NCBI GenBank assembly: GCA_050273025.1
Contig: CP158635.1
Span: 8,680,001 to 8,744,000 of the forward strand
DNA: 64,000 bases
Source: Cenococcum geophilum
Lineage: Eukaryota
Direction: 5' to 3'
Both the position numbers and the translations under genes were made by a program. Shown piece after piece: positions 1 through 64,000 of the stretch (within the stretch, counting starts at the first letter, position 1; every line of letters begins with the position of its first letter). Under the pieces are notes generated by a model. It made no database searches, was not told the origin of the DNA, and saw only the letters and a program-made list of their open reading frames with translations.

Positions 1-34
1 TTAAATTTGGTGACAATATTGCGATCGTGGCTCC

Positions 35-286
35 CTCTTCGGCGCCGATAAAAGCGGCGGAATAACGGCACGGGCCACAAACACCAGATTTTCGGCCACA
101 CCTTGATTTCTATATACAATTAAACGCTCAATTCATGCTCAATACTGTGTTATCTGCCCATTTGCACGCCGGCAATCTTGGGAGTGTTTTGGTGCGCGTA
201 TTGTTGTTTGTTGTGATTGTTTAGGGGGGTGTTTTGGTGTTTGTGGCCCGTGCCGTTATTCCGCCGCTTTTATCGGCGCCGAAGAG
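35..286. mobile_element. MITE-like non-autonomous DNA transposon (252 bp)
   Basis: Perfect 52-bp terminal inverted repeats (35-86 CTCTTCGGCGCCGATAAAAGCGGCGG...; 235-286). Flanked by direct repeat GCTCC (30-34, 287-291); alternatively a 3-bp CTC if the TIR is extended by 1 nt. Confidence 0.85.
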
Positions 287-392
287 GCTCCATCGGTGAC
301 CTCGCTTAGCTCTCGCCAACCCCCATCGGCGACCACGTTCAACTTTTTCCGGACCACGCTTTAGCTGCGACGCGTTTTAGGAGTGGCGGTGA

Positions 393-577
393 TATAACGG
401 TGTTGGGGCACGTCACCTGCCGCATTCTAAGATCGCTTACTACTAGCGCCTTGGCGCCCCCTATATATTAGCCCCTAACGGCCTTCTTCTTTCGTTCTTC
501 TTCTTCTTAGCTTAATATCTTTATATAGTAGTAATCTACAAGCTTCGCCACAGAGGCACCCATATGAGCCTGTTACA
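393..577 (+). repeat. Orphan 3' LTR related to the LTRs at 45992/49701
   Basis: TA(TG)...TGTTACA ends, preceded by purine-rich GAGTGGCGGTGA. Aligns by eye to the reverse complement of 45992-46174 (CTTAGCTTA.TATCTT, CTACAAGCTTCG, AGAGGCA, GAGCC.TG.CA). Confidence 0.6.
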
Positions 578-823
578 GCTACCTACCGAGCCTTCTCCTC
601 CTACTTAGCCGCGATTAATCTAGAATTAAATAAATATAAAAGGCAGGAATAAATAAAAGATAGTGTTTAAAATTAGCTTTATAGAAGCCTTAAATTAGGC
701 AGTAGTAGGAGTAGTAGTAGGAGGTAGAATACTAGAAGGATATAAATATTAAATGGAATATAATTAATAATCTAAAAAGGAAGTAAGTAAGGAAGAAGGA
801 CTCTACTACTACCTTTAGTACGA

Positions 824-1134
824 CTATCCCATGCGCCGTTACGAAAGGTGCTCCTTTTCCTGAGCCAACCAGAGGCTCTAGATTTAATTAAGTCTTGGCA
901 AAATAAAGTTGTAGATTTAATTAATTAATTATAACCCAATATTATAGTAATAAAACTTAAATTTAATATATAATTCGACTCTAGGTTAAACAAGGTCTAC
1001 ATCATTGGAAGAACGTTTGCAGCCCATTGTGGTGGTTTAATCACGATAAGAAGCTATAGAGAGACGCGTGTTGATGTTTTGGTGTTCGCGCACGGGCCAC
1101 AATAAAAGGAGCACCTTGACGGCGCATGGGATAG
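824..1134. mobile_element. MITE-like element (311 bp)
   Basis: Imperfect TIRs CTATCCCATGCGCCGT..AAGGTGCTCCTTTT (824-858) and AAAAGGAGCACCTT.ACGGCGCATGGGATAG (1104-1134). TSD is unclear (ACGA vs ATAA would be RIP-compatible). Confidence 0.7.
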
Positions 1135-1837
1135 ATAATAGTAAAGCCTCTACTAAGGTCTCTATATCGGCAAAATATTGTCCCCTATTAATGGCCTTAA
1201 TAGTTAGTAGTTAACGCAATTAGCGCGCAGTTAAGGGCATTTAGCAACTCGATTGACTAACTTATATCGTGGTTTTTTTTTTTAATATTCTAATACGCAG
1301 CCTACGCGCAGCCTGCGCGCAGTCTGCGCAATTAACGATTTCGTTAATTTACCTTTTACTTATAAAAATATTAAAGTCTTTTAAGTCCTATATAATATAG
1401 TATTATAATATATATATATTCTATAAGTAGGGGCCTATATAGAGTAGGATAATGGCTTATAAATTAAGGAGTTCTTTAGTAGTTCTAGATAGTATATAAG
1501 ATCTAATAGGAGGATATAAGAGGATACGCCCCTTTTAGCCCCTTAGGAACTAAATACCCCCGCTAAGCTAAAGGCGGTATATAAATTACTAGACCCTTTT
1601 ACTACCCCTAGACCTTCTAAAATATCTTAAAAGTATAGTATAAAAGGTAGATAGACTTTAAAGGAAAATAGACTAGGCGAAGGTAGAGCGCGTAAGACTA
1701 GCTAAAAGGTTATACCTAGGTTTTTTCTATATTAGAGATTTTTCTTATAAATAGAAGGTAAACGTCTATATAGACCTAGAAAAGGAACTAAATCGGGCAA
1801 TAAATAGAATAAATAATAATTATAACGTATATATAAT

Positions 1838-2108
1838 TGTATAATTATAGCACCTATTGTACCAACCGCGTGCTTACGCATTCGGTACACTAGGTACGCG
1901 TTTACGCGTTTAGTGCACCAACCACTCGCTTACGCGTCTGGTGCACTTATAAAGCACTAACTAATTAGGGGGGAGGTGCATTAGTATATAGACTACGTAG
2001 TCTGCTTTATACAATCGATAGTTACTATTATCTAAAAGAGCATACGATACTAAACGTATTTCGTGCCCCTGGATCTAACTTACTTATGCTATTAAATTAG
2101 TATAAATA
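1838..2108 (+). repeat. Copia 5' LTR
   Basis: Direct repeat of 15993-16263; the differences seen are C>T/G>A transitions. Confidence 0.95.
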
Positions 2109-5100
2109 CTGATTAGTGAGCGCGCACAGATCAGCAATTACTTGATACCTCCCCCCGAGCGATACTTAATAGCGACTACCTATTTAGACTCCTAGTACGA
2201 CCTACTAGAAGGTCGGAAGTCGGGGATTACGGACTATTACTAACTCTGTATACTTATTTAAGTCTTAGTACGGTTTACTAGAAGTTTATAGACGCGAATA
2301 TAGACCTTTACAGAACCCCCTACCCTTCTATAAACCACTACGGACCTACTAATTACCTTTACGGACCGTTATAAGACCTTATAGAAACCCCTTACCCTTC
2401 TGCAAACCGTTACGGACCTATTAACTGCCTTTACGGACCACTACAAAAACCCTTCTACCCGCTACGTACTATATAGTATGGCAGACATTAGCAAGTAAGT
2501 TAGCGAAGGTTAAAAGAAGTGGAGATAAGGAGTCGACGTTACGTCTATAAACGATGTTAACGACTATATTAGTTTTAAAATCCTTAAATATAAACACTTT
2601 AAGCTTATAAATAACGACCTGTAGGAGCAATACTAGGAAGACTTTGCGGACTTTACGGAAGCTATTTTTAAGGCCTATAACCCTATTACCATCCGTAAAC
2701 TATAAACCCTTTTATGTAACTAAGGTATATGGGTTAAAAGGGATAAACAAGTTACTGTTATATAGTCTTTATATAATATAATATATAAGAAAGACCAAAC
2801 AGAATAGACTAAAGAGAAAATCCTAGACTAGGTTAAAACCACTAAAGAACTCTTTACTTTTTCCAAACTTAATAGAATTGCCGGCCTTATACCTAACCCA
2901 CTTAACTAAATTTGTCCTATAAACCTAAGCAGTTTCGGAATTAATCTTATGGGCTAAAGTATACCTAGTACCTAAGTTACGGACTGTAATACCCCTGTAA
3001 CCCAAATTATAGACCGTAATACCCCCGTAAACTAAAATACGGACTAAACCCCTTCTGTTATTTAAGTTATAGTTTTATAAGCTATATATCTGTAAACTAT
3101 ATATCCATAAGCCGCATATCCGTAAGTTACAGATCCGTAATCTACCTAAGTAAAGACCTATGGTAAGGAGCTAGTAAACCTAGCTAAGCTCTATACTAAC
3201 AAATCTAAGTATAGCGGTGAAAATGATAATTTTAACTTTAAACTAACTATCTTTACGGACCTTTACTAGAAGGCTGATATTCCTAAATAGGAGTTTAGCT
3301 AAGCCTACTCTACTATGCTACGCGGCCTAGTACTCGACTACTACTACACTAACCTTAAGAGCAACCCCTATGGTGTTCCCTTTAATAAGCTATACGAAGC
3401 TACCTATAACTACTTTAAAGGACCGGAATATAAGCGTGATATCCTTACCTAATGGAATGCGACCAAGCTACGGACCGTAATTAATAAGAATATTAAAAAA
3501 TCGACTATAGAGTGCCTGCAAATTCTTATTAAAGACCTCCGGCACCTATAGCACGGCCTTAACGCTAAGCTTTAAATAGACGACTTCCTGTATAATAAAC
3601 TTATTACGGCCTACTAGGAAGTAGAGCCCTGCAAGTATACCTACTATAAGCCTGCAGATACCTTAGCTGGCCTTATTAATAATCTACGCTCCTCTATTAT
3701 AACGTACAAAGTCTTAAACCCACTAGGCAGCACTTAAGCCTTTATTACGGATATTTAATATCTATAAATAGACTTAGACGTCTACTTTACGGACCGCTAC
3801 TACCGCTAGTAGTACCTGTACCGACTAAGTCCAACCTATAACCCCCGCAGTAACCCCTGTACGAAAATATACCCCTATAGACGAACTAGCTAGAAGTGCT
3901 TTATATGCGGTAAGGAAGGATATTAGTCTATAAGGTATACCTAGGAAGAACATAATAAGTCTAGGAAGAGACTTAACAGCCGTATTAACTAGTTCATTTT
4001 GGAATACAAAGGAGAGGAAGTAGAAGAGCCCCCTAATAAGTTAATAGAAGCCCTTATAATTAACTTTAACTTAGACGCTTAGGAATAAGAGACCTTAGAG
4101 ATATTCCTAACCACTTTTAGACCTTTTACGGACAGCTAAGCCTTTAATATTATAACCGTATTAGCCAACCGTTTCTTTATACACTTAGTTACGCCCAAAA
4201 ACTATTCCGTAAGTACCCCTATTATAGATATTATAGATTATAAGCAGGACCCATTTGTATATATCACCACAAAACGCTATACCCCTAAGGAATTCTACGG
4301 TGTTATAATCGATATAGGTGCCTTTAAGAAGTCTACTATAGGCTATAGATAATACCTTGTATATAGGACCACTATAAATAACAATACGGATATTAATATT
4401 ACGTAAACTGGGGCCATAAACGTCTAATTTGGCATTGGCTTAACCGCATTAATTAGATTAGTTAAAGTTAAGACTTTAATTAGCCTAGTTAACTTCCACG
4501 TAGTAAAAGCGGACACCCCCTTCCTATTTTGTCTTATAGACATAGACAGGTTATAGGTGTACTATAATAATATTACGGACACCTTAATTAGCCCCGTAAC
4601 TGCCCTAGGAAGCAAGTATATTACCCTACTAATTATATAACGATTTAGACACCCGTTCCTTATATAGGGAAAGACTCTACGGACCTATATTTAGGAATCT
4701 TTCAACTATAACCCGTGCTACCTTAGCAGTACGGAAATCCACTGCCTGTACTGCCGTTTTGGCCACCTATTAGCCAAAAAGCTATATAGAGTCCTTAAAT
4801 GTTTTAGACACGACAATGTTAATAGGAAAGCTATTAACTACCTAACTAAATACTGCTCCTACTGCTAGAAATACAGACATTCTCTAGGCCGATTTAAGTT
4901 TACCCTTTATAAGGATCTTAACTTTAACTATTTAGTGTACGTAGACATTATATATATTAATGGCAGCCTAGTATTATATATAATTGACGAGGCAACCTAC
5001 TATTAAGCCGCCCGTTAGTTATAAAATATATCTATAAAATATACTTAGGATATTTTACGGACCTACTAGATTAATACGTACGTTAGACCTCCTAAATATA

Positions 5101-5823
5101 TTACCTACAACGCTAGTAGGAACTTTATTAGTAAGGAATTCTAGTAGTATACTACGGCTATAGCTATATTAACAAAAGCCGTTCTAGTTAAGGCGTATTA
5201 GTCTATTAGGCTTATTAAGCGAGCTTACCTAGCCTTATAGAGAGCGTATTAGATTATTACGGACGAATATAAGGATATCTAAAAGGAACTAGCTCTATAG
5301 ATGGCCGTAAAAGCCATTAACGACACTGCTGGCCCAGATGGACTAGTACCTACTCTCTTGGTCTACGGAGCCTACCCAAGGATAAGCAAACTAGATCCTT
5401 CTGCCCCGTTTATTACGGAACGAGCAGCCGTAATACAGAAGGTAATAGCTAAGATAGTTAAGCTACAGGCTAAACAAACTGTTAATAACGCCCTATACTA
5501 CCGTAACGGACCTAATACGACCTTAGTATATAACCTCCTGCTTAACTCTAAAGTCCTTATATAGCGTAAAAGCGGTAGCTAAAATGGACCCTATTATCTA
5601 CTAGCCGTAGAAAACGAGACGTGCTGTGTAACAGCTTCTTAGTGGGCTAACTAGCTTTAGAAGCGCGTCTATAAAACCCTACTTTCGGCCCGAAACTACC
5701 TATAACGTTAAGCCAGACGAACTAGAAGCAACTGCCGAACCAGACGAATTAGAAGCAACTGCCAAATTAAATAAACTAGAAGCACCCTTGCCTACCCTAA
5801 AAGTCCCCTAAAAACCCACTAAA

Positions 5824-6244
5824 TGTAACGGAGCCTTATAGTAGGGACTACGGTGGACTCGTTAATAGGCTAGGTATATAGGTATTGCAAGTAAGTCAAC
5901 AACGTAATAATAACTGGTGGAGTAGTTGCCCAATAGATTAACTCTAATTGTATTCTAAGAATCACTATAAGAAAGGAACTATCTAGGTAGGAACTAAGGG
6001 TCCTTAAATACACAACCGTACTCCTATAAAATCCTTCTTATACATAATATATATCTTATACATAAGGTATATAAGTTCCCTTTATTCCTCTTGTTTCTTT
6101 TATAGCACCTTATATAACCTTAATTACTATTCCTTGTTATATAGTTCTATGGGTTCCATCTTAGACCATACTTATATTAACCAACTAGCTTCTTCTAACT
6201 TCTCTCTAAGTAGTCATAATATTGTACTTAAAGCGTCCGTAACA
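5824..6244 (-). repeat. Gypsy copy A 3' LTR
   Basis: TG...CA ends; direct repeat of 13423-13843. Confidence 0.95.
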
Positions 6245-6352
6245 CTATCTCCCTCCTCTCCATCTTTGTCCTTAAAAATACCTAGTATCTCTAAGTTGTT
6301 TACTAGAGGTATAATATCCATTTAATTAATTTGGTTAATATTGTTACTTATA

Positions 6353-7036
6353 ATGCCTAAGGCTTCTTCTTCTTCACACGCGCAACGTCGTGCTCGCACT
6401 ATTACTGCAATATTATCGCTTAGTAAAATAATACCATCTCCGTGTTCTCGTTACTTAAGGGAGGGATTAGTATATATTACGCTAGCAAGTCCTTTATCTC
6501 AGCAACCCTCCTTTTATTTAGAGTGCACTAAAGCAAATATTTAATCGTCTTACGATGTCCGTTTTACTTCTAACGCTAAGTATACGCGTCCTATAACTCT
6601 TAATAGTCTTTAAGTTCCCTAAGTAATTTGTTATAGGGTTTTATATTCAATCTGCTACTGCAAAGCTTAATAGTAACCTAGCGCAGGCCCTTACTAAGCT
6701 TAAGCGTTCTTAGGATACGGAACAGAAGGCCCTAAATACTCATATTACGGCGTCTGCCCATTTACTCCGTCTTAAAAAGGTACGTAAGAATGTTTATTTT
6801 AAGGAGTGGAAACTTATAGAATAAGGTCTATAGGAACTTAGTAATAAAAAAACGGATTCTCTTCCAATAGAGAAGGAAACAACTCTAAATAGTTTAGCAG
6901 TCGCTCTTCCTAAGTCCCCTTTAGGTGGCTTATTCTTTAATAATTCCTCTTTATTAATATTACCTAACCTTTTCTCTTCTAATACTCCTGTACCTTTCCT
7001 ATAGCGTTCTTTAGATTCTCTAGTAGTTCCTAAGTA
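6353..7036 (+). pseudogene. Antisense accessory ORF of the Gypsy: Zn(II)2Cys6-like motif + intron + coiled coil (RIP-damaged)
   Basis: MPKASSSSHAQRRARTI... De-RIPed reading gives C-x2-C-x6-C-x13-C-x2-C-x8-C. Putative intron 6582-6636; exon 2 is helical (LAQAL.KL.R...LLRLKKVR). Conserved in copy B. Confidence 0.7.
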
Positions 7037-10000
7037 GTCTTATTATAGCCTATCCACTTTACTTCGTACTATGTTTTGTTATTAACATCCTTATAACTAA
7101 CGATCTTTAAAACTTACTATTTATCTTCTTCCTATCCTCTATACGTGTCTACTTTATAAACTAGTGGCTTAACATTTCCGTATACTGGCTCTAGCATTAC
7201 AATATACTATATAGGGTAGATCTTTATTTTGGCTAGTAGGTTTAACTTAAACATAACTGATAAAATTTTCTACGTAATTTTAAAAGGTCCTAGTCTAACA
7301 TAGTCCAACTTCTTACTTAGTCGTCAACTCTTGAAATTTTTGTGTAGTAGCTATACTTTATCTCCCTCCTTAAGATCTGGTCCCTTAGATCTCTTAGTAT
7401 CGTAGTACTTTTTCATTCTTTGCTGTACTATCTTAGCTATTTCCATAAGGTTTGTATAAAGATTTATTAAAGTCTCCATTCTTTACTTAGCTTTACTACT
7501 TATTTTCTTTACTTATTATAGCAATAATAATGTTCTTAGCTTATATCTATAATTCGCCTTAAATAGTAACGTACCTATTCCTTCTTATGGTATTACATTA
7601 TATATAAATTATATAACTGGTAATAGCGATACCCAATTATTCTATACGTAATTAATATAGTGCCTTAGATACTACTCTAGTGTCTAGTTTAATCTTTCTG
7701 TTTAACCGTCTGTCTATAGATAATATATAGTAGAAGTTACTACTTAAACTTCTTATTCCGCTAAAAATACTTCCTAAAATGCTGCTATAAATCTTAGATC
7801 TCTATCTAATATAATTTTGCTTAGTACTCTATATCTTATAAACACTTCTTTAACATAGATTTTAGCGACATCTTCCGCTAAGATTTCTTCCGTATAGGCT
7901 ATAAAGTATCCCCACTTTATAAGCTTGTCTACTATTACTAAGATTACGTTGTAATCTTATCCGGTAATAGGGTCTCTTAATTTTAGCAACTTAATAATAA
8001 AGTCCTATAATATAACCTCCTATAGTCTCTCTAGTATTTTAATAGGTTATAGCCCTCTATACGGCTTATACCTTATTAGTTTATTTCTTTAGTAATCTAA
8101 ACACTCTTTAGTGACCCTTCTAGCTATCCTTTAGATTCCGTTAATAATATACTCCTCCTAGAGTCTTAATACTAAGCCCATAGCTCCGTTGTGTCCTTAA
8201 ATTAATCCCTTATAAAAGTCCTCCATAAACTACTCTACTATGCCTCTTAGGATATACTTTGCTTCTTAATTTTTATATATATCCGACTATAGGTCTTCTA
8301 GTTATACTTCTAGAATCCTTTATACCTAAAAGCTTTCTAGTATTTTATAGACTTTCTTTTCTAACTTATTCTCTTATATTACTATAATCTTTAGATAATT
8401 ATACCTAATCAGTCCATCTATATCTTTTTGCAGTAAAGCCCCTAATAGCTTATTATTATTTTATAGTTTAGCCTTTTAACTTAACGCATTAGCTCACGTG
8501 TTGTCTATACCCTTAGTATACTAAATTTTGAAATAGTATTCTATAAGCATCTCTGCCCATCTAACCTATCTTTAGTTAAGTTTCTTTATTATTAGAAGTC
8601 CTATTAGGTTCTTATAGTCCGTTTTAACTACAAATGGTTTCTCTATGCCTTATAAAAACGCTCTCTATTTTTTTAGTACTATAACTATACCTAATAACTC
8701 CTTATTATAGATGTTATAGTTTAACTCTAGTAGTATTATCTTTTGACTATAGTATGCCACTAGATGCTATCTATCTGGATGCTTTTATATAAAGTATACT
8801 CCTAGTACAAAGTCTAATATATTTGTTTCTATAACCGTCTCTAGTCCTAGTTAATAGATCTTAAGAACTGGCTCCTGGGTAAATAACTCTTTGATTTTTT
8901 TAAAGAGTTCTTACTATTCCTCTCCCTATGCCTATAGTTCTTCTTTTTTTGTTAACTATATAAATGGTTTAATATCCTTTAACCATTACGCTATAAACCT
9001 TCTATAGTAATTACAAAACCCTAGGAATAATCTTAACTGCGTAACGTTCTCTAGTTCCTACCAATTTACTATAGCCTTAATCTTCTTTAGATCTATGCTA
9101 AGTTAGCCTAGTTTAATAATAAATCTAACGAAATCGGTCTTCCTAGTAAAGAACTCGCATTTCTCGATTACTACTGGCATCTATTCTTCCTATAGTCTCT
9201 TTAAAACCCATTTAACGTATTCTTCGTACTCTTCCTCGTTTATTAAGTAGATAATAATATTGTTAAGGTATACTATAACAAATTCATCTAAATATTCTTC
9301 TAATATATTATTAATACGCTTCTAGAATATTGCTAGCGCATTTATAAGCCTAAATTATATAACTAGTGGTTTATATAGTCCTTTCTTTAACCTAAAGGCT
9401 GCCTTTTATTTATTGCCTTCCTTAATCCTAATCTAATGATACGCCTATCTCAGATCTATCTTTATAAAGATTTGCGCATTACCTATCCTATTTTAAATTT
9501 CGCTAATTAAGGGTAAAGGATACCTATCCTTTCTAGTAATACTATTTAACTGTCTATAGTTGATACATAGCCTTAGTTTGCTATTCTTTTTTAGTACAAA
9601 TAGTACTAGATATCCTGCTAATAACTACGATAGTCTAATATATCCTTTTTGTAAGTTTTCTTAAATAAACTCTTTTAATGCTCTATCTTCTTCTTTAGTA
9701 AGCTTATAAATTAGAAAGAACCTTAGACTTATTCCTAGTTCTAATTCTATCTTATAGTCCTATGCTATATACTCTAATAGCTTTTTACTCTTAAGTAACT
9801 ATAGTTTCTTGCTATACTTATAGTATCTTTTTGGTATATAGCTTAGCCCTTTTTCTATTTCTTTGTAGGTCGCTCCTACTTAATACTATACCAACTTAGC
9901 TTATTGTCATATCTTACGGCGTTGTATATTTCTAATATCGACCTAACCTATAACCTAATTAATCTTTGGATTGTATTCCTATAACTAAGGCATTCCTAGT

Positions 10001-13000
10001 ACTGCCTTATTATTCCCTAATAGTAATATATTAAAAGACATCTTAACTAGTCTTCCTTCGATGGTTAACTGAATAGGTCTTATTTTAAAATTAATAATAC
10101 CTCCTCTATAGGCTATCGGATCTCCTAAAATTGTTACTAATAGGTAAGAACATTCCTTTTACCTATGTAGTAATCCTATTTTTTTTACTACTGCTAGCGA
10201 GATATGGTTCCTTATTACTCCACTATCTATTAATACCTTAAACTATTAATCTTACCACTTAATTTATAAATTTAGGTATTGTCCTTAAATTCCTTTAAGG
10301 GTTTAAGGCTCTACTACTGGCTCCCTTTGGTCCTATAGGCCTCTACTTTTCCTAACTATTAGCTGCTAGATTCTATTTATACTTAGTCCAACTTAGGCCA
10401 ATACTTAGTTCGTTTTTTATCTTTAATATACTATAGACAGGTATTCTCTAAATATTCCCACCATTATTATCCATCTAGGCATTATTCTATAAGGAATCTT
10501 TCTGGTTAAAGTATTAAGTCCCCTTATTTTTAAACTTCTACTAGGTGCCAACTATATATATATTTAGCGTTTCTATATTTCGCCTTGTCCGTTATCTAAT
10601 ATATCCTTATTAAATACTTTTAATTTTTGTTCTTTAGTACTCTATGTATATTACACGCATCATCCATATATGCTATCTACGATAGTGTGTAATATGCTTA
10701 ATGTCTTAGGTTAACTTTCGGCTTATCCTCGTCCTTAAGTTTAAACCTTTCTCGTATTAATCTAAGCGTCGTAACTTCGTTTATAGGTACTAAGATTCGC
10801 CTTTTACTTCTTTAGTCCTCTAATTACTCCTTTAGATCTTTTAATGTTATAATTAAAGCCCCCTTAATATAAGTTATAGCCTTCTCTATAATTAGGTAGT
10901 CTTAGACAACTTTCTCGTCCAACTATATATAGAAATCTTCCCACTTATCGTTATGTTGTTGCCTATACCACTTTTAATATAGCTACTTAAGTATATACGG
11001 CTTGTCCGTAAGGAAATATCTCTTTATTACTGCGTTATAACAGCCTTTAGTATATCGTTCTTCGAACCTAGTAGGAATCCCTAGATCCTCTTCTTATTCT
11101 AGTTTAGTAAGCCACTTAGCTCTTAGCGTGCCTATTCTAGGCCTATTAGTAATTCTTTATACTAGCGCTCTGTCCTTTATACGTCCTAATATACTAGATC
11201 TCTTATCTAGTTTCTGTTCTTGCTATAAGGTAATTCTTGCCCTAAATTCCTTTATAGTTTCCTTTACGTCGCGTCTTACGAGTAGATCCTTAAAGTTTTC
11301 GTACTTCTTAATCTTAGTATTAACTTTTTGATCTTTAGGCTAAACACTATATTCCCCTAGTAAGTCCTCTGGGTCTATATATCTATCTCCTAGTCTAATT
11401 ACTGTTTACGCTGTAGATTCTCTAATCTATAAAGAAGCCTCTTACCTCTTGCTTATAGGTGTCCTAATTTATGCTCCAAATTCTTAACCCCTTAGACTCT
11501 TTAATCCTAAGCTTGCTTTTAACTTAAGCTTAGCCCCTACCTTAGTCCAACTAGGCTTAACTAGTGTCCTTATCTCTTCTTAAGAGTCCTAGATCTTACT
11601 TATCTTATCTTAAGAGTCTTATACTATTAGGAATTCTTGTCCCAAGCTCATTTATATATCCTTAAACTAAGCTACTACTCTACTCCATCGGTTTCTGTCC
11701 GTTATAGGTTTTTAAGCTTACCTTATCTCGTCTTAAGAATCTTAGTTGTCTCTTATCTCGTCTTAAGAATCTTAAGCCTTTAGCTTTTTGCCTTTATTAA
11801 GTAGTAAGCTAGCACTAGCAGTCGTCTAATTGCTTAATTATTTCTAAATATTACTCCTTTCGTCTTATAAAGCGATGGATACCGTATTTAACGGTATTAT
11901 AATACCCGTTACTAAACCTTGCTCTATAGCGGTTTTAGTCTCTACTTCTATTACGTTATTAAGGTTTAGATACCCCTAGTTAGTTCCTTTACTATCCTTA
12001 TTACTATTAATTAATAAGTACTCCAACTCCATTATTATTATTACTAATCTTTATCCGTATATTACTGTGATATCTTAATCTAGCTTATAAAGTCGATCTT
12101 ATTCTTTATCTAACTCTTTAGTTCCTCTAAGTCCCTTTAACTCTAGCTCTTATAGCCAATAGCTTGCACTATACTTAGCGTCTTTATAAATTTGGCATGC
12201 GTTGTTATAACAAAACGTAAAACTTCTAATTAAACATTCTTTTATTCCTCGCAGCGCATTATTGTCCCTCTATATATATATGTCACATACTACTGGTCTA
12301 GTTCCCTTTATTGCATAGTAACTCTAACCATCTTTATAATCCCTCGCGAAGTAACCCTATTTTCTATAATTTATATAAGCTCCGTCTCTAAACCATTAAC
12401 TTTATTATAGAGTCCGCCTAAACGTCTTCTGCTATTAAGATCCCTGGTTTAGCCTATGCTTTTTAGTCCTATAATCACTAGATCCTTAACCTCTAGGTTT
12501 CTATAGTTTCTTACTCTATCTCTTATAGGCTTCTTTAGTGCCACTTAGGTCTATTAGCTTTACGCTATACCATAATTTCTAATTTAGCTTTAGTTGTTAC
12601 GTACTTTGCGTCTTATATAACTATAGAACTTTATCCTAGCCCTTCTTAGCCTATTCCCTTTGGAAGATCCTATTGTTAATCTTAATCGCTTAATCTATTA
12701 ATTCCCTTAGGGTATCCGCATCTTCTATCAGAATAATTACGTCCTAGACTTTAGCCTTAAGTCCCTGTTTATACTGTGCCATAAGCGCCTTATTATTCCA
12801 CTTAAGTTATATAGCTAGCGTTTGGAATTATATTGTGTACTTAATTACTAAAGTCCGTTGCGTTAGGTCCTAAAGCTTTCTTTCCGCTATAGTTATTGCT
12901 TCTAGGTCCCCGAACATTTGTATAAGTCGCTCTATAAATTTATTCCAGCTTAAAAACATAAACCGTACTTCCTGGTTTATTATTATCATTCCATTTACTT

Positions 13001-13422
13001 ATATCTCTGTAAGGTAAGGCTTAAACTATTTAAGTGCTCTTCCTAACAAGAATAATCCTACATATACTACTTAATCCATAGTTATTGCCAGCTTTGCTCC
13101 TTTCTGCGTAACCTTAAAATATATTTATATAAGGAATCCTTTAAGCTTTAATCTTTCTCCTAAGAATCTTTCAATCAATAGTAACTTAACCTTTACTACT
13201 CCTATCCCATTAATTCTATTTTTAAGTGCCGTATTATCTCCCATTAGCTAATCAACTATTATTTATAACTGTCCTACTGTTATAAGTTGTTATAAGTTAG
13301 TGTTTACCATACTGGTATTATTACCTAATCCTAACATAGTTGCCGCCGTTAATGGCGTTGTGGTGGCTGCTTTTAGTAGCATATTATTCGACTTATTAAA
13401 ACCGTAACTATAGTAGTAATTA

Positions 13423-13843
13423 TATAACGGAGCCTTATAGTAGGGACTACGGTAAACTTGTTAATGGGCTAGGTGTATAGGTATTGCAAGTAAGTCAATA
13501 ACGTAATAACAACTAGTGGAGTGGTTGCCTAATAGATTAACTCCAATTATATTCTAAGAATTACTATAAGAAAGGAACTATCTAGGTAGGGACTAAGGGT
13601 CCTTAAATACACAACCGTACTCCTATAAAATCCTTCTTGTACGTAATATACGTCTTATACATAAGGTACGTGAGTTCCCTTCGTTCCTCTCGTTCCTCTT
13701 ATAGCACCTTATGTGACCTCGGTTACCATTCCTCGTCACATAGTTCCACGGGTTCCATCCTAGACCGTGCTTGTATCAACCAACTAGCTTCTTCCAACTC
13801 CTCTCCAAGTAGTCGTAACATTGTACTTAAAGCGTCCGTAATA
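13423..13843 (-). repeat. Gypsy copy A 5' LTR
   Basis: Direct repeat of 5824-6244, less heavily RIPed. Confidence 0.95.
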
Positions 13844-15992
13844 CTAAACCTACTAAACCTACTATAAAGCGTAGTTAAGGACGCCCTTAAAAGCACCCTA
13901 TAACTAAGAACCCTATAATAGAGAATTACCTAACCTCCGCAGGAATATCTGTAAGGTAACCTCCGCCTATAAATATATTAGTTCTAATATAAAAAACCTT
14001 GTTTACGGACTTATAACGTAAAGAGATTAACGGACTACTTAAAAAGGGTATTTTTGCGGTTATAATGGAGAGAGACGTTCCGCAAGGCGTCCGTATATTT
14101 AACTTACGCTTTATTAACGAAATTAAGCACCCTAGTACTAATAAAGCTTTTAAAAAATCAAGGCTTGTTATATAAGCCTATAATGACTAAGGAAAGGACT
14201 TAGTCCTTATGTAATCGCCTATAATTTAATAAGTTAGTTAATGGATTATACTTATACTTACGCCTAGACTATAGCAAAGTAAACCCGTAGCTCTTTACCT
14301 ACGGGATATCTCGTAAGCCTATATATAGTCTAATACCTACCTAAGTAGGGATATCTTTATACGGCCACCCCCCGAGCTTAACCTATAACTAGGAATAATC
14401 CTATGGGTTATAAAACCTCTATATGGAGTACCGGAAGCTAGAAACCATTGGTTTAAAATATACTATTAGCACTATATTAGTAAACTTAAAATGGAATAGT
14501 CGACCTATAACCCCTACCTCCTATACAGCCTATTAAACGGCCTTAGTATTATTAGACTCTAAATAGATAATACCCTCTTCCTAGTAGACTAAACCTTTAC
14601 GGATACTAAAGAAACTAAACTATAAAAGGCTAAGTTCTTAGCAAAGCCGTAAGAGTAGTTAACTAAGTAAAATCTAATTAAGTTTAATAGAGGCCTAATT
14701 ATATAAAAGGGTAACTTAATTAAGCTAACTTAGGAACGCCAAGCTTAAAACCTAAAGCCTATTATAGTAAAGCCTATGGACCTTACTAGCTCCTATAAAG
14801 AGACCCGCAAGACTGTAAATATAAAGGACTAATACGTTATATAGCGTATAAGAGACGCCTATATTGCTATAGTCTGCCAACCTAAATCTGCCTATAATTT
14901 ATCCTTTGCGGCCCAGGTAGTAGATCCGTAAGAAGAAAATATTAAGCAGCTTAATAAGCGTATTTAGTGGCAAATTAATAATATAGTAAGGGGATTTACT
15001 TTTGTACCACTAGACCTAAGTTCCCTTAGCTTACTAGTATTTATAGACGCCTCCTTTGCTAATAATAGAGACCTATTATTATAAATTGGCTTTGTAATTG
15101 TACTTACGGACCGTAATTAGAACGCAAATATACTATACTAGTCTTTAATTAAGTGTAAATAAGTAACCTATAGTGTACTAGCTTCTAAACTATATATACT
15201 AGCTTATAGCTTTAATATAGCAGCCGTAATTAAATTAATGGTCCAGAAGATTCTATAACTAGAGCAGTTACCCCTAATTTTATGTACTAATTTAAAGTCC
15301 CTTTATAACTGCCTAGTTAAACTAGGTACGATATAAGAGAAGAGGCTTATAGTTAACCTAATGTGCTTACGTTAGGCCTACAAACGACGTGAAATTGCGG
15401 AGGTTAAATAGATTAGCGGCGGAAATAACCTAGTAGATGCTATGACTAAGGTAAAGCCGTATTAAGCCCTTAAAACCCTAATTAACACGAATAAGCTTAA
15501 CCTAAAAGTTATAAAATGGGTAGAACGGGACTAACGGAGTACCTACGGTACGCCTACGGCCCGTTGGAAGGCCGTACGGCTTATTATACGGCCTATTCTA
15601 CGGACCGTAAGCTATTAGGTGGAAAATGGTGGAAAGCTGCGACGGAACTTAGTGGACTTACGTGACCTGCCGAATTCTGCCAGGGTAATTGAATTGACCA
15701 ATTACGATTTTCCATCCCCGGGATGGAAAATCGCCATTGGCTCGCTTAGCACTAGCGCCTTAGCGGCCCTTAAGATCTAACTTATGGCTCATCTACTGCC
15801 CGTCAAAAGGCCGTACGGTTTATTTTACGGACCGTAAGCAGAACCTACGGCCAGCTTAGGGTACCGTTTGGAAGGCAGCCTAGACGGCACCTTGGGGGAG
15901 ATTTCCTATGTATTTTCCTTTGTGTTTTATGGTTTTATTAAAGCAATTACGGAGGCTGTATATAGGTGGCTTCATTTTTCAAGTACCGCTAG

Positions 15993-16263
15993 TGTATAAT
16001 TATAGCACCTATTGTACCAACCGCGTGCTTACGCGTTCGGTACACTAGGTACGCGTTTACGCGTTCAGTGCACTAACCACTCGCTTACGCGTCTGGTGCA
16101 CTTATAAAGCACTAACTAATTAGGGGGGAGGTGCATTAGTATATAGACCACGTAGTCTACTTCATATAATCGACAGTCACCATTATCCAAAAGAGCATAC
16201 GATACTAAACGTATTTCGTGCCCCTGGATCTGACTCACTCGTGCTATTAAATTAGTACGAACA
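15993..16263 (+). repeat. Copia 3' LTR
   Basis: TG...CA ends; direct repeat of 1838-2108. Confidence 0.95.
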
Positions 16264-17090
16264 ATAATGTATATATAATACAACTTCTCTAGGTAAACTT
16301 TTTATTAAAAAATTATTATATAATTATTGTTTTTATAGCGTTACTAGGGTGCTTATTAGAGCCTAAGCGAAAATAAGCGAAAATAGGAAAATTAAAAAAT
16401 CTATTAAGTTGGGTATTAAGTTGGGTATTAAGTTGGGTATTAAATGCGTAATTGGCGTAGGCTATACGTAGGCTATGTATCAAACACGTCAACGATAGCC
16501 ATTTGGCAGCCATTTGGCCTAGTTAGCAGTATTTGATTTTTACTTAATAGGTAGTTTAAATGTTAGCTGACGAATACTTTTCCAATATACTAGTAGGATA
16601 ATTAACGTTAAATTAAGCTCTATAGAGCCCTATTTAGATCCTTTACTAAAGGCTCAACTATACTAAAGTTCTATATAAAAGATTATAAAGAAGGTAGAAA
16701 AGCGGCTGCGACTTAAATATAGAGAGGGCTATATTTAACTAGTAAAAGATATTTCTAAGCCTTTATAGAGCTAGAAGCTACGCTAGCGTAGAGCTTAATA
16801 CCCTCTAATTGGCTAGTTTATTAAATTATCTATTAAATATATATATTGTATTTTATTTAAAGCGTTTACCGTTTAGCGTCTAGCGTCAAACTTTATGTTT
16901 TATTAGTAGGCGTTAAGCTAAACTGCCTAATTAGGAATGTGTAATTAGCTATATTACTAGCCTCTATATATAAATACAATTCTAATTTAAAGTTATAGAC
17001 CTCTAAATATAATTATAAATAACCTATATTACTTATATAAAGTAAAAAGCTAATTAATATTAGCTCTATAAGGCTTATATAGCAACTCTA

Positions 17091-18743
17091 TATTATAATA
17101 ATAAAGTATTATATACGAACGCCAGATAAATAAGTATTAGATTTAAAGAATTAATAGCTATATATAGCTATTGTAGAGATTTAAAAGGATTGCTAAAGAG
17201 CTTAATAGGAATATAGCTGCGGCTAAATCTATATAGGGGCATTAGGGTAGATAAACTATCTACTAACGACGCTAAGTAAGAAAAGGAAACTAGCTACGCG
17301 TACCACGTATCGCTTATAATAATAGTCCTATTATAGTACCCCCCTTTTAAGGGGAGGCAGATCTAGTAAGATAGTAGTATAGTGCTAGCGACAGGTTAGA
17401 GTAGTAGTATAATACTAGTAACTAGTTTAGGAGTTAGAATAAAAGTGTAAACGCTAAGTAATCCAATAATCGCGTGCACTATAATAAAGGTAGAATCTGT
17501 TCTTTAAGTAATGCAAGCTATGCTTAGCGGAGGACAATTGTAATCGCGATTACAATAAGATGGATAGTAGGCGGGAGCAGGAGCTAGACTAGTAGGTAGG
17601 GATAAGATTAATAGTTTGGATCTAGTAGTTAACGTCTATAGGCTTATAGGCAGCGGTAGATTTCTAGGCTAGTTTCTAGACTAGAAGGTTCTAAACTAGT
17701 GGGCGATAGGAGCGGCGATCGAGGCGCTAAATAAGCTTAACGTACTTACTATACAATAGGCTAAATAGGGCATTGCTTAACTCCTTAAGGGATTAGTAGA
17801 GGGTAGGGCAGAAACTATAGTAGAGCGCTTTAAAGCGTAATATGTCTAACTAAGGGGAAGTATTAGCCTTATATATAAATCGTTTAAAATAAGTAAGGTA
17901 TATAATAAGTAACTCCTCTTCTCTCTAGCGTGTAGATAAAAAGCGCTAAATAGCCTTCTATTATTCTCTTATGTTATAATAAAGGCGCTAAAAAAAGGAG
18001 AAGATATTCTTAGAGTCCTAAGGCTAGGTATATTTAATTAATTAGTAGAGGTATAAAATAGAAGCTTATTAGGGCTGCTTAAGGTAATTCTATATATAGT
18101 TTAATGCATTAGTACTGGCGAGCTAGTTAAATTAAAGCTTTACTCTAACTAATAGGAGCTATATATATAGTATAAGAAGCTTACTATTAAAGTAAGGTAG
18201 ATTAGGGAGGCATAGGTAAGTAGTTAAGGTAGGTATAGGGTAAGTCTAGAGCTAGAACTAAAGCTAGTAAATATTAACGCGCAAGGCGTTAAGGTTTAAT
18301 TAGAGTAACTAGATCTTAGTGCGCTGGTTTTAGAGCTCCTACTATAGCTATTATTCTAGTAGAAGAAAAGGTAGGTTGGATATAGGAGCTAAAAAAAAGA
18401 AAGAAAAATCTAGATTAAATATGTTAAAGACTCTATAAAGAGTCCGTAATAGCTTTATACTATTATTAACGTCCAGCTAGCTAGGCGAGCAATCCTAATA
18501 TTATAATAACAAAGTATTATATACGAACGCTAGATAAACAGGCATTAGATTTATAGAATTAATAGCTATATGTAGCTATTATAAAGACTTAAGAGGATTG
18601 CTAGAAAGCTTAATAGAAATATAGCTACGGCTAAATCTATATAGGGGTATTGGGGCGGATAAACTATCTACTAACAACGCTAAGCAAGAAAAGGAAGCCA
18701 GTTACGCGTCCCGCGTAGCGCTTGTAATAGTAGTCCCGTTATA
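17091..18743 (-). mobile_element. Small non-autonomous LTR retroelement (1653 bp), probably gag-only
   Basis: 245-bp LTRs 17091-17335 and 18499-18743 with TSD CTCTA (17086-17090, 18744-18748). Minus-strand PPT at 17336-17348; RIPed zinc-knuckle-like segment at about 17455-17500. Confidence 0.85.
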
Positions 18744-18781
18744 CTCTATATCGTTTAATAGGCCCTTATCCCTTTACTAAG

Positions 18782-18965
18782 TATTATAGCAACTAGTTAA
18801 TTAAGACCCTAGTATTATAAAGTAACGAGCGCAAGCCTATATAGTTAGTAATTTATAGATAGGGATATTATATTAAGGAGTAGAGGAAGGTAGAGGTCAC
18901 GTCTATATATATATGCTAAGTCTTTAGCTAAACCGCTAACCAGGTTCTGTAATGGTGCCGTTATA
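18782..18965 (-). repeat. 3' LTR (with adjacent PPT) of a truncated element related to the 45992-49883 family
   Basis: Shares GTCTATATA core and is followed by CCCCCC..AAAAAA.CCT.CCCTTAG.CTTT, as seen after 46174. Similar to 22464-22651. Confidence 0.6.
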
Positions 18966-19604
18966 TTAACTCCCCCCTTAAAAAAATCCTACCCTTAGAC
19001 TTTATTGTCTATCTCTTATATAGGTAAAATAAAATAAAATAAACCTATTTATAATTAACTAATTTTCTTATTTATCTAATCCTTAATTACTAATAGGTCT
19101 TTTTTTACCTATCTGTTTCTTATATAGTTATAGCGGACAGTTTTTAATCTAGTAGCTAAATAACCTATAGTATACGCAACGTCCTTTATATCTATATTGA
19201 TTTCGGCAAGCTAGTTATATAGATTAATTATAGGGACTTATAGACTATAGGGGCATAAATTAAGAGCTAGGAACATTAATAGAATTAATTATAATTATAC
19301 TAATATCTATAGGCTCCGATCTATATTAGTTATTACTATTACTAGAAGATTAAGTTATAAGATAAGCAGATAATTTGCTCGCTAATTATTAAACGATTCA
19401 AATAAAATTGGGGTATTTTTATAATAGGTTAAGCTACTAACTAAGCCTACCATAGATGGTCGTGTTTAGCCCGTTTCTAAATATTAATATCTTATTAATA
19501 TCCGGCTAATTCTACCTATATACCTCGTATAGAACGCGTTCGAATTTTAATATATAGGTCGGTACTAAATCGTTGTCTTGCCGCGGCGACAGCAACCTAT
19601 CCTC

Positions 19605-20085
19605 TTACCTCAGCAAGCCCAGACGTGATTTCGTTGGTGCGGAGTCAATCGGCCCGCAAGTGGGTAGCTAACCACGTTCGTAATGCACCACCGAAATCAC
19701 ATCTAAGGGACATATCCAACGTTTCTTAAGAAACCCGACTTTTTTTATAATGTTCCCTATACTCGCAGTCGAATTGCTTAACTATAACGCTTAAAATATT
19801 ACTAAAAGTTTATCAATTATGGAGATAACCTAATATTTTATAAATATTTAGTCTAAATTAGCCTATAACCCCCTAAAGTTAAGATTATTTTCGTTGAAAA
19901 TGATTCCGTTATTAAGAATCCCGACTTTTATAATTAATATTATAATAAAGTATATATAAAGCCTAAAAATTAATTTATTATAGAGCTAGTTTTTGCGACT
20001 GTTTTAAGCCTATATATAGCCTTAGACCTTATATAAGTAGCTTTAATAACTTTATTAAAGATTGTATATAACTCCTATACAAAAT
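19605..20085. mobile_element. Terminus of a TTACCTCAG-ended hairpin element family
   Basis: Starts TTACCTCAGCAAGCCCAGACGTG like 45677. Stem 19621-19640 pairs with 19685-19704 (18/20). 19690-20085 matches the reverse complement of about 45255-45676. Confidence 0.7.
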
Positions 20086-20411
20086 AGTAAGACTTAACTA
20101 GGCTTAAGAGAAGGCTTTTGGAAGGAAGTCTTTTAGGAGAAAGGTTTTAACTAAGTAGGCAGCTAATTAAGGACCCATTTGGCTCGACGTTAGCGGCGCT
20201 ACTTTGGCTTAGGATTGTTATATGGAGGCTCTAGATTTAGGAGTTTATTTAGAAGCTAAGGTCCTATTTATATACGCTTTAAAAGCTTTGGTTCCTGCGG
20301 TTTTCTTAATAGAGGCTTTATAGGACTAACTCAATTAAGCCCTAAAAGCACCTACTATTATATATAAGCAATTATATTACATTAATATCGTCTTATACGC
20401 TTTAAAGTCTT

Positions 20412-21500
20412 CTAATTATAAGTAGAGTCAGCAGTACCTTTAATATGGTTATTGCCACCTCTATAGTAAATTACTTTTTAAATATATTATAGTATTCGCT
20501 TAATCTAAGCTTAAATTTACTACTACTTAAACTCCTCCTATACCTGCCGCTATACCTATTTAGCTTCTGCTTAAGACTTTAGTACTCCCTTCTTTATAGT
20601 AATTTGTTTAAGGTATATCTAAGCTAGCTTAATTATATTTAAATTGGGTAAATTACCTAGCTAAATAAACCGCTAGAAGCCTACTACATTAAAGTAGATC
20701 TACTAATAATGTAATATATAAGATAGAGCCTTATCCTTTTAGATAATAGTATTTAGGCAGTTAATTTAATATTTAACGCTAAAAGGAATAAAGACTAGTA
20801 AGACAATCATCGTTAAATAGTGGTACTAATTAATACCGCCTTTCTTACTAGTTTGTTTAAAGGGGCTATTTGCTTCTATTATACGGAACTAAGGCTTTGT
20901 ACCTAACTTATTGCGAAGCTTAAGTTATTATATACTAGTATTAAACTCCTAAGCCTTATAAAGCTCTGGCTTAATTATATTATTAATTACTTTAAGCTTA
21001 GGCTTTATGGCTTTCTTTACTACTATAGTCTCTAATTTCTATACGTAGTAGAACAACTTCTAATTACATAAGAAGGCGCCCTAAATTATAAACTCTATTC
21101 CTTTAAAAAAGCGCGGTTAAATTATCTTTTTATTTACCTTCTTACTAGCTAGGCGCTAAAGCCTATAGCTGTCTCTTTAATAACCTAAAACTATCCCTAT
21201 TTGATTAGTCTAAATAACATTTTTAATCCTTAATTATCTAGTGTTAATACTATAAGGCGAACTGTAAATAAGTCTCTCTTATCTCTAGTAAAAGGTAGGG
21301 CTTTCTTATTAGCTTTATCTTGCAATATCTATAGCGGTAAAGAACTCGCCAGATGGTTTTTATAGAGTAGTCGTACTTAGCACTAATATACATAGAAGAC
21401 TTCTCTCTCCTATATTAATCGGAGGTAGCTTTCTTAAGTATTTATAGCTTAAATTTGTGGGTAATTTTAGTTTTTCTTCCGATATAAAGAGTATAAATAA
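20412..21500 (-). pseudogene. Tc1-like (IS630-Tc1-mariner) transposase remnant
   Basis: De-RIPed minus strand reads KTIWRVL...K.TRKP.L..EMR..RLQFAL.H.HWT.EDWK, GGIDWY, W.GN.PNLN.IEPAW.YLK and C-terminal GGN..IEG, typical of fungal Tc1 DDE transposases. Ends not resolved. Confidence 0.8.
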
Positions 21501-22264
21501 TATAGCTATTAAGAAGAGAACGAAAGACAGGGTCCTAGCTACGGCTATAGGCTTTTAAGAAGATATATTGCAAAGTGCAACGTTTAATTTAAGTAATATT
21601 TTTTATATAATCGAGAGTTACTTTTATAGCCTTTACAGCTAGGACTTAAGCCCTAGTTACGAGCTAATAAAAGCCTATTATTAGCAAAGTTGTTAAGTAA
21701 CGGAGGCAATCGAGCTGTAGAAGTATTCTGCTATTAGGCGGTAAGCTAGTCGTTTATAAAATAAACTAGAATCCTTAATATGCTTATCTCCGATTTTTGT
21801 ACCTAACCTTACTTATAAAACCGTAAGATAGCCTATTTTCCATATTACACGCGCCTTATTGTCAATATAACTACTATTAGTTAGTAAGTTAAAGCCAATG
21901 TCGCCCTGCTATTTGCCCTATCTTAACGGGTTTCCTAGTACTATAGTGCCCGCGAAAAAGGCCGCGAAGTAGGCCGTAAAGTTAACGCTAGTAACAGCTC
22001 CTCGAGCTAGCAGTACTCGCTCTATTAGTAATAGTTAAGCGCCACTAACGGATTCGTTAGTAATATAGCTAGCTAGCTCTATAAGTTTAAAGTATACTAT
22101 AGGCAGTAAAAGGCTGCTATAGCGGCGAACGTCCTTACGGACCTAGTAGAAGGCTTTATGCGTATATAAAGGATATATAAACTAGGTAAAAGGGGGCATT
22201 TTCCATAGTAATTTAATATCAGACGATTTCCTAGCAAGTGCTTATAGCAATATTAACGGCCGTA

Positions 22265-23299
22265 GTTAACTCCCCTAGCCCTTAAACCTTAACACTACGC
22301 TTAAATTACTCTAATTAACGCCGTAAACGCTCTAGCTTAGCCTATTCTATATATATTCCTTTTATAGTATATTAAAACTGCTATTAGGCGAAAGAATTAT
22401 ACCTACTCTTATGGATAGCTCGCTTTAAAAAAAAACTTACTATAGTTATAGTGGAATTCTTAATATTACAGCGACTTAGTTAATTAAGGTACTAGTATAG
22501 TACTATAACACGCGCACGCCTATACAATTGATAATCTATAGATTTAGATATTAAGATAAAGAGTAAAAGAAGGTGGAAGAAAGGATATGTCTATATATAT
22601 AGAGCTATGCCCTTAGCCAAACCCCTAACTAGGACCTCTATCTAGGTAACAGACCTATACTTTTAAAACAGCCTATATAAGCTTAATTAGATTAAAGTTT
22701 AGTAAGTATAGTAGTAGATAGCAAAGAATATAGCCCTCCTTTTTAATAGCAGCCGGAATCTACACGTTAATATAAACCTTAAGGTTGTCTATTATAATTA
22801 CTATAGTCTAAAATTTAGATATTATATATAAAGCGTAGGAAATAGGTAGCTGTATAGTTGCCTAATAAAGTCGTTAATATAAAAGTAGCCTTTATAGGCT
22901 TAATGGCAAACTTAGCCATTAATTATTATAGCCGCGTAGATACTCTAAGTATTACCCCTTTAAGGATCGCTCTAATAGTATACCTCCTTACTAATTAAAG
23001 CTCGCCCTCTTGTCCGCTAGCCAGTCCTTTTATTAAAAATAGCCTTATTAAGGAACACTATAATATTTACCAGAAACCGCCTATATTATTATAATAGAGC
23101 CAGTACTAAATTTTATTTAGATATTTCCAGCCATTATAGAATAGGAGTTTAAGAAGGGCCTCTCTATTGGCTCTTATTAACGCTACTAGCTAGCTAGTCT
23201 TCCATATATAAGGCCTAATAGGCTAGCCATATTATATAAGGTAATGTTTAGTGTTATATATAGTGGTTTAACTAATATATAGCTGTTCTGTAATAGCAT
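22265..23299 (-). pseudogene. Tc1-like DD34E transposase remnant, interrupted by a solo LTR
   Basis: De-RIPed motifs VFLDE, MDN, YLPPYSPDFNPIE(L.W.VLK.W); 34 residues between the second D and the E. Confidence 0.8.
22464..22651 (-). repeat. Solo LTR related to 18782-18965
   Basis: TA(TG)TTACAGCGAC...GGTAACA; colinear similarity with 18782-18965; no TSD found. Confidence 0.6.
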
Positions 23300-26295
23300 C
23301 TCGTCGCTAGCTTAATTTAAGTAGATAGACTATATCCCCGTAACAAGTAGGGTCAATATAAGGCACTACAATATTAGAAAACGCGTTAAGATAGGGCAAA
23401 TAGCGGGGCAACGTCGGCTTTAACTTACTAACTAATGGTAGGGAGTTATGTTAACAATAAGGTGCGTTTAACGTGGAAAATAGGCTATCTCACTGTTACG
23501 GACGCTTTAAGTACAATGTTATAACTACTTAGAGAAGAGTCGAAAGAAGCTAGTTAGTTAATTTAGGCACGGTCTAGGATAGAGCTAATAGAGCTATATA
23601 ATAAGGAATAGTAGCTAAGGTTATATAACGTTATACGCAGTATACGCAGTATACGCAGTATACGAAGGGAACGTATATATAATATGTATAACATATATAT
23701 TACGTATAAGAAGGGTTTTTTAGAAGCATAGTCGTGTATTTAAAGGACCACAGTCCCTACCTAGATAGTTCCTTCCTTATAGTAATTCTTAGAATATAAT
23801 TAGAGTTAATTTATTAGGCAACTACCCCACTAGTTATTATTACATTGTTAACTTTAATTAGTATTACCTATATACCTAGCCTAATAACGAGCCTATTGTA
23901 GTACTTGCTACAAGGTTCCGTTATATAATTACTACTTAGTTATGGTACTAAATATAGAAAGTCAAATAATATGCCACTAAAAGCAGCCACTATAACGCTA
24001 TTAACGGCGGCAACTACTTTAAGGTTAGGAGGTAATACTAGTATAGCAGATACTAACTTATAGCAACCTATAACGGTTGGATAACTATAAGAAATAGTTA
24101 ACTAACTAACGGCAAATAATATAACGCTGGAAGAAAGGATTAATGGGGTAGGAGCAGTAAGGATTAAGCTACTATCGATTAAAAGATACTTAGGAGAAAG
24201 ATTAAAGCTTAAAGGATTTCTTACGTAGACATACTTTAAGGTTATATAAAAAGGAGTAAAGCTGCTAATACCTATAGATCGAATAGCATATACGGGGTTA
24301 TTTCTATTAGGGAGGGTACTTAAGTAGTTTAAGCCTTACCTTACGGAAATATAAGTAAACGGAATAATGACCACTAATTAGGAGGTACGGTTTATGTTCT
24401 TAAGCTAGGAAGGGTTTACGGAGTAATTTATATAAATATTTAGAGACCTAGAGGCAGTAACTATGGTAAAAAGAAATCTCTAAGATATTACGTAACGAAC
24501 CTTAGCAATTAAGTATATAACGTAGTTCTAGACGTTAGCGATATAAGTTAAGTGGAATAATAAGGCGCTTATAGTATAGTATAAGTAAGGACTTAAGGCT
24601 AAAGTTTAGGATATAATTATTCTAATAGAAGATGTGGATATCCTATAGGAGTTAATAGATTAAGTAATTAAGATTAATAATTAGATCTACTAAAGGGAAT
24701 AGGCTAAGAGAGGTTAGGATAGAGTTCTATAGTTATATAAGGCGTAGAGTACGCAATAACTAAAGCTAAATTAGAAACTATAGTATAGCGCAGAGCTAAT
24801 AGGCCTAAGTAGTACTAAAGAAGCCTATAAAAGATGGAGTAAGAAACTATAAAAACCTAGAGGTTAAGGATCTAGTAATTATAGGACTAAGGAGTAGAGG
24901 CTAAACTAGGGATCTTAGTAGTAGAAGATGTTTAGGCGGACTCTATAGTAAAGTTAATAGTTTAAAAATAAAGCTTATATAAATTATGGAAAATAATGTT
25001 ACTTTATAAGGGATTATAAAGATAGTTAAAGTTACTATATAATAAAGGGAACTAGACTAGTAGAAGACATATATATATAGAGGGATAATAGTATACTACG
25101 AGGGATAAAGGAATATTTAATTAAAAGTTTTACGTTCTGTTATAATAACGTATACTAAATTTATAAAGACGCTAAGTACGGTATAAGCTATTAGCCGTAG
25201 AAGCTAAAATCTTTAGAGTGTAGGGGAACTAATAAACTATTATACAGATTAGATATTAAAGACGATAAGTTTAATATAGGCGAAATATTTACAGATAATA
25301 AGGTAATAAAGGTAGCTTACTAGGAGCGTATAAACCTTAGAGAAGTTATATTAGAAGTAGAGACTAAGACCACTATAGAGCAAGATTTAGTAACGGGTAT
25401 TATAACACCGTTAGATACGGTATCTATTACTTTATAAAATAAAAGGAAGAGTATCTTATAAAGATTAAGTAAGTAAACAACTGCTAGTGCTAATTTATCG
25501 CTTAATAAAGGTAAAAAGCTAAAGGCTTAAGATTTTTAAAATAAGATAAAAGACGATTAAGACTTTTAAGACAAGATAAGGTATACCTAAGGACCTATAA
25601 CAGACAAAAACTAATAAAGTAGGGCAGTAGCTTAGTTTAAAGATATATAAATAAGCTTAGGATAGAGTTTCCTATAGGTATAAAACTCTTAAAACGAGAT
25701 AAGTAAAATTTAAAACTTTTAAGATAAGATAAGAACACCTAAGCCTAGTTAGACTAAGGTAGGAGTAAAGCTTAAGATAGAAGTAAGCTTAGGATTAAGA
25801 ATCCTATAGAACTAAGACTTTAAGACACGAATAAGGATTATTAATAAGATTAAGAAGTAAGAAGACTTTAAAGATCCACTTATAAGACGCGAAAAGAAAG
25901 AAACTATAGAGGAATTTAGAGTATAAATCGCCTTATAGCAAGATTAGAAACTAGATAAAAGCTTTAGTATACTAGGCCGTATAAGGGACAAATTACCTAT
26001 ATAAAGGATTACTAATAGGCCTAGAATAGGCATACTAAGAGCTAAGTGGCTTACTAAATTAGAATAAGAAGAGGATCTAGGGATTCTAACTAGGTTTAAG
26101 AAACGACATACTAAAGGCTATTATAATGCAGTAATAAGAAGATACTTCTTTATAGATAAGCCGTATATACTTAAGGAGTTGTACTAAAAGTGGTATAGAT
26201 AACGACATAATAATAAATAGGAAGATTTCTATATATAGTTAGATAAAAAAAGCTATCTAAGACCACCCAATTATAGAAAAGGCTATAAGTTATAT

Positions 26296-29200
26296 AATAA
26301 TAATAATAATTCATTGCTTAACGTCCGATTTGGATCCCTACTGGGCCTACGCGGACTACTCCTTATTTACATATGGGGAGAAAACTCTATTTAAGAAAAA
26401 TGAGAAAACCCCGTGATCCATCTCCCCGCCTTTTAGGACTCGCCTACTTAGCGCCTACGAGTCGCCTATAGTGCTCTACTACCTTACTATTTAACCTCCT
26501 TAGGAACTACTGCTGCCGTAACAAGCCTACGGACACGCTAGTATCACAAACTTTTACTCTACTACTGTAGAGTTACTAGGGGGCACCTACTGCTCGCCCC
26601 CTTGCCTTTTATTACCATTTCCCTTATAACCCAGAACTAATTTAGCACATTTTAACTAATAAGCCACTGGGTAACCGCCTTAAGGCCTTTTTATATTAAG
26701 AGTAGTGTATTATAGTTCTCTATGCTAGCTACTAAGAGCATTATTTCTTAATTGGTGTATAGGGGGCATAGCAGTATTACATATTTTGGTGTCTGTCTTA
26801 GCTAGCTATATTCGCATCTTAGGCTACCTACTAGGACACCCACCCAGTAAAGCCAATCTTTTAGTCCTATTATTCCTGTTCTTAAGAGTGTTGCTATTAT
26901 ATTTTCTACCTTTATTAGGCCTTCTCGGAGCCCTTAGGTATTTACCCCCCATGGCGTTAACTATGCTATAGCTTGGGTTTGTCTTGCCTAAGTTAGCCTC
27001 TATACCTTTAACTCCTATTCGCCTCTCTAGCGTTAGTCCAACTAGTATTATATTGCGGTAGATGGTTTTCTAGCGTTCTTACATGTTCTACTTTAGCTCC
27101 TTTCTCTATCTTACTGTTGTCTTTGCTGACCTCTTACGCGTCTCCCTTCCTCCTCTATATGGGCCTAGGCCCTAAAGCGGCACCATTCTTCTTCTGCTTT
27201 CTTTACCTGTTTCTCTAATATCTCTTCCCTACTTTAGGGTTGTTGGTTTGTTCTCCTATAGGGCACCCTAGGGTCCCTCTATAGTTTACTTAGGCGTGTC
27301 TTAATATACTTTATAATATTAGAGTTGTGTTTATTTTGCGTTCTTTATATTGCAGTGGCTTTAATATATAACTATAGGGGGGGAATATTGGATTCCTTCT
27401 TAAGCAGTGCTATGGCCGTTTACTTATACCCGCCTATAATACTCTAGAGGTAGGCTGTTTAGACCTTTTGAAGTAGTTTAAGGAGTAATTTTAGGGGGCC
27501 CTTCTTAGTTTCTCCAATGGCCCAGATACTAGATCTATATATTATAGTTAGCCGGACGACTGCTATATATAGTAGGCGTGACCTCTAGAAGTATGGACCC
27601 TATATAGAATTAACAATCCTAGATAAAGCGATGAACTGTGCTTGGCCTTTACGGGCCGCTTGCGCCGCATATGCGCTCTACTGGAGCTTACTATCTACCC
27701 ATACTCCTAATACCCTTAGGCCCTAAACTAGTTGACCCCTAAAGCCTTAGATGTAAATTATATACTAGAGATCTGCAGATTAGTTGCGTTTTCTTATAAA
27801 ATAGATTAGCTGGTATTTCTCTGGTAAAAATTAGACTCTATAACGTTTTGCCTACTCTATATAAGTGTTATAGGCTTTCTCTAGTATTCTGCAGTTCTCT
27901 GCGGCTGTTGGCCCGTATGTGATTAGGTTTATATTATCAACAAAGCCTATTCCCTAGGTCGCCCCTTCCTTAAAGGAGTCGAGCAGGTTGCTTATAAAGA
28001 AAAGGAAGAGTATAGGCGAGAGGGGTAATCCTTGTAGTATTCCTGTTATAACTGCAATAGGGGGGCTCTAGTATCCGCTAAAGACTAGTAATATTTCTTT
28101 CTAGCCTGTAAACCCTTAGATAAATTATATAATCTATTCTGGGAAGCCCTTTGCCCTAAGGATATGCAAGAGACGCTCGTGGGGTATATTATCATAGGCA
28201 CCATTAATATCTAGGCTAAGCATTAATACTATAAAGTCCTTTTGCATCGCCCATACAGATTTAATAGTAGTAGCGAGTAGCGTAAGTACTAATAGTGTTA
28301 AGCGGTTCTTTTTTACCCCTATTTGGCTTTGTGGTAGTAGGGCGTATTCCTCTACCGTATCTACTATGCGTTCCGCTATTACCCTTTCTAAGATCTTACT
28401 AAGGGTGTTTTCTAAGGCAATAGGGCGGTAGCTTCCTAGGATTAAGTAATCTACTTTACCTTCTTTTCATAGAACAACTGTTGTTATAGATCTTCCGAGT
28501 CGCGGGTAGTAGCCTATAGCAAAGCATGCTCTGGCTACATCTATAAGCTAAAGTGCTATAAGTGGCCCACAGGTTTTTAGGGCCTTATTTAGAATCCTAT
28601 CTAGTCCTAGTGTTATATTATTTAAAAGGCGGCTAATGGTTCTAGCTATTTCCTCTATTGTTATATCGCTGTTGACCTACAGGTGAATTACCGGTGTTTC
28701 GCCCGTGATATTACTGAGGTCTGCTAGAGTTAGTTGGGGGAAGAACCTTTCTATAAGGATCTTTGCCTTCTTATTGTTGTTGTTTATGGCCTGTAATTCT
28801 CCTACTCTTTATAGGGGTAGTAGGTGTAGGTCTTCTGCTAGGCGCCCTACCTTTTTCTTTACCTATTTCGCTATATCCTAAAGGCCCTTATTATAGGGGA
28901 GGCTTAGGTTAGAAGTATGCTTATTTATAAACCGTCTCCAGTTATTCCTTACTTCTTTTTTTAGGGTATTCTTTAGCTGGTTTCTTGTGTCTTTATATCG
29001 TCTCTTATCTTTAGGGTTGTAGCTACTTGTATATTTCCTTCTTACTTATCGTTAGCTAGCAACCAGAACTGCGCATTATATAAACCATGCGTATCGCGCG
29101 TAGGGGCCCGGTTTTAAGATCGGGCAGTACTCTTTTAGCCTATTTTTAATTGCTGCCTAGATCCTTTCTAGTCTTCGGTCGATTTCCTTAGGGGTAGTTA

Positions 29201-31912
29201 ATAGGCCTCGCTCGTTTAGTATTAGGTGGATTTCTTCTAGGTCTTAGAGTTGTTATTTAACTGCATTAAGGAAACTATCTGTCTTAAGCTTCCTTATTAC
29301 GTATCTTTTTCTATTTAGTTGCGCTTTAGTATCTAGATCTAGCTATATCTGGATAGGGATATAGTCTAGGGTAAGTGCCTATTCTTCTTCGGGGTTACAC
29401 CTTTCGAGTCTCTAGTATAGGCCTTTATCTATAAATATGAGGTCAATTATACTTCTAGCGGTGCCTCATTACTATATAATTGCTCCTAGGGGGGTAGCTA
29501 GCTTAAGGCCCTAGATATCTATAGCTCTTAGTAGGCACTCTAACTGTTAGTCTATAGCAATATAAATACCCCCCTACCGCGGGTGGTAGAGGTTTATGTC
29601 TCCTAATAGGATAGACTCTATACCTTTGGTTTTCAGTAAGCTTATTACCGATATAATATTCTCTATTTATAGGACCCCTTCGACCCTAGGGTTATATACA
29701 TTAATAATTTGTACCGGTCCCCTATATATTTAGATTATTATAACTATAATGTCTAGGTTAACTACCTGCCATAATTATAAGAACAGGCTAATAGCCTTAC
29801 TAATTATAAAGTATATACATATAGCTGCTTTTGGTTCATATAGGAGCTAAAATCCTTAGGGGCAGTATGTTAATTATATAAAGGTATTATAATACGGCTC
29901 TTATATAGTAAGGATATGGTGTTTCTCTAGGTCTAAACTGTCTAGTAGGGGCCTTACAAGGCGGTGGTTTGTGTTGCCGCAGTTATACTATATAATGAAT
30001 AGGTAGCGGACCCCCGGTAAGGGTCCTTCGACTCTCCTTTATTCCTTACTTCTTCTATTTCTACTTTCTCTAGGATATTTAGAGCTTCTATCTCTTATGT
30101 CTACACCCTAGTTACTACTCATTTTATATAGAGCTTTCTATTCCCGTATTTTGTGTTCCTATTAGCGCTTCTATATCTAAATCTATTATTATTACCGGTT
30201 CTTCCCTTATTCTTACTAGTCGGCTATATACCCTTTATAAGTCGGCTGCAAATGTTATATTTACCACATTAAGTCTAATTCTTAATTATCCTGGTCTTAA
30301 GCCTGCTGTTACTGTCTATAGGGGTCTTCCTACGGGGCGTCCTCTCCCTTATATCCCTTGTGACCCTTATATCCCTAATCGGTTTGGTAATGTCACGCGG
30401 CGTCACTTTTAGCCTGTTAAGGCTTAGGATAGCTGGCCTAGCCCTCTAGTATTAAAGGTAGGAAACGCTAGGAAAGCACCTACGTCCCCCTAGCTTATCG
30501 CCTATTGTTTCCATTTATATAACCTAGCGTACAGTTATTCCCGTAGCTATTAAGCCCTTACCTTCCGTCTCCTGTATTTAATATAGTCTTCTCTCTCCTA
30601 CGCCTTATATGTGCTTTAGTGGCAGTTCGCGTATTTTATTTAGTCTTAATTTAAGCAATGTCTTATATTATAGGGGCCTGCACAGTGGCCGTAGTATACC
30701 TGTGCTGCGCATATAGATTAGGTGTGTCCCTATTATATATAATAATAGCATCGTTTTAGGCGTAGTCTATAGTTATAGAGCCTTGTATTATATATAAGGC
30801 CATTTATAATTATTCCTTTTTGGATAAGGAGTTTTTGCATTCCTAGTATATGTATGCTAACAATAAGGGAGCCATGCATTCGTCCAGCGTCTCCCTAGCA
30901 AGTCTTTGGCGACCCTTATATCCTCTTATTATTCTCATTATATGCTTAATTTGCATTTTCCTATTAAAGCTATTGGATTCGGGTGATTTCAAGTCCTAGT
31001 ATAAGGCGTTCCGTTTGTCTTACTATCTCCTATATAATTGCTGTATTGTCCGCCTAGCGTCCCTTTTCTACCCTAAGGCTTATAGGAACCGCTAGGACTT
31101 TAACTAGGTAATCCTCGCGAAGTACTTTTATGCCAATACGTTCTCCTAGCCTATCCCCTACCCTTACGGCTTATTCCTTTGCCTATTAGTCCTTTAGGGT
31201 AACTCTAATGTCTCCGCTCTTAAGGTATTAGACTATAATAGCGTTATGGACCTCTTTATATATCTTTATAAGGACTTCTGTTTCTAATTATCCCCTAAGC
31301 CCCTCTACTTATTCTGTGTTTAGTTATATTATAATTATATACCCGGTTATTAACTTAAGGGGAATAGGTTCCCTGTGCTATAAAAGCGCAGCTATAGTAG
31401 CCTAGGTGCGGTTCACCGGTAAGGAGGGATTATGCTTATTTTTAATTTTGCTTAGCCGTTGGAGGATTTAATTAAGGGTTTACTGGAGGGGCGCCTAAGG
31501 TTCGCTAAACTAGCGGAGCTATTCTGCTAGCTATATTAGTTTGTTATAGCTAACGGTTACTCCCCTATAATTCTAGATACTAGACGCGTCTAATAGGCTT
31601 TATATTTTATTAGATGCCTTCTTAATAGAGGTATTTCCGCTTTATAGTATGGTATTCGCCCGTTTTTGTTGTAGAGGGCCATTGCTGGGCGTAGTTCTAG
31701 CGGTTGCGCGCAAGTGCGAGCCACCGTCGTTCGACGTGTGCCTCCCCTGCGATGCATGCATCTCAGGGGGATTCTCTGGGTGTTTTTCAGGGTTCTTTTG
31801 GTTAGTTTTGGTCTTTTTAGGCCGGGTGCAGTAAGAGCTCTAGTTCCGTTAATCTTTGACGTTTCTTATAATTGTTGGTATATAAACTAATAATATAATT
31901 ATTTTAGGAGAC
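26296..31912 (-). mobile_element. Tad1-like LINE, apparently full length (5.6 kb), RIP-inactivated
   Basis: 15-bp TSD GGCTATAAGTTATAT (26281-26295, 31913-31927), present once at the empty site in Gypsy copy A. (ATT)n 3' tail at 26296-26310. Minus-strand ORF1 with Cys/His knuckles near 30600-30760; endonuclease (ILTI.EPY near 29900); RT (GI.QGLPLSPILF, GFVD near 27930-28045). Confidence 0.92.
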
Positions 31913-34900
31913 GGCTATAAGTTATATTAAAGAAGCCTTAATTAAGATAAGATATTTAATTACGCTGTTGCGGCTCCCGTTAGGGTCTATGCAGCGGGTC
32001 TATATAGGTATATATATATAAAAGGGAAACCGTACAGCTATAGCCGGATAAAACCTTAAGAAGCCTTAATTATAACGTTAAAAGATTTAGAGGAGTAATT
32101 AAAAGACTAAAGAAGTGAGAGGTAAATCTTAGTACCTATAAATAAAGTTATAACGCTTAGATTAACATAGAAGAGGTTTAAACTTAAGGATAAAGATAAG
32201 CTAAGAGTTAACCTAAGATACTAAGTATATTATATATTGGTATAGATCGTATATATGGATAATATATATAATATATATAAAGTACCTAAAAATAAGAACC
32301 GGAAGTACCTAGTAAGGATATATTAGGCACTAGATAAGGCAAAATATAGAAACGCTAAGTATATATATAGTTAGCACTTAGTAAAAGTATAAAGCTAAGG
32401 GGACTTAACACTTTAACTAAAAAGGTTTCTTACGGAAAAATGCCTAGATGGACAATAGTAGTAGAAATGCCTAAAGAATATATATCTATAGTATATTAAA
32501 GATAAAAAGCGAACTAAGTATTAGCTAAAGGTAAACTAAGTATAAACGGGATTAAGCAGCTAATAGTTAGGAAAAGTAGAGGCTTATAAAACTAGAGGGA
32601 ACTAATAATAAAGCCTTAAACCCTTAAAAAAATTTAAGGATAACATCTAAATTTATAAGTTAAGTAGTAAGATTAACAGTTTAAAGCACTAATAGATAGT
32701 AGAGTAATAAGAAACTATATATTACTAGCAGTAGTAAAACGGATAGGGATACCATACAGAAAAAAGGAGTACCCTTACCTATTAGTAATAATTTTAGGAG
32801 ATCTAATAGCCTATAGAGGAGGCATTATTAATCTTAAAATAGGACCTATTTAGTTAACTATTAAAGGGAGATAAATTAAGATATTTTTTAATATATTACT
32901 ATTAGGGAATAATAAGGCAGTATTAGGAATACCTTAGTTATAGGAATACAATCTAAAGATTAATTAGATTATAGGTTAGGTTAATATTAGAAATACTTAA
33001 TAATATAAGATGCAATAGTAAGCTAAGTTAGTATAGTACTAAATAGGGGTAACCTATAAAGAAACGGAAAAAGGATTAAGTTATATACTAAAGAAATACT
33101 ATAAGTATAGTAAAAAACTATAGTTACTAAAAAGTAAAAAGCTGTTAGAGTATATAGTATAGAACTATAAGATAGAATTAAAACTAAAAATAAGTTTAAG
33201 ATTCTTTCTAATCTATAAGCTTACCAAAGAGGAAGGTAGAGTATTAAAAGAGTTTATCTAAGAAAACCTATAAAAGGGATATATTAAACTATCGCAGTTA
33301 TTAGCGGGTTATCTAGTACTATTTATACTAAAGAAGAATAGCAAACTAAGGCTATATATTAACTACAGATAGTTAAACAGTATTATTAGAAAGGATAGGT
33401 ATCCTTTACCCTTAATTAGCGAAATTTAAGATAGGATAGGTAACGTATAAATCTTTACAAAGATAGATCTAAGATAGGCGTACTATTAGATTAGGATTAA
33501 AAAAGGCGATAAATAAAAGGCAGCCTTTAGGTTAAAGGAAGGACTATATAAACTATTAGTTATATAATTTAGGCTTATAAACATACTAGCAACGTTCTAG
33601 AAGCGTATTAATAATATATTAAGAGAATACTTAGATAAATTTATTATAGCATATCTTAACAATATTATTATTTACTTAATAACTAAAGAAGAATACGGAG
33701 AACACGTTAAATAGGTCTTAAAAAGACTATAAAAAGAATAGATGCTAGTAGTAATTAAGAAATACAAGTTCTTTACTAGGAAGACTAATTTTATTAAATT
33801 TATTATTAAACTAGGCTAACTTAGTATAGATCTAAAAAAGATTAAGGCTATAGTAAATTAGTAAGAACTAGAGAATATTACGCAGCTAAGATTATTTCTA
33901 GGGTTTTGCAATTACTATAGAAGGTTTATAACGCAATAGTTAAAGGATATTAAACTATTTACGCAACTAATAAAGAAAGAAGAACTATGGGTATAAGGAA
34001 AAGAATAGTAAAAATTATTTAAGAAAGTTAAAGAGTTATTTACCTAGAAGCTAGTTCTTAAGATTTATTAACTAGAACTAGAGACAGTTATAGAAATAAA
34101 TATATTAAACTTTATACTAGGGGCATACTTTATATAAAGATATCTAGATAGATAGTACCTAGTAGTATATTATAGTTAGAAGATAATACTACTAGAGTTA
34201 AACTATAATATCTATAATAAGGAGTTATTAGGTATAGTTATAGTATTAAAGAAATTAAGAGCATTCTTATAAGATATAGAGAAACTATTTATAGTTAAAA
34301 TAGATTATAAAAACCTAATAGGATTCCTAATAACAAAGAAACTTAACTAAAGATAGGTTAAATGGGCAGAAATGCTTACAGAATACTATTTTAAGATTTA
34401 GTATACTAAGGGTACAGATAATATACAAGCAGATACTTTAAGCTAAAAGGCTAAACTATAAAATAATAATAAGCTATTAGGGGCTTTACTGTAAAAAGAT
34501 ATATATGGACTAATTAGGTATAATTATCTAAAAATTATAGTAACTTAAGAGGAACTAGAAAGAGTTTATAAGTTACTAAAAAGCTTTTAGGCATAAAGGA
34601 TCTTTAAGGCATAGCTAGAAGAATAGTTAGAGCATTTAGGAAAGGAAATACTATATAAGTATAGAGAGGCGAAGTATATCCTAAAAAGTATAGCGGAATA
34701 CTTTATAAAAGATTTCTATAAAGGATTAACTTAAGGATATAATAGAGCCGCGGGCTTAGTATTAAAACTCTAAGAGGAGTATATTATTAATAGAATTTAA
34801 AGCTTAGCATAAAAAGTTATAAAGGAATATCTAAATTGCTAAAGAAATAAATTAATAAGATATAAGCCGTATAGAGGGCTATAACCTATTAAAATACTAA

Positions 34901-35893
34901 AGAGACTATAAGAAGTTATATTATGGGACTTTATTATTAAGTTACTAAAGTTAAAAAATCCTATTACCGGATAAGATTATAACGCGATCTTAGTAATAGT
35001 AAATAAGCTTATAAAGTAGGGATACTTTATAGCAGACACAGAAGAAATATTAGTAGAAGATATCGCTAAAATCTATATTAAAGAAGTGTTTATAAGACAT
35101 AGGGTACTAAATAAGATTATATTAGATAGAGATTTAAGATTTATAGCAGTATTTTAGGAGGTATTCTTAGCGGAATAAAGAGTTAGAGTAGTAACTTTTA
35201 CCGTATATTATCTATAAACAGATAGTTAAACGGAAAGACTAAATTAGATACTAGAACAGTATCTAAAATACTATATTAATTATATATAAAACAATTAAGT
35301 ATTACTATTACTAGTTATATAGTTTATATATAATATAACACCATAAGAAGGAATAGGCATATTACTATTTAAGGCAAATTATGGATATAAGCTAAGAATA
35401 TTATTATTACCATAATAAGTAAAGAAAATAAGTAGTACAGCTAAAGAAAAAATAAAAACACTAATAAATCTTTATACAGACCTTATAGAATTAGTAAAAA
35501 GAGTATAGAAAAGAATAAAAAAGTACTATAATACTAAGAGATCTAAAGGACTAAATCTTAAGGAGGGAGATAAAGTGTGGCTACTATATAAGAATTTTAA
35601 GAGTTAATAACTAAGTAAGAAGTTGGACTATATTAAATTAGGACTTTTTAAAATTAAATAAAGGATTTTACTAGTTACGTTTAAGTTAAACCTACTAGCT
35701 AAAATAAAAATCTACCCTATATAGTATATTGTAATACTAGAGCTAGTATATAGGAATATTAAGCTACTAGTTTATAAAGTAGACACATATAGAGGATAGA
35801 AAGAAGACAAATAATAAGTTTTAAAGATTATTAGTTATAAGGACATTAATAATAAAATATAGTATAAGGTTAAGTAGATAAGCTATACTAAGA

Positions 35894-36578
35894 CTACCTA
35901 GGAGCTACTATAGAATTTAAAAAACGCTATAAGAATGGTATAGGAGTATTAGGAGAAATTAGGTTAGGTAGTATTAATAAAAAAGGATTACTAAAAAATA
36001 AGTTACTTAAGGGGGACCTAAGAGGAGTAGTTGCTAAACTACTTAGATCTATTTCCTTCTCGGTTAAAAGAAAATCTATTCTTTTATTACTAAGTTCCTA
36101 TAAACCCTATTCTATAAGTTTCTACTCCTTAAAATAAACCTTCTTATAAACCTTTTTAAGACGGAGTAACTAAGCGGACGCCGTAATATGGGCTTTAAGG
36201 GCCTTCTGCTCCATATTATAAGAACATTTTAACTTAATAAGGGCTTAAGACAGTTTACTATCTAGCTGTATAGTAGCAGATTAAATATAAAACTCTAAAA
36301 TAAATTAATTAGGGAATTAGATAACTATTAAGGATAATAGGTTACGTATATTTAGTATTAGAGATAAAGTAAATATTATAGGACGAACAAATATTTACTT
36401 TAGTGCACTCTAAGTAAGAGGACAGTTATTGTAAAGATAGGTTTACTAATATAATATAAACTAACCCCTCTTTTAAATAGCGAGAATATAAAGACAGTAT
36501 AATCTTACTAAGAGATAATATCGTAGCAATAGTATAAGCATAACGTTGCGCCTATAAGGAAGAAAGAGCTTTAGGTAT
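35894..36578 (-). pseudogene. Antisense Zn(II)2Cys6-like + coiled-coil ORF, Gypsy copy B
   Basis: Colinear homolog of 6353-7036 (LECTK.NI, EQKAL.AHITASA.LLRLKK) with the same intron position. Confidence 0.65.
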
Positions 36579-36686
36579 AATAAGTAACAATATTAACCAA
36601 ATTAATTAAATAGATATTATACCTTTAGTAAATAACTTAAAGATATTTTAAATCTTTAAGAATAAAGATAAAAAGGAGGGGGATAG

Positions 36687-37105
36687 TATTACGGACGCTT
36701 TAAGTATAATAATGTAACTACTTAGAGAAGAGTTAAAAGAAGCTAGTTAGTTAATTTAGGCACGGTCTAAGATAGAGCCGATAGAGCTATATAACGAGGA
36801 ATGGTAGCTAAGGTTATATAACATTATAAGTAGTTTACGCAGTGTATAAAGGGAACGTATATATAACACGTATAACACGTACATTACGTATAAAAAGGAT
36901 TTCTTAGGAGTACGGTCGTGTATTTAAAGGACCACAGTCCCTACCTAGATAGTTCCTTGTAGTAATTATTAGAATACAATTAGAGTTAATCTGTTAGGCA
37001 ACTACTCCACCAGTTGTTATTACGTTGTTGACTTTAATTGGCATCACCTACACACCTAGCCCAATAACGAGCCCATCGTAGTACTTGCTACAAGGTTCCG
37101 TTACA
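36687..37105 (+). repeat. Gypsy copy B 3' LTR
   Basis: Direct repeat of 23494-23925; ends TTACA. Confidence 0.95.
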
Positions 37106-37523
37106 CTCACGGTTTTACAGGTGAGGTTGGGTGCAAAAATCGGAGATCTGCATGCCAAGGATTCCAGTTCATTTTGCAAACGACTAATGCTACTTTCCTA
37201 ATTAGGAAGGTGCAAGAACTTAGGACAGCGACCTTCGTATCCTAGCGCGACTTTTGTGATCTTCCGGGCGAACTCCTTGCTGAAACTGCTCGTGCTCGGC
37301 TTCGACCTTGCATTGCAGCTACTCCTGACCGGCCGAACGTCTTCATGCGCCTCCATCACCGGCCCTAACAATCGGACGAACGATTTGCACGCACTCATTC
37401 GTTCCTTCCATCACGTCCATTTTCAAGCGTCTGCGGTTCCCCGATGTAGATATATTACTTCAACTTCGCTCTACTGCAAGCTCTTATCAGCTTCTCCCAA
37501 CTTCCCTAAGACGTCAAGACACA

Positions 37524-39600
37524 ATGAAACAAGGAGATCTACGCACCAGCACTCTTGTGCTCCTCCCAGTGCTACTTTTCCTGCTCATAAGTGGAGTTAG
37601 CGCGGGAATAGAACTCAATCCCTCGAAGTCAGCGGGCAAGTATGCTTCTCGTACCTACCGATATTCAACTAATTGGGATGTTCAACAGTATATCCAAAAC
37701 TGATAAATGCTACCATCAGTACGCTCTCAGCAGGTCTCGCTAGCAAGCAGTTCACTAGTGTCGATCTCGTTCAGGTACGCTGTGGTCATCGTTATCTCGT
37801 TCACATTTTTTAGACCTCCCTTGGCCATCGTTATCTCTTTATTTTCTCAAGGACGATTAGCGTTCAGAACTTTCTGACAAGCTGTGCTAGGCCTACTTCA
37901 ATCGAATAGCTGAGGTCAATGGCACATTCCACGCAGTGACTGAGCTAAACCCAGATGCTCTGACCATCGCAGCTCAACTAGATGCTGAGCGTTCATTAGG
38001 ACATATTCGCGGGTAAGAAGTGCTTCGAAGCAGGGGTGTCAGTTGGCTTACGGAATCAGCCCACTTCATGGAATCCCTATCTTAATCAAAAATAACATTG
38101 CCACAAGCGACAAAATGAATAACACTGGTAAATGTCAATTCCTGTATGACAGTGTACCCTCTCACCTTTACCAGCTGGTTCTTGGGCGCTCTTAGGGGCT
38201 AAAGTACCCAGAGATGCCACAGTCGTCCAAAAGCTTCGAGTTGCAGGAGCAGTCCTCCTCGGAAAAACGAACCTGAGTCAGTGGGCAAACTGGAGATCTC
38301 TCAACTCCAGCAATGGTTGGTCTGCGTATGGAGGTCAAGTTTATGGCCCCTACTTTCCGAAAGAGGAGCCATGGGGAAGTTCAAGCGGAAGTGGCGTAGC
38401 ATCTGCGTAGGTAAACAGCTTGGAACTGGAGAACATATCTAATGTACTTGCAGTCTTGGTCTGGCTTTAGCCTGTTTAGGAACTGAGACCGATGGTTCTA
38501 TCACGGGCCCTTCATCTTTTAACAACTTAGTCGGAATCAAGCCAAGTAAGCTCAATCATCTATTAAGGCCCTGGGTATTCTACGACTAATAATTTCTCAG
38601 CCGTCGGACTAACGTCTAGGCATTTAATAATTCCAGTCAGCGAGCATCAAGACACAGTTGGACCTATGGCGAGAACGGTCAAGGACGCTGCCCACATTCT
38701 ACAAGCAATTGCAGGCGTAGATTCGCGAGACAATTACACTTTTGCTATTCCGGACGGAATTATACCAGATTACATCGCCGCCTGCAATCTTTCGGCACTT
38801 TCTGGAACTCGACTTGGCATTCCTCGTGAACTTATATCACTGAATTCCGACAACACTACCGGGCCGATGGTTGAAGTTTTCGGGCAAGCTTTAGAAGTTC
38901 TGACAGCTGCAGGTGCCACTATTGTCAACACCAATTTCACCGCGGCTGTCGAATATCAGAATTCGAAACTACCAGCAGTAATTCTCAATGCCGATTTCGT
39001 GGTCAACTTACACAGCTATTTGCAGACTCTAACCTATAACCCAAACAACATCACATCTCTGGCTAAGCTGCGCGACTTCACTCAATCATTCCCGCTGGAG
39101 GACTACCCCACCAGAGACACTGGGGTATGGGACCAAGCCTTGCAGAACTGGAACAACACGGATCCTCGCTTCTGGCCTGCCTACCAACAAAACTTTTATT
39201 ACGGCAGTGATGGAGGTTTGCTTGGCGCTCTAAAACGCGATAGTCTTGATGCAGTTATCTTGCCAGCAAACTTTGCGTCTGACGCAGCTGCCACCGTGGG
39301 TGCACCGATTGTGACTGTGCCCCTGGGTTCTTATCCCGCCGGCGTCCCTGTCGTGAAAAACTCCTGGGGTTTAGTCGAATCGGCCCCAAATATTCCGTAC
39401 GTTGTTTGTCATCTTGAAACTTGACACCTCTCTGACTTCCTTCCTCCCCTAGGTTTGGAATCAGCTTTCTCGGCGCGAAATTCACTGAAGCAAAACTCAT
39501 TGGTCTGGCGTATGCTTTTGAGCAAAGAACCAATATCAGGGACAAGGTGCAGCCATACATCAGTCCAAAAAGCGAACTTACAGACGTGGTCGGAAAATAG
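37524..39600 (+). CDS. Amidase-signature family enzyme, probably secreted (8 exons)
   Basis: Spliced reading gives a hydrophobic N-terminus, GPLHGIPILIKNNIAT, LGKTNLSQWA, GSSSGSG, LGTETDGSI, QDTVGPMARTVKD and LAYAFEQRT; Lys-Ser-Ser catalytic residues present. Six GT-AG introns plus a first intron best read as GC-AG. Confidence 0.93.
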
Positions 39601-39911
39601 ATAACCAGCATCGGTCAGACCCTTTTAAGCAGAGGTTTGTTGGTGGCAGGTCAGCATCAATGGGCGATGGTGCAGATCTCCATGCGATGCAGGTCTCCAT
39701 GAGAGAGAAGTAATGTATGACATAATTATGCATGGGACCATTGTATGCAGTAGTTCTTGTGGTACACCGTAGGCATGGTCTAAAAGCTTATTAATTGGAT
39801 CCGCGTGACCTGAATGCATCCTGCTGCGCAGATCAGTCAAAGGTGCATGATTCCTTCCTTAAACCTTTCCACCACCACATTTTAGGATCAAATCACAATA
39901 TTCCCACGAAC

Positions 39912-41052
39912 ATGGCAACAGCAACGAAAACGACCGCTACAACTGCAATTGTGCTGCAACACATTGGAAAAGCCCTAGGGGCTGAAGTTGGTGAGGACAC
40001 TATCCAGACAGAGGTTGACTACCTCTTCAAAGATCCCAAGCACGAATATGAGAAGCCGTACGATCTCAAGTACGATGCTGGAGGAATCATTCCACGCACA
40101 AATATGGCAACTGAACCTAGGTCTATTCTGATTCACAATTTCCGGCCTCTTCAACATTCTCAAAGCTTCGAGGAGTACGGATTCACGTCGGCGAAAATTG
40201 ATTGCGCGTTGACAGCTTCCGAGTTTCGCAACGACAAGACGGTTAAGGAGGTGTACTACCCAGCCATTGAGAACTTGCTATGGCAAGCATTCCCCGATGC
40301 AGCTGAGATGCAAATAATAGAACATGCTGTACGTACACTTGGCTCTGTAGTTTGAGTTCCTGCAGTAACCTTTTTACAAGCTTCGCAAAAGGCATCCGCA
40401 ATTTCCTATAGTGGGCGAAGATTCTCTCAAGTTCTATCAGCCTGCTAGAGTCGTTCATATCGGTGAGTCTCTCGGTCTGTTCAGTCAATATGGCATGCTC
40501 ACCAAGCCCTAGACTGGTCGCCAGAGTCAACTACTCGAACAGCTCGCGCAGCATTCAAGAAGGAACCAAATCAGTATCGGCGCGTGTTGACGGTGAAGTG
40601 AGTGCCCTGCTATCGTAGAGATTTGCCAGAGGAAATCAGAGACTCATATATACAGCTTTTGGAAATCCTTCCAAGGGCCTGGTAACGATTGGCCGCTAGC
40701 GCTTTGTGACTGGCGTACTGTAGATTGCAAATCGGAACTCATTGCGGCGGATGCTGTGTATCGTGATAGGTACACCGAAAACCAAAGGCTCTATTACGGT
40801 CTGAAGCACAAATGGTACTACATTAAGGATCTCGGTGATGATGAGGTGATTATGATCCGGCAAACGGATTCTAATCTTAATGACTTTGAAGGTGGAGGTG
40901 AGTGCCACTTACACGACTTTGTAGTCCCCCGATGTGTTCTGACGACTTTGCTACCAGGTGTTGCCCATACAAGCTTCTACAATCCAAAGGCGAATGAAAA
41001 TGCTCCACTCAGGGAGAGCATAGAATTGAGAGCTTTTGTGTTCTTCACATAG
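39912..41052 (+). CDS. CmcJ/NvfI/AsaB-like Fe(II)/2-oxoglutarate-type oxygenase (5 exons)
   Basis: Spliced protein has YEKPY, EVYYP, ARVVHID, NFWK...DWPLALCDWRTV, VAHTSF and RESIELRAFVF, hallmarks of this family; four canonical introns. Confidence 0.88.
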
Positions 41053-41155
41053 AATGTTATTTCGAAAATGAATGTGTCATTCAAACGGACTATATGACAG
41101 CGAATTTACAATTTGCAACAGTGTCCAATCCATTCAACTACGCAGTCTCTATCAT

Positions 41156-41344
41156 TCACATCGCTTCTTTTTTGGGAGCAATACCCTCGTCCTTATCATT
41201 GTATGCAAATGCTCCATTGATGCCGCCACCACCGGAGGGATTCTTAAGGTTGCAGGATTCCAAGGCATCAGGAGCAGGCCACACCTTCCTCCACGGCTGC
41301 GCCTTTGCTTTCGTAGCTTCGAGTGTCTTCGTGGATTCGGGCAT
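41156..41344 (-). CDS. Possible 62-aa microprotein
   Basis: ATG with A at -3 (GAAAATG), CA-rich leader and natural-looking composition (MPESTKTLEATKAKAQPWRKVWPAP...); no recognised homology. Confidence 0.35.
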   Translation of the reverse strand: MPESTKTLEATKAKAQPWRKVWPAPDALESCNLKNPSGGGGINGAFAYNDKDEGIAPKKEAM

Positions 41345-42781
41345 TTTCAGTCGCTTGATGATTGATGTTCGATTGGTAAGCTGTTTCATTCACATCTGTC
41401 AGCACATTTGAAACGACGTAGCCATGTTAATCGTCATCACAAACCTTCCTCGTTGAGGACTTGTAAGATTCGCAATTTGAAGGGCGATACGGTAATGCTG
41501 ACTTTGAGCAGGACCATGGGGATAAATGCACAGATCTAGCGACATGTCTCAATGTATATCCAACCCGTGTCTTGACCGGAAAATTGAATGAGGCAGTGAG
41601 CAACTGCACTACCCTGGCCTAACGGAAACTTGTGAGAGACCGCCTGCGGAATGCTGCATTGTGACGCGGACCCCGTTTTACAGATAGCTCACCCCATGAT
41701 AAGTCTAGGTAAATATTGGTCCACTTGGTTTGACCTTCGTTCGCCCAGGGCATCTTGATCTGCTAGCGTCTCCGCCTCTTTTTTCCTCGTACCATGATTG
41801 TTCCCGCATTGTCACGATAATCCGCAAAGTCCACACAAATTGCTCAAGTGGATTTCTCCCGCCGGGGATCTACTGCTGATCCCTTTCACAGGTTTTCCAG
41901 GATACGTCCACTCAGGTTTTTCTTCAACAAAAGAACTATTTACAATCGCCCCGATCAAATCATTAAACTTTTCTGATGTATCAACAGTTTGATCGTAGCT
42001 GGCCAGAAATTTGTACGACAATAGCTTGTGCTCCCAATTGCTGTGGAACATTTAGCATTCTCAAATACAATCCAGTACAACGTTTCGCGGCCTGTGAACA
42101 AACAGGCAACTCAATCAAATGCTTCAAGGTTGCTTCGATGGTTGCACATGAGCCTTCCAGGTAAAGAATTCCACTAAACAAGGGTAGACATGCTTAGGAG
42201 GACTCTTCAGTGCGTTCAAATTTGCATGTAGGTCGATAAAAAACCTATCCAGGCTACAAGCTCCAAATGGGTTGATCCAAAAAGTGCAAAGATCAGGTTG
42301 ATCCTCGCACCTGTTGTCTAGGATGATCGTAGTGCAGACCAGGCAGGTAATGGTGTGATGATTCCACAAAGCTTCGCCCCGTCCCAAGTCGGCTCGGGTC
42401 CCTAGGGTCCATCCTATAAGCTGGATTTCTACCTCTTGGCTAGGAGCTTTTGTGAAATTTGACGATCTCTGTAGAAGGCCACTAACACTGCCTTGTCCGT
42501 AAAAAGTGGCAGTGTTAGCAATGTGGCCAAGTTTTTTTCGACCTGTGGCAACCTGAAAACTAGACCGTTATCGGTAGATTCATTTTTTGTTCGCCTTTCC
42601 GGGGCTATGTTTGGGCTCTGCTTGGGGGTCTAAATTTATACTCTATTAGAAAATCTATAAATTTAAGAGACGGCAAGTAACAGCCATGGTAGTTAAACAA
42701 CTTGCATCAGCTATCTTTCACTTTTTCTGGGGATTCTAGAAATTGTCTATTCCGATATTCTTTTTCAATAATTTTTCAACT

Positions 42782-44329
42782 ATGACGATTGCTTGGATCA
42801 GTTTATCAACGCGTTGGAGTCTAGGCAGCGTGCAGGCAGCGCTCAATGTCATTATTTCAGTCCTGAGTACAGTCGGTATCTGGTCACTCTCTCGATTTTG
42901 GTGGCAACGAGGCAGTGCGAGCGTATTGCGCGACAATTCTAACGTTCCCCTCTCTACATTAGTCACTCTTTCGAGCCTTGGTGAGGGGTGGGATGCCGTC
43001 ACAGTGCTTCGCAGGCAGCTTCTTGCCAAAGAGAACAGGGGCGTGCTTGTTCAATTCATCGTGGTTGTCGCAACAACCCTTTCTTGCATGTTCTCAGGAC
43101 CAATCGCCAAAGTGTCACTCAAAAGTAGCCGAACCATACAGGCGAGTCAACTTGAAGTTCTACAGACAATCAAAGGCGATGGTTCTATTGCCAATTTGCT
43201 CGAGGCCAATGTACTGTGGAATGACACCATCAGGAGCTTGAATGAGGCCGGATTCCCACAGACTCAGATGCTTGACTACCTACCACCTTCAACTGCACCT
43301 TGGACCTACATCACAAGCGAGTGGAATCCAACTTGGAGCATGACATGCGACTACACAGATGCTACACTCTTGCACAACGTCACAGCTCCTGGAAACTACA
43401 CCTTCTACGATCCTATCAACGCTTTCCCAGCATATCGTGATACTTACGATCGGAAATGGCTCGACACGTCCAACTATAGGATGCAAGCCGACTTCACTAG
43501 CTGGACAACTTCATCAGTAGCGCCGGATCCTCCTTTCCAGGATGTTTTGTTTTTCATCTTAATCGAACCTGATCCAGAAAAAGATGATCGAATGAATACA
43601 AATAATGAAACAGTGGAAATATCTATTTCCGTAGTTCACGCACAAAACTTTCACGCATCAGATTATGCCGATTCCACCGAAGGAGCAGCAACAATATGGC
43701 GACCCACCGGGCCGGTTGGGAACACAAGTTACGCAAGAGTAGAATGCAACATCACCCGGAAGTCAGATGTTGTAGATGAGGACGAGATTCCTTGGATCTA
43801 GACGAACGATACTTACGCCATCACGATGGCTTACTGGACGTACTGGGCTTATTTGCTCGAAGATAATGCCAGCAAGGATCTCCCTGTATCTATGCCCGCA
43901 CCTGAGGAACTTTTAAGATTCTACCAGGCATACATGGTATCAGTCAATACTATCTATGCGTTCCCGACGTTACGAAACGTCAGCATTTTGATGGACACAG
44001 TGCAGTTATCGGTCATCTTCTTGACCATGGTTACCGTTCTGAGCTGTTTGACACTCTGGCTGACTGGGCGTTACTTTTGGTTCCTGGGACGGCATCACTC
44101 GGAGCTTGATCAGGTGTTTATTCCAGATGGCAAGATGGATTGGATGATTCATGCCGCTAAAGTTTCGGTGCATGAGGATATGATTGATGAGAAGAGAGCT
44201 AAAGACAGGGACTACTTCCGCACCGCAACTTTCGGTTATAGCGAAACAGAATTGGAGAAAGCAGGCGCTGGATTGCGGCCTCCTGGGCTTGCTCGAGTCT
44301 ATATTGGCAGAACTTCAATATCTGGCTAA
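42782..44329 (+). pseudogene. Uncharacterised membrane glycoprotein with one in-frame TAG (43799-43801)
   Basis: ORFs 42743-43801 and 43826-44329 are in the same frame and join as PWI*TNDTYAITM. Two N-terminal and one C-terminal hydrophobic segments flank a luminal-looking domain with N-x-S/T sites. Confidence 0.75.
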
Positions 44330-45254
44330 TTCTCCAGGAGCAGATCCCAATGAGGACGCCCTCCGCTCTCTTTCATGAAGAGAATGATTACGGTCATGAC
44401 GGCCATAACGACGAGCATAATCTCAAGCGGGCTCCTAGCTCCATTGGGTCACACAATGGGCTTGAGCTCGTTGTATCATTAGCAGACAACATATCGCAGC
44501 CCGCTCTCGGGAGCAAAGTCTACCTCCAGATGCGAAGATGTTACGTCAACAAACCTCAGCAAGATCTTCAATGGATGGAAGCCGGCCGTTACTAAATTAT
44601 GGAGCGTCTTCCACCAAATCTAGCTTTCGACCGATTGTACTAGAGATTAAAGAAGTTTCTCCGACAACTAATGTGGCCGAGGAAAACGAGGAGAAGAAAT
44701 GAACGTAGATGCAGACTGAGTTTTGTGCTCAATGTGGTGGTAGAAGTACTGGATTTAGAGTTTTATTGGTAGAAAGAGATATATCAGAGAGAGTAGCTTT
44801 GGACAGTGCAACTTTGAACCAGATACGGGCAGACTTGCTAATAAGCAAGCAAGCAAGCAGGCAGAACACCCCTCTGCTTGCTTGCTTGCTTGTTAATTGC
44901 TTGCTAAGACAGTATAGAATTTGAAGTTCTACAGAAAATCCGCTGTGGCTTCGCCCAGCAGCAGTATATTGCCAACCAAGCTCCTCTACTATCAATTAAT
45001 TGTAGTATAAGCTCGTTCGCGCGGCTCGGAGGCAGTTTATGAGGCAGACGCGGTAAAGGCAGTGCGTATATCGCGATCTTGGCGTAGTGTAGAGGATCGG
45101 GAGGAAGTGTTTATTGAGTTAGCTCAGCAAAGTCAGACCGTAGAATCAATTAGCGGACATCCGTATATCCGCATGCGGATATCGCTAACCTTTTTTGTCA
45201 AAAAGTTGATTCTATGGTCTGAGGGACTTTCGCTGATTTTATTAAGCGCATCGT

Positions 45255-45676
45255 CTAAATTTGTATGGGAGCTGTATATAATCTTTAATGAAATTGTTAA
45301 AGCCACCCACGTAAGGTCTAGGGCTGCATATAGGCTTAAAATAATTATAGGAGCTAGATCTATTAACGGTCAATTTTTGGCTCTTATACGTATGCTTATT
45401 GTAATATTATAGGCAATATTATAGGTAATGTTGCTACGCTTAAAAACGGGATTTTTAACTAAATTAATTTTAATTTTAACTTTAGGCCATTATAGACCAA
45501 TTTTAACCCAATATTTATAAAATATCGGGTCGTCTCTCTAATCGATCAACTTTTGGTAGTATTTTAAGCCGTTATAGTTAAGCAATTCAACCGTGAATAG
45601 AGGGAAAATTATAAAATATGTTGACGCGGTCTACAAATGTTGGAAAACAGCCTCACACGTAATTACGGTGGTTTCG
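45255..45676. mobile_element. Degenerate terminus of the TTACCTCAG family (continues at 50184-~50272), target of the 45677 insertion
   Basis: Reverse-complement similarity to 19690-20085; similarity resumes after the TSD (ACAAATATAGTTAGGTATC vs ACGAACGTGGTTAGCTACC). Confidence 0.65.
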
Positions 45677-48600
45677 TTACCTCAGCGAGCTCAGACGTGA
45701 ATTTGATTGGAGCGGATGTTCCTTCGGCCCGTCAACAAGTTGACTAACATCCACCAAAATCACGTCTGAGAGCGTTTGGCGAGTTTTGTTAAAAGCATAA
45801 GCAAAAATCTTAGTTTTGGCAATTTTATAAGGGGATTTCCTCCACGACATAATAAAATAAAGTCTCTAAAAGTTAATATATAAATTTTAGGGCGCTACTT
45901 TATACATTAAAGGGCTTTAAATTGCATTATCCCCTCCCGAATCTGAGATTAATTTCGTTAAAGTTAAAATTCCTGTTATTAAAAGCATAAGTGTCACGGC
46001 TCGTACAAATGCCTCTAAACCGAAGCTTGTAGAATGCTGTATTACGAAGATACTAAGCTAAGGAGCAGGAGGTTGAGGAAAGGACGCGTCTATATACACG
46101 AGCCAAGTCTCCAAGCGAGCCCCTGACTAGGCTGCATATAGACGTCGCAGGGGCGGTGCCCTAGCGCCGTCACATCACCCCCCCCTTCCAAAAAAGCCTG
46201 CCCTTAGGCTTTACCCCCTCGTAGAAAGGAAAGAAGAGAAAGAAAAGAAAAAAAAATCCAGCATCTGGCGCTTGATCGCGATGCTGGTTAACATAGGACT
46301 TGCAGCAGTCCTGCAGCTCCTGCTGCTGCGAGGTATATCACTATACCTAGTTGACGTAGGGCAGGCAGCCGTCCTGCAGCTCCTGCTACTGCGAGGTATA
46401 TCGCTAGAAGCCCTCCGTTGGTCGTCGTTCCTCCTCCCTCCTCCTAGAACTCCGGTGCCTCCTAGCTATACTCTCCCCCCTTTTGTTATGGCGCGCCCCG
46501 AGCCATAAAAAAAAGCCCCCCTAGTCCCCCTCTTAAAAAAAAGTAGGCGTGAAGGTTTAATAAGGGTGGGAGGGTTAGGGAGTTACTCGCATGCATATCG
46601 GCACGAGTTCTTGTCGGTTTAGTAGCAGTACGGTGCAAGCAACAGGTCGTTCGGGTGGCAGTATAATGCCAGCAACGGGGTCGTATACTAGGGAGCAAAG
46701 CTCTACCTAGTCGTATTTAGGTCGCAGGCTTACCAGCACAATAGTAATCGATATCGCAGGCGTATCGGCGCGATGTCTTGTCGGGTTTATAGCAGTACGG
46801 TGCTAGCGACGGGCCGTATTCCAGGGAGCAAAGCTCTACCTTGTATACAGTTATTACTGTAGGCAGGGCAGTAGAAGTCAGTTGTAGTGCTATAGGCAGA
46901 GCAGCGATGGTCGGATCGGGATTAGCTGTAGGCAGAGCAGCAAGGGTTTATTTATTTAGCTATAGGCGGAGCAGCGGGTGTCGGTTGGCTACAGTATATA
47001 GCAAGGTATTAGTTTAGCTGCAGGCGAAGCAGTAGAGGTCAAGTGTAGTACTATAAGCGGAGCAGTAGAAGTTAGTTGGCTGCAGGCAGGGCAGCAAGTA
47101 GTTAATTAGCTGCGGGCAAAGCAGCGAGGGTTAATCGGCTGCAGGCAGAGCAGCGGAGGTCTATTATAATAGCAGTACGGTGCAAGCGTCGGGTGGTAAT
47201 AGTGGTCGGACGTAGAGTTCGGTCTATTAGTTAGTTAGTAGATTGTAGGCGTATCAGCATAATCGGTCTGTTAGTTAGACTATAGGCGTAGCAGTACAGT
47301 CGTTATTAGGTTAAGATAGCAGGCATATCGGCGCTATTATTGGTTAATGAATTGCTGGCGTAACAGTATAATCGTTCGGTCGACTATAGGCGCAGCGGTA
47401 TAGTTATTATCTGTTTAGGTCGTAGGCGGTTATATCGGCGCGAGAGCTTGTCTAAGCTCTACTACCCCCTCCTTTAATATGGCGCGCCCTGAGCCATAGA
47501 AAAAAGAAATATAGCTTATATGCGTATTGGCACGAGCTCTTGTCTATTTAGTAGTAGTACGGTACTAGCGTCTAATGGTAGATAGTAGGCGTATCGGTGC
47601 TATTATTGGTCAATTAATCGCAGGTATAACGGCACGATTAGTTAATCGGTTTGTATTTGAATTGTGTGCAAATCGCATTTAGATCGCAGGCGTAACGGCG
47701 CGATTATTATCTAGTTCGTCTAAATTAATTTCGTTATTAAAGCTTATATAGCTTAGTATTAACCTCGTTATCGGAGTGTATAAATGCTTAAGGTAAAGCT
47801 TATATAACTTAGTATTAACTATAGTCGTTCCTTAGTATGCGTAGCTTAGTATTAGTTAAAAAGGATTACTATAGGTAGAGAAGAAGACGATCAAATTGGT
47901 TAGGGAGGCAGTTAATCGTCAATAAACTTATACGGTCGTTGTTAAAGTCATAGTTCGTGTCGCAGGCATATCGGCATGACGGTTAGTTAGGTTCGTATTC
48001 AAATCGTAGGCGTAACGGCATAATCCGTCTGTTGGTTTCTTAAGGTCTACTGTCGATTGGTAGGTAGTTTAAGACGTTGTCGGTTATTTAAAGGTACGCT
48101 GTAGAGTTGACAGGCGTATTCGAATACTTAGATTTGATTAAGGATATTGCTGTAAGTAGTAGATATCTAGGATCGATTGAGAACTTATAGGAATGCTATT
48201 GTGACTTAGCATATTAAATCGTTGTTAGAGGTATCGAAAGAGGTATTAAGAGGGTACGTGTTGATATTTTAATTCTTGTTAGAGGGTTAAAGGTATCAAA
48301 GAAAGAGTGCGCTTTGATATTCGAGTATAGTTATATAAGGGTAAGCTGTTATATAGCGTTTAATTTAACGAGATGCTATTAGAGAGCAGATTCGCATATT
48401 ATCGTTTAAGGAGGACTGCCGTTAAGTAGTAGGTAGTTTAAGGGTAGTTAACGAATGGTATTAAGAGCGTATGTACTAAGGCGTACGTGTTAATATTTTG
48501 ATTCTTGTTAACGATTGGTAAGATATACTTTTATAACGGTAGGCTATCTTATTTGTAGAAGGTTGTAGAAATAAATAGGCTTATCTATAGAGCTGTTAGA

Positions 48601-50174
48601 GAGTGCTATAAATCGGAATGATTCTCCTAATCTGTTCTCCTAATTAAGAGTGCTATAAATCACTTAAATTCTCCCCTAGGTTCCTAGTACCCCTATACGT
48701 AGGATGCAGATGTATTCGGCCGTAAGATCGAGGGACTACCTAGGTCGATAGTAAGGTTTGGGTTGATTACATACGGTGGTTGTTAATAAGAACTTAATGG
48801 GTGTCTATAAGGCGTTTATAGATAGGTCGGAGAGTCGTGTTATAGGCATATCGGCGCAACAGGTTATTAGGTTTGCTTTTGAATCACGTTTGGGCCGCAT
48901 TCGAATTGCATTCGGATTGCAGGCGTATCGGCGCAATCGTTCGGTCAGTTAAACTATAGGCGTATTGGCATAGTCGGTAATCGAGTTTAGGGGTTTAGGG
49001 TAGTAGTACGGTGCCAGCGTTAGGTCCTTCCTAATTAATTTCGTCTCTCCTTATACAGCTCAGTATTAATTAGGGTAGTTATTGCAGCGTAGTAGCCAGA
49101 GGATAACGGGTAGGATTCGTTCTAGAGGACTTCGTGGACAATATGCACCTACCGCCTAATGGCACGGCACGGGTTATAAGTCAGCTTATCTTGGCCGTCG
49201 GCCTAAACCTAATGTATATTAAAGGACTTCGCGGACAATATGCACCTACCGCCCAATGGTATGGCGCGGGTTATAAGTCAGCTCGTCTTGGCCGTCACTG
49301 CGGGATTAGTGCTGGGCTTAGTAATAGGATCACTATATCGTTCTCTATAGTACTAGGCTAAGTCTTAACCGGGGTCGTCTCTGCAGCTTGTATAACTCCA
49401 TATCAGTTAAAAAGGTTGGAGGGGTAAGATATTCTAAGCCTTCCTAGGCACGTGTCCTTGGCCATTAAAGTTGGCATTTAATCGCAACTATAGGAGACCT
49501 TCTAGCTGCTTAAGTACCGGCTCCTAGTAACTCAATAGTAGCGACTTAACGCATCGACGACGCGTAGCTAGGGGTGTTTGACGCGAGTCCTCGAGGACCT
49601 ACGGAACGGGGGTGGGAGATTATCCAGGCCTTCCCAGGCGAGGTAAAGAGGGAGCTTCAAAACGAATGAAGTCCCCCCTGGGTGGGTGAGCTTAGTATAA
49701 TGTCACGGCTCGTACAAATGCCTCTGAACCGAAGCTTGTAGAATGCTGTATTACGAAGATACTAAGCTAAGGAGCAGGAGGTTGAGGAAAGGACGCGTCT
49801 ATATACACGAGCCAAGTCTCCAAGCGAGCCCCTAACTAGGCTGCATGTAGACGTCGCAGGGGCGGTGCCCTAGCGCCGTCACAATAAGCACTTTTTGTAT
49901 AGGCCCGTACGGGCCCATATAAAAATATAAAAAGCCTAAAATCTCATAATCTATAGAGCTCAATCTCCTGAGTAATTTAATATAATTTTTACCTTAAAAT
50001 ATGTTGTGGGGATGTTGATTAATTTTGTTGGGGTTTGTGAGTTTTCCTTACTAAAAGTGCTTATGTTTCCATACAAATCTCGCCAAAGTGCCTCAGACCA
50101 AGAAATCGATCAAATATCCGAAGGAGATTAGCGCGCCAGCGCAATCGATTTCTTAGTCTGAGCTTCTGAGGTAA
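45677..50174. mobile_element. Non-autonomous DNA transposon (~600 bp net) with TTACCTCAG termini, terminal hairpins and 9-bp TSD
   Basis: Ends TTACCTCAGCGAGCTCAGAC and GTCTGAGCTTCTGAGGTAA; perfect TSD GTGGTTTCG (45668-45676, 50175-50183); interrupted by an LTR element. Confidence 0.85.
45992..49883 (-). mobile_element. Non-autonomous LTR element (3.9 kb) with repetitive internal region and no recognisable pol
   Basis: 183-bp LTRs 45992-46174 and 49701-49883 differing by 3 transitions; TSD ATAAG (45987-45991, 49884-49888); minus-strand PPT after 46174. Confidence 0.92.
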
Positions 50175-50715
50175 GTGGTTTCGCACAAATATAGTTAGGT
50201 ATCGGGTTAACCACGGGTTACGCACGAACCCCCAAGGTCCGCGACATATCGTCCAGGATCTTAGTGAGGGGAGTTTTCGTTACAAACTATCCGCCAACGT
50301 CTAAGATGCCAAGAGCCACCAATCCTCACGTGAGCTTACCAATTCCATCTTTCTCGCCGTGCAAACTCAGCGGACACCATCGCTTTCGCGGACCAGAATT
50401 CATCCTGCCCTCTGTGGAACAACAACGTCCAGCTAGTGCTGCGATCATGCAGAGAACAATGATGAGGGCGGTCATCGGGCGGGCCAAGCTCAGACTATCC
50501 TCAAAACGGCAGTCATGCATGATGCATGATCCAACAGCTACCAGAATTCCCATCTCTGACGGACGAAATAATCACTAACACCAACAACCATCTAAGGTAA
50601 TTTAGGCAGCATATCTCCACGTACACTACCGTACAAATACTCACGGCTGCCGAACTATTGACTCTCCAGCTTCTCCATTGAATCGACCATCAATTTCACA
50701 CAGTTCACTACAACA

Positions 50716-51487
50716 ATGACATCCGCAGCTCTCGCCGGCAGCACCGGCCTCGTTGTACGCCTCCCTCCTCCTCTCGTCCTTCCACCCATCCCCAATGCTC
50801 CCCCACTAACTACCCCAGGGCTCCGAAATCCTCAAAACGCTCCTCGCCCACCCGTCCATCACCACCGTACACGCCTACACCCGGCGCGATCTCCCGAACT
50901 CGACCTCCAGCAACAAACTGCACGCCCTCCAATCCACCGACACCGCCACCTGGCCAAGCCTCTACCCAACCGCCCCGCCCGCCCCGCTCTTCCTCTCCGC
51001 CCTCGGCACCACGCGCGCCGCGGCCGGCGGGCCGGAAGCTCAGCGCGCCATCGACCACACGCTGAACGTCGCGCTCGCCAGGGCGGCCAAAGACGCCGGC
51101 GCGACGACGTACGTGCTCATCTCGTCTGGCTCGGCGAGCTCGAAGTCCGCGGTGCCGTACTCGAAGATGAAGGGCGAGACGGAGGACGCGGTGCGCGCGC
51201 TGGGGTTCGCGCATACGGTTATCCTGCGCCCGGGCCTGATCGTTGGAGCGCGGAGTGAGAGTCGGCCTGCCGAGGCAGTGTTTAGGGGCATTGCGAGGGC
51301 GTTGGGGAAGGTTAGTAATGTGTTGAAGGATAGTTGGGCGCAGGATGCGGAAGTAATTGCTAGGGCGGCAGTGAGGGCTGGGTTGGATTGTGTGGAGGGG
51401 AAGAGGGAGGAAGGCGTGTGGGTTTTGGAGCAGGGGGATATTATTAGATTGGGGCGGACGGAGTGGAAGGTGGAGAAGGCGAAGTAG
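50716..51487 (+). CDS. FMP52: FMP52-like NAD(P)-binding Rossmann/atypical SDR protein
   Basis: Intron 50755-50818 (GT..CTAAC..AG) gives AGSTGLVGSEIL, FLSALGTTRA, YSKMKGE.E, ILRPGLIVG and WAQDAEVIARAAV. Confidence 0.9.
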
Positions 51488-51775
51488 CGGGTGGGGTAAG
51501 GCTGAGTAGGAGCTGCTGGTGAGCTAGTGCTCGGGGATTGTGAGGATAGGCTTGAAGACGTTCGTTGGGTGCTGAATTTCGGCGTATTTGTGAACTTTAT
51601 TGTATGATACTAATCATGTCACGTTTGGAATTTTAGAATCATGCCCTCACAATTAATGCAATTTCGTAGAATTTTTATGTTCCTTTTGGGGTGTGTAGCT
51701 CCTTCAAGCTTGCTAGACCTGGCAGCACCTTTCTGCCACGATTTTCATGGATACGATTTTGGACTAGCGCGGCAG

Positions 51776-51965
51776 GGAATAACGTTGTAAAAGAATAAGG
51801 TTATAAAAGGACTGGGCTGGAAAGGAAAGGTAACAATGGATGAGGCCGTAAAGAATAAGATTGTGAAAGAACAGGATTACAGGAGAATTAAGGCTGTAAA
51901 AGGGTAAATTCGTAAAAGAATAAGGCTGCAAACGAATAAGGCTGCAAGAGTAAGACTGTAAAAGA
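51776..51965. repeat. Degenerate ~17-bp tandem repeat (GTAAAAGAATAAGGCT-like)
   Basis: About ten imperfect units in the intergenic region. Confidence 0.6.
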
Positions 51966-52752
51966 GAATGACCGATAACATCTAGATTAATCTTTCAACG
52001 GTAGCCAATCTAGCTCTATGCCATTTACGAAAACAAAATCCCAAGTAATTGCTGAGGATGATTAGGTCAGATCCCCTGATAATGGTCCCTGTTTACTCAG
52101 GTCGGGCGATTCCGACGCGACTTACGAAACAGTCACCCCATTTTCACGCAACCTCCCCGCAACATCTGCGCCGGGTCACTCCACAAACGCATGAGATGTC
52201 GGCCCGTTTTCCCCACAGAGGTCCATGTATATTCTAATCAGGTAGCCGTCATTGCTTCTCACTCAACCCTGGCTCTCCTGACATTCAGCTTGCAAATGCT
52301 TCAGTCATCAAGACTCTCGCTGAATCCCGGAAATGTCATAATTGCTATTGCCCCAGCATGATAATGTCTCTGGCCAGACAAGGCCTCAGGTGATGCAGCT
52401 TGCGCCATGATACCCGACTACTTTTCGTCTGTGTATCTGTCATTCTATTTCCCCCTCTTTTCATCCTGGTATATAATCTATCCACTTGCCTCGGATCTCT
52501 TTCAGCATCAACGAATCTCCCGCAGTCATTTGCATCTGTTAGTCTAAGCTCTCCATTCAATCTCCAGTCTTCACTCTAGCAGTATCTCCACTTTTGCATT
52601 AATAGTCGACGATTTCAACGTACTATCCTCTAAAAAATCACGAACTTCAGTCAACTTAACGGCCTCATCTACGACCTAAGACATAATCCTTGAGTCGGAG
52701 AATCTGCAATATATCGCAACGAACGGTTCTGCTTCAGCATAAAAGTTCCGAT

Positions 52753-53038
52753 ATGCCTTCCTCAACACCCATTCGCAGCTTTATGCGTAGCGCAACGAAG
52801 TATCTTACCGAGTCTCACCCACACGGCCGCCATTCAGCAAATTCGGCACCGCGCCGTCACTACACTCCTTATTACGCCAGTAGAATCGGCCGGACAGCCA
52901 TGTGGTAAGCCAACGAGCAACTTCCATCCAAACCTCTACACCAACTAACCTGCCACTCATAGGTATGGTCCTACCACCTTAGTGCTCCTTGGCTGGCCTT
53001 TAGGTGCGGCTGCAGTCTTTAAACAAGTTGGGATCTGA
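52753..53038 (+). CDS. Small (75 aa) spliced protein with basic N-terminus and C-terminal hydrophobic segment
   Basis: Intron 52905-52962 (GTAAGC..CTAAC..TAG) gives MPSSTPIRSFMRSATKYLTESHPHGR...RIGRTAMWYGPTTLVLLGWPLGAAAVFKQVGI. Confidence 0.75.
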
Positions 53039-55085
53039 CTCCCTAAATCCGTCGTCATTGCCAAGGAAGGCATGGGGCCCTCCCAAGGCCTCATCTCCGC
53101 AGCGTGGGAGATTACGAATATAGACAACCTTGAGGAGATGGAGAGGTCGAAAATGGCCTTTGACAATGTTAGAGAGATGGTAGACTTAGTTCTGAGCATG
53201 CAGTGGGATGGTTGAAGTATAGAGCGGACTTTCGATTGTGCAAACCTATATAGCATGAGGATGGTTTAGTGTTTTGTTTAAGTTTTGATTTTGTTTTCGC
53301 GATGGACCCACTTGCATGGTTTTTGGAGTTAAGGTGTCAATAGCTCCGTACGCCCTCGGTGGCTGACTTCGTGTTTTATAGCAAGTTTAGAAGAATTGCA
53401 AAGCTTCTTCGATTTATCTCTGGTCCTAAATAATCAATGCTTGCCACTTACCTAGACATGGGTCGCTGGACTATCCGCAAAATCCTTGTCTGAGCCCGAT
53501 TCGGATGACTGCCAGGTAGGCTATGTAAGTCAGGTGATGCGATACTCGGACTCTGATGATAATGCTCACTCACGCTCACGTTCATCTTCCTTCACGCACT
53601 TACATCATATAGCTGCTCACCAAGCCTCACTCAGGATCCGTTTGGGGTTCGTAAGGAAGGGATTTTATGTTCCCCTTCTTGTACATCAACAATGAATCTT
53701 GGTAATTATACTCTCTTTTCGCATGGAACTTCCACTATCTACAAGTATCTATCTTTTATCCGTTCCTGACAGTGTCGCATATTGCAGACCTGATTTTCGA
53801 CGTTCGGTGATAATTTGGGCGGATTGATATTGGGGGCTGATTAAATGGGAGAGACAAGAGTAGAGTAACAGATCACCCTAAACTAAAAGGAACTCTCTTG
53901 GTGTTGTATTATATTTAGTGTGTTTGTTTAGAATAAACACGCGCCGCTTGTAGTTGAAAGTGGCAGTATTTCAGTTATTCTGTGCTATGTACCGCCACCC
54001 GGGTGAGGTTTGTGAGTTAGGTCTCGCTACACCCATTAAATCTGAATTGTCATCCATATTATAGAGTGCTAAAGTAAGGTCACTACTATTATATTCACGA
54101 CTTTCCTTAATTAATTTTGGTTGTGTTTTAATGGTACAGGCCTGATTCGCAATTTCTGCCTTGCTGTTAACCGAACTCACAAACGGTGTCGCCCTTTCAT
54201 TTCGTGACGTCATATCTAGAAGTATCCCTTGACCCGTCTGCGTCCAACGCCAAGGCCGCACAGACAGGAACGCGTGAGAATCAGGTTGAACAAGAGCTTC
54301 TTATTGGCTAGATCCTTATCGATAACGTTGGACGCACGCCGACGGGTCAAGGGATAAAGACGAACTAAAAGAATAGAGGCTGATATTCGACGTTAAGCAC
54401 ACACAGACTTAAACTTCGTGTTTACCTATTCGGAAAGCCGGCCAATTGGGTTATATAGGCAACAGCGCGATTAAATTCCACTCACCTGGAGCCTTTGACG
54501 ACCAGATCAATCAATAGTAAATTCTTGAAGCTCTTGATCTGGCTTAGTTCCTACTACATTTGGTTAAAACGTCATGTGCATTTGACTTGTTTGCATCTGC
54601 ACCAGTGCGCAACTGTCGCGCACCCATACCACGCGTGGCGTGGGTGTCGGAGGTTAAGGCAGCAGCACAAAAGCTACATTTTAATATTTTGGTTTTCGTG
54701 ATGCGAAGCAAATGAGAAAAACGTACTAACTTAACTAGGAAGGATTTAAACTCCATCAGGAAGGATTTAAACTAAATCAAGAGGGGTGTCCAGGTATCAA
54801 TTGGGGAGTATCCGCATGTCAATTAGGGGGATCAGTCTACCAACGCCTTTATTGGTTGACTTACCGATTGCGCGTCGCCTTCAATCTCAACAGAGCGCCT
54901 TTGGAATACGGAGATACAAAGCACAAGGACATCCGTTCTAACCATGGCTCCTTCCCGTCTCCGGAGGACATTAATTAGTTTAGCGGATAGCCGTGGCTGG
55001 CTTACCACTGACGAATTTCGTCTTCTAGACTCTTTTTGAACCTCTTTCTCCATACTGGCAGCCACTTAACCTCGAAAGCGCAACT

Positions 55086-57509
55086 ATGGCTGGTGAGCAC
55101 TTTAGAAACCCGGAATTTTTCGATCCGATCTTGTTCAGTCTTGCCGATGACAGCCAGTTTTCTGCGGAGCTTGACAACTTATTCGGAGGGGAAGTTAGTG
55201 ATGGCCAGGGTTCAAAAAACCGAATAAACTACATTGATACCTCTTGCCATCCTGAGGTTAATATTCGGTCCGTTCATGACCTAGCGAATGCCGAAGCCAC
55301 GGTTAGTTCACGATTGGGCACTGCATATAGTGAGAGGCTGACGGTAAAGAAGGGTCTATCCAATCAACCGGACACTTTTGAAGAAACCGACGCCAATCAG
55401 GGGACTGAAAATATCTTTACGCTATTGAGACAAGACATTCTCGATGCTGCTTCGGCAAATTTTGACTTTGGTGGTAATGGAGAAAGTGTAGAACCTTCCT
55501 CGGCGAATCTTCAGAACGGTCCATTGGACTCGGAGCTCGTCGACTCGGATATATTGACTCCCCGATCAGCGCCGAGCCCATTAAGCCGCTCTCAGCTACC
55601 ACGCAATCTGCGGAATCGACGTCAGCACCGGCCAAAATTCTCTCTCCAACAAATAAATTCTTTGGAAGAATGGCTCGACTGTCATCGAGATTATCCTTAC
55701 CCCGACAAAGAGGCGAAGGAACACCTCATCAGATCGACAGGTCTGACAGAGGTTCAAATAAATAGATGGTTCACTAACCGGCGGACCCGTCAGCCAGTGC
55801 AATCAAGTCCTCTAGAGACCTTTCTTGCGGCGATGGAACAAACTGCGTCTAAAGATGATATCCAACATGCTTGTATGGATCCGCAATATCAGGCTATAAA
55901 TGCTGGTCGTGGTGAAATCGGACGCCCAGAAATACAAAAATGCGTTGAGCCAAGCCAAGAAACTGTCCATAAGGAATGGAATCCTCAGCTCCTGGAAGAA
56001 CTCTGTGAGGTGCCACAGGTTGATGCCAATGTGGGCCAACCGGGAAAGAGAACCCTTAAAAATATGGAAGAGGAGCAGGCAACCCCCCAGAATGAGCAGA
56101 TCATAAGATTGACCTCTCCGGAATCTCCTCTATGGCGATCGGGAATCGATTCTGAGACATGCCCCAGATTCCCATCCCCGCTAAATCTATCAAGCGGACA
56201 ACAGAAACACGGACGCTTTCTTACCCCGAAACCCCCCAGCCTTCATGACGATAGTCCCCTTGGCCAAAAGATAGACCTTCCACTTGTTAAAACTCTCCAA
56301 CTTCCGTCCACAGGGCTCTTTAGAGTACAGCGCCGAGTACCGCCTCCAGCACAGCCTCGAGCACAGCCTCTTCCACTGCCAGCAGCTCCTCCTGTCAATC
56401 ACTCAACGCGCTATGCAAGGTTCATGTCATCTGCTGAGAGTGCTAATTCTGCCTTTTCTCTACATAGTAATGCCATTCGTAGCCGGTCGCCAAGACGAGG
56501 AAGAAGGAAATTCAACCCTCCCTCCTTAACGAAAGCAGTAATCGTCCACGAGACTGATGACTCGTCTCCAAGGTTCTACTGCACATTTTGCCGCCAACCG
56601 TACACGAGCAAAACATGGAAAAGACACGAAGAAACCCAGCATCTCCCTCATTTGAGAGCAAAATGGACTTGTATGCCGAATGGCGTTATGGATGCTTTTC
56701 GTTTTTCCTCTGATGTCGTCACTTGTACTTTTTGCAATGACACCAACCCTGTCGATACGCATCCAGAGGTTTGCAGCAGGATTGCGGAGTGCCTCAAGAC
56801 TGATTCCAAGGAGAGGACTTTTGAAAGGAGGGACCATCTCACCCAACACCTGAAGAACGTTCATAATGCCTTGCTTCCCGAAGAAACGATTTTGGACTGG
56901 AAAACTGAAGCGCCACCCTCCGACCAAGAGTGGACCTGCGGATTTTGTGGCGCTATTCTTAGCGATTGGGATACCAGGGCATCTCATATTGCCAAACATT
57001 TCCGTGCAGGTCTCGATATGTCTAAATGGGATTCATATCGAAAGACACAAATTGTCGTTGTCGGGGAGGAACCGCAAGTGTCTCACCTTTATCGGCCTGC
57101 TGACTTCGACCATCCAAAGTCTTCAGTGGACACCCCGGTTGAACCATTTTCCTCATACAGTCCTGCCAGAAATATCTCCCCCGCTAGGCCACTTTCACTC
57201 GCGCCACCTTCCGCGTCTACACCTATCTCATATCGACTTGCTCCGCGTCCGCTCAAATGCGGGGGTACCTCCTATGGGTCTATTTCCGTAAAATGCTCTA
57301 GGCGGGGCTCCACCCGATTAACTATGATACCAGTTCTTTACCCAGGTCCTAGCAAGAAAGGTAATGATAAGCGCTATCTTCCCCTCCTAGATCGTGGAAA
57401 ATGGAGAGAGGAGCGAGATGATGATTTAAAGAGGCAACATCGTTACGCGAACGAGCAATTGGAATTTTACCAGCTAGAACGGGATTTTTTTGCGATGGCC
57501 ATTTCCTGA
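55086..57509 (+). CDS. Homeobox (TALE/KN-type) + C2H2 zinc-finger transcription factor
   Basis: 807-aa ORF with LEEWL..H.DYPYP...QINRWFTNRRTR homeodomain and fingers CTFC..WKRHEETQH, RRDHLTQHLKNVH, CGFC..R.SHIAKH. Confidence 0.92.
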   Translation: MAGEHFRNPEFFDPILFSLADDSQFSAELDNLFGGEVSDGQGSKNRINYIDTSCHPEVNIRSVHDLANAEATVSSRLGTAYSERLTVKKGLSNQPDTFEETDANQGTENIFTLLRQDILDAASANFDFGGNGESVEPSSANLQNGPLDSELVDSDILTPRSAPSPLSRSQLPRNLRNRRQHRPKFSLQQINSLEEWLDCHRDYPYPDKEAKEHLIRSTGLTEVQINRWFTNRRTRQPVQSSPLETFLAAMEQTASKDDIQHACMDPQYQAINAGRGEIGRPEIQKCVEPSQETVHKEWNPQLLEELCEVPQVDANVGQPGKRTLKNMEEEQATPQNEQIIRLTSPESPLWRSGIDSETCPRFPSPLNLSSGQQKHGRFLTPKPPSLHDDSPLGQKIDLPLVKTLQLPSTGLFRVQRRVPPPAQPRAQPLPLPAAPPVNHSTRYARFMSSAESANSAFSLHSNAIRSRSPRRGRRKFNPPSLTKAVIVHETDDSSPRFYCTFCRQPYTSKTWKRHEETQHLPHLRAKWTCMPNGVMDAFRFSSDVVTCTFCNDTNPVDTHPEVCSRIAECLKTDSKERTFERRDHLTQHLKNVHNALLPEETILDWKTEAPPSDQEWTCGFCGAILSDWDTRASHIAKHFRAGLDMSKWDSYRKTQIVVVGEEPQVSHLYRPADFDHPKSSVDTPVEPFSSYSPARNISPARPLSLAPPSASTPISYRLAPRPLKCGGTSYGSISVKCSRRGSTRLTMIPVLYPGPSKKGNDKRYLPLLDRGKWREERDDDLKRQHRYANEQLEFYQLERDFFAMAIS

Positions 57510-59060
57510 AACACCGAGAGGCCCATAAGGATTTCCTTCTCCCGGGGATAACTCGACCTGAGCCAATTCCTTCCCTCAAGATGGCTTCCTGACACCCACT
57601 GAGAGCGAAACGAACACGGGCAGAATGACGAGCGGGCGCTTCGTTTCTCCTCCGCTTGGTCTGACCCTAGTACTAAAAAGTAACCCGCTGATCCCGCTTC
57701 CTCCGGTACCTGTACCTCTCTGGAAGTTTCAAGCTGGTCACCTGTCTTGGTGACCCTCACGGCCAGATCCATCCCCAAGTGATGGGCGTTACAAATCACC
57801 GATAAGAATGACCAATAATCATCTGGTTGACAATACTTCCCGGAGCATTTTGTCCTTCACGGAGAGGTTGGTATAACTTCCTCCAGCTGGAAAGAGTGTG
57901 AACTGCTCGAATATACATGAAGTCGGAAACCTTTACCTAAAACATTCCTAAGTGAAGTATCGAGGCCCTACCTTGATTTTTTTTTATTCTTGGACTCCTA
58001 GTTTTAAGGAGGATCAAGACGACCTTCATCTGCTGTCTCTTGGTGGAGCGAAAGATTCGGCTAATGTGGCCGCGCGTGACTGGTAGTGACTTGTTAACTA
58101 CGGAAGATTTGCCGACATGCCCTGTACTGCATACTACACCGGCTGTGCCGAATCAGGTATGCTTTTCTCTGGGTGTCTCCAACCAGACAGGCATCCTCCC
58201 TCTCATGCTTCAGCTGATGTTCTGAATCAGTAGTCTCCCGCTTGCACATACCGATGCCATCATTACAGTGGAGCGATAGCAAGCCCTCGGCTCTAAGCTC
58301 TACTCATTATAGCCCACATGTCAACCGCAGTCTGTTCTCCCAATGACTGATAATTCCGAACCATCGGCCTACTCTCTAATGGATGATTAACAACATCTTA
58401 ACTCATAGACACAGATCCATTCACGGTATTCTATGGGTGTTGTAGTGACACATTGTCCCATCCAACCTTTCGAACCTGGCTTCGCCAAAGCAGCGCTTAA
58501 TAACAGGGCTGAATTCTGCTGAATTCATCTTCCTCTCCTAATAAGATAATTTGAAGTAGGAGAATTTGCGAGCCAGGATAGCTTCGCCGTACTAGAGGAG
58601 CATACGGCGAATTATGAAACCATAGGGCTTGTCGAGTGGGAACTTTAGGATAGGGAGGATGTCTTTCAAGTGGTGGCAGATACACTGAGAGGCAAGCTGC
58701 ATCGGAGCAGGGATGTTACTTGGTCAAACGTCGGATTATCTTCGGATGCAAGATGCATGTTATAATACAAAGGTTGCATAACTTCCAAATAATTTATCTT
58801 CAACAACTCCAAAGTTTCGAGAGACCCTCCCTATAACAAACTGCGCTGCCCTAAATAACAGCTTATAAAGTCCGACTTCCCTGAAAATTGGTTCCAATTG
58901 CCCACCACGAGCCTCAATGATCTTCCCACCAACCTCCCGCCACGACAGCGTGCAGCACCCAGTCGCCACAGGCAACAAGACAAAACATAAGTCCACACAG
59001 ACCCACACCGCACCATGCTCAACCTCATGTTCAACCCCAAGTCCCTTGACATGACCAGCC

Positions 59061-60776
59061 ATGAAGGGCCTCGCAACCCTCTTAATCCCACTGAGCGTCC
59101 TCTCCGCCCTCACTAGGGCCTCCCAGCCGTCTCCCGATGGCACCGAAACCTGTCCCGCCCACCTGCAAGCCGAAATCGAGTACCCGCTCTACGACGACGA
59201 CGACGCCATCACACAGCTCGGCCTACCGCCGCTGCCCCGCAAGGCCTTCCGCCGCCTGTCGAGCGTCTACCACGCCCTGTCCTCCTGCGCCAACATCTCA
59301 TCCCTCGACCTCCGCATCGCGCGCGACCCCGCCAGCGACGCCGTCGACGACGGGCCCTGGAACTTCGAGTTCGCGCCGCAGACACGCTTCTCCCCGCTCA
59401 CCTCGCTGAAAATCGCGGGCTACGACTTCGACGACTATTGGAAGTGGAGGGAGGACCGCCGGGCCGCGGGGTACGATCGCAGCTGGCATTGGGAGCACAC
59501 GTGGATGGATTTGCTGCTGGGGAGGGGCCCGTCGAGGCAGGTTTTTGCGGAGATGCCGCCGGGGCCGGCGCCAGAGAGGTATTTGGCGAGGAATTTGGAC
59601 CGCTGGTTGCAGGTTATGGATTGGAGCGTGTTGGAGGTGCTGGAGGTGCGGGATCCCGGGCCGGGGTTTCTGAAGCGGATGAGCCAGCCGGGGAGGTTGC
59701 GGGGCGTGCGGGAGTTGAGCGTGGTGCATGTGGGTGGCGCGGCGCGGCCGATGTACTGGGAGAGCGAGGAGGTGTGGTGGAGGGAGGAGATGGTGGTGCG
59801 GTTCATAGGAGCTGTGGGGTGGGGTGGAGAGGGGGAAGAGCGGCGGACAGGCTCAATCGTCACTTCGACAAGCTCCACCGACACCAGCACCGCTCCCACC
59901 ACTCCCACCACTCCCGCCGATTCCACCGCCGACTCCACCGCCAACGCCACCGACCCCAGCACCAATTCCACCACCTCGACCAGCTCCATCGCCTCGACAA
60001 ACTCGACAAACTCCACCTCCGTCCCCCCAGCCCCAGTCCCACCCCCACCACCCCCCATCTCAAACCTCACAACCCTCTCCCTCACCAACGTCCTCACCCC
60101 CTCAGCCTTCACAACCAACGTCCTCCCCCTCCTCAAACCCACCCTGCACACCCTCTCCCTCCGCCATCCCCTCCCCAACGCCACCTTCACCCCCGCCGAC
60201 ATCGCCGCCCTCGCCGCCGCCACCCCGCACCTGCACACCCTGTCCCTCGACCTCGCCCTCCCCCGCCCCGCCGCCCCCGCCGCTTGGCCCAACGCCACCC
60301 TCGACGCCCTCGCCGCGCTGCGCGCGCTGCGGCACTTGACGCTGTGGGTGCGGGCGGGAGGTGAGAGAGTGGGTGATGAGGACGCGTACGAGCTGTTTGT
60401 GGGGCTGAGGGCGCGGAAGCAGGGGGTGGAGTTGGTGGAGTTGGAGGTTTTGAAGGAGGGGGGCGTGGGGGTGGGCTGTGATGTTTTGGAGAGCAAGGAG
60501 GGGCAGGGGGAAGGCGAGAGGAGGAGGAAGAGGGAGGGGATTGCGTGGTGTACTTATTTGGCTGCTGAGAGGATGGGTGTGGGGATGGGGGTTTGGGGCG
60601 GGGTGGCGGGGGTTGCGGGGGTGGAGAGTTGGGTTGGGGCTGCGGCCGGGGGTGCGGTTGGTGGTGCGGCTAAGAATATGGCTAATAGTATGGCTAAGAG
60701 TACGGCTAAGAGTACGGCTAAGGCTGCGGTAGAGGAGGTGGATGAGTTGGAGGGGCTGTGGGATAGGGTGTTGTAG
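59061..60776 (+). CDS. Uncharacterised protein with signal peptide, LRR/RNI-like repeats and a Ser/Thr/Pro-rich insert
   Basis: 571-aa ORF with hydrophobic N-terminus and LxxLxL units (LTSLKI, LEVLEV, LTTLSL, LHTLSL x2, LRHLTL); strong third-position G/C bias. Confidence 0.75.
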   Translation: MKGLATLLIPLSVLSALTRASQPSPDGTETCPAHLQAEIEYPLYDDDDAITQLGLPPLPRKAFRRLSSVYHALSSCANISSLDLRIARDPASDAVDDGPWNFEFAPQTRFSPLTSLKIAGYDFDDYWKWREDRRAAGYDRSWHWEHTWMDLLLGRGPSRQVFAEMPPGPAPERYLARNLDRWLQVMDWSVLEVLEVRDPGPGFLKRMSQPGRLRGVRELSVVHVGGAARPMYWESEEVWWREEMVVRFIGAVGWGGEGEERRTGSIVTSTSSTDTSTAPTTPTTPADSTADSTANATDPSTNSTTSTSSIASTNSTNSTSVPPAPVPPPPPPISNLTTLSLTNVLTPSAFTTNVLPLLKPTLHTLSLRHPLPNATFTPADIAALAAATPHLHTLSLDLALPRPAAPAAWPNATLDALAALRALRHLTLWVRAGGERVGDEDAYELFVGLRARKQGVELVELEVLKEGGVGVGCDVLESKEGQGEGERRRKREGIAWCTYLAAERMGVGMGVWGGVAGVAGVESWVGAAAGGAVGGAAKNMANSMAKSTAKSTAKAAVEEVDELEGLWDRVL

Positions 60777-61282
60777 ATTGGAGAAGGCTGGAGGAGGCTG
60801 TAAGTGGGCTTCAGGGGTTTGTAAGAAATTGTACATTTCCCATTTTTTTCGCTTATATATTTTGGATATGAAATTGTAATCTATGGGACTGTGAATTCGG
60901 TGTACAGATGAATGCGGCCGTGTCATCGTACTGTTACAGATATATCTCGACGCTTTTTTCTCCTAAAGTTAGTTGAATCTCTGCCCAACTCCACCATTGA
61001 ATAACCCTTGTCTCCCAACTTAACTGGCACAAAATATCCAACCTAAAATAATTGGCTTAAATACCTAGCTTAAATACCTAACCTAGATACCTAGCCCAAA
61101 CACCCAGCCCAGATACCGAACCCAGATACCTGACCAGCCCTACCCACACTCAATGCAGCCCCCCTAAAGCGACTCCACCCAATTTGGATCAGGCCCAAAC
61201 TCCTTCTGCACCAAAATCCCATCCCCCTTCCCAAGCCCCTGCGCACTCCCGACCAACACCCCGAACCCATTCTTCTCCTAGC

Positions 61283-62645
61283 CTACGCCGCCATAATCCG
61301 ATTCTCGGTCCCGATCTCGCCCCTCGCGGCAATCGGCACGGGGACTGGGGGCGTCGCGGCGCCGCCCTCGTCGCTCATCTGCACAAAGCCGCGCATGCTG
61401 TCGGACCCGTGCTGCGCGAAGCTGCCGGGCACACTGCCGTAGGCCGTCGACTTCTGCGCCGCGGGCCGGTGCGGCGATCTGTGGTTGCTGGCGCCGAGCG
61501 AGCGCAGCGAGAGCGCGGAGCGGATGCTGCCGGTGACAGATTCGGGCGACATGCTGATGAAGATGGGGCGGAGGGTCGGCAGGCAGGCGCGGACGACCGT
61601 GATGCAGGTTTCCGGGACCGTTCAGTACATTAGGGTGGCTTCGTTGTCTGCGGGGTGGGGTTAGTGTGAGGTTAAAAGGAGGGGTGAAGGGATGGGGAAG
61701 GGGGGAGGGAAGGGGGGCCTACAGGCGATTTGGTGGTCGCGTGTTAGCGGGCTAGCGACGTTGAAGAAGATCTAGCATTTTCCTATGGCAGCGGCGATGA
61801 TGCTGTGAGACGGGCGAGAAGTTGGTTATATCTGCGGCTTTGGGTGTGAGAGGGTTTGTTGGTTCTCTTACATGGCGCCGAGCATGAAGATGCCGATGGC
61901 GAGCCATTTCTACCGCTTCGAGATCTTGAGCTGCCACACCATCAGCCATGGCATTGTGAGCACCATCACGTCAAGGATGATGGACGATACGACGAGAACT
62001 AGGTTCTTAACCAACGAAATGCAGTGCCGTTCTCCGAATGTCTTTCTCCAGACGAGGTCGATAGGTGTGCATTGAAAGACGAAGGTTAGGGTGAAGGCGA
62101 TTCCCCACATAAAGTCGAGAATGTGCATGACCCAGACAGCGATTCGGAAGTTTGGTTGGATGAAAATGCGTGCGTAGAATAGGATGATGATGAAGCGCGT
62201 GAGCATTATTGCTATTGTGCTTAGGATTTCGTTTGCATAGATACACTATAAAAAGGTGGTTAGTCTCCTGGTCATCAATTGTGGAAAGTGGAAGTGGTTT
62301 GAAAGAGTGCAGAGAGGTTGATGCGCGCTAGAGTTAGACCTATTTTCAAGGTTTTCTTTGAATAGCGCCCGAAGTCTGTTTCCTACTGTCTTACTATTGG
62401 GAGATAGAGCCCTTTGCGGTCATAACAAGTCGTGTCTCAACCATTGGACTAAATTTTTTGTATCTGGTGTGTTCATGCATTCATCATGTCATATTCGTAC
62501 ATGCGGTGTTACAGCGAGAGATGTCCATGAGATAACTTGAAGTGATTGCTTACTTTTTGAAATGTTTCAAGATCTGGATTTGTGATAGGGAAGCCGCTAG
62601 GAGCAAGAGGCATCTTCTTTCCTAATTGGCCATGTGTAGCAGCCG
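61283..62645 (-). pseudogene. PTH11-like (rhodopsin-domain) integral membrane protein, three premature stops, 5'-truncated
   Basis: Motifs LFYARIF, FQCTPI, ILDVMVLTMP...W.L, E....VV.ACLPTLRP. In-frame stops at 61910-12, 61772-74 and 61622-24. Upstream exon 62554-62645 (GQLG...ETFQK|GTAAG) abuts a retrotransposon fragment. Confidence 0.88.
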
Positions 62646-63568
62646 TTAAAGTAAAAGGGCTAGTCTTTTTTAGTAAAACGGTTAAGAGGCTAGGTAATTA
62701 TACTATAGTTCTTAATAAAGCGTTAGTAGAAGTTATAAAAACCTAAAAATAATTATACCCCCTTTATGGTCCATGGGGGTGCCTACTAGTTAATTATAGC
62801 CGTTTTCTCTAGGTTAGCTTTAATTCTATTTATACTAATAATAAAACTTAGGTACTTTATATACTTAATACTAAACTCTAACTTCTTAATATTAACCTAG
62901 AGGCTAGCCTTACGGAGCCGTTATAGGACTTTATAGACGTGCTCCTTATATTCTAGCTTATTCTTAGAGTAGATTATAATATTATCTAAATAGGCCGTAT
63001 AGAAGTCGTTAAGGCAGTTAAAGAGTATATTATTTATATAACGCTGCTATATAGCTAGTCTATTAGTTGGTTTAAAAAGGAGTACTTTATATTTATATAT
63101 TTTATAATAAGTTTAAAATATAGTAAAATCCTTAAACTTAGGGTTTATTTTAATTTAGTAAAAGACCTAGTAGATATTAAGCTTTATAAAGACCTTAGCT
63201 CTACTTATTTAAGCTAAAGTTTTATTAAGTAAGGGTAGTGGATAGCGGTCCTTACGGGTTATATTATTTAGCTTATAGTAGTTAATATAGAAGCGGAGTC
63301 CTCTATTTAACTTTTTAATAAAGGTAAAGGGGGCTTAGCTAGGCTTAATAAAGCCCTTATTTAGGTTATTAATAAGATACTACTTTATAGCCTATAATTT
63401 AGCAATAAACTACTTATAAAGGGGGCTAAAGCTAAGGGTGTTTTCCTTACCCTGCTTAATCTTAATCTTATAGTTATATAGTTAGTAGGGTAAAAGTATA
63501 TTAGACGCTGCTTTAAAGAATACGTTCTTAAATTTCTGGTATTAATAGGGCAGCTTTTATTCTACTAG
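62646..63568 (-). mobile_element. Ty3/Gypsy reverse-transcriptase fragment, RIPed
   Basis: Minus strand [25 protein letters not shown][D]IIIYS and FLGF.NFY.RFI; no LTR at the junction with the gene. Confidence 0.85.
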
Positions 63569-64000
63569 TGTTGATCAGTAGTCCGTGCACCGATAAGTAA
63601 GTAAAGAATGAGGACTCTGTCTATTTAACTATGAAGAAAAGAAGCTATTTATATATGAGGTAGATGTCTGAAATAGGAAAGGGAGGGGGGGTATGTAACT
63701 GAAACGGGGGTAGTAGTATACCCGAAATAAGAACAAGGATAGGGTAATAGGCTAAATTCAACCTAAATCAATATACCCCCCTAGCTTTGAGCCCTTATAG
63801 GTTAAAGCTGCATTACGGGTATTGGCATAGTGTTAAGTTGAAAATACCCTATATCTTCTTGCTTGCCTTAGTTAATTTAGATCCTGTCCTTAATATTAAC
63901 CAAATTTAATTAATAAATAAATGTCTCGTGTTTCTGCCTTAGTAGAGCTTTTATTAAGCCGTCTGCTACCATCACTGCAGTAGGTATCTAGTTGATCCTA
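63569..64000 (-). mobile_element. Ty1/Copia 3' end (LTR 63569-63773 + RNase H tail), runs off the window
   Basis: TGTTGA...TCAATA LTR, PPT after 63773, minus-strand IPTAVMVADGL.KAL.RQKHETF. Confidence 0.8.

Follow-up and report, generated by a model that had tools for sequence, protein, structure and literature searches.

In the genome of Cenococcum geophilum, Ty3/Gypsy retrotransposons carry an antisense gene, real and formerly under selection, in the interval from pol to the 3' LTR. It occurs twice in the window analysed here (the whole stretch of 64,000 nt, in whose coordinates all positions are given), and both copies are non-functional. The first of them is very probably what RIP has left of a genuine accessory gene in two exons that belonged to a chromodomain-bearing Ty3/Gypsy family and occupied its pol-3' LTR interval. 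For the predicted protein the architecture is well supported, a cluster of cysteines, putatively zinc-binding, with a long helix after it; that the cluster belongs to the Gal4-type Zn(II)2Cys6 family is possible.

The element that carries this first copy (copy A) is a Ty3/Gypsy retrotransposon that spans 5824-13843, has its gag-pol on the minus strand, and shows LTRs, a polypurine tract, a target duplication and Pfam domains. The target-site duplication, CTAAA, can be read directly on both sides (5819-5823 on the left, 13844-13848 on the right). The 3' LTR (5824-6244, minus strand; TGTAAC...GTAACA on the plus strand, direct repeat D1) and the 5' LTR (13423-13843, minus strand, placed by the direct-repeat match) have TG..CA-type ends and are 90% identical over the 300 nt compared (partner 13422-13721). 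Between them, the remains of gag-pol occupy 6799-13422 on the minus strand, as judged from Pfam matches and stop counts; their read-through translations match Retrotrans_gag, RVT_1, RT_RNaseH and SH3_Tf2-1 (the SH3 domain of Tf2-type integrase). Copy A thus displays the features of a Ty3/Gypsy element: LTR ends, target-site duplication, polypurine tract, and the order gag, reverse transcriptase, RNase H, integrase. In its pol frame a chromodomain-like motif, Y-x-V-K-W, can be made out at about 7100-6985 (minus strand), and the Pfam Chromo profile finds no match at E<=0.001 in this RIP-mutated copy. The second element (copy B) has its genes on the plus strand and lies in two pieces, 23494-26250 and 32063-37103, split by some 5.8 kb of other DNA.

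The marks of RIP are heavy. The TpA/ApT ratio is 1.63-1.65 in the Gypsy elements against 0.72-0.76 in the genic DNA of the window. Across the 75 aligned copies that are described below, C>T changes are most frequent before A and G>A changes most frequent after T, and the mean TpG site has become TpA in 68% of copies.

The antisense gene of copy A runs on the plus strand from 6353 to 7004 as a two-exon open reading frame, interrupted by premature stops, between pol and the 3' LTR. Exon 1 (6353-6581) is defined by translation, by 27 relatives, by 241 profile matches and by codon-position diversity; a proposed intron (6582-6636) follows, and then exon 2 (6637-7004), which specifies a long helix and, at the C-terminus, a conserved motif that ends ...NTP[VI]PFL. 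The start is as the preliminary description had placed it, about 110 bp from the 3' LTR: the ATG at 6353 is retained in copy A, and the distance to the LTR edge at 6244 measures 109 nt. The layout that it proposed for both copies, opposite gag-pol and between pol and the 3' LTR, also stands, and is common to copies A and B and all 75 aligned copies. The ends that it gave, 6353-7036 and 35894-36578, do not: the gene occupies 6353-7004 in copy A and 35927-36578 (minus strand) in copy B. The terminal TAG at 7002-7004 is invariant in 75/75 copies, and the relatives P0005 and P0006 (database relatives are designated in this way throughout) stop at the same residue, so an end at 7036 lies 32 nt too far. 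Both the start and the stop codon are conserved among the aligned copies. What lies between them is thoroughly broken. Copy A has four premature stops, a TAA in exon 1 at 6542-6544 and three in exon 2 at 6711, 6822 and 6831; in copy B the ATG has become ATA and there are eight. What tells against the gene is that the stop at 6648 gives way to Gln in just 3/75 copies, that none of the 75 copies is without premature stops and that none retains all six cysteines of the cluster; word-index searches and a profile search brought up no intact relative, every relative in the databases coming from JGI or ENA and being marked by RIP.

Relatives as such are abundant, and the family is very large: in a single metagenome collection, 601 stretches code for relatives of exon 1, and the protein clusters number in the hundreds. 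The best 80 of the 601 stretches were fetched, and all 80 match window positions 6245-7100 at 72-84% identity. The alignment that underlies the statistics consists of 73 full-spanning loci from this set together with window copies A and B, 75 in all, with 7 partial loci left out. Among 28 candidate proteins, 27 proved to be relatives of exon 1. A profile search of 1.84 billion representatives returned 241 matches at E<=1e-3 (145 of them at 1e-10), and a second profile, used in a word-index search, returned 271. Where the relatives are annotated, it is solely as 'hypothetical protein'. Viral contigs scanned with alignment A3 yielded no relative; a 23-residue match of P0006 in a viral contig of 130 kb (L081) was taken as chance.

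That this frame was once under selection follows from how the copies differ. Since RIP makes transitions only, diversity by codon position was measured in transversions alone, as purine/pyrimidine diversity over the 75 copies. In exon 1 it amounts to 0.032, 0.014 and 0.102 at positions 1, 2 and 3 (Mann-Whitney p=1.9e-7). In exon 2 the corresponding values are 0.047, 0.031 and 0.120, and in the part of exon 2 outside the overlap with pol they are 0.081, 0.032 and 0.208 (p=1.4e-8). The 55-nt intron is free of codon periodicity in every phase. This excess of third-position transversions, present in both exons and absent from the intron, upholds the earlier suggestion of selection on the protein. 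The two window copies repeat the pattern between themselves: 22 of their 26 exonic transversions fall at third positions (9/9 in exon 1, 13/17 in exon 2), among them those at 6418 and 6472, which had been singled out as synonymous differences. Indels between A and B had also been reported in the intron; there are none, and the two copies differ there by substitutions only, 8 transitions and 6 transversions, the latter distributed over all phases.

Periodicity alone leaves the strand undetermined, and a test of four-fold degeneracy was therefore run, in place of a six-frame scan for hard stops that had been tried as a strand test and was too lenient. With exon 1 read on the plus strand, wobble transversions are found in 23/51 four-fold codons against 2/24 of the others (p=0.001); for the minus-strand reading, the same test gives 10/39 against 15/36 (p=0.96). 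Codon position 2 of exon 1 is, moreover, the least variable in the plus-strand reading. For exon 2 the test fails to discriminate between the strands where pol does not overlap (25/38 against 8/15), and the result is weakly positive where it does (11/40 against 2/27).

The overlap itself (6801-7004, both strands) is delimited by stop counts, the hard-stop scan and low transversion diversity. From 7071 to 6816, each stop of the pol frame is replaced in some copies by Gln, Trp or Arg, and the codon at 6799-6801 is a stop in 70/75 copies and Trp in 4. Before RIP, to judge by these codons, pol probably ran to 6799-6801, and at the latest to the hard TAA at 6772-6774. The last ~200 nt of the antisense frame would therefore be dual-coding with the tail of pol, which fits the near absence of transversions from 6905-7024, where diversity is very low at all three codon positions. 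The overlap of the antisense frame with the end of pol, already seen in the first reading of the DNA, is thus confirmed, the 3' end of the one lying over the tail of the other.

Exon 1 encodes the most distinctive part of the protein, a cluster of six cysteines at 6443-6553 (plus strand; codon starts 6443, 6452, 6473, 6515, 6524 and 6551). Just two of the six are left in copy A, as had been noted: the cluster now reads C,Y,Y,Y,C,Y, the four lost codons being TAT or TAC. Copy B has kept one of six. The motif had been restored by reverting those four codons, and the alignment bears out both the restoration and its spacing, the six codons being TGY or TAY in 75/75 copies. As the second base of these codons, G occurs in 38, 22, 8, 3, 60 and 21 of the 75 copies at sites 1 to 6, respectively. 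Among 293 HMM-aligned relatives, C or Y accounts for 288/291, 289/292, 290/290, 272/274, 271/274 and 244/246 of the residues present at the successive sites (98.9-100%). The fourth site, with Cys in 3/75 close copies, has it in 92/274 of the wider set. RIP changes G to A, and so TGY to TAY, never the reverse; Cys, not Tyr, is therefore ancestral at all six sites, and these codon spectra show that the predicted ancestral protein had six cysteines. All six are still kept in three natural sequences, P0186, P0128 and P0094. The spacing, C-x2-C-x6-C-x13-C-x2-C-x8-C, is invariant, and the 37-residue span recurs in 232/232 motif-bearing relatives. At four nearby columns the relatives have a mixture of R, C, Y, H, Q and W, as is expected of mutated CGN codons. 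A candidate seventh cysteine at 6542-6544 (TAA in copy A, TGT in copy B) was set aside on these grounds: its RIP spectrum is of the Arg type, that of a mutated CGT.

The exons are separated by 55 nt (6582-6636) that are aperiodic and across which the frame shifts by +1. An intron of about this length with a RIP-mutated donor had been proposed, and the details agree with it. The first base of the donor, 6582, is G in 6/75 copies and A in 69/75 (GT has become AT in copy A); a CTAAG/CTAAT motif, CTAAG in copy A, stands 14-18 nt upstream of the acceptor AG; and an in-frame TAA at 6624-6626 is conserved, which rules out an earlier acceptor. The strongest support comes from P0083, a lightly mutated relative of 110 residues that is encoded on a 2113-nt JGI contig. 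Its residues 1-49 match exon 1 to the last full codon (E 4e-17) and its residues 52-110 match exon 2 from the first full codon (E 1e-10); two residues separate the matches where the window has 58 nt. P0083 would derive from a spliced transcript or from an intron-less DNA copy, and either way exons 1 and 2 join in one protein. Spliced antisense reads, to which the preliminary description had looked for confirmation, did not turn up: no 6581/6637 joint is present in the RNA data, which comprised just 6 reads from the raw RNA-seq run X21, and contigs from RNA libraries, of undetermined strand and origin, span the intron unspliced. A further candidate skip, 46 nt with GT..AG ends, lies at 6780-6825.

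The ancestral coding sequence amounts to 229 + 365 nt, or about 198 codons. Its product would start with a short N-terminus, basic and hydrophobic, before the 37-residue cluster, whose cysteines may bind zinc; an unbroken helix, about 60 residues long at the least, would follow, and then a conserved C-terminus, proline-rich and hydrophobic, specified by codons that would overlap the pol tail on the other strand. The helix is the part that is modelled with confidence. In the AlphaFold model of P0083 (57 rows) it extends over residues 47-109, 63 residues, at a pLDDT of 94-98, and the cluster has a pLDDT of 46-57; in the model of the six-cysteine part of P0186 (148 rows) the mean pLDDT is 56, with values below 50 over most of the cluster. 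Structure prediction, which had been proposed as a check on the fold, thus yields a confident helix and, in both models, a cluster below 60. The helix had, in addition, been called heptad-rich. Its length holds up; its heptads do not rise above shuffled sequence, since in a crude test of a/d positions the scores of P0002, P0004 and P0006 are reached by 149, 44 and 388 of 500 shuffles, respectively, which is not significant. The neighbours of P0006 by structure are long helices of a generic kind, and an ESM Atlas search by features gave no usable match for P0186 or P0006.

What kind of zinc site the cysteines might form is a matter on which two readings compete. In one, which we regard as a serious prospect without giving it an even chance, the site is not of the Gal4 type: two C-x2-C knuckles might, for example, surround one zinc and leave two cysteines to spare, in a protein that would bind RNA or other proteins (genomic RNA, Gag, integrase), not DNA. 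Between the two C-x2-C pairs, which are 20 residues apart, lie hydrophobic residues; the protein is not recognised as a member of any known family; and its C-terminal motif and the tail of pol are conserved jointly, all of which would suit such a role. Positive evidence for any alternative fold is lacking, however, and the weak leads that structure and Pfam do provide point to Zn_clus.

The other reading, that of the preliminary description, follows those leads: a true Gal4-type Zn(II)2Cys6 cluster with a dimerising coiled-coil helix, and hence a dimeric DNA-binding regulator encoded by the element. We hold it tentatively, as rather doubtful. The Gal4-type pattern is C-x2-C-x6-C-x(5-12)-C-x2-C-x(6-8)-C, and the invariant spacing of the cluster fits it apart from the middle loop, which at 13 residues is one residue longer than the range allows. 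Two lysines usually come after the second cysteine, and the long helix lies beyond the cluster, an order that is also that of Gal4-type factors. Zn_clus is the Pfam family most often matched, by 5/148 relatives (best E 0.073) against no more than 2 for every other family. The ESM Atlas neighbours of a low-confidence model of P0186 are all Zn(2)-C6 proteins (8/8 rows), at TM scores of 0.39-0.51 that lie under the tool's bar.

Against this stands the quality of the matches. The search against PF00172, one of the checks that had been proposed, gave at best 10.9 bits, for P0247, and 9.4 bits for P0083, both below the Zn_clus gathering score of 21 bits, every tested sequence being RIP-damaged; the two alignments are partial and out of register, the first C-x2-C(-x6-C) being laid on the second half of the profile. 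The sequences that do have six cysteines, P0094, P0128 and P0186, have no Zn_clus match at E<=10, and the translations of the gene from the window match no Pfam family at all at that threshold. Sequences in the PDB are matched neither by profile nor by single-sequence search, and Foldseek of the P0083 model against the PDB returned nothing; to this must be added the low pLDDT of the cluster and the non-significant heptads. The segment after the third cysteine is hydrophobic and the residue three before it is mostly Gly, neither of which helps the Gal4-type assignment any more than does the overlong loop. Among 14 long ORFs of the window, none is a Zn_clus gene. With Gal4, Ppr1, Put3 and Hap1 the protein would share six cysteines in a C-x2-C-x6-C ... 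C-x2-C-x(6-8)-C arrangement, followed by a long helix. It would differ from Zn(II)2Cys6 factors in its size of ~198 residues, in having no regulatory middle domain, in the hydrophobic character and 13-residue length of its middle loop, and in being encoded by a transposon.

A third reading dispenses with the antisense gene altogether and attributes the open frame and its conservation to cis-acting sequences (the polypurine tract, a 3' UTR) or to minus-strand coding (the tail of pol, a sense ORF3): it can draw on a pol frame that is open to 6799-6801 or 6772-6774 once RIP stops are discounted, on a minus-strand frame that shares the wobble position and has no hard stop across exon 1 (by a lenient criterion), and on an exon 2 test that does not separate the strands, but we judge it most improbable, because the wobble transversions of exon 1 track degeneracy on the plus strand only, which largely refutes it there, position 2 is least variable on that strand, the periodicity changes frame exactly over the 55-nt aperiodic gap, start and stop codons are conserved, and distant relatives keep the plus-strand protein, one of them colinear with exons 1 and 2.

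The two-exon gene argued for here does not found a new class. Antisense accessory genes of this kind are already known, as accounts of brtn make plain; brtn, of Boty-like Gypsy elements, was reportedly described by Zhao et al. in 2011 (Virology 417:248). The excerpted accounts of Boty, from Botrytis and Sclerotinia, place it among the elements that have an antisense ORF, with no function assigned to it, in the interval from pol to the 3' LTR (PMC7264820). In other excerpts brtn is ascribed to BcGypsy1 and said to be absent from the current annotation (PMC8365987), a Boty-like element is listed with gag-pol, chromodomain and brtn (PMC4227169), and a transcript from Monilinia is noted to resemble Pol and BRTN (PMC5987419). 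The likeness to brtn is one of described position and orientation: an extra antisense gene in the pol-3' LTR interval of a fungal Gypsy element with a chromodomain, in the present case a putative one. The differences are that the excerpts describing brtn mention no cysteine cluster, intron or helix, and that all copies of the present gene are RIP-dead, while a BRTN-like transcript is on record from Monilinia (PMC5987419). The plant elements Grande, RIRE2, Retand and PvRetro13 likewise have antisense ORFs between pol and the 3' LTR, which according to the same kind of excerpt are conserved about as well as other genes of these elements, and have no assigned function (PMC7264820). These share position and orientation with the gene described here and differ in their plant hosts and, as far as the excerpt goes, in that no cysteine cluster is mentioned (PMC7264820). 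In the papers searched, none ties a zinc or binuclear cluster to an antisense gene in fungal Gypsy elements; the original brtn report, outside that search, may already describe such features.

A more distant parallel is the HTLV-1 gene HBZ, which is antisense and spliced, codes for a bZIP protein, is expressed from the 3' LTR and has a proven promoter and function. By analogy, the Gypsy gene would likewise be an antisense gene of a retroelement, next to the 3' LTR and with an intron, specifying a protein of small size in which a long helix accompanies a part that may bind nucleic acid. There is no homology between the two: HBZ, of the bZIP type, belongs to a vertebrate retrovirus, and promoter and function, established in its case, are for the Gypsy gene matters of inference. 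In the most far-reaching reading, a large fungal chromoviral Gypsy lineage may encode, in a spliced antisense gene whose last ~200 nt are dual-coding, a miniature Gal4-like factor that binds its own LTR and tunes transcription or silencing as a counterpart of HBZ. This is unlikely; if true, the Zn2Cys6 DNA-binding module, which is specific to fungi, would be carried by transposons and might even have come from them.

Antisense accessory genes have been known for more than 10 years in Botrytis and in plants, none with an assigned function according to the excerpted account (PMC7264820). Six invariant cysteines and a long helix provide a biochemical handle on the idea of an element-borne, zinc-dependent nucleic-acid-binding factor. 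Transversion-only statistics and the C/Y spectra of individual sites, for their part, bring back to view a gene of which, after RIP, no available copy is left intact. For the window itself the practical meaning is small, since both copies in it are dead.

If the protein was such a factor, it may have acted for the element itself, modulating the element's own expression or integration, and its gene would presumably have been transcribed outward from the side of the 3' LTR. The 109-nt spacer between the LTR and the ATG (6245-6352, plus strand) is a putative 5' UTR or promoter-proximal region. It has the lowest transversion diversity of all segments, 0.013, with no codon periodicity, and this most conserved segment also contains the polypurine tract (6245-6262, purine-rich on the minus strand), which adjoins the 3' LTR.

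The least mutated relative found, the protein P0083, comes from a JGI contig of 2113 nt. It has five of the six Cys, and a single open frame carries it through exon 1 and on into exon 2; the intron may have been spliced out of RNA or may be missing from that lineage. On the strand opposite the antisense ORF, the pol frame stays open for ~60-75 codons past the chromodomain when RIP stops are discounted (window positions 6772-7004), and the extended pol frame and the antisense ORF overlap within this interval. Transversions are nearly nil at 6905-7024.

One 348-nt contig, present in the RNA-labelled sequencing runs X19 and X20 (which are possibly a single data set filed twice), lacks 46 nt of the exon 2 region, at 6780-6825. 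The ends of the missing segment are GT and AG on the plus strand, and its removal would shift the reading frame of the antisense ORF. The skip was not observed in the DNA run X1 or in any of the 75 aligned copies (73 metagenome loci, together with Gypsy copies A and B). It could represent a cryptic splice in a plus-strand transcript or, alternatively, a deletion in a single copy.

Many RIP-mutated relatives (among them P0057, P0094, P0097 and P0186) present a plus-strand frame that leads from the LTR interior through the polypurine tract (PPT) and into the antisense ORF. The corresponding LTR-PPT-spanning frame of copy A lies at 6008-6325 (+), ending at 6323-6325. Translation of the frame in the relatives yields conserved peptide-like strings (for example, ...SLSLK...ISKL.IRG...). 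The frame probably owes its existence to conservation of the PPT and spacer at the level of DNA and is probably not coding.

As judged from its sequence surroundings, copy A is nested within another LTR element. The evidence consists of flanking direct repeats (1838-2113 and 15993-16268, each of 276 nt and 93% alike) and of integrase-like and RT-like plus-strand ORFs on both sides of the insertion (4100-5800 and 14017-14175). Gypsy copy B, in turn, is split by ~5.8 kb of DNA of higher GC content (0.39-0.40) at 26251-32062, which is presumably another insertion.

Two further direct repeats, of 183 nt, 98% identical and 3.7 kb apart, are located at 45992-46174 and 49701-49883, where the GC content is normal; a small, young element may have these repeats as its LTRs. 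Host genes are present where the window is unmutated: an amidase fragment at 38567-39424 (+; E 1.2e-14) and a gene for a homeobox KN/TALE protein at 55029-57509 (+; E 1.2e-14).
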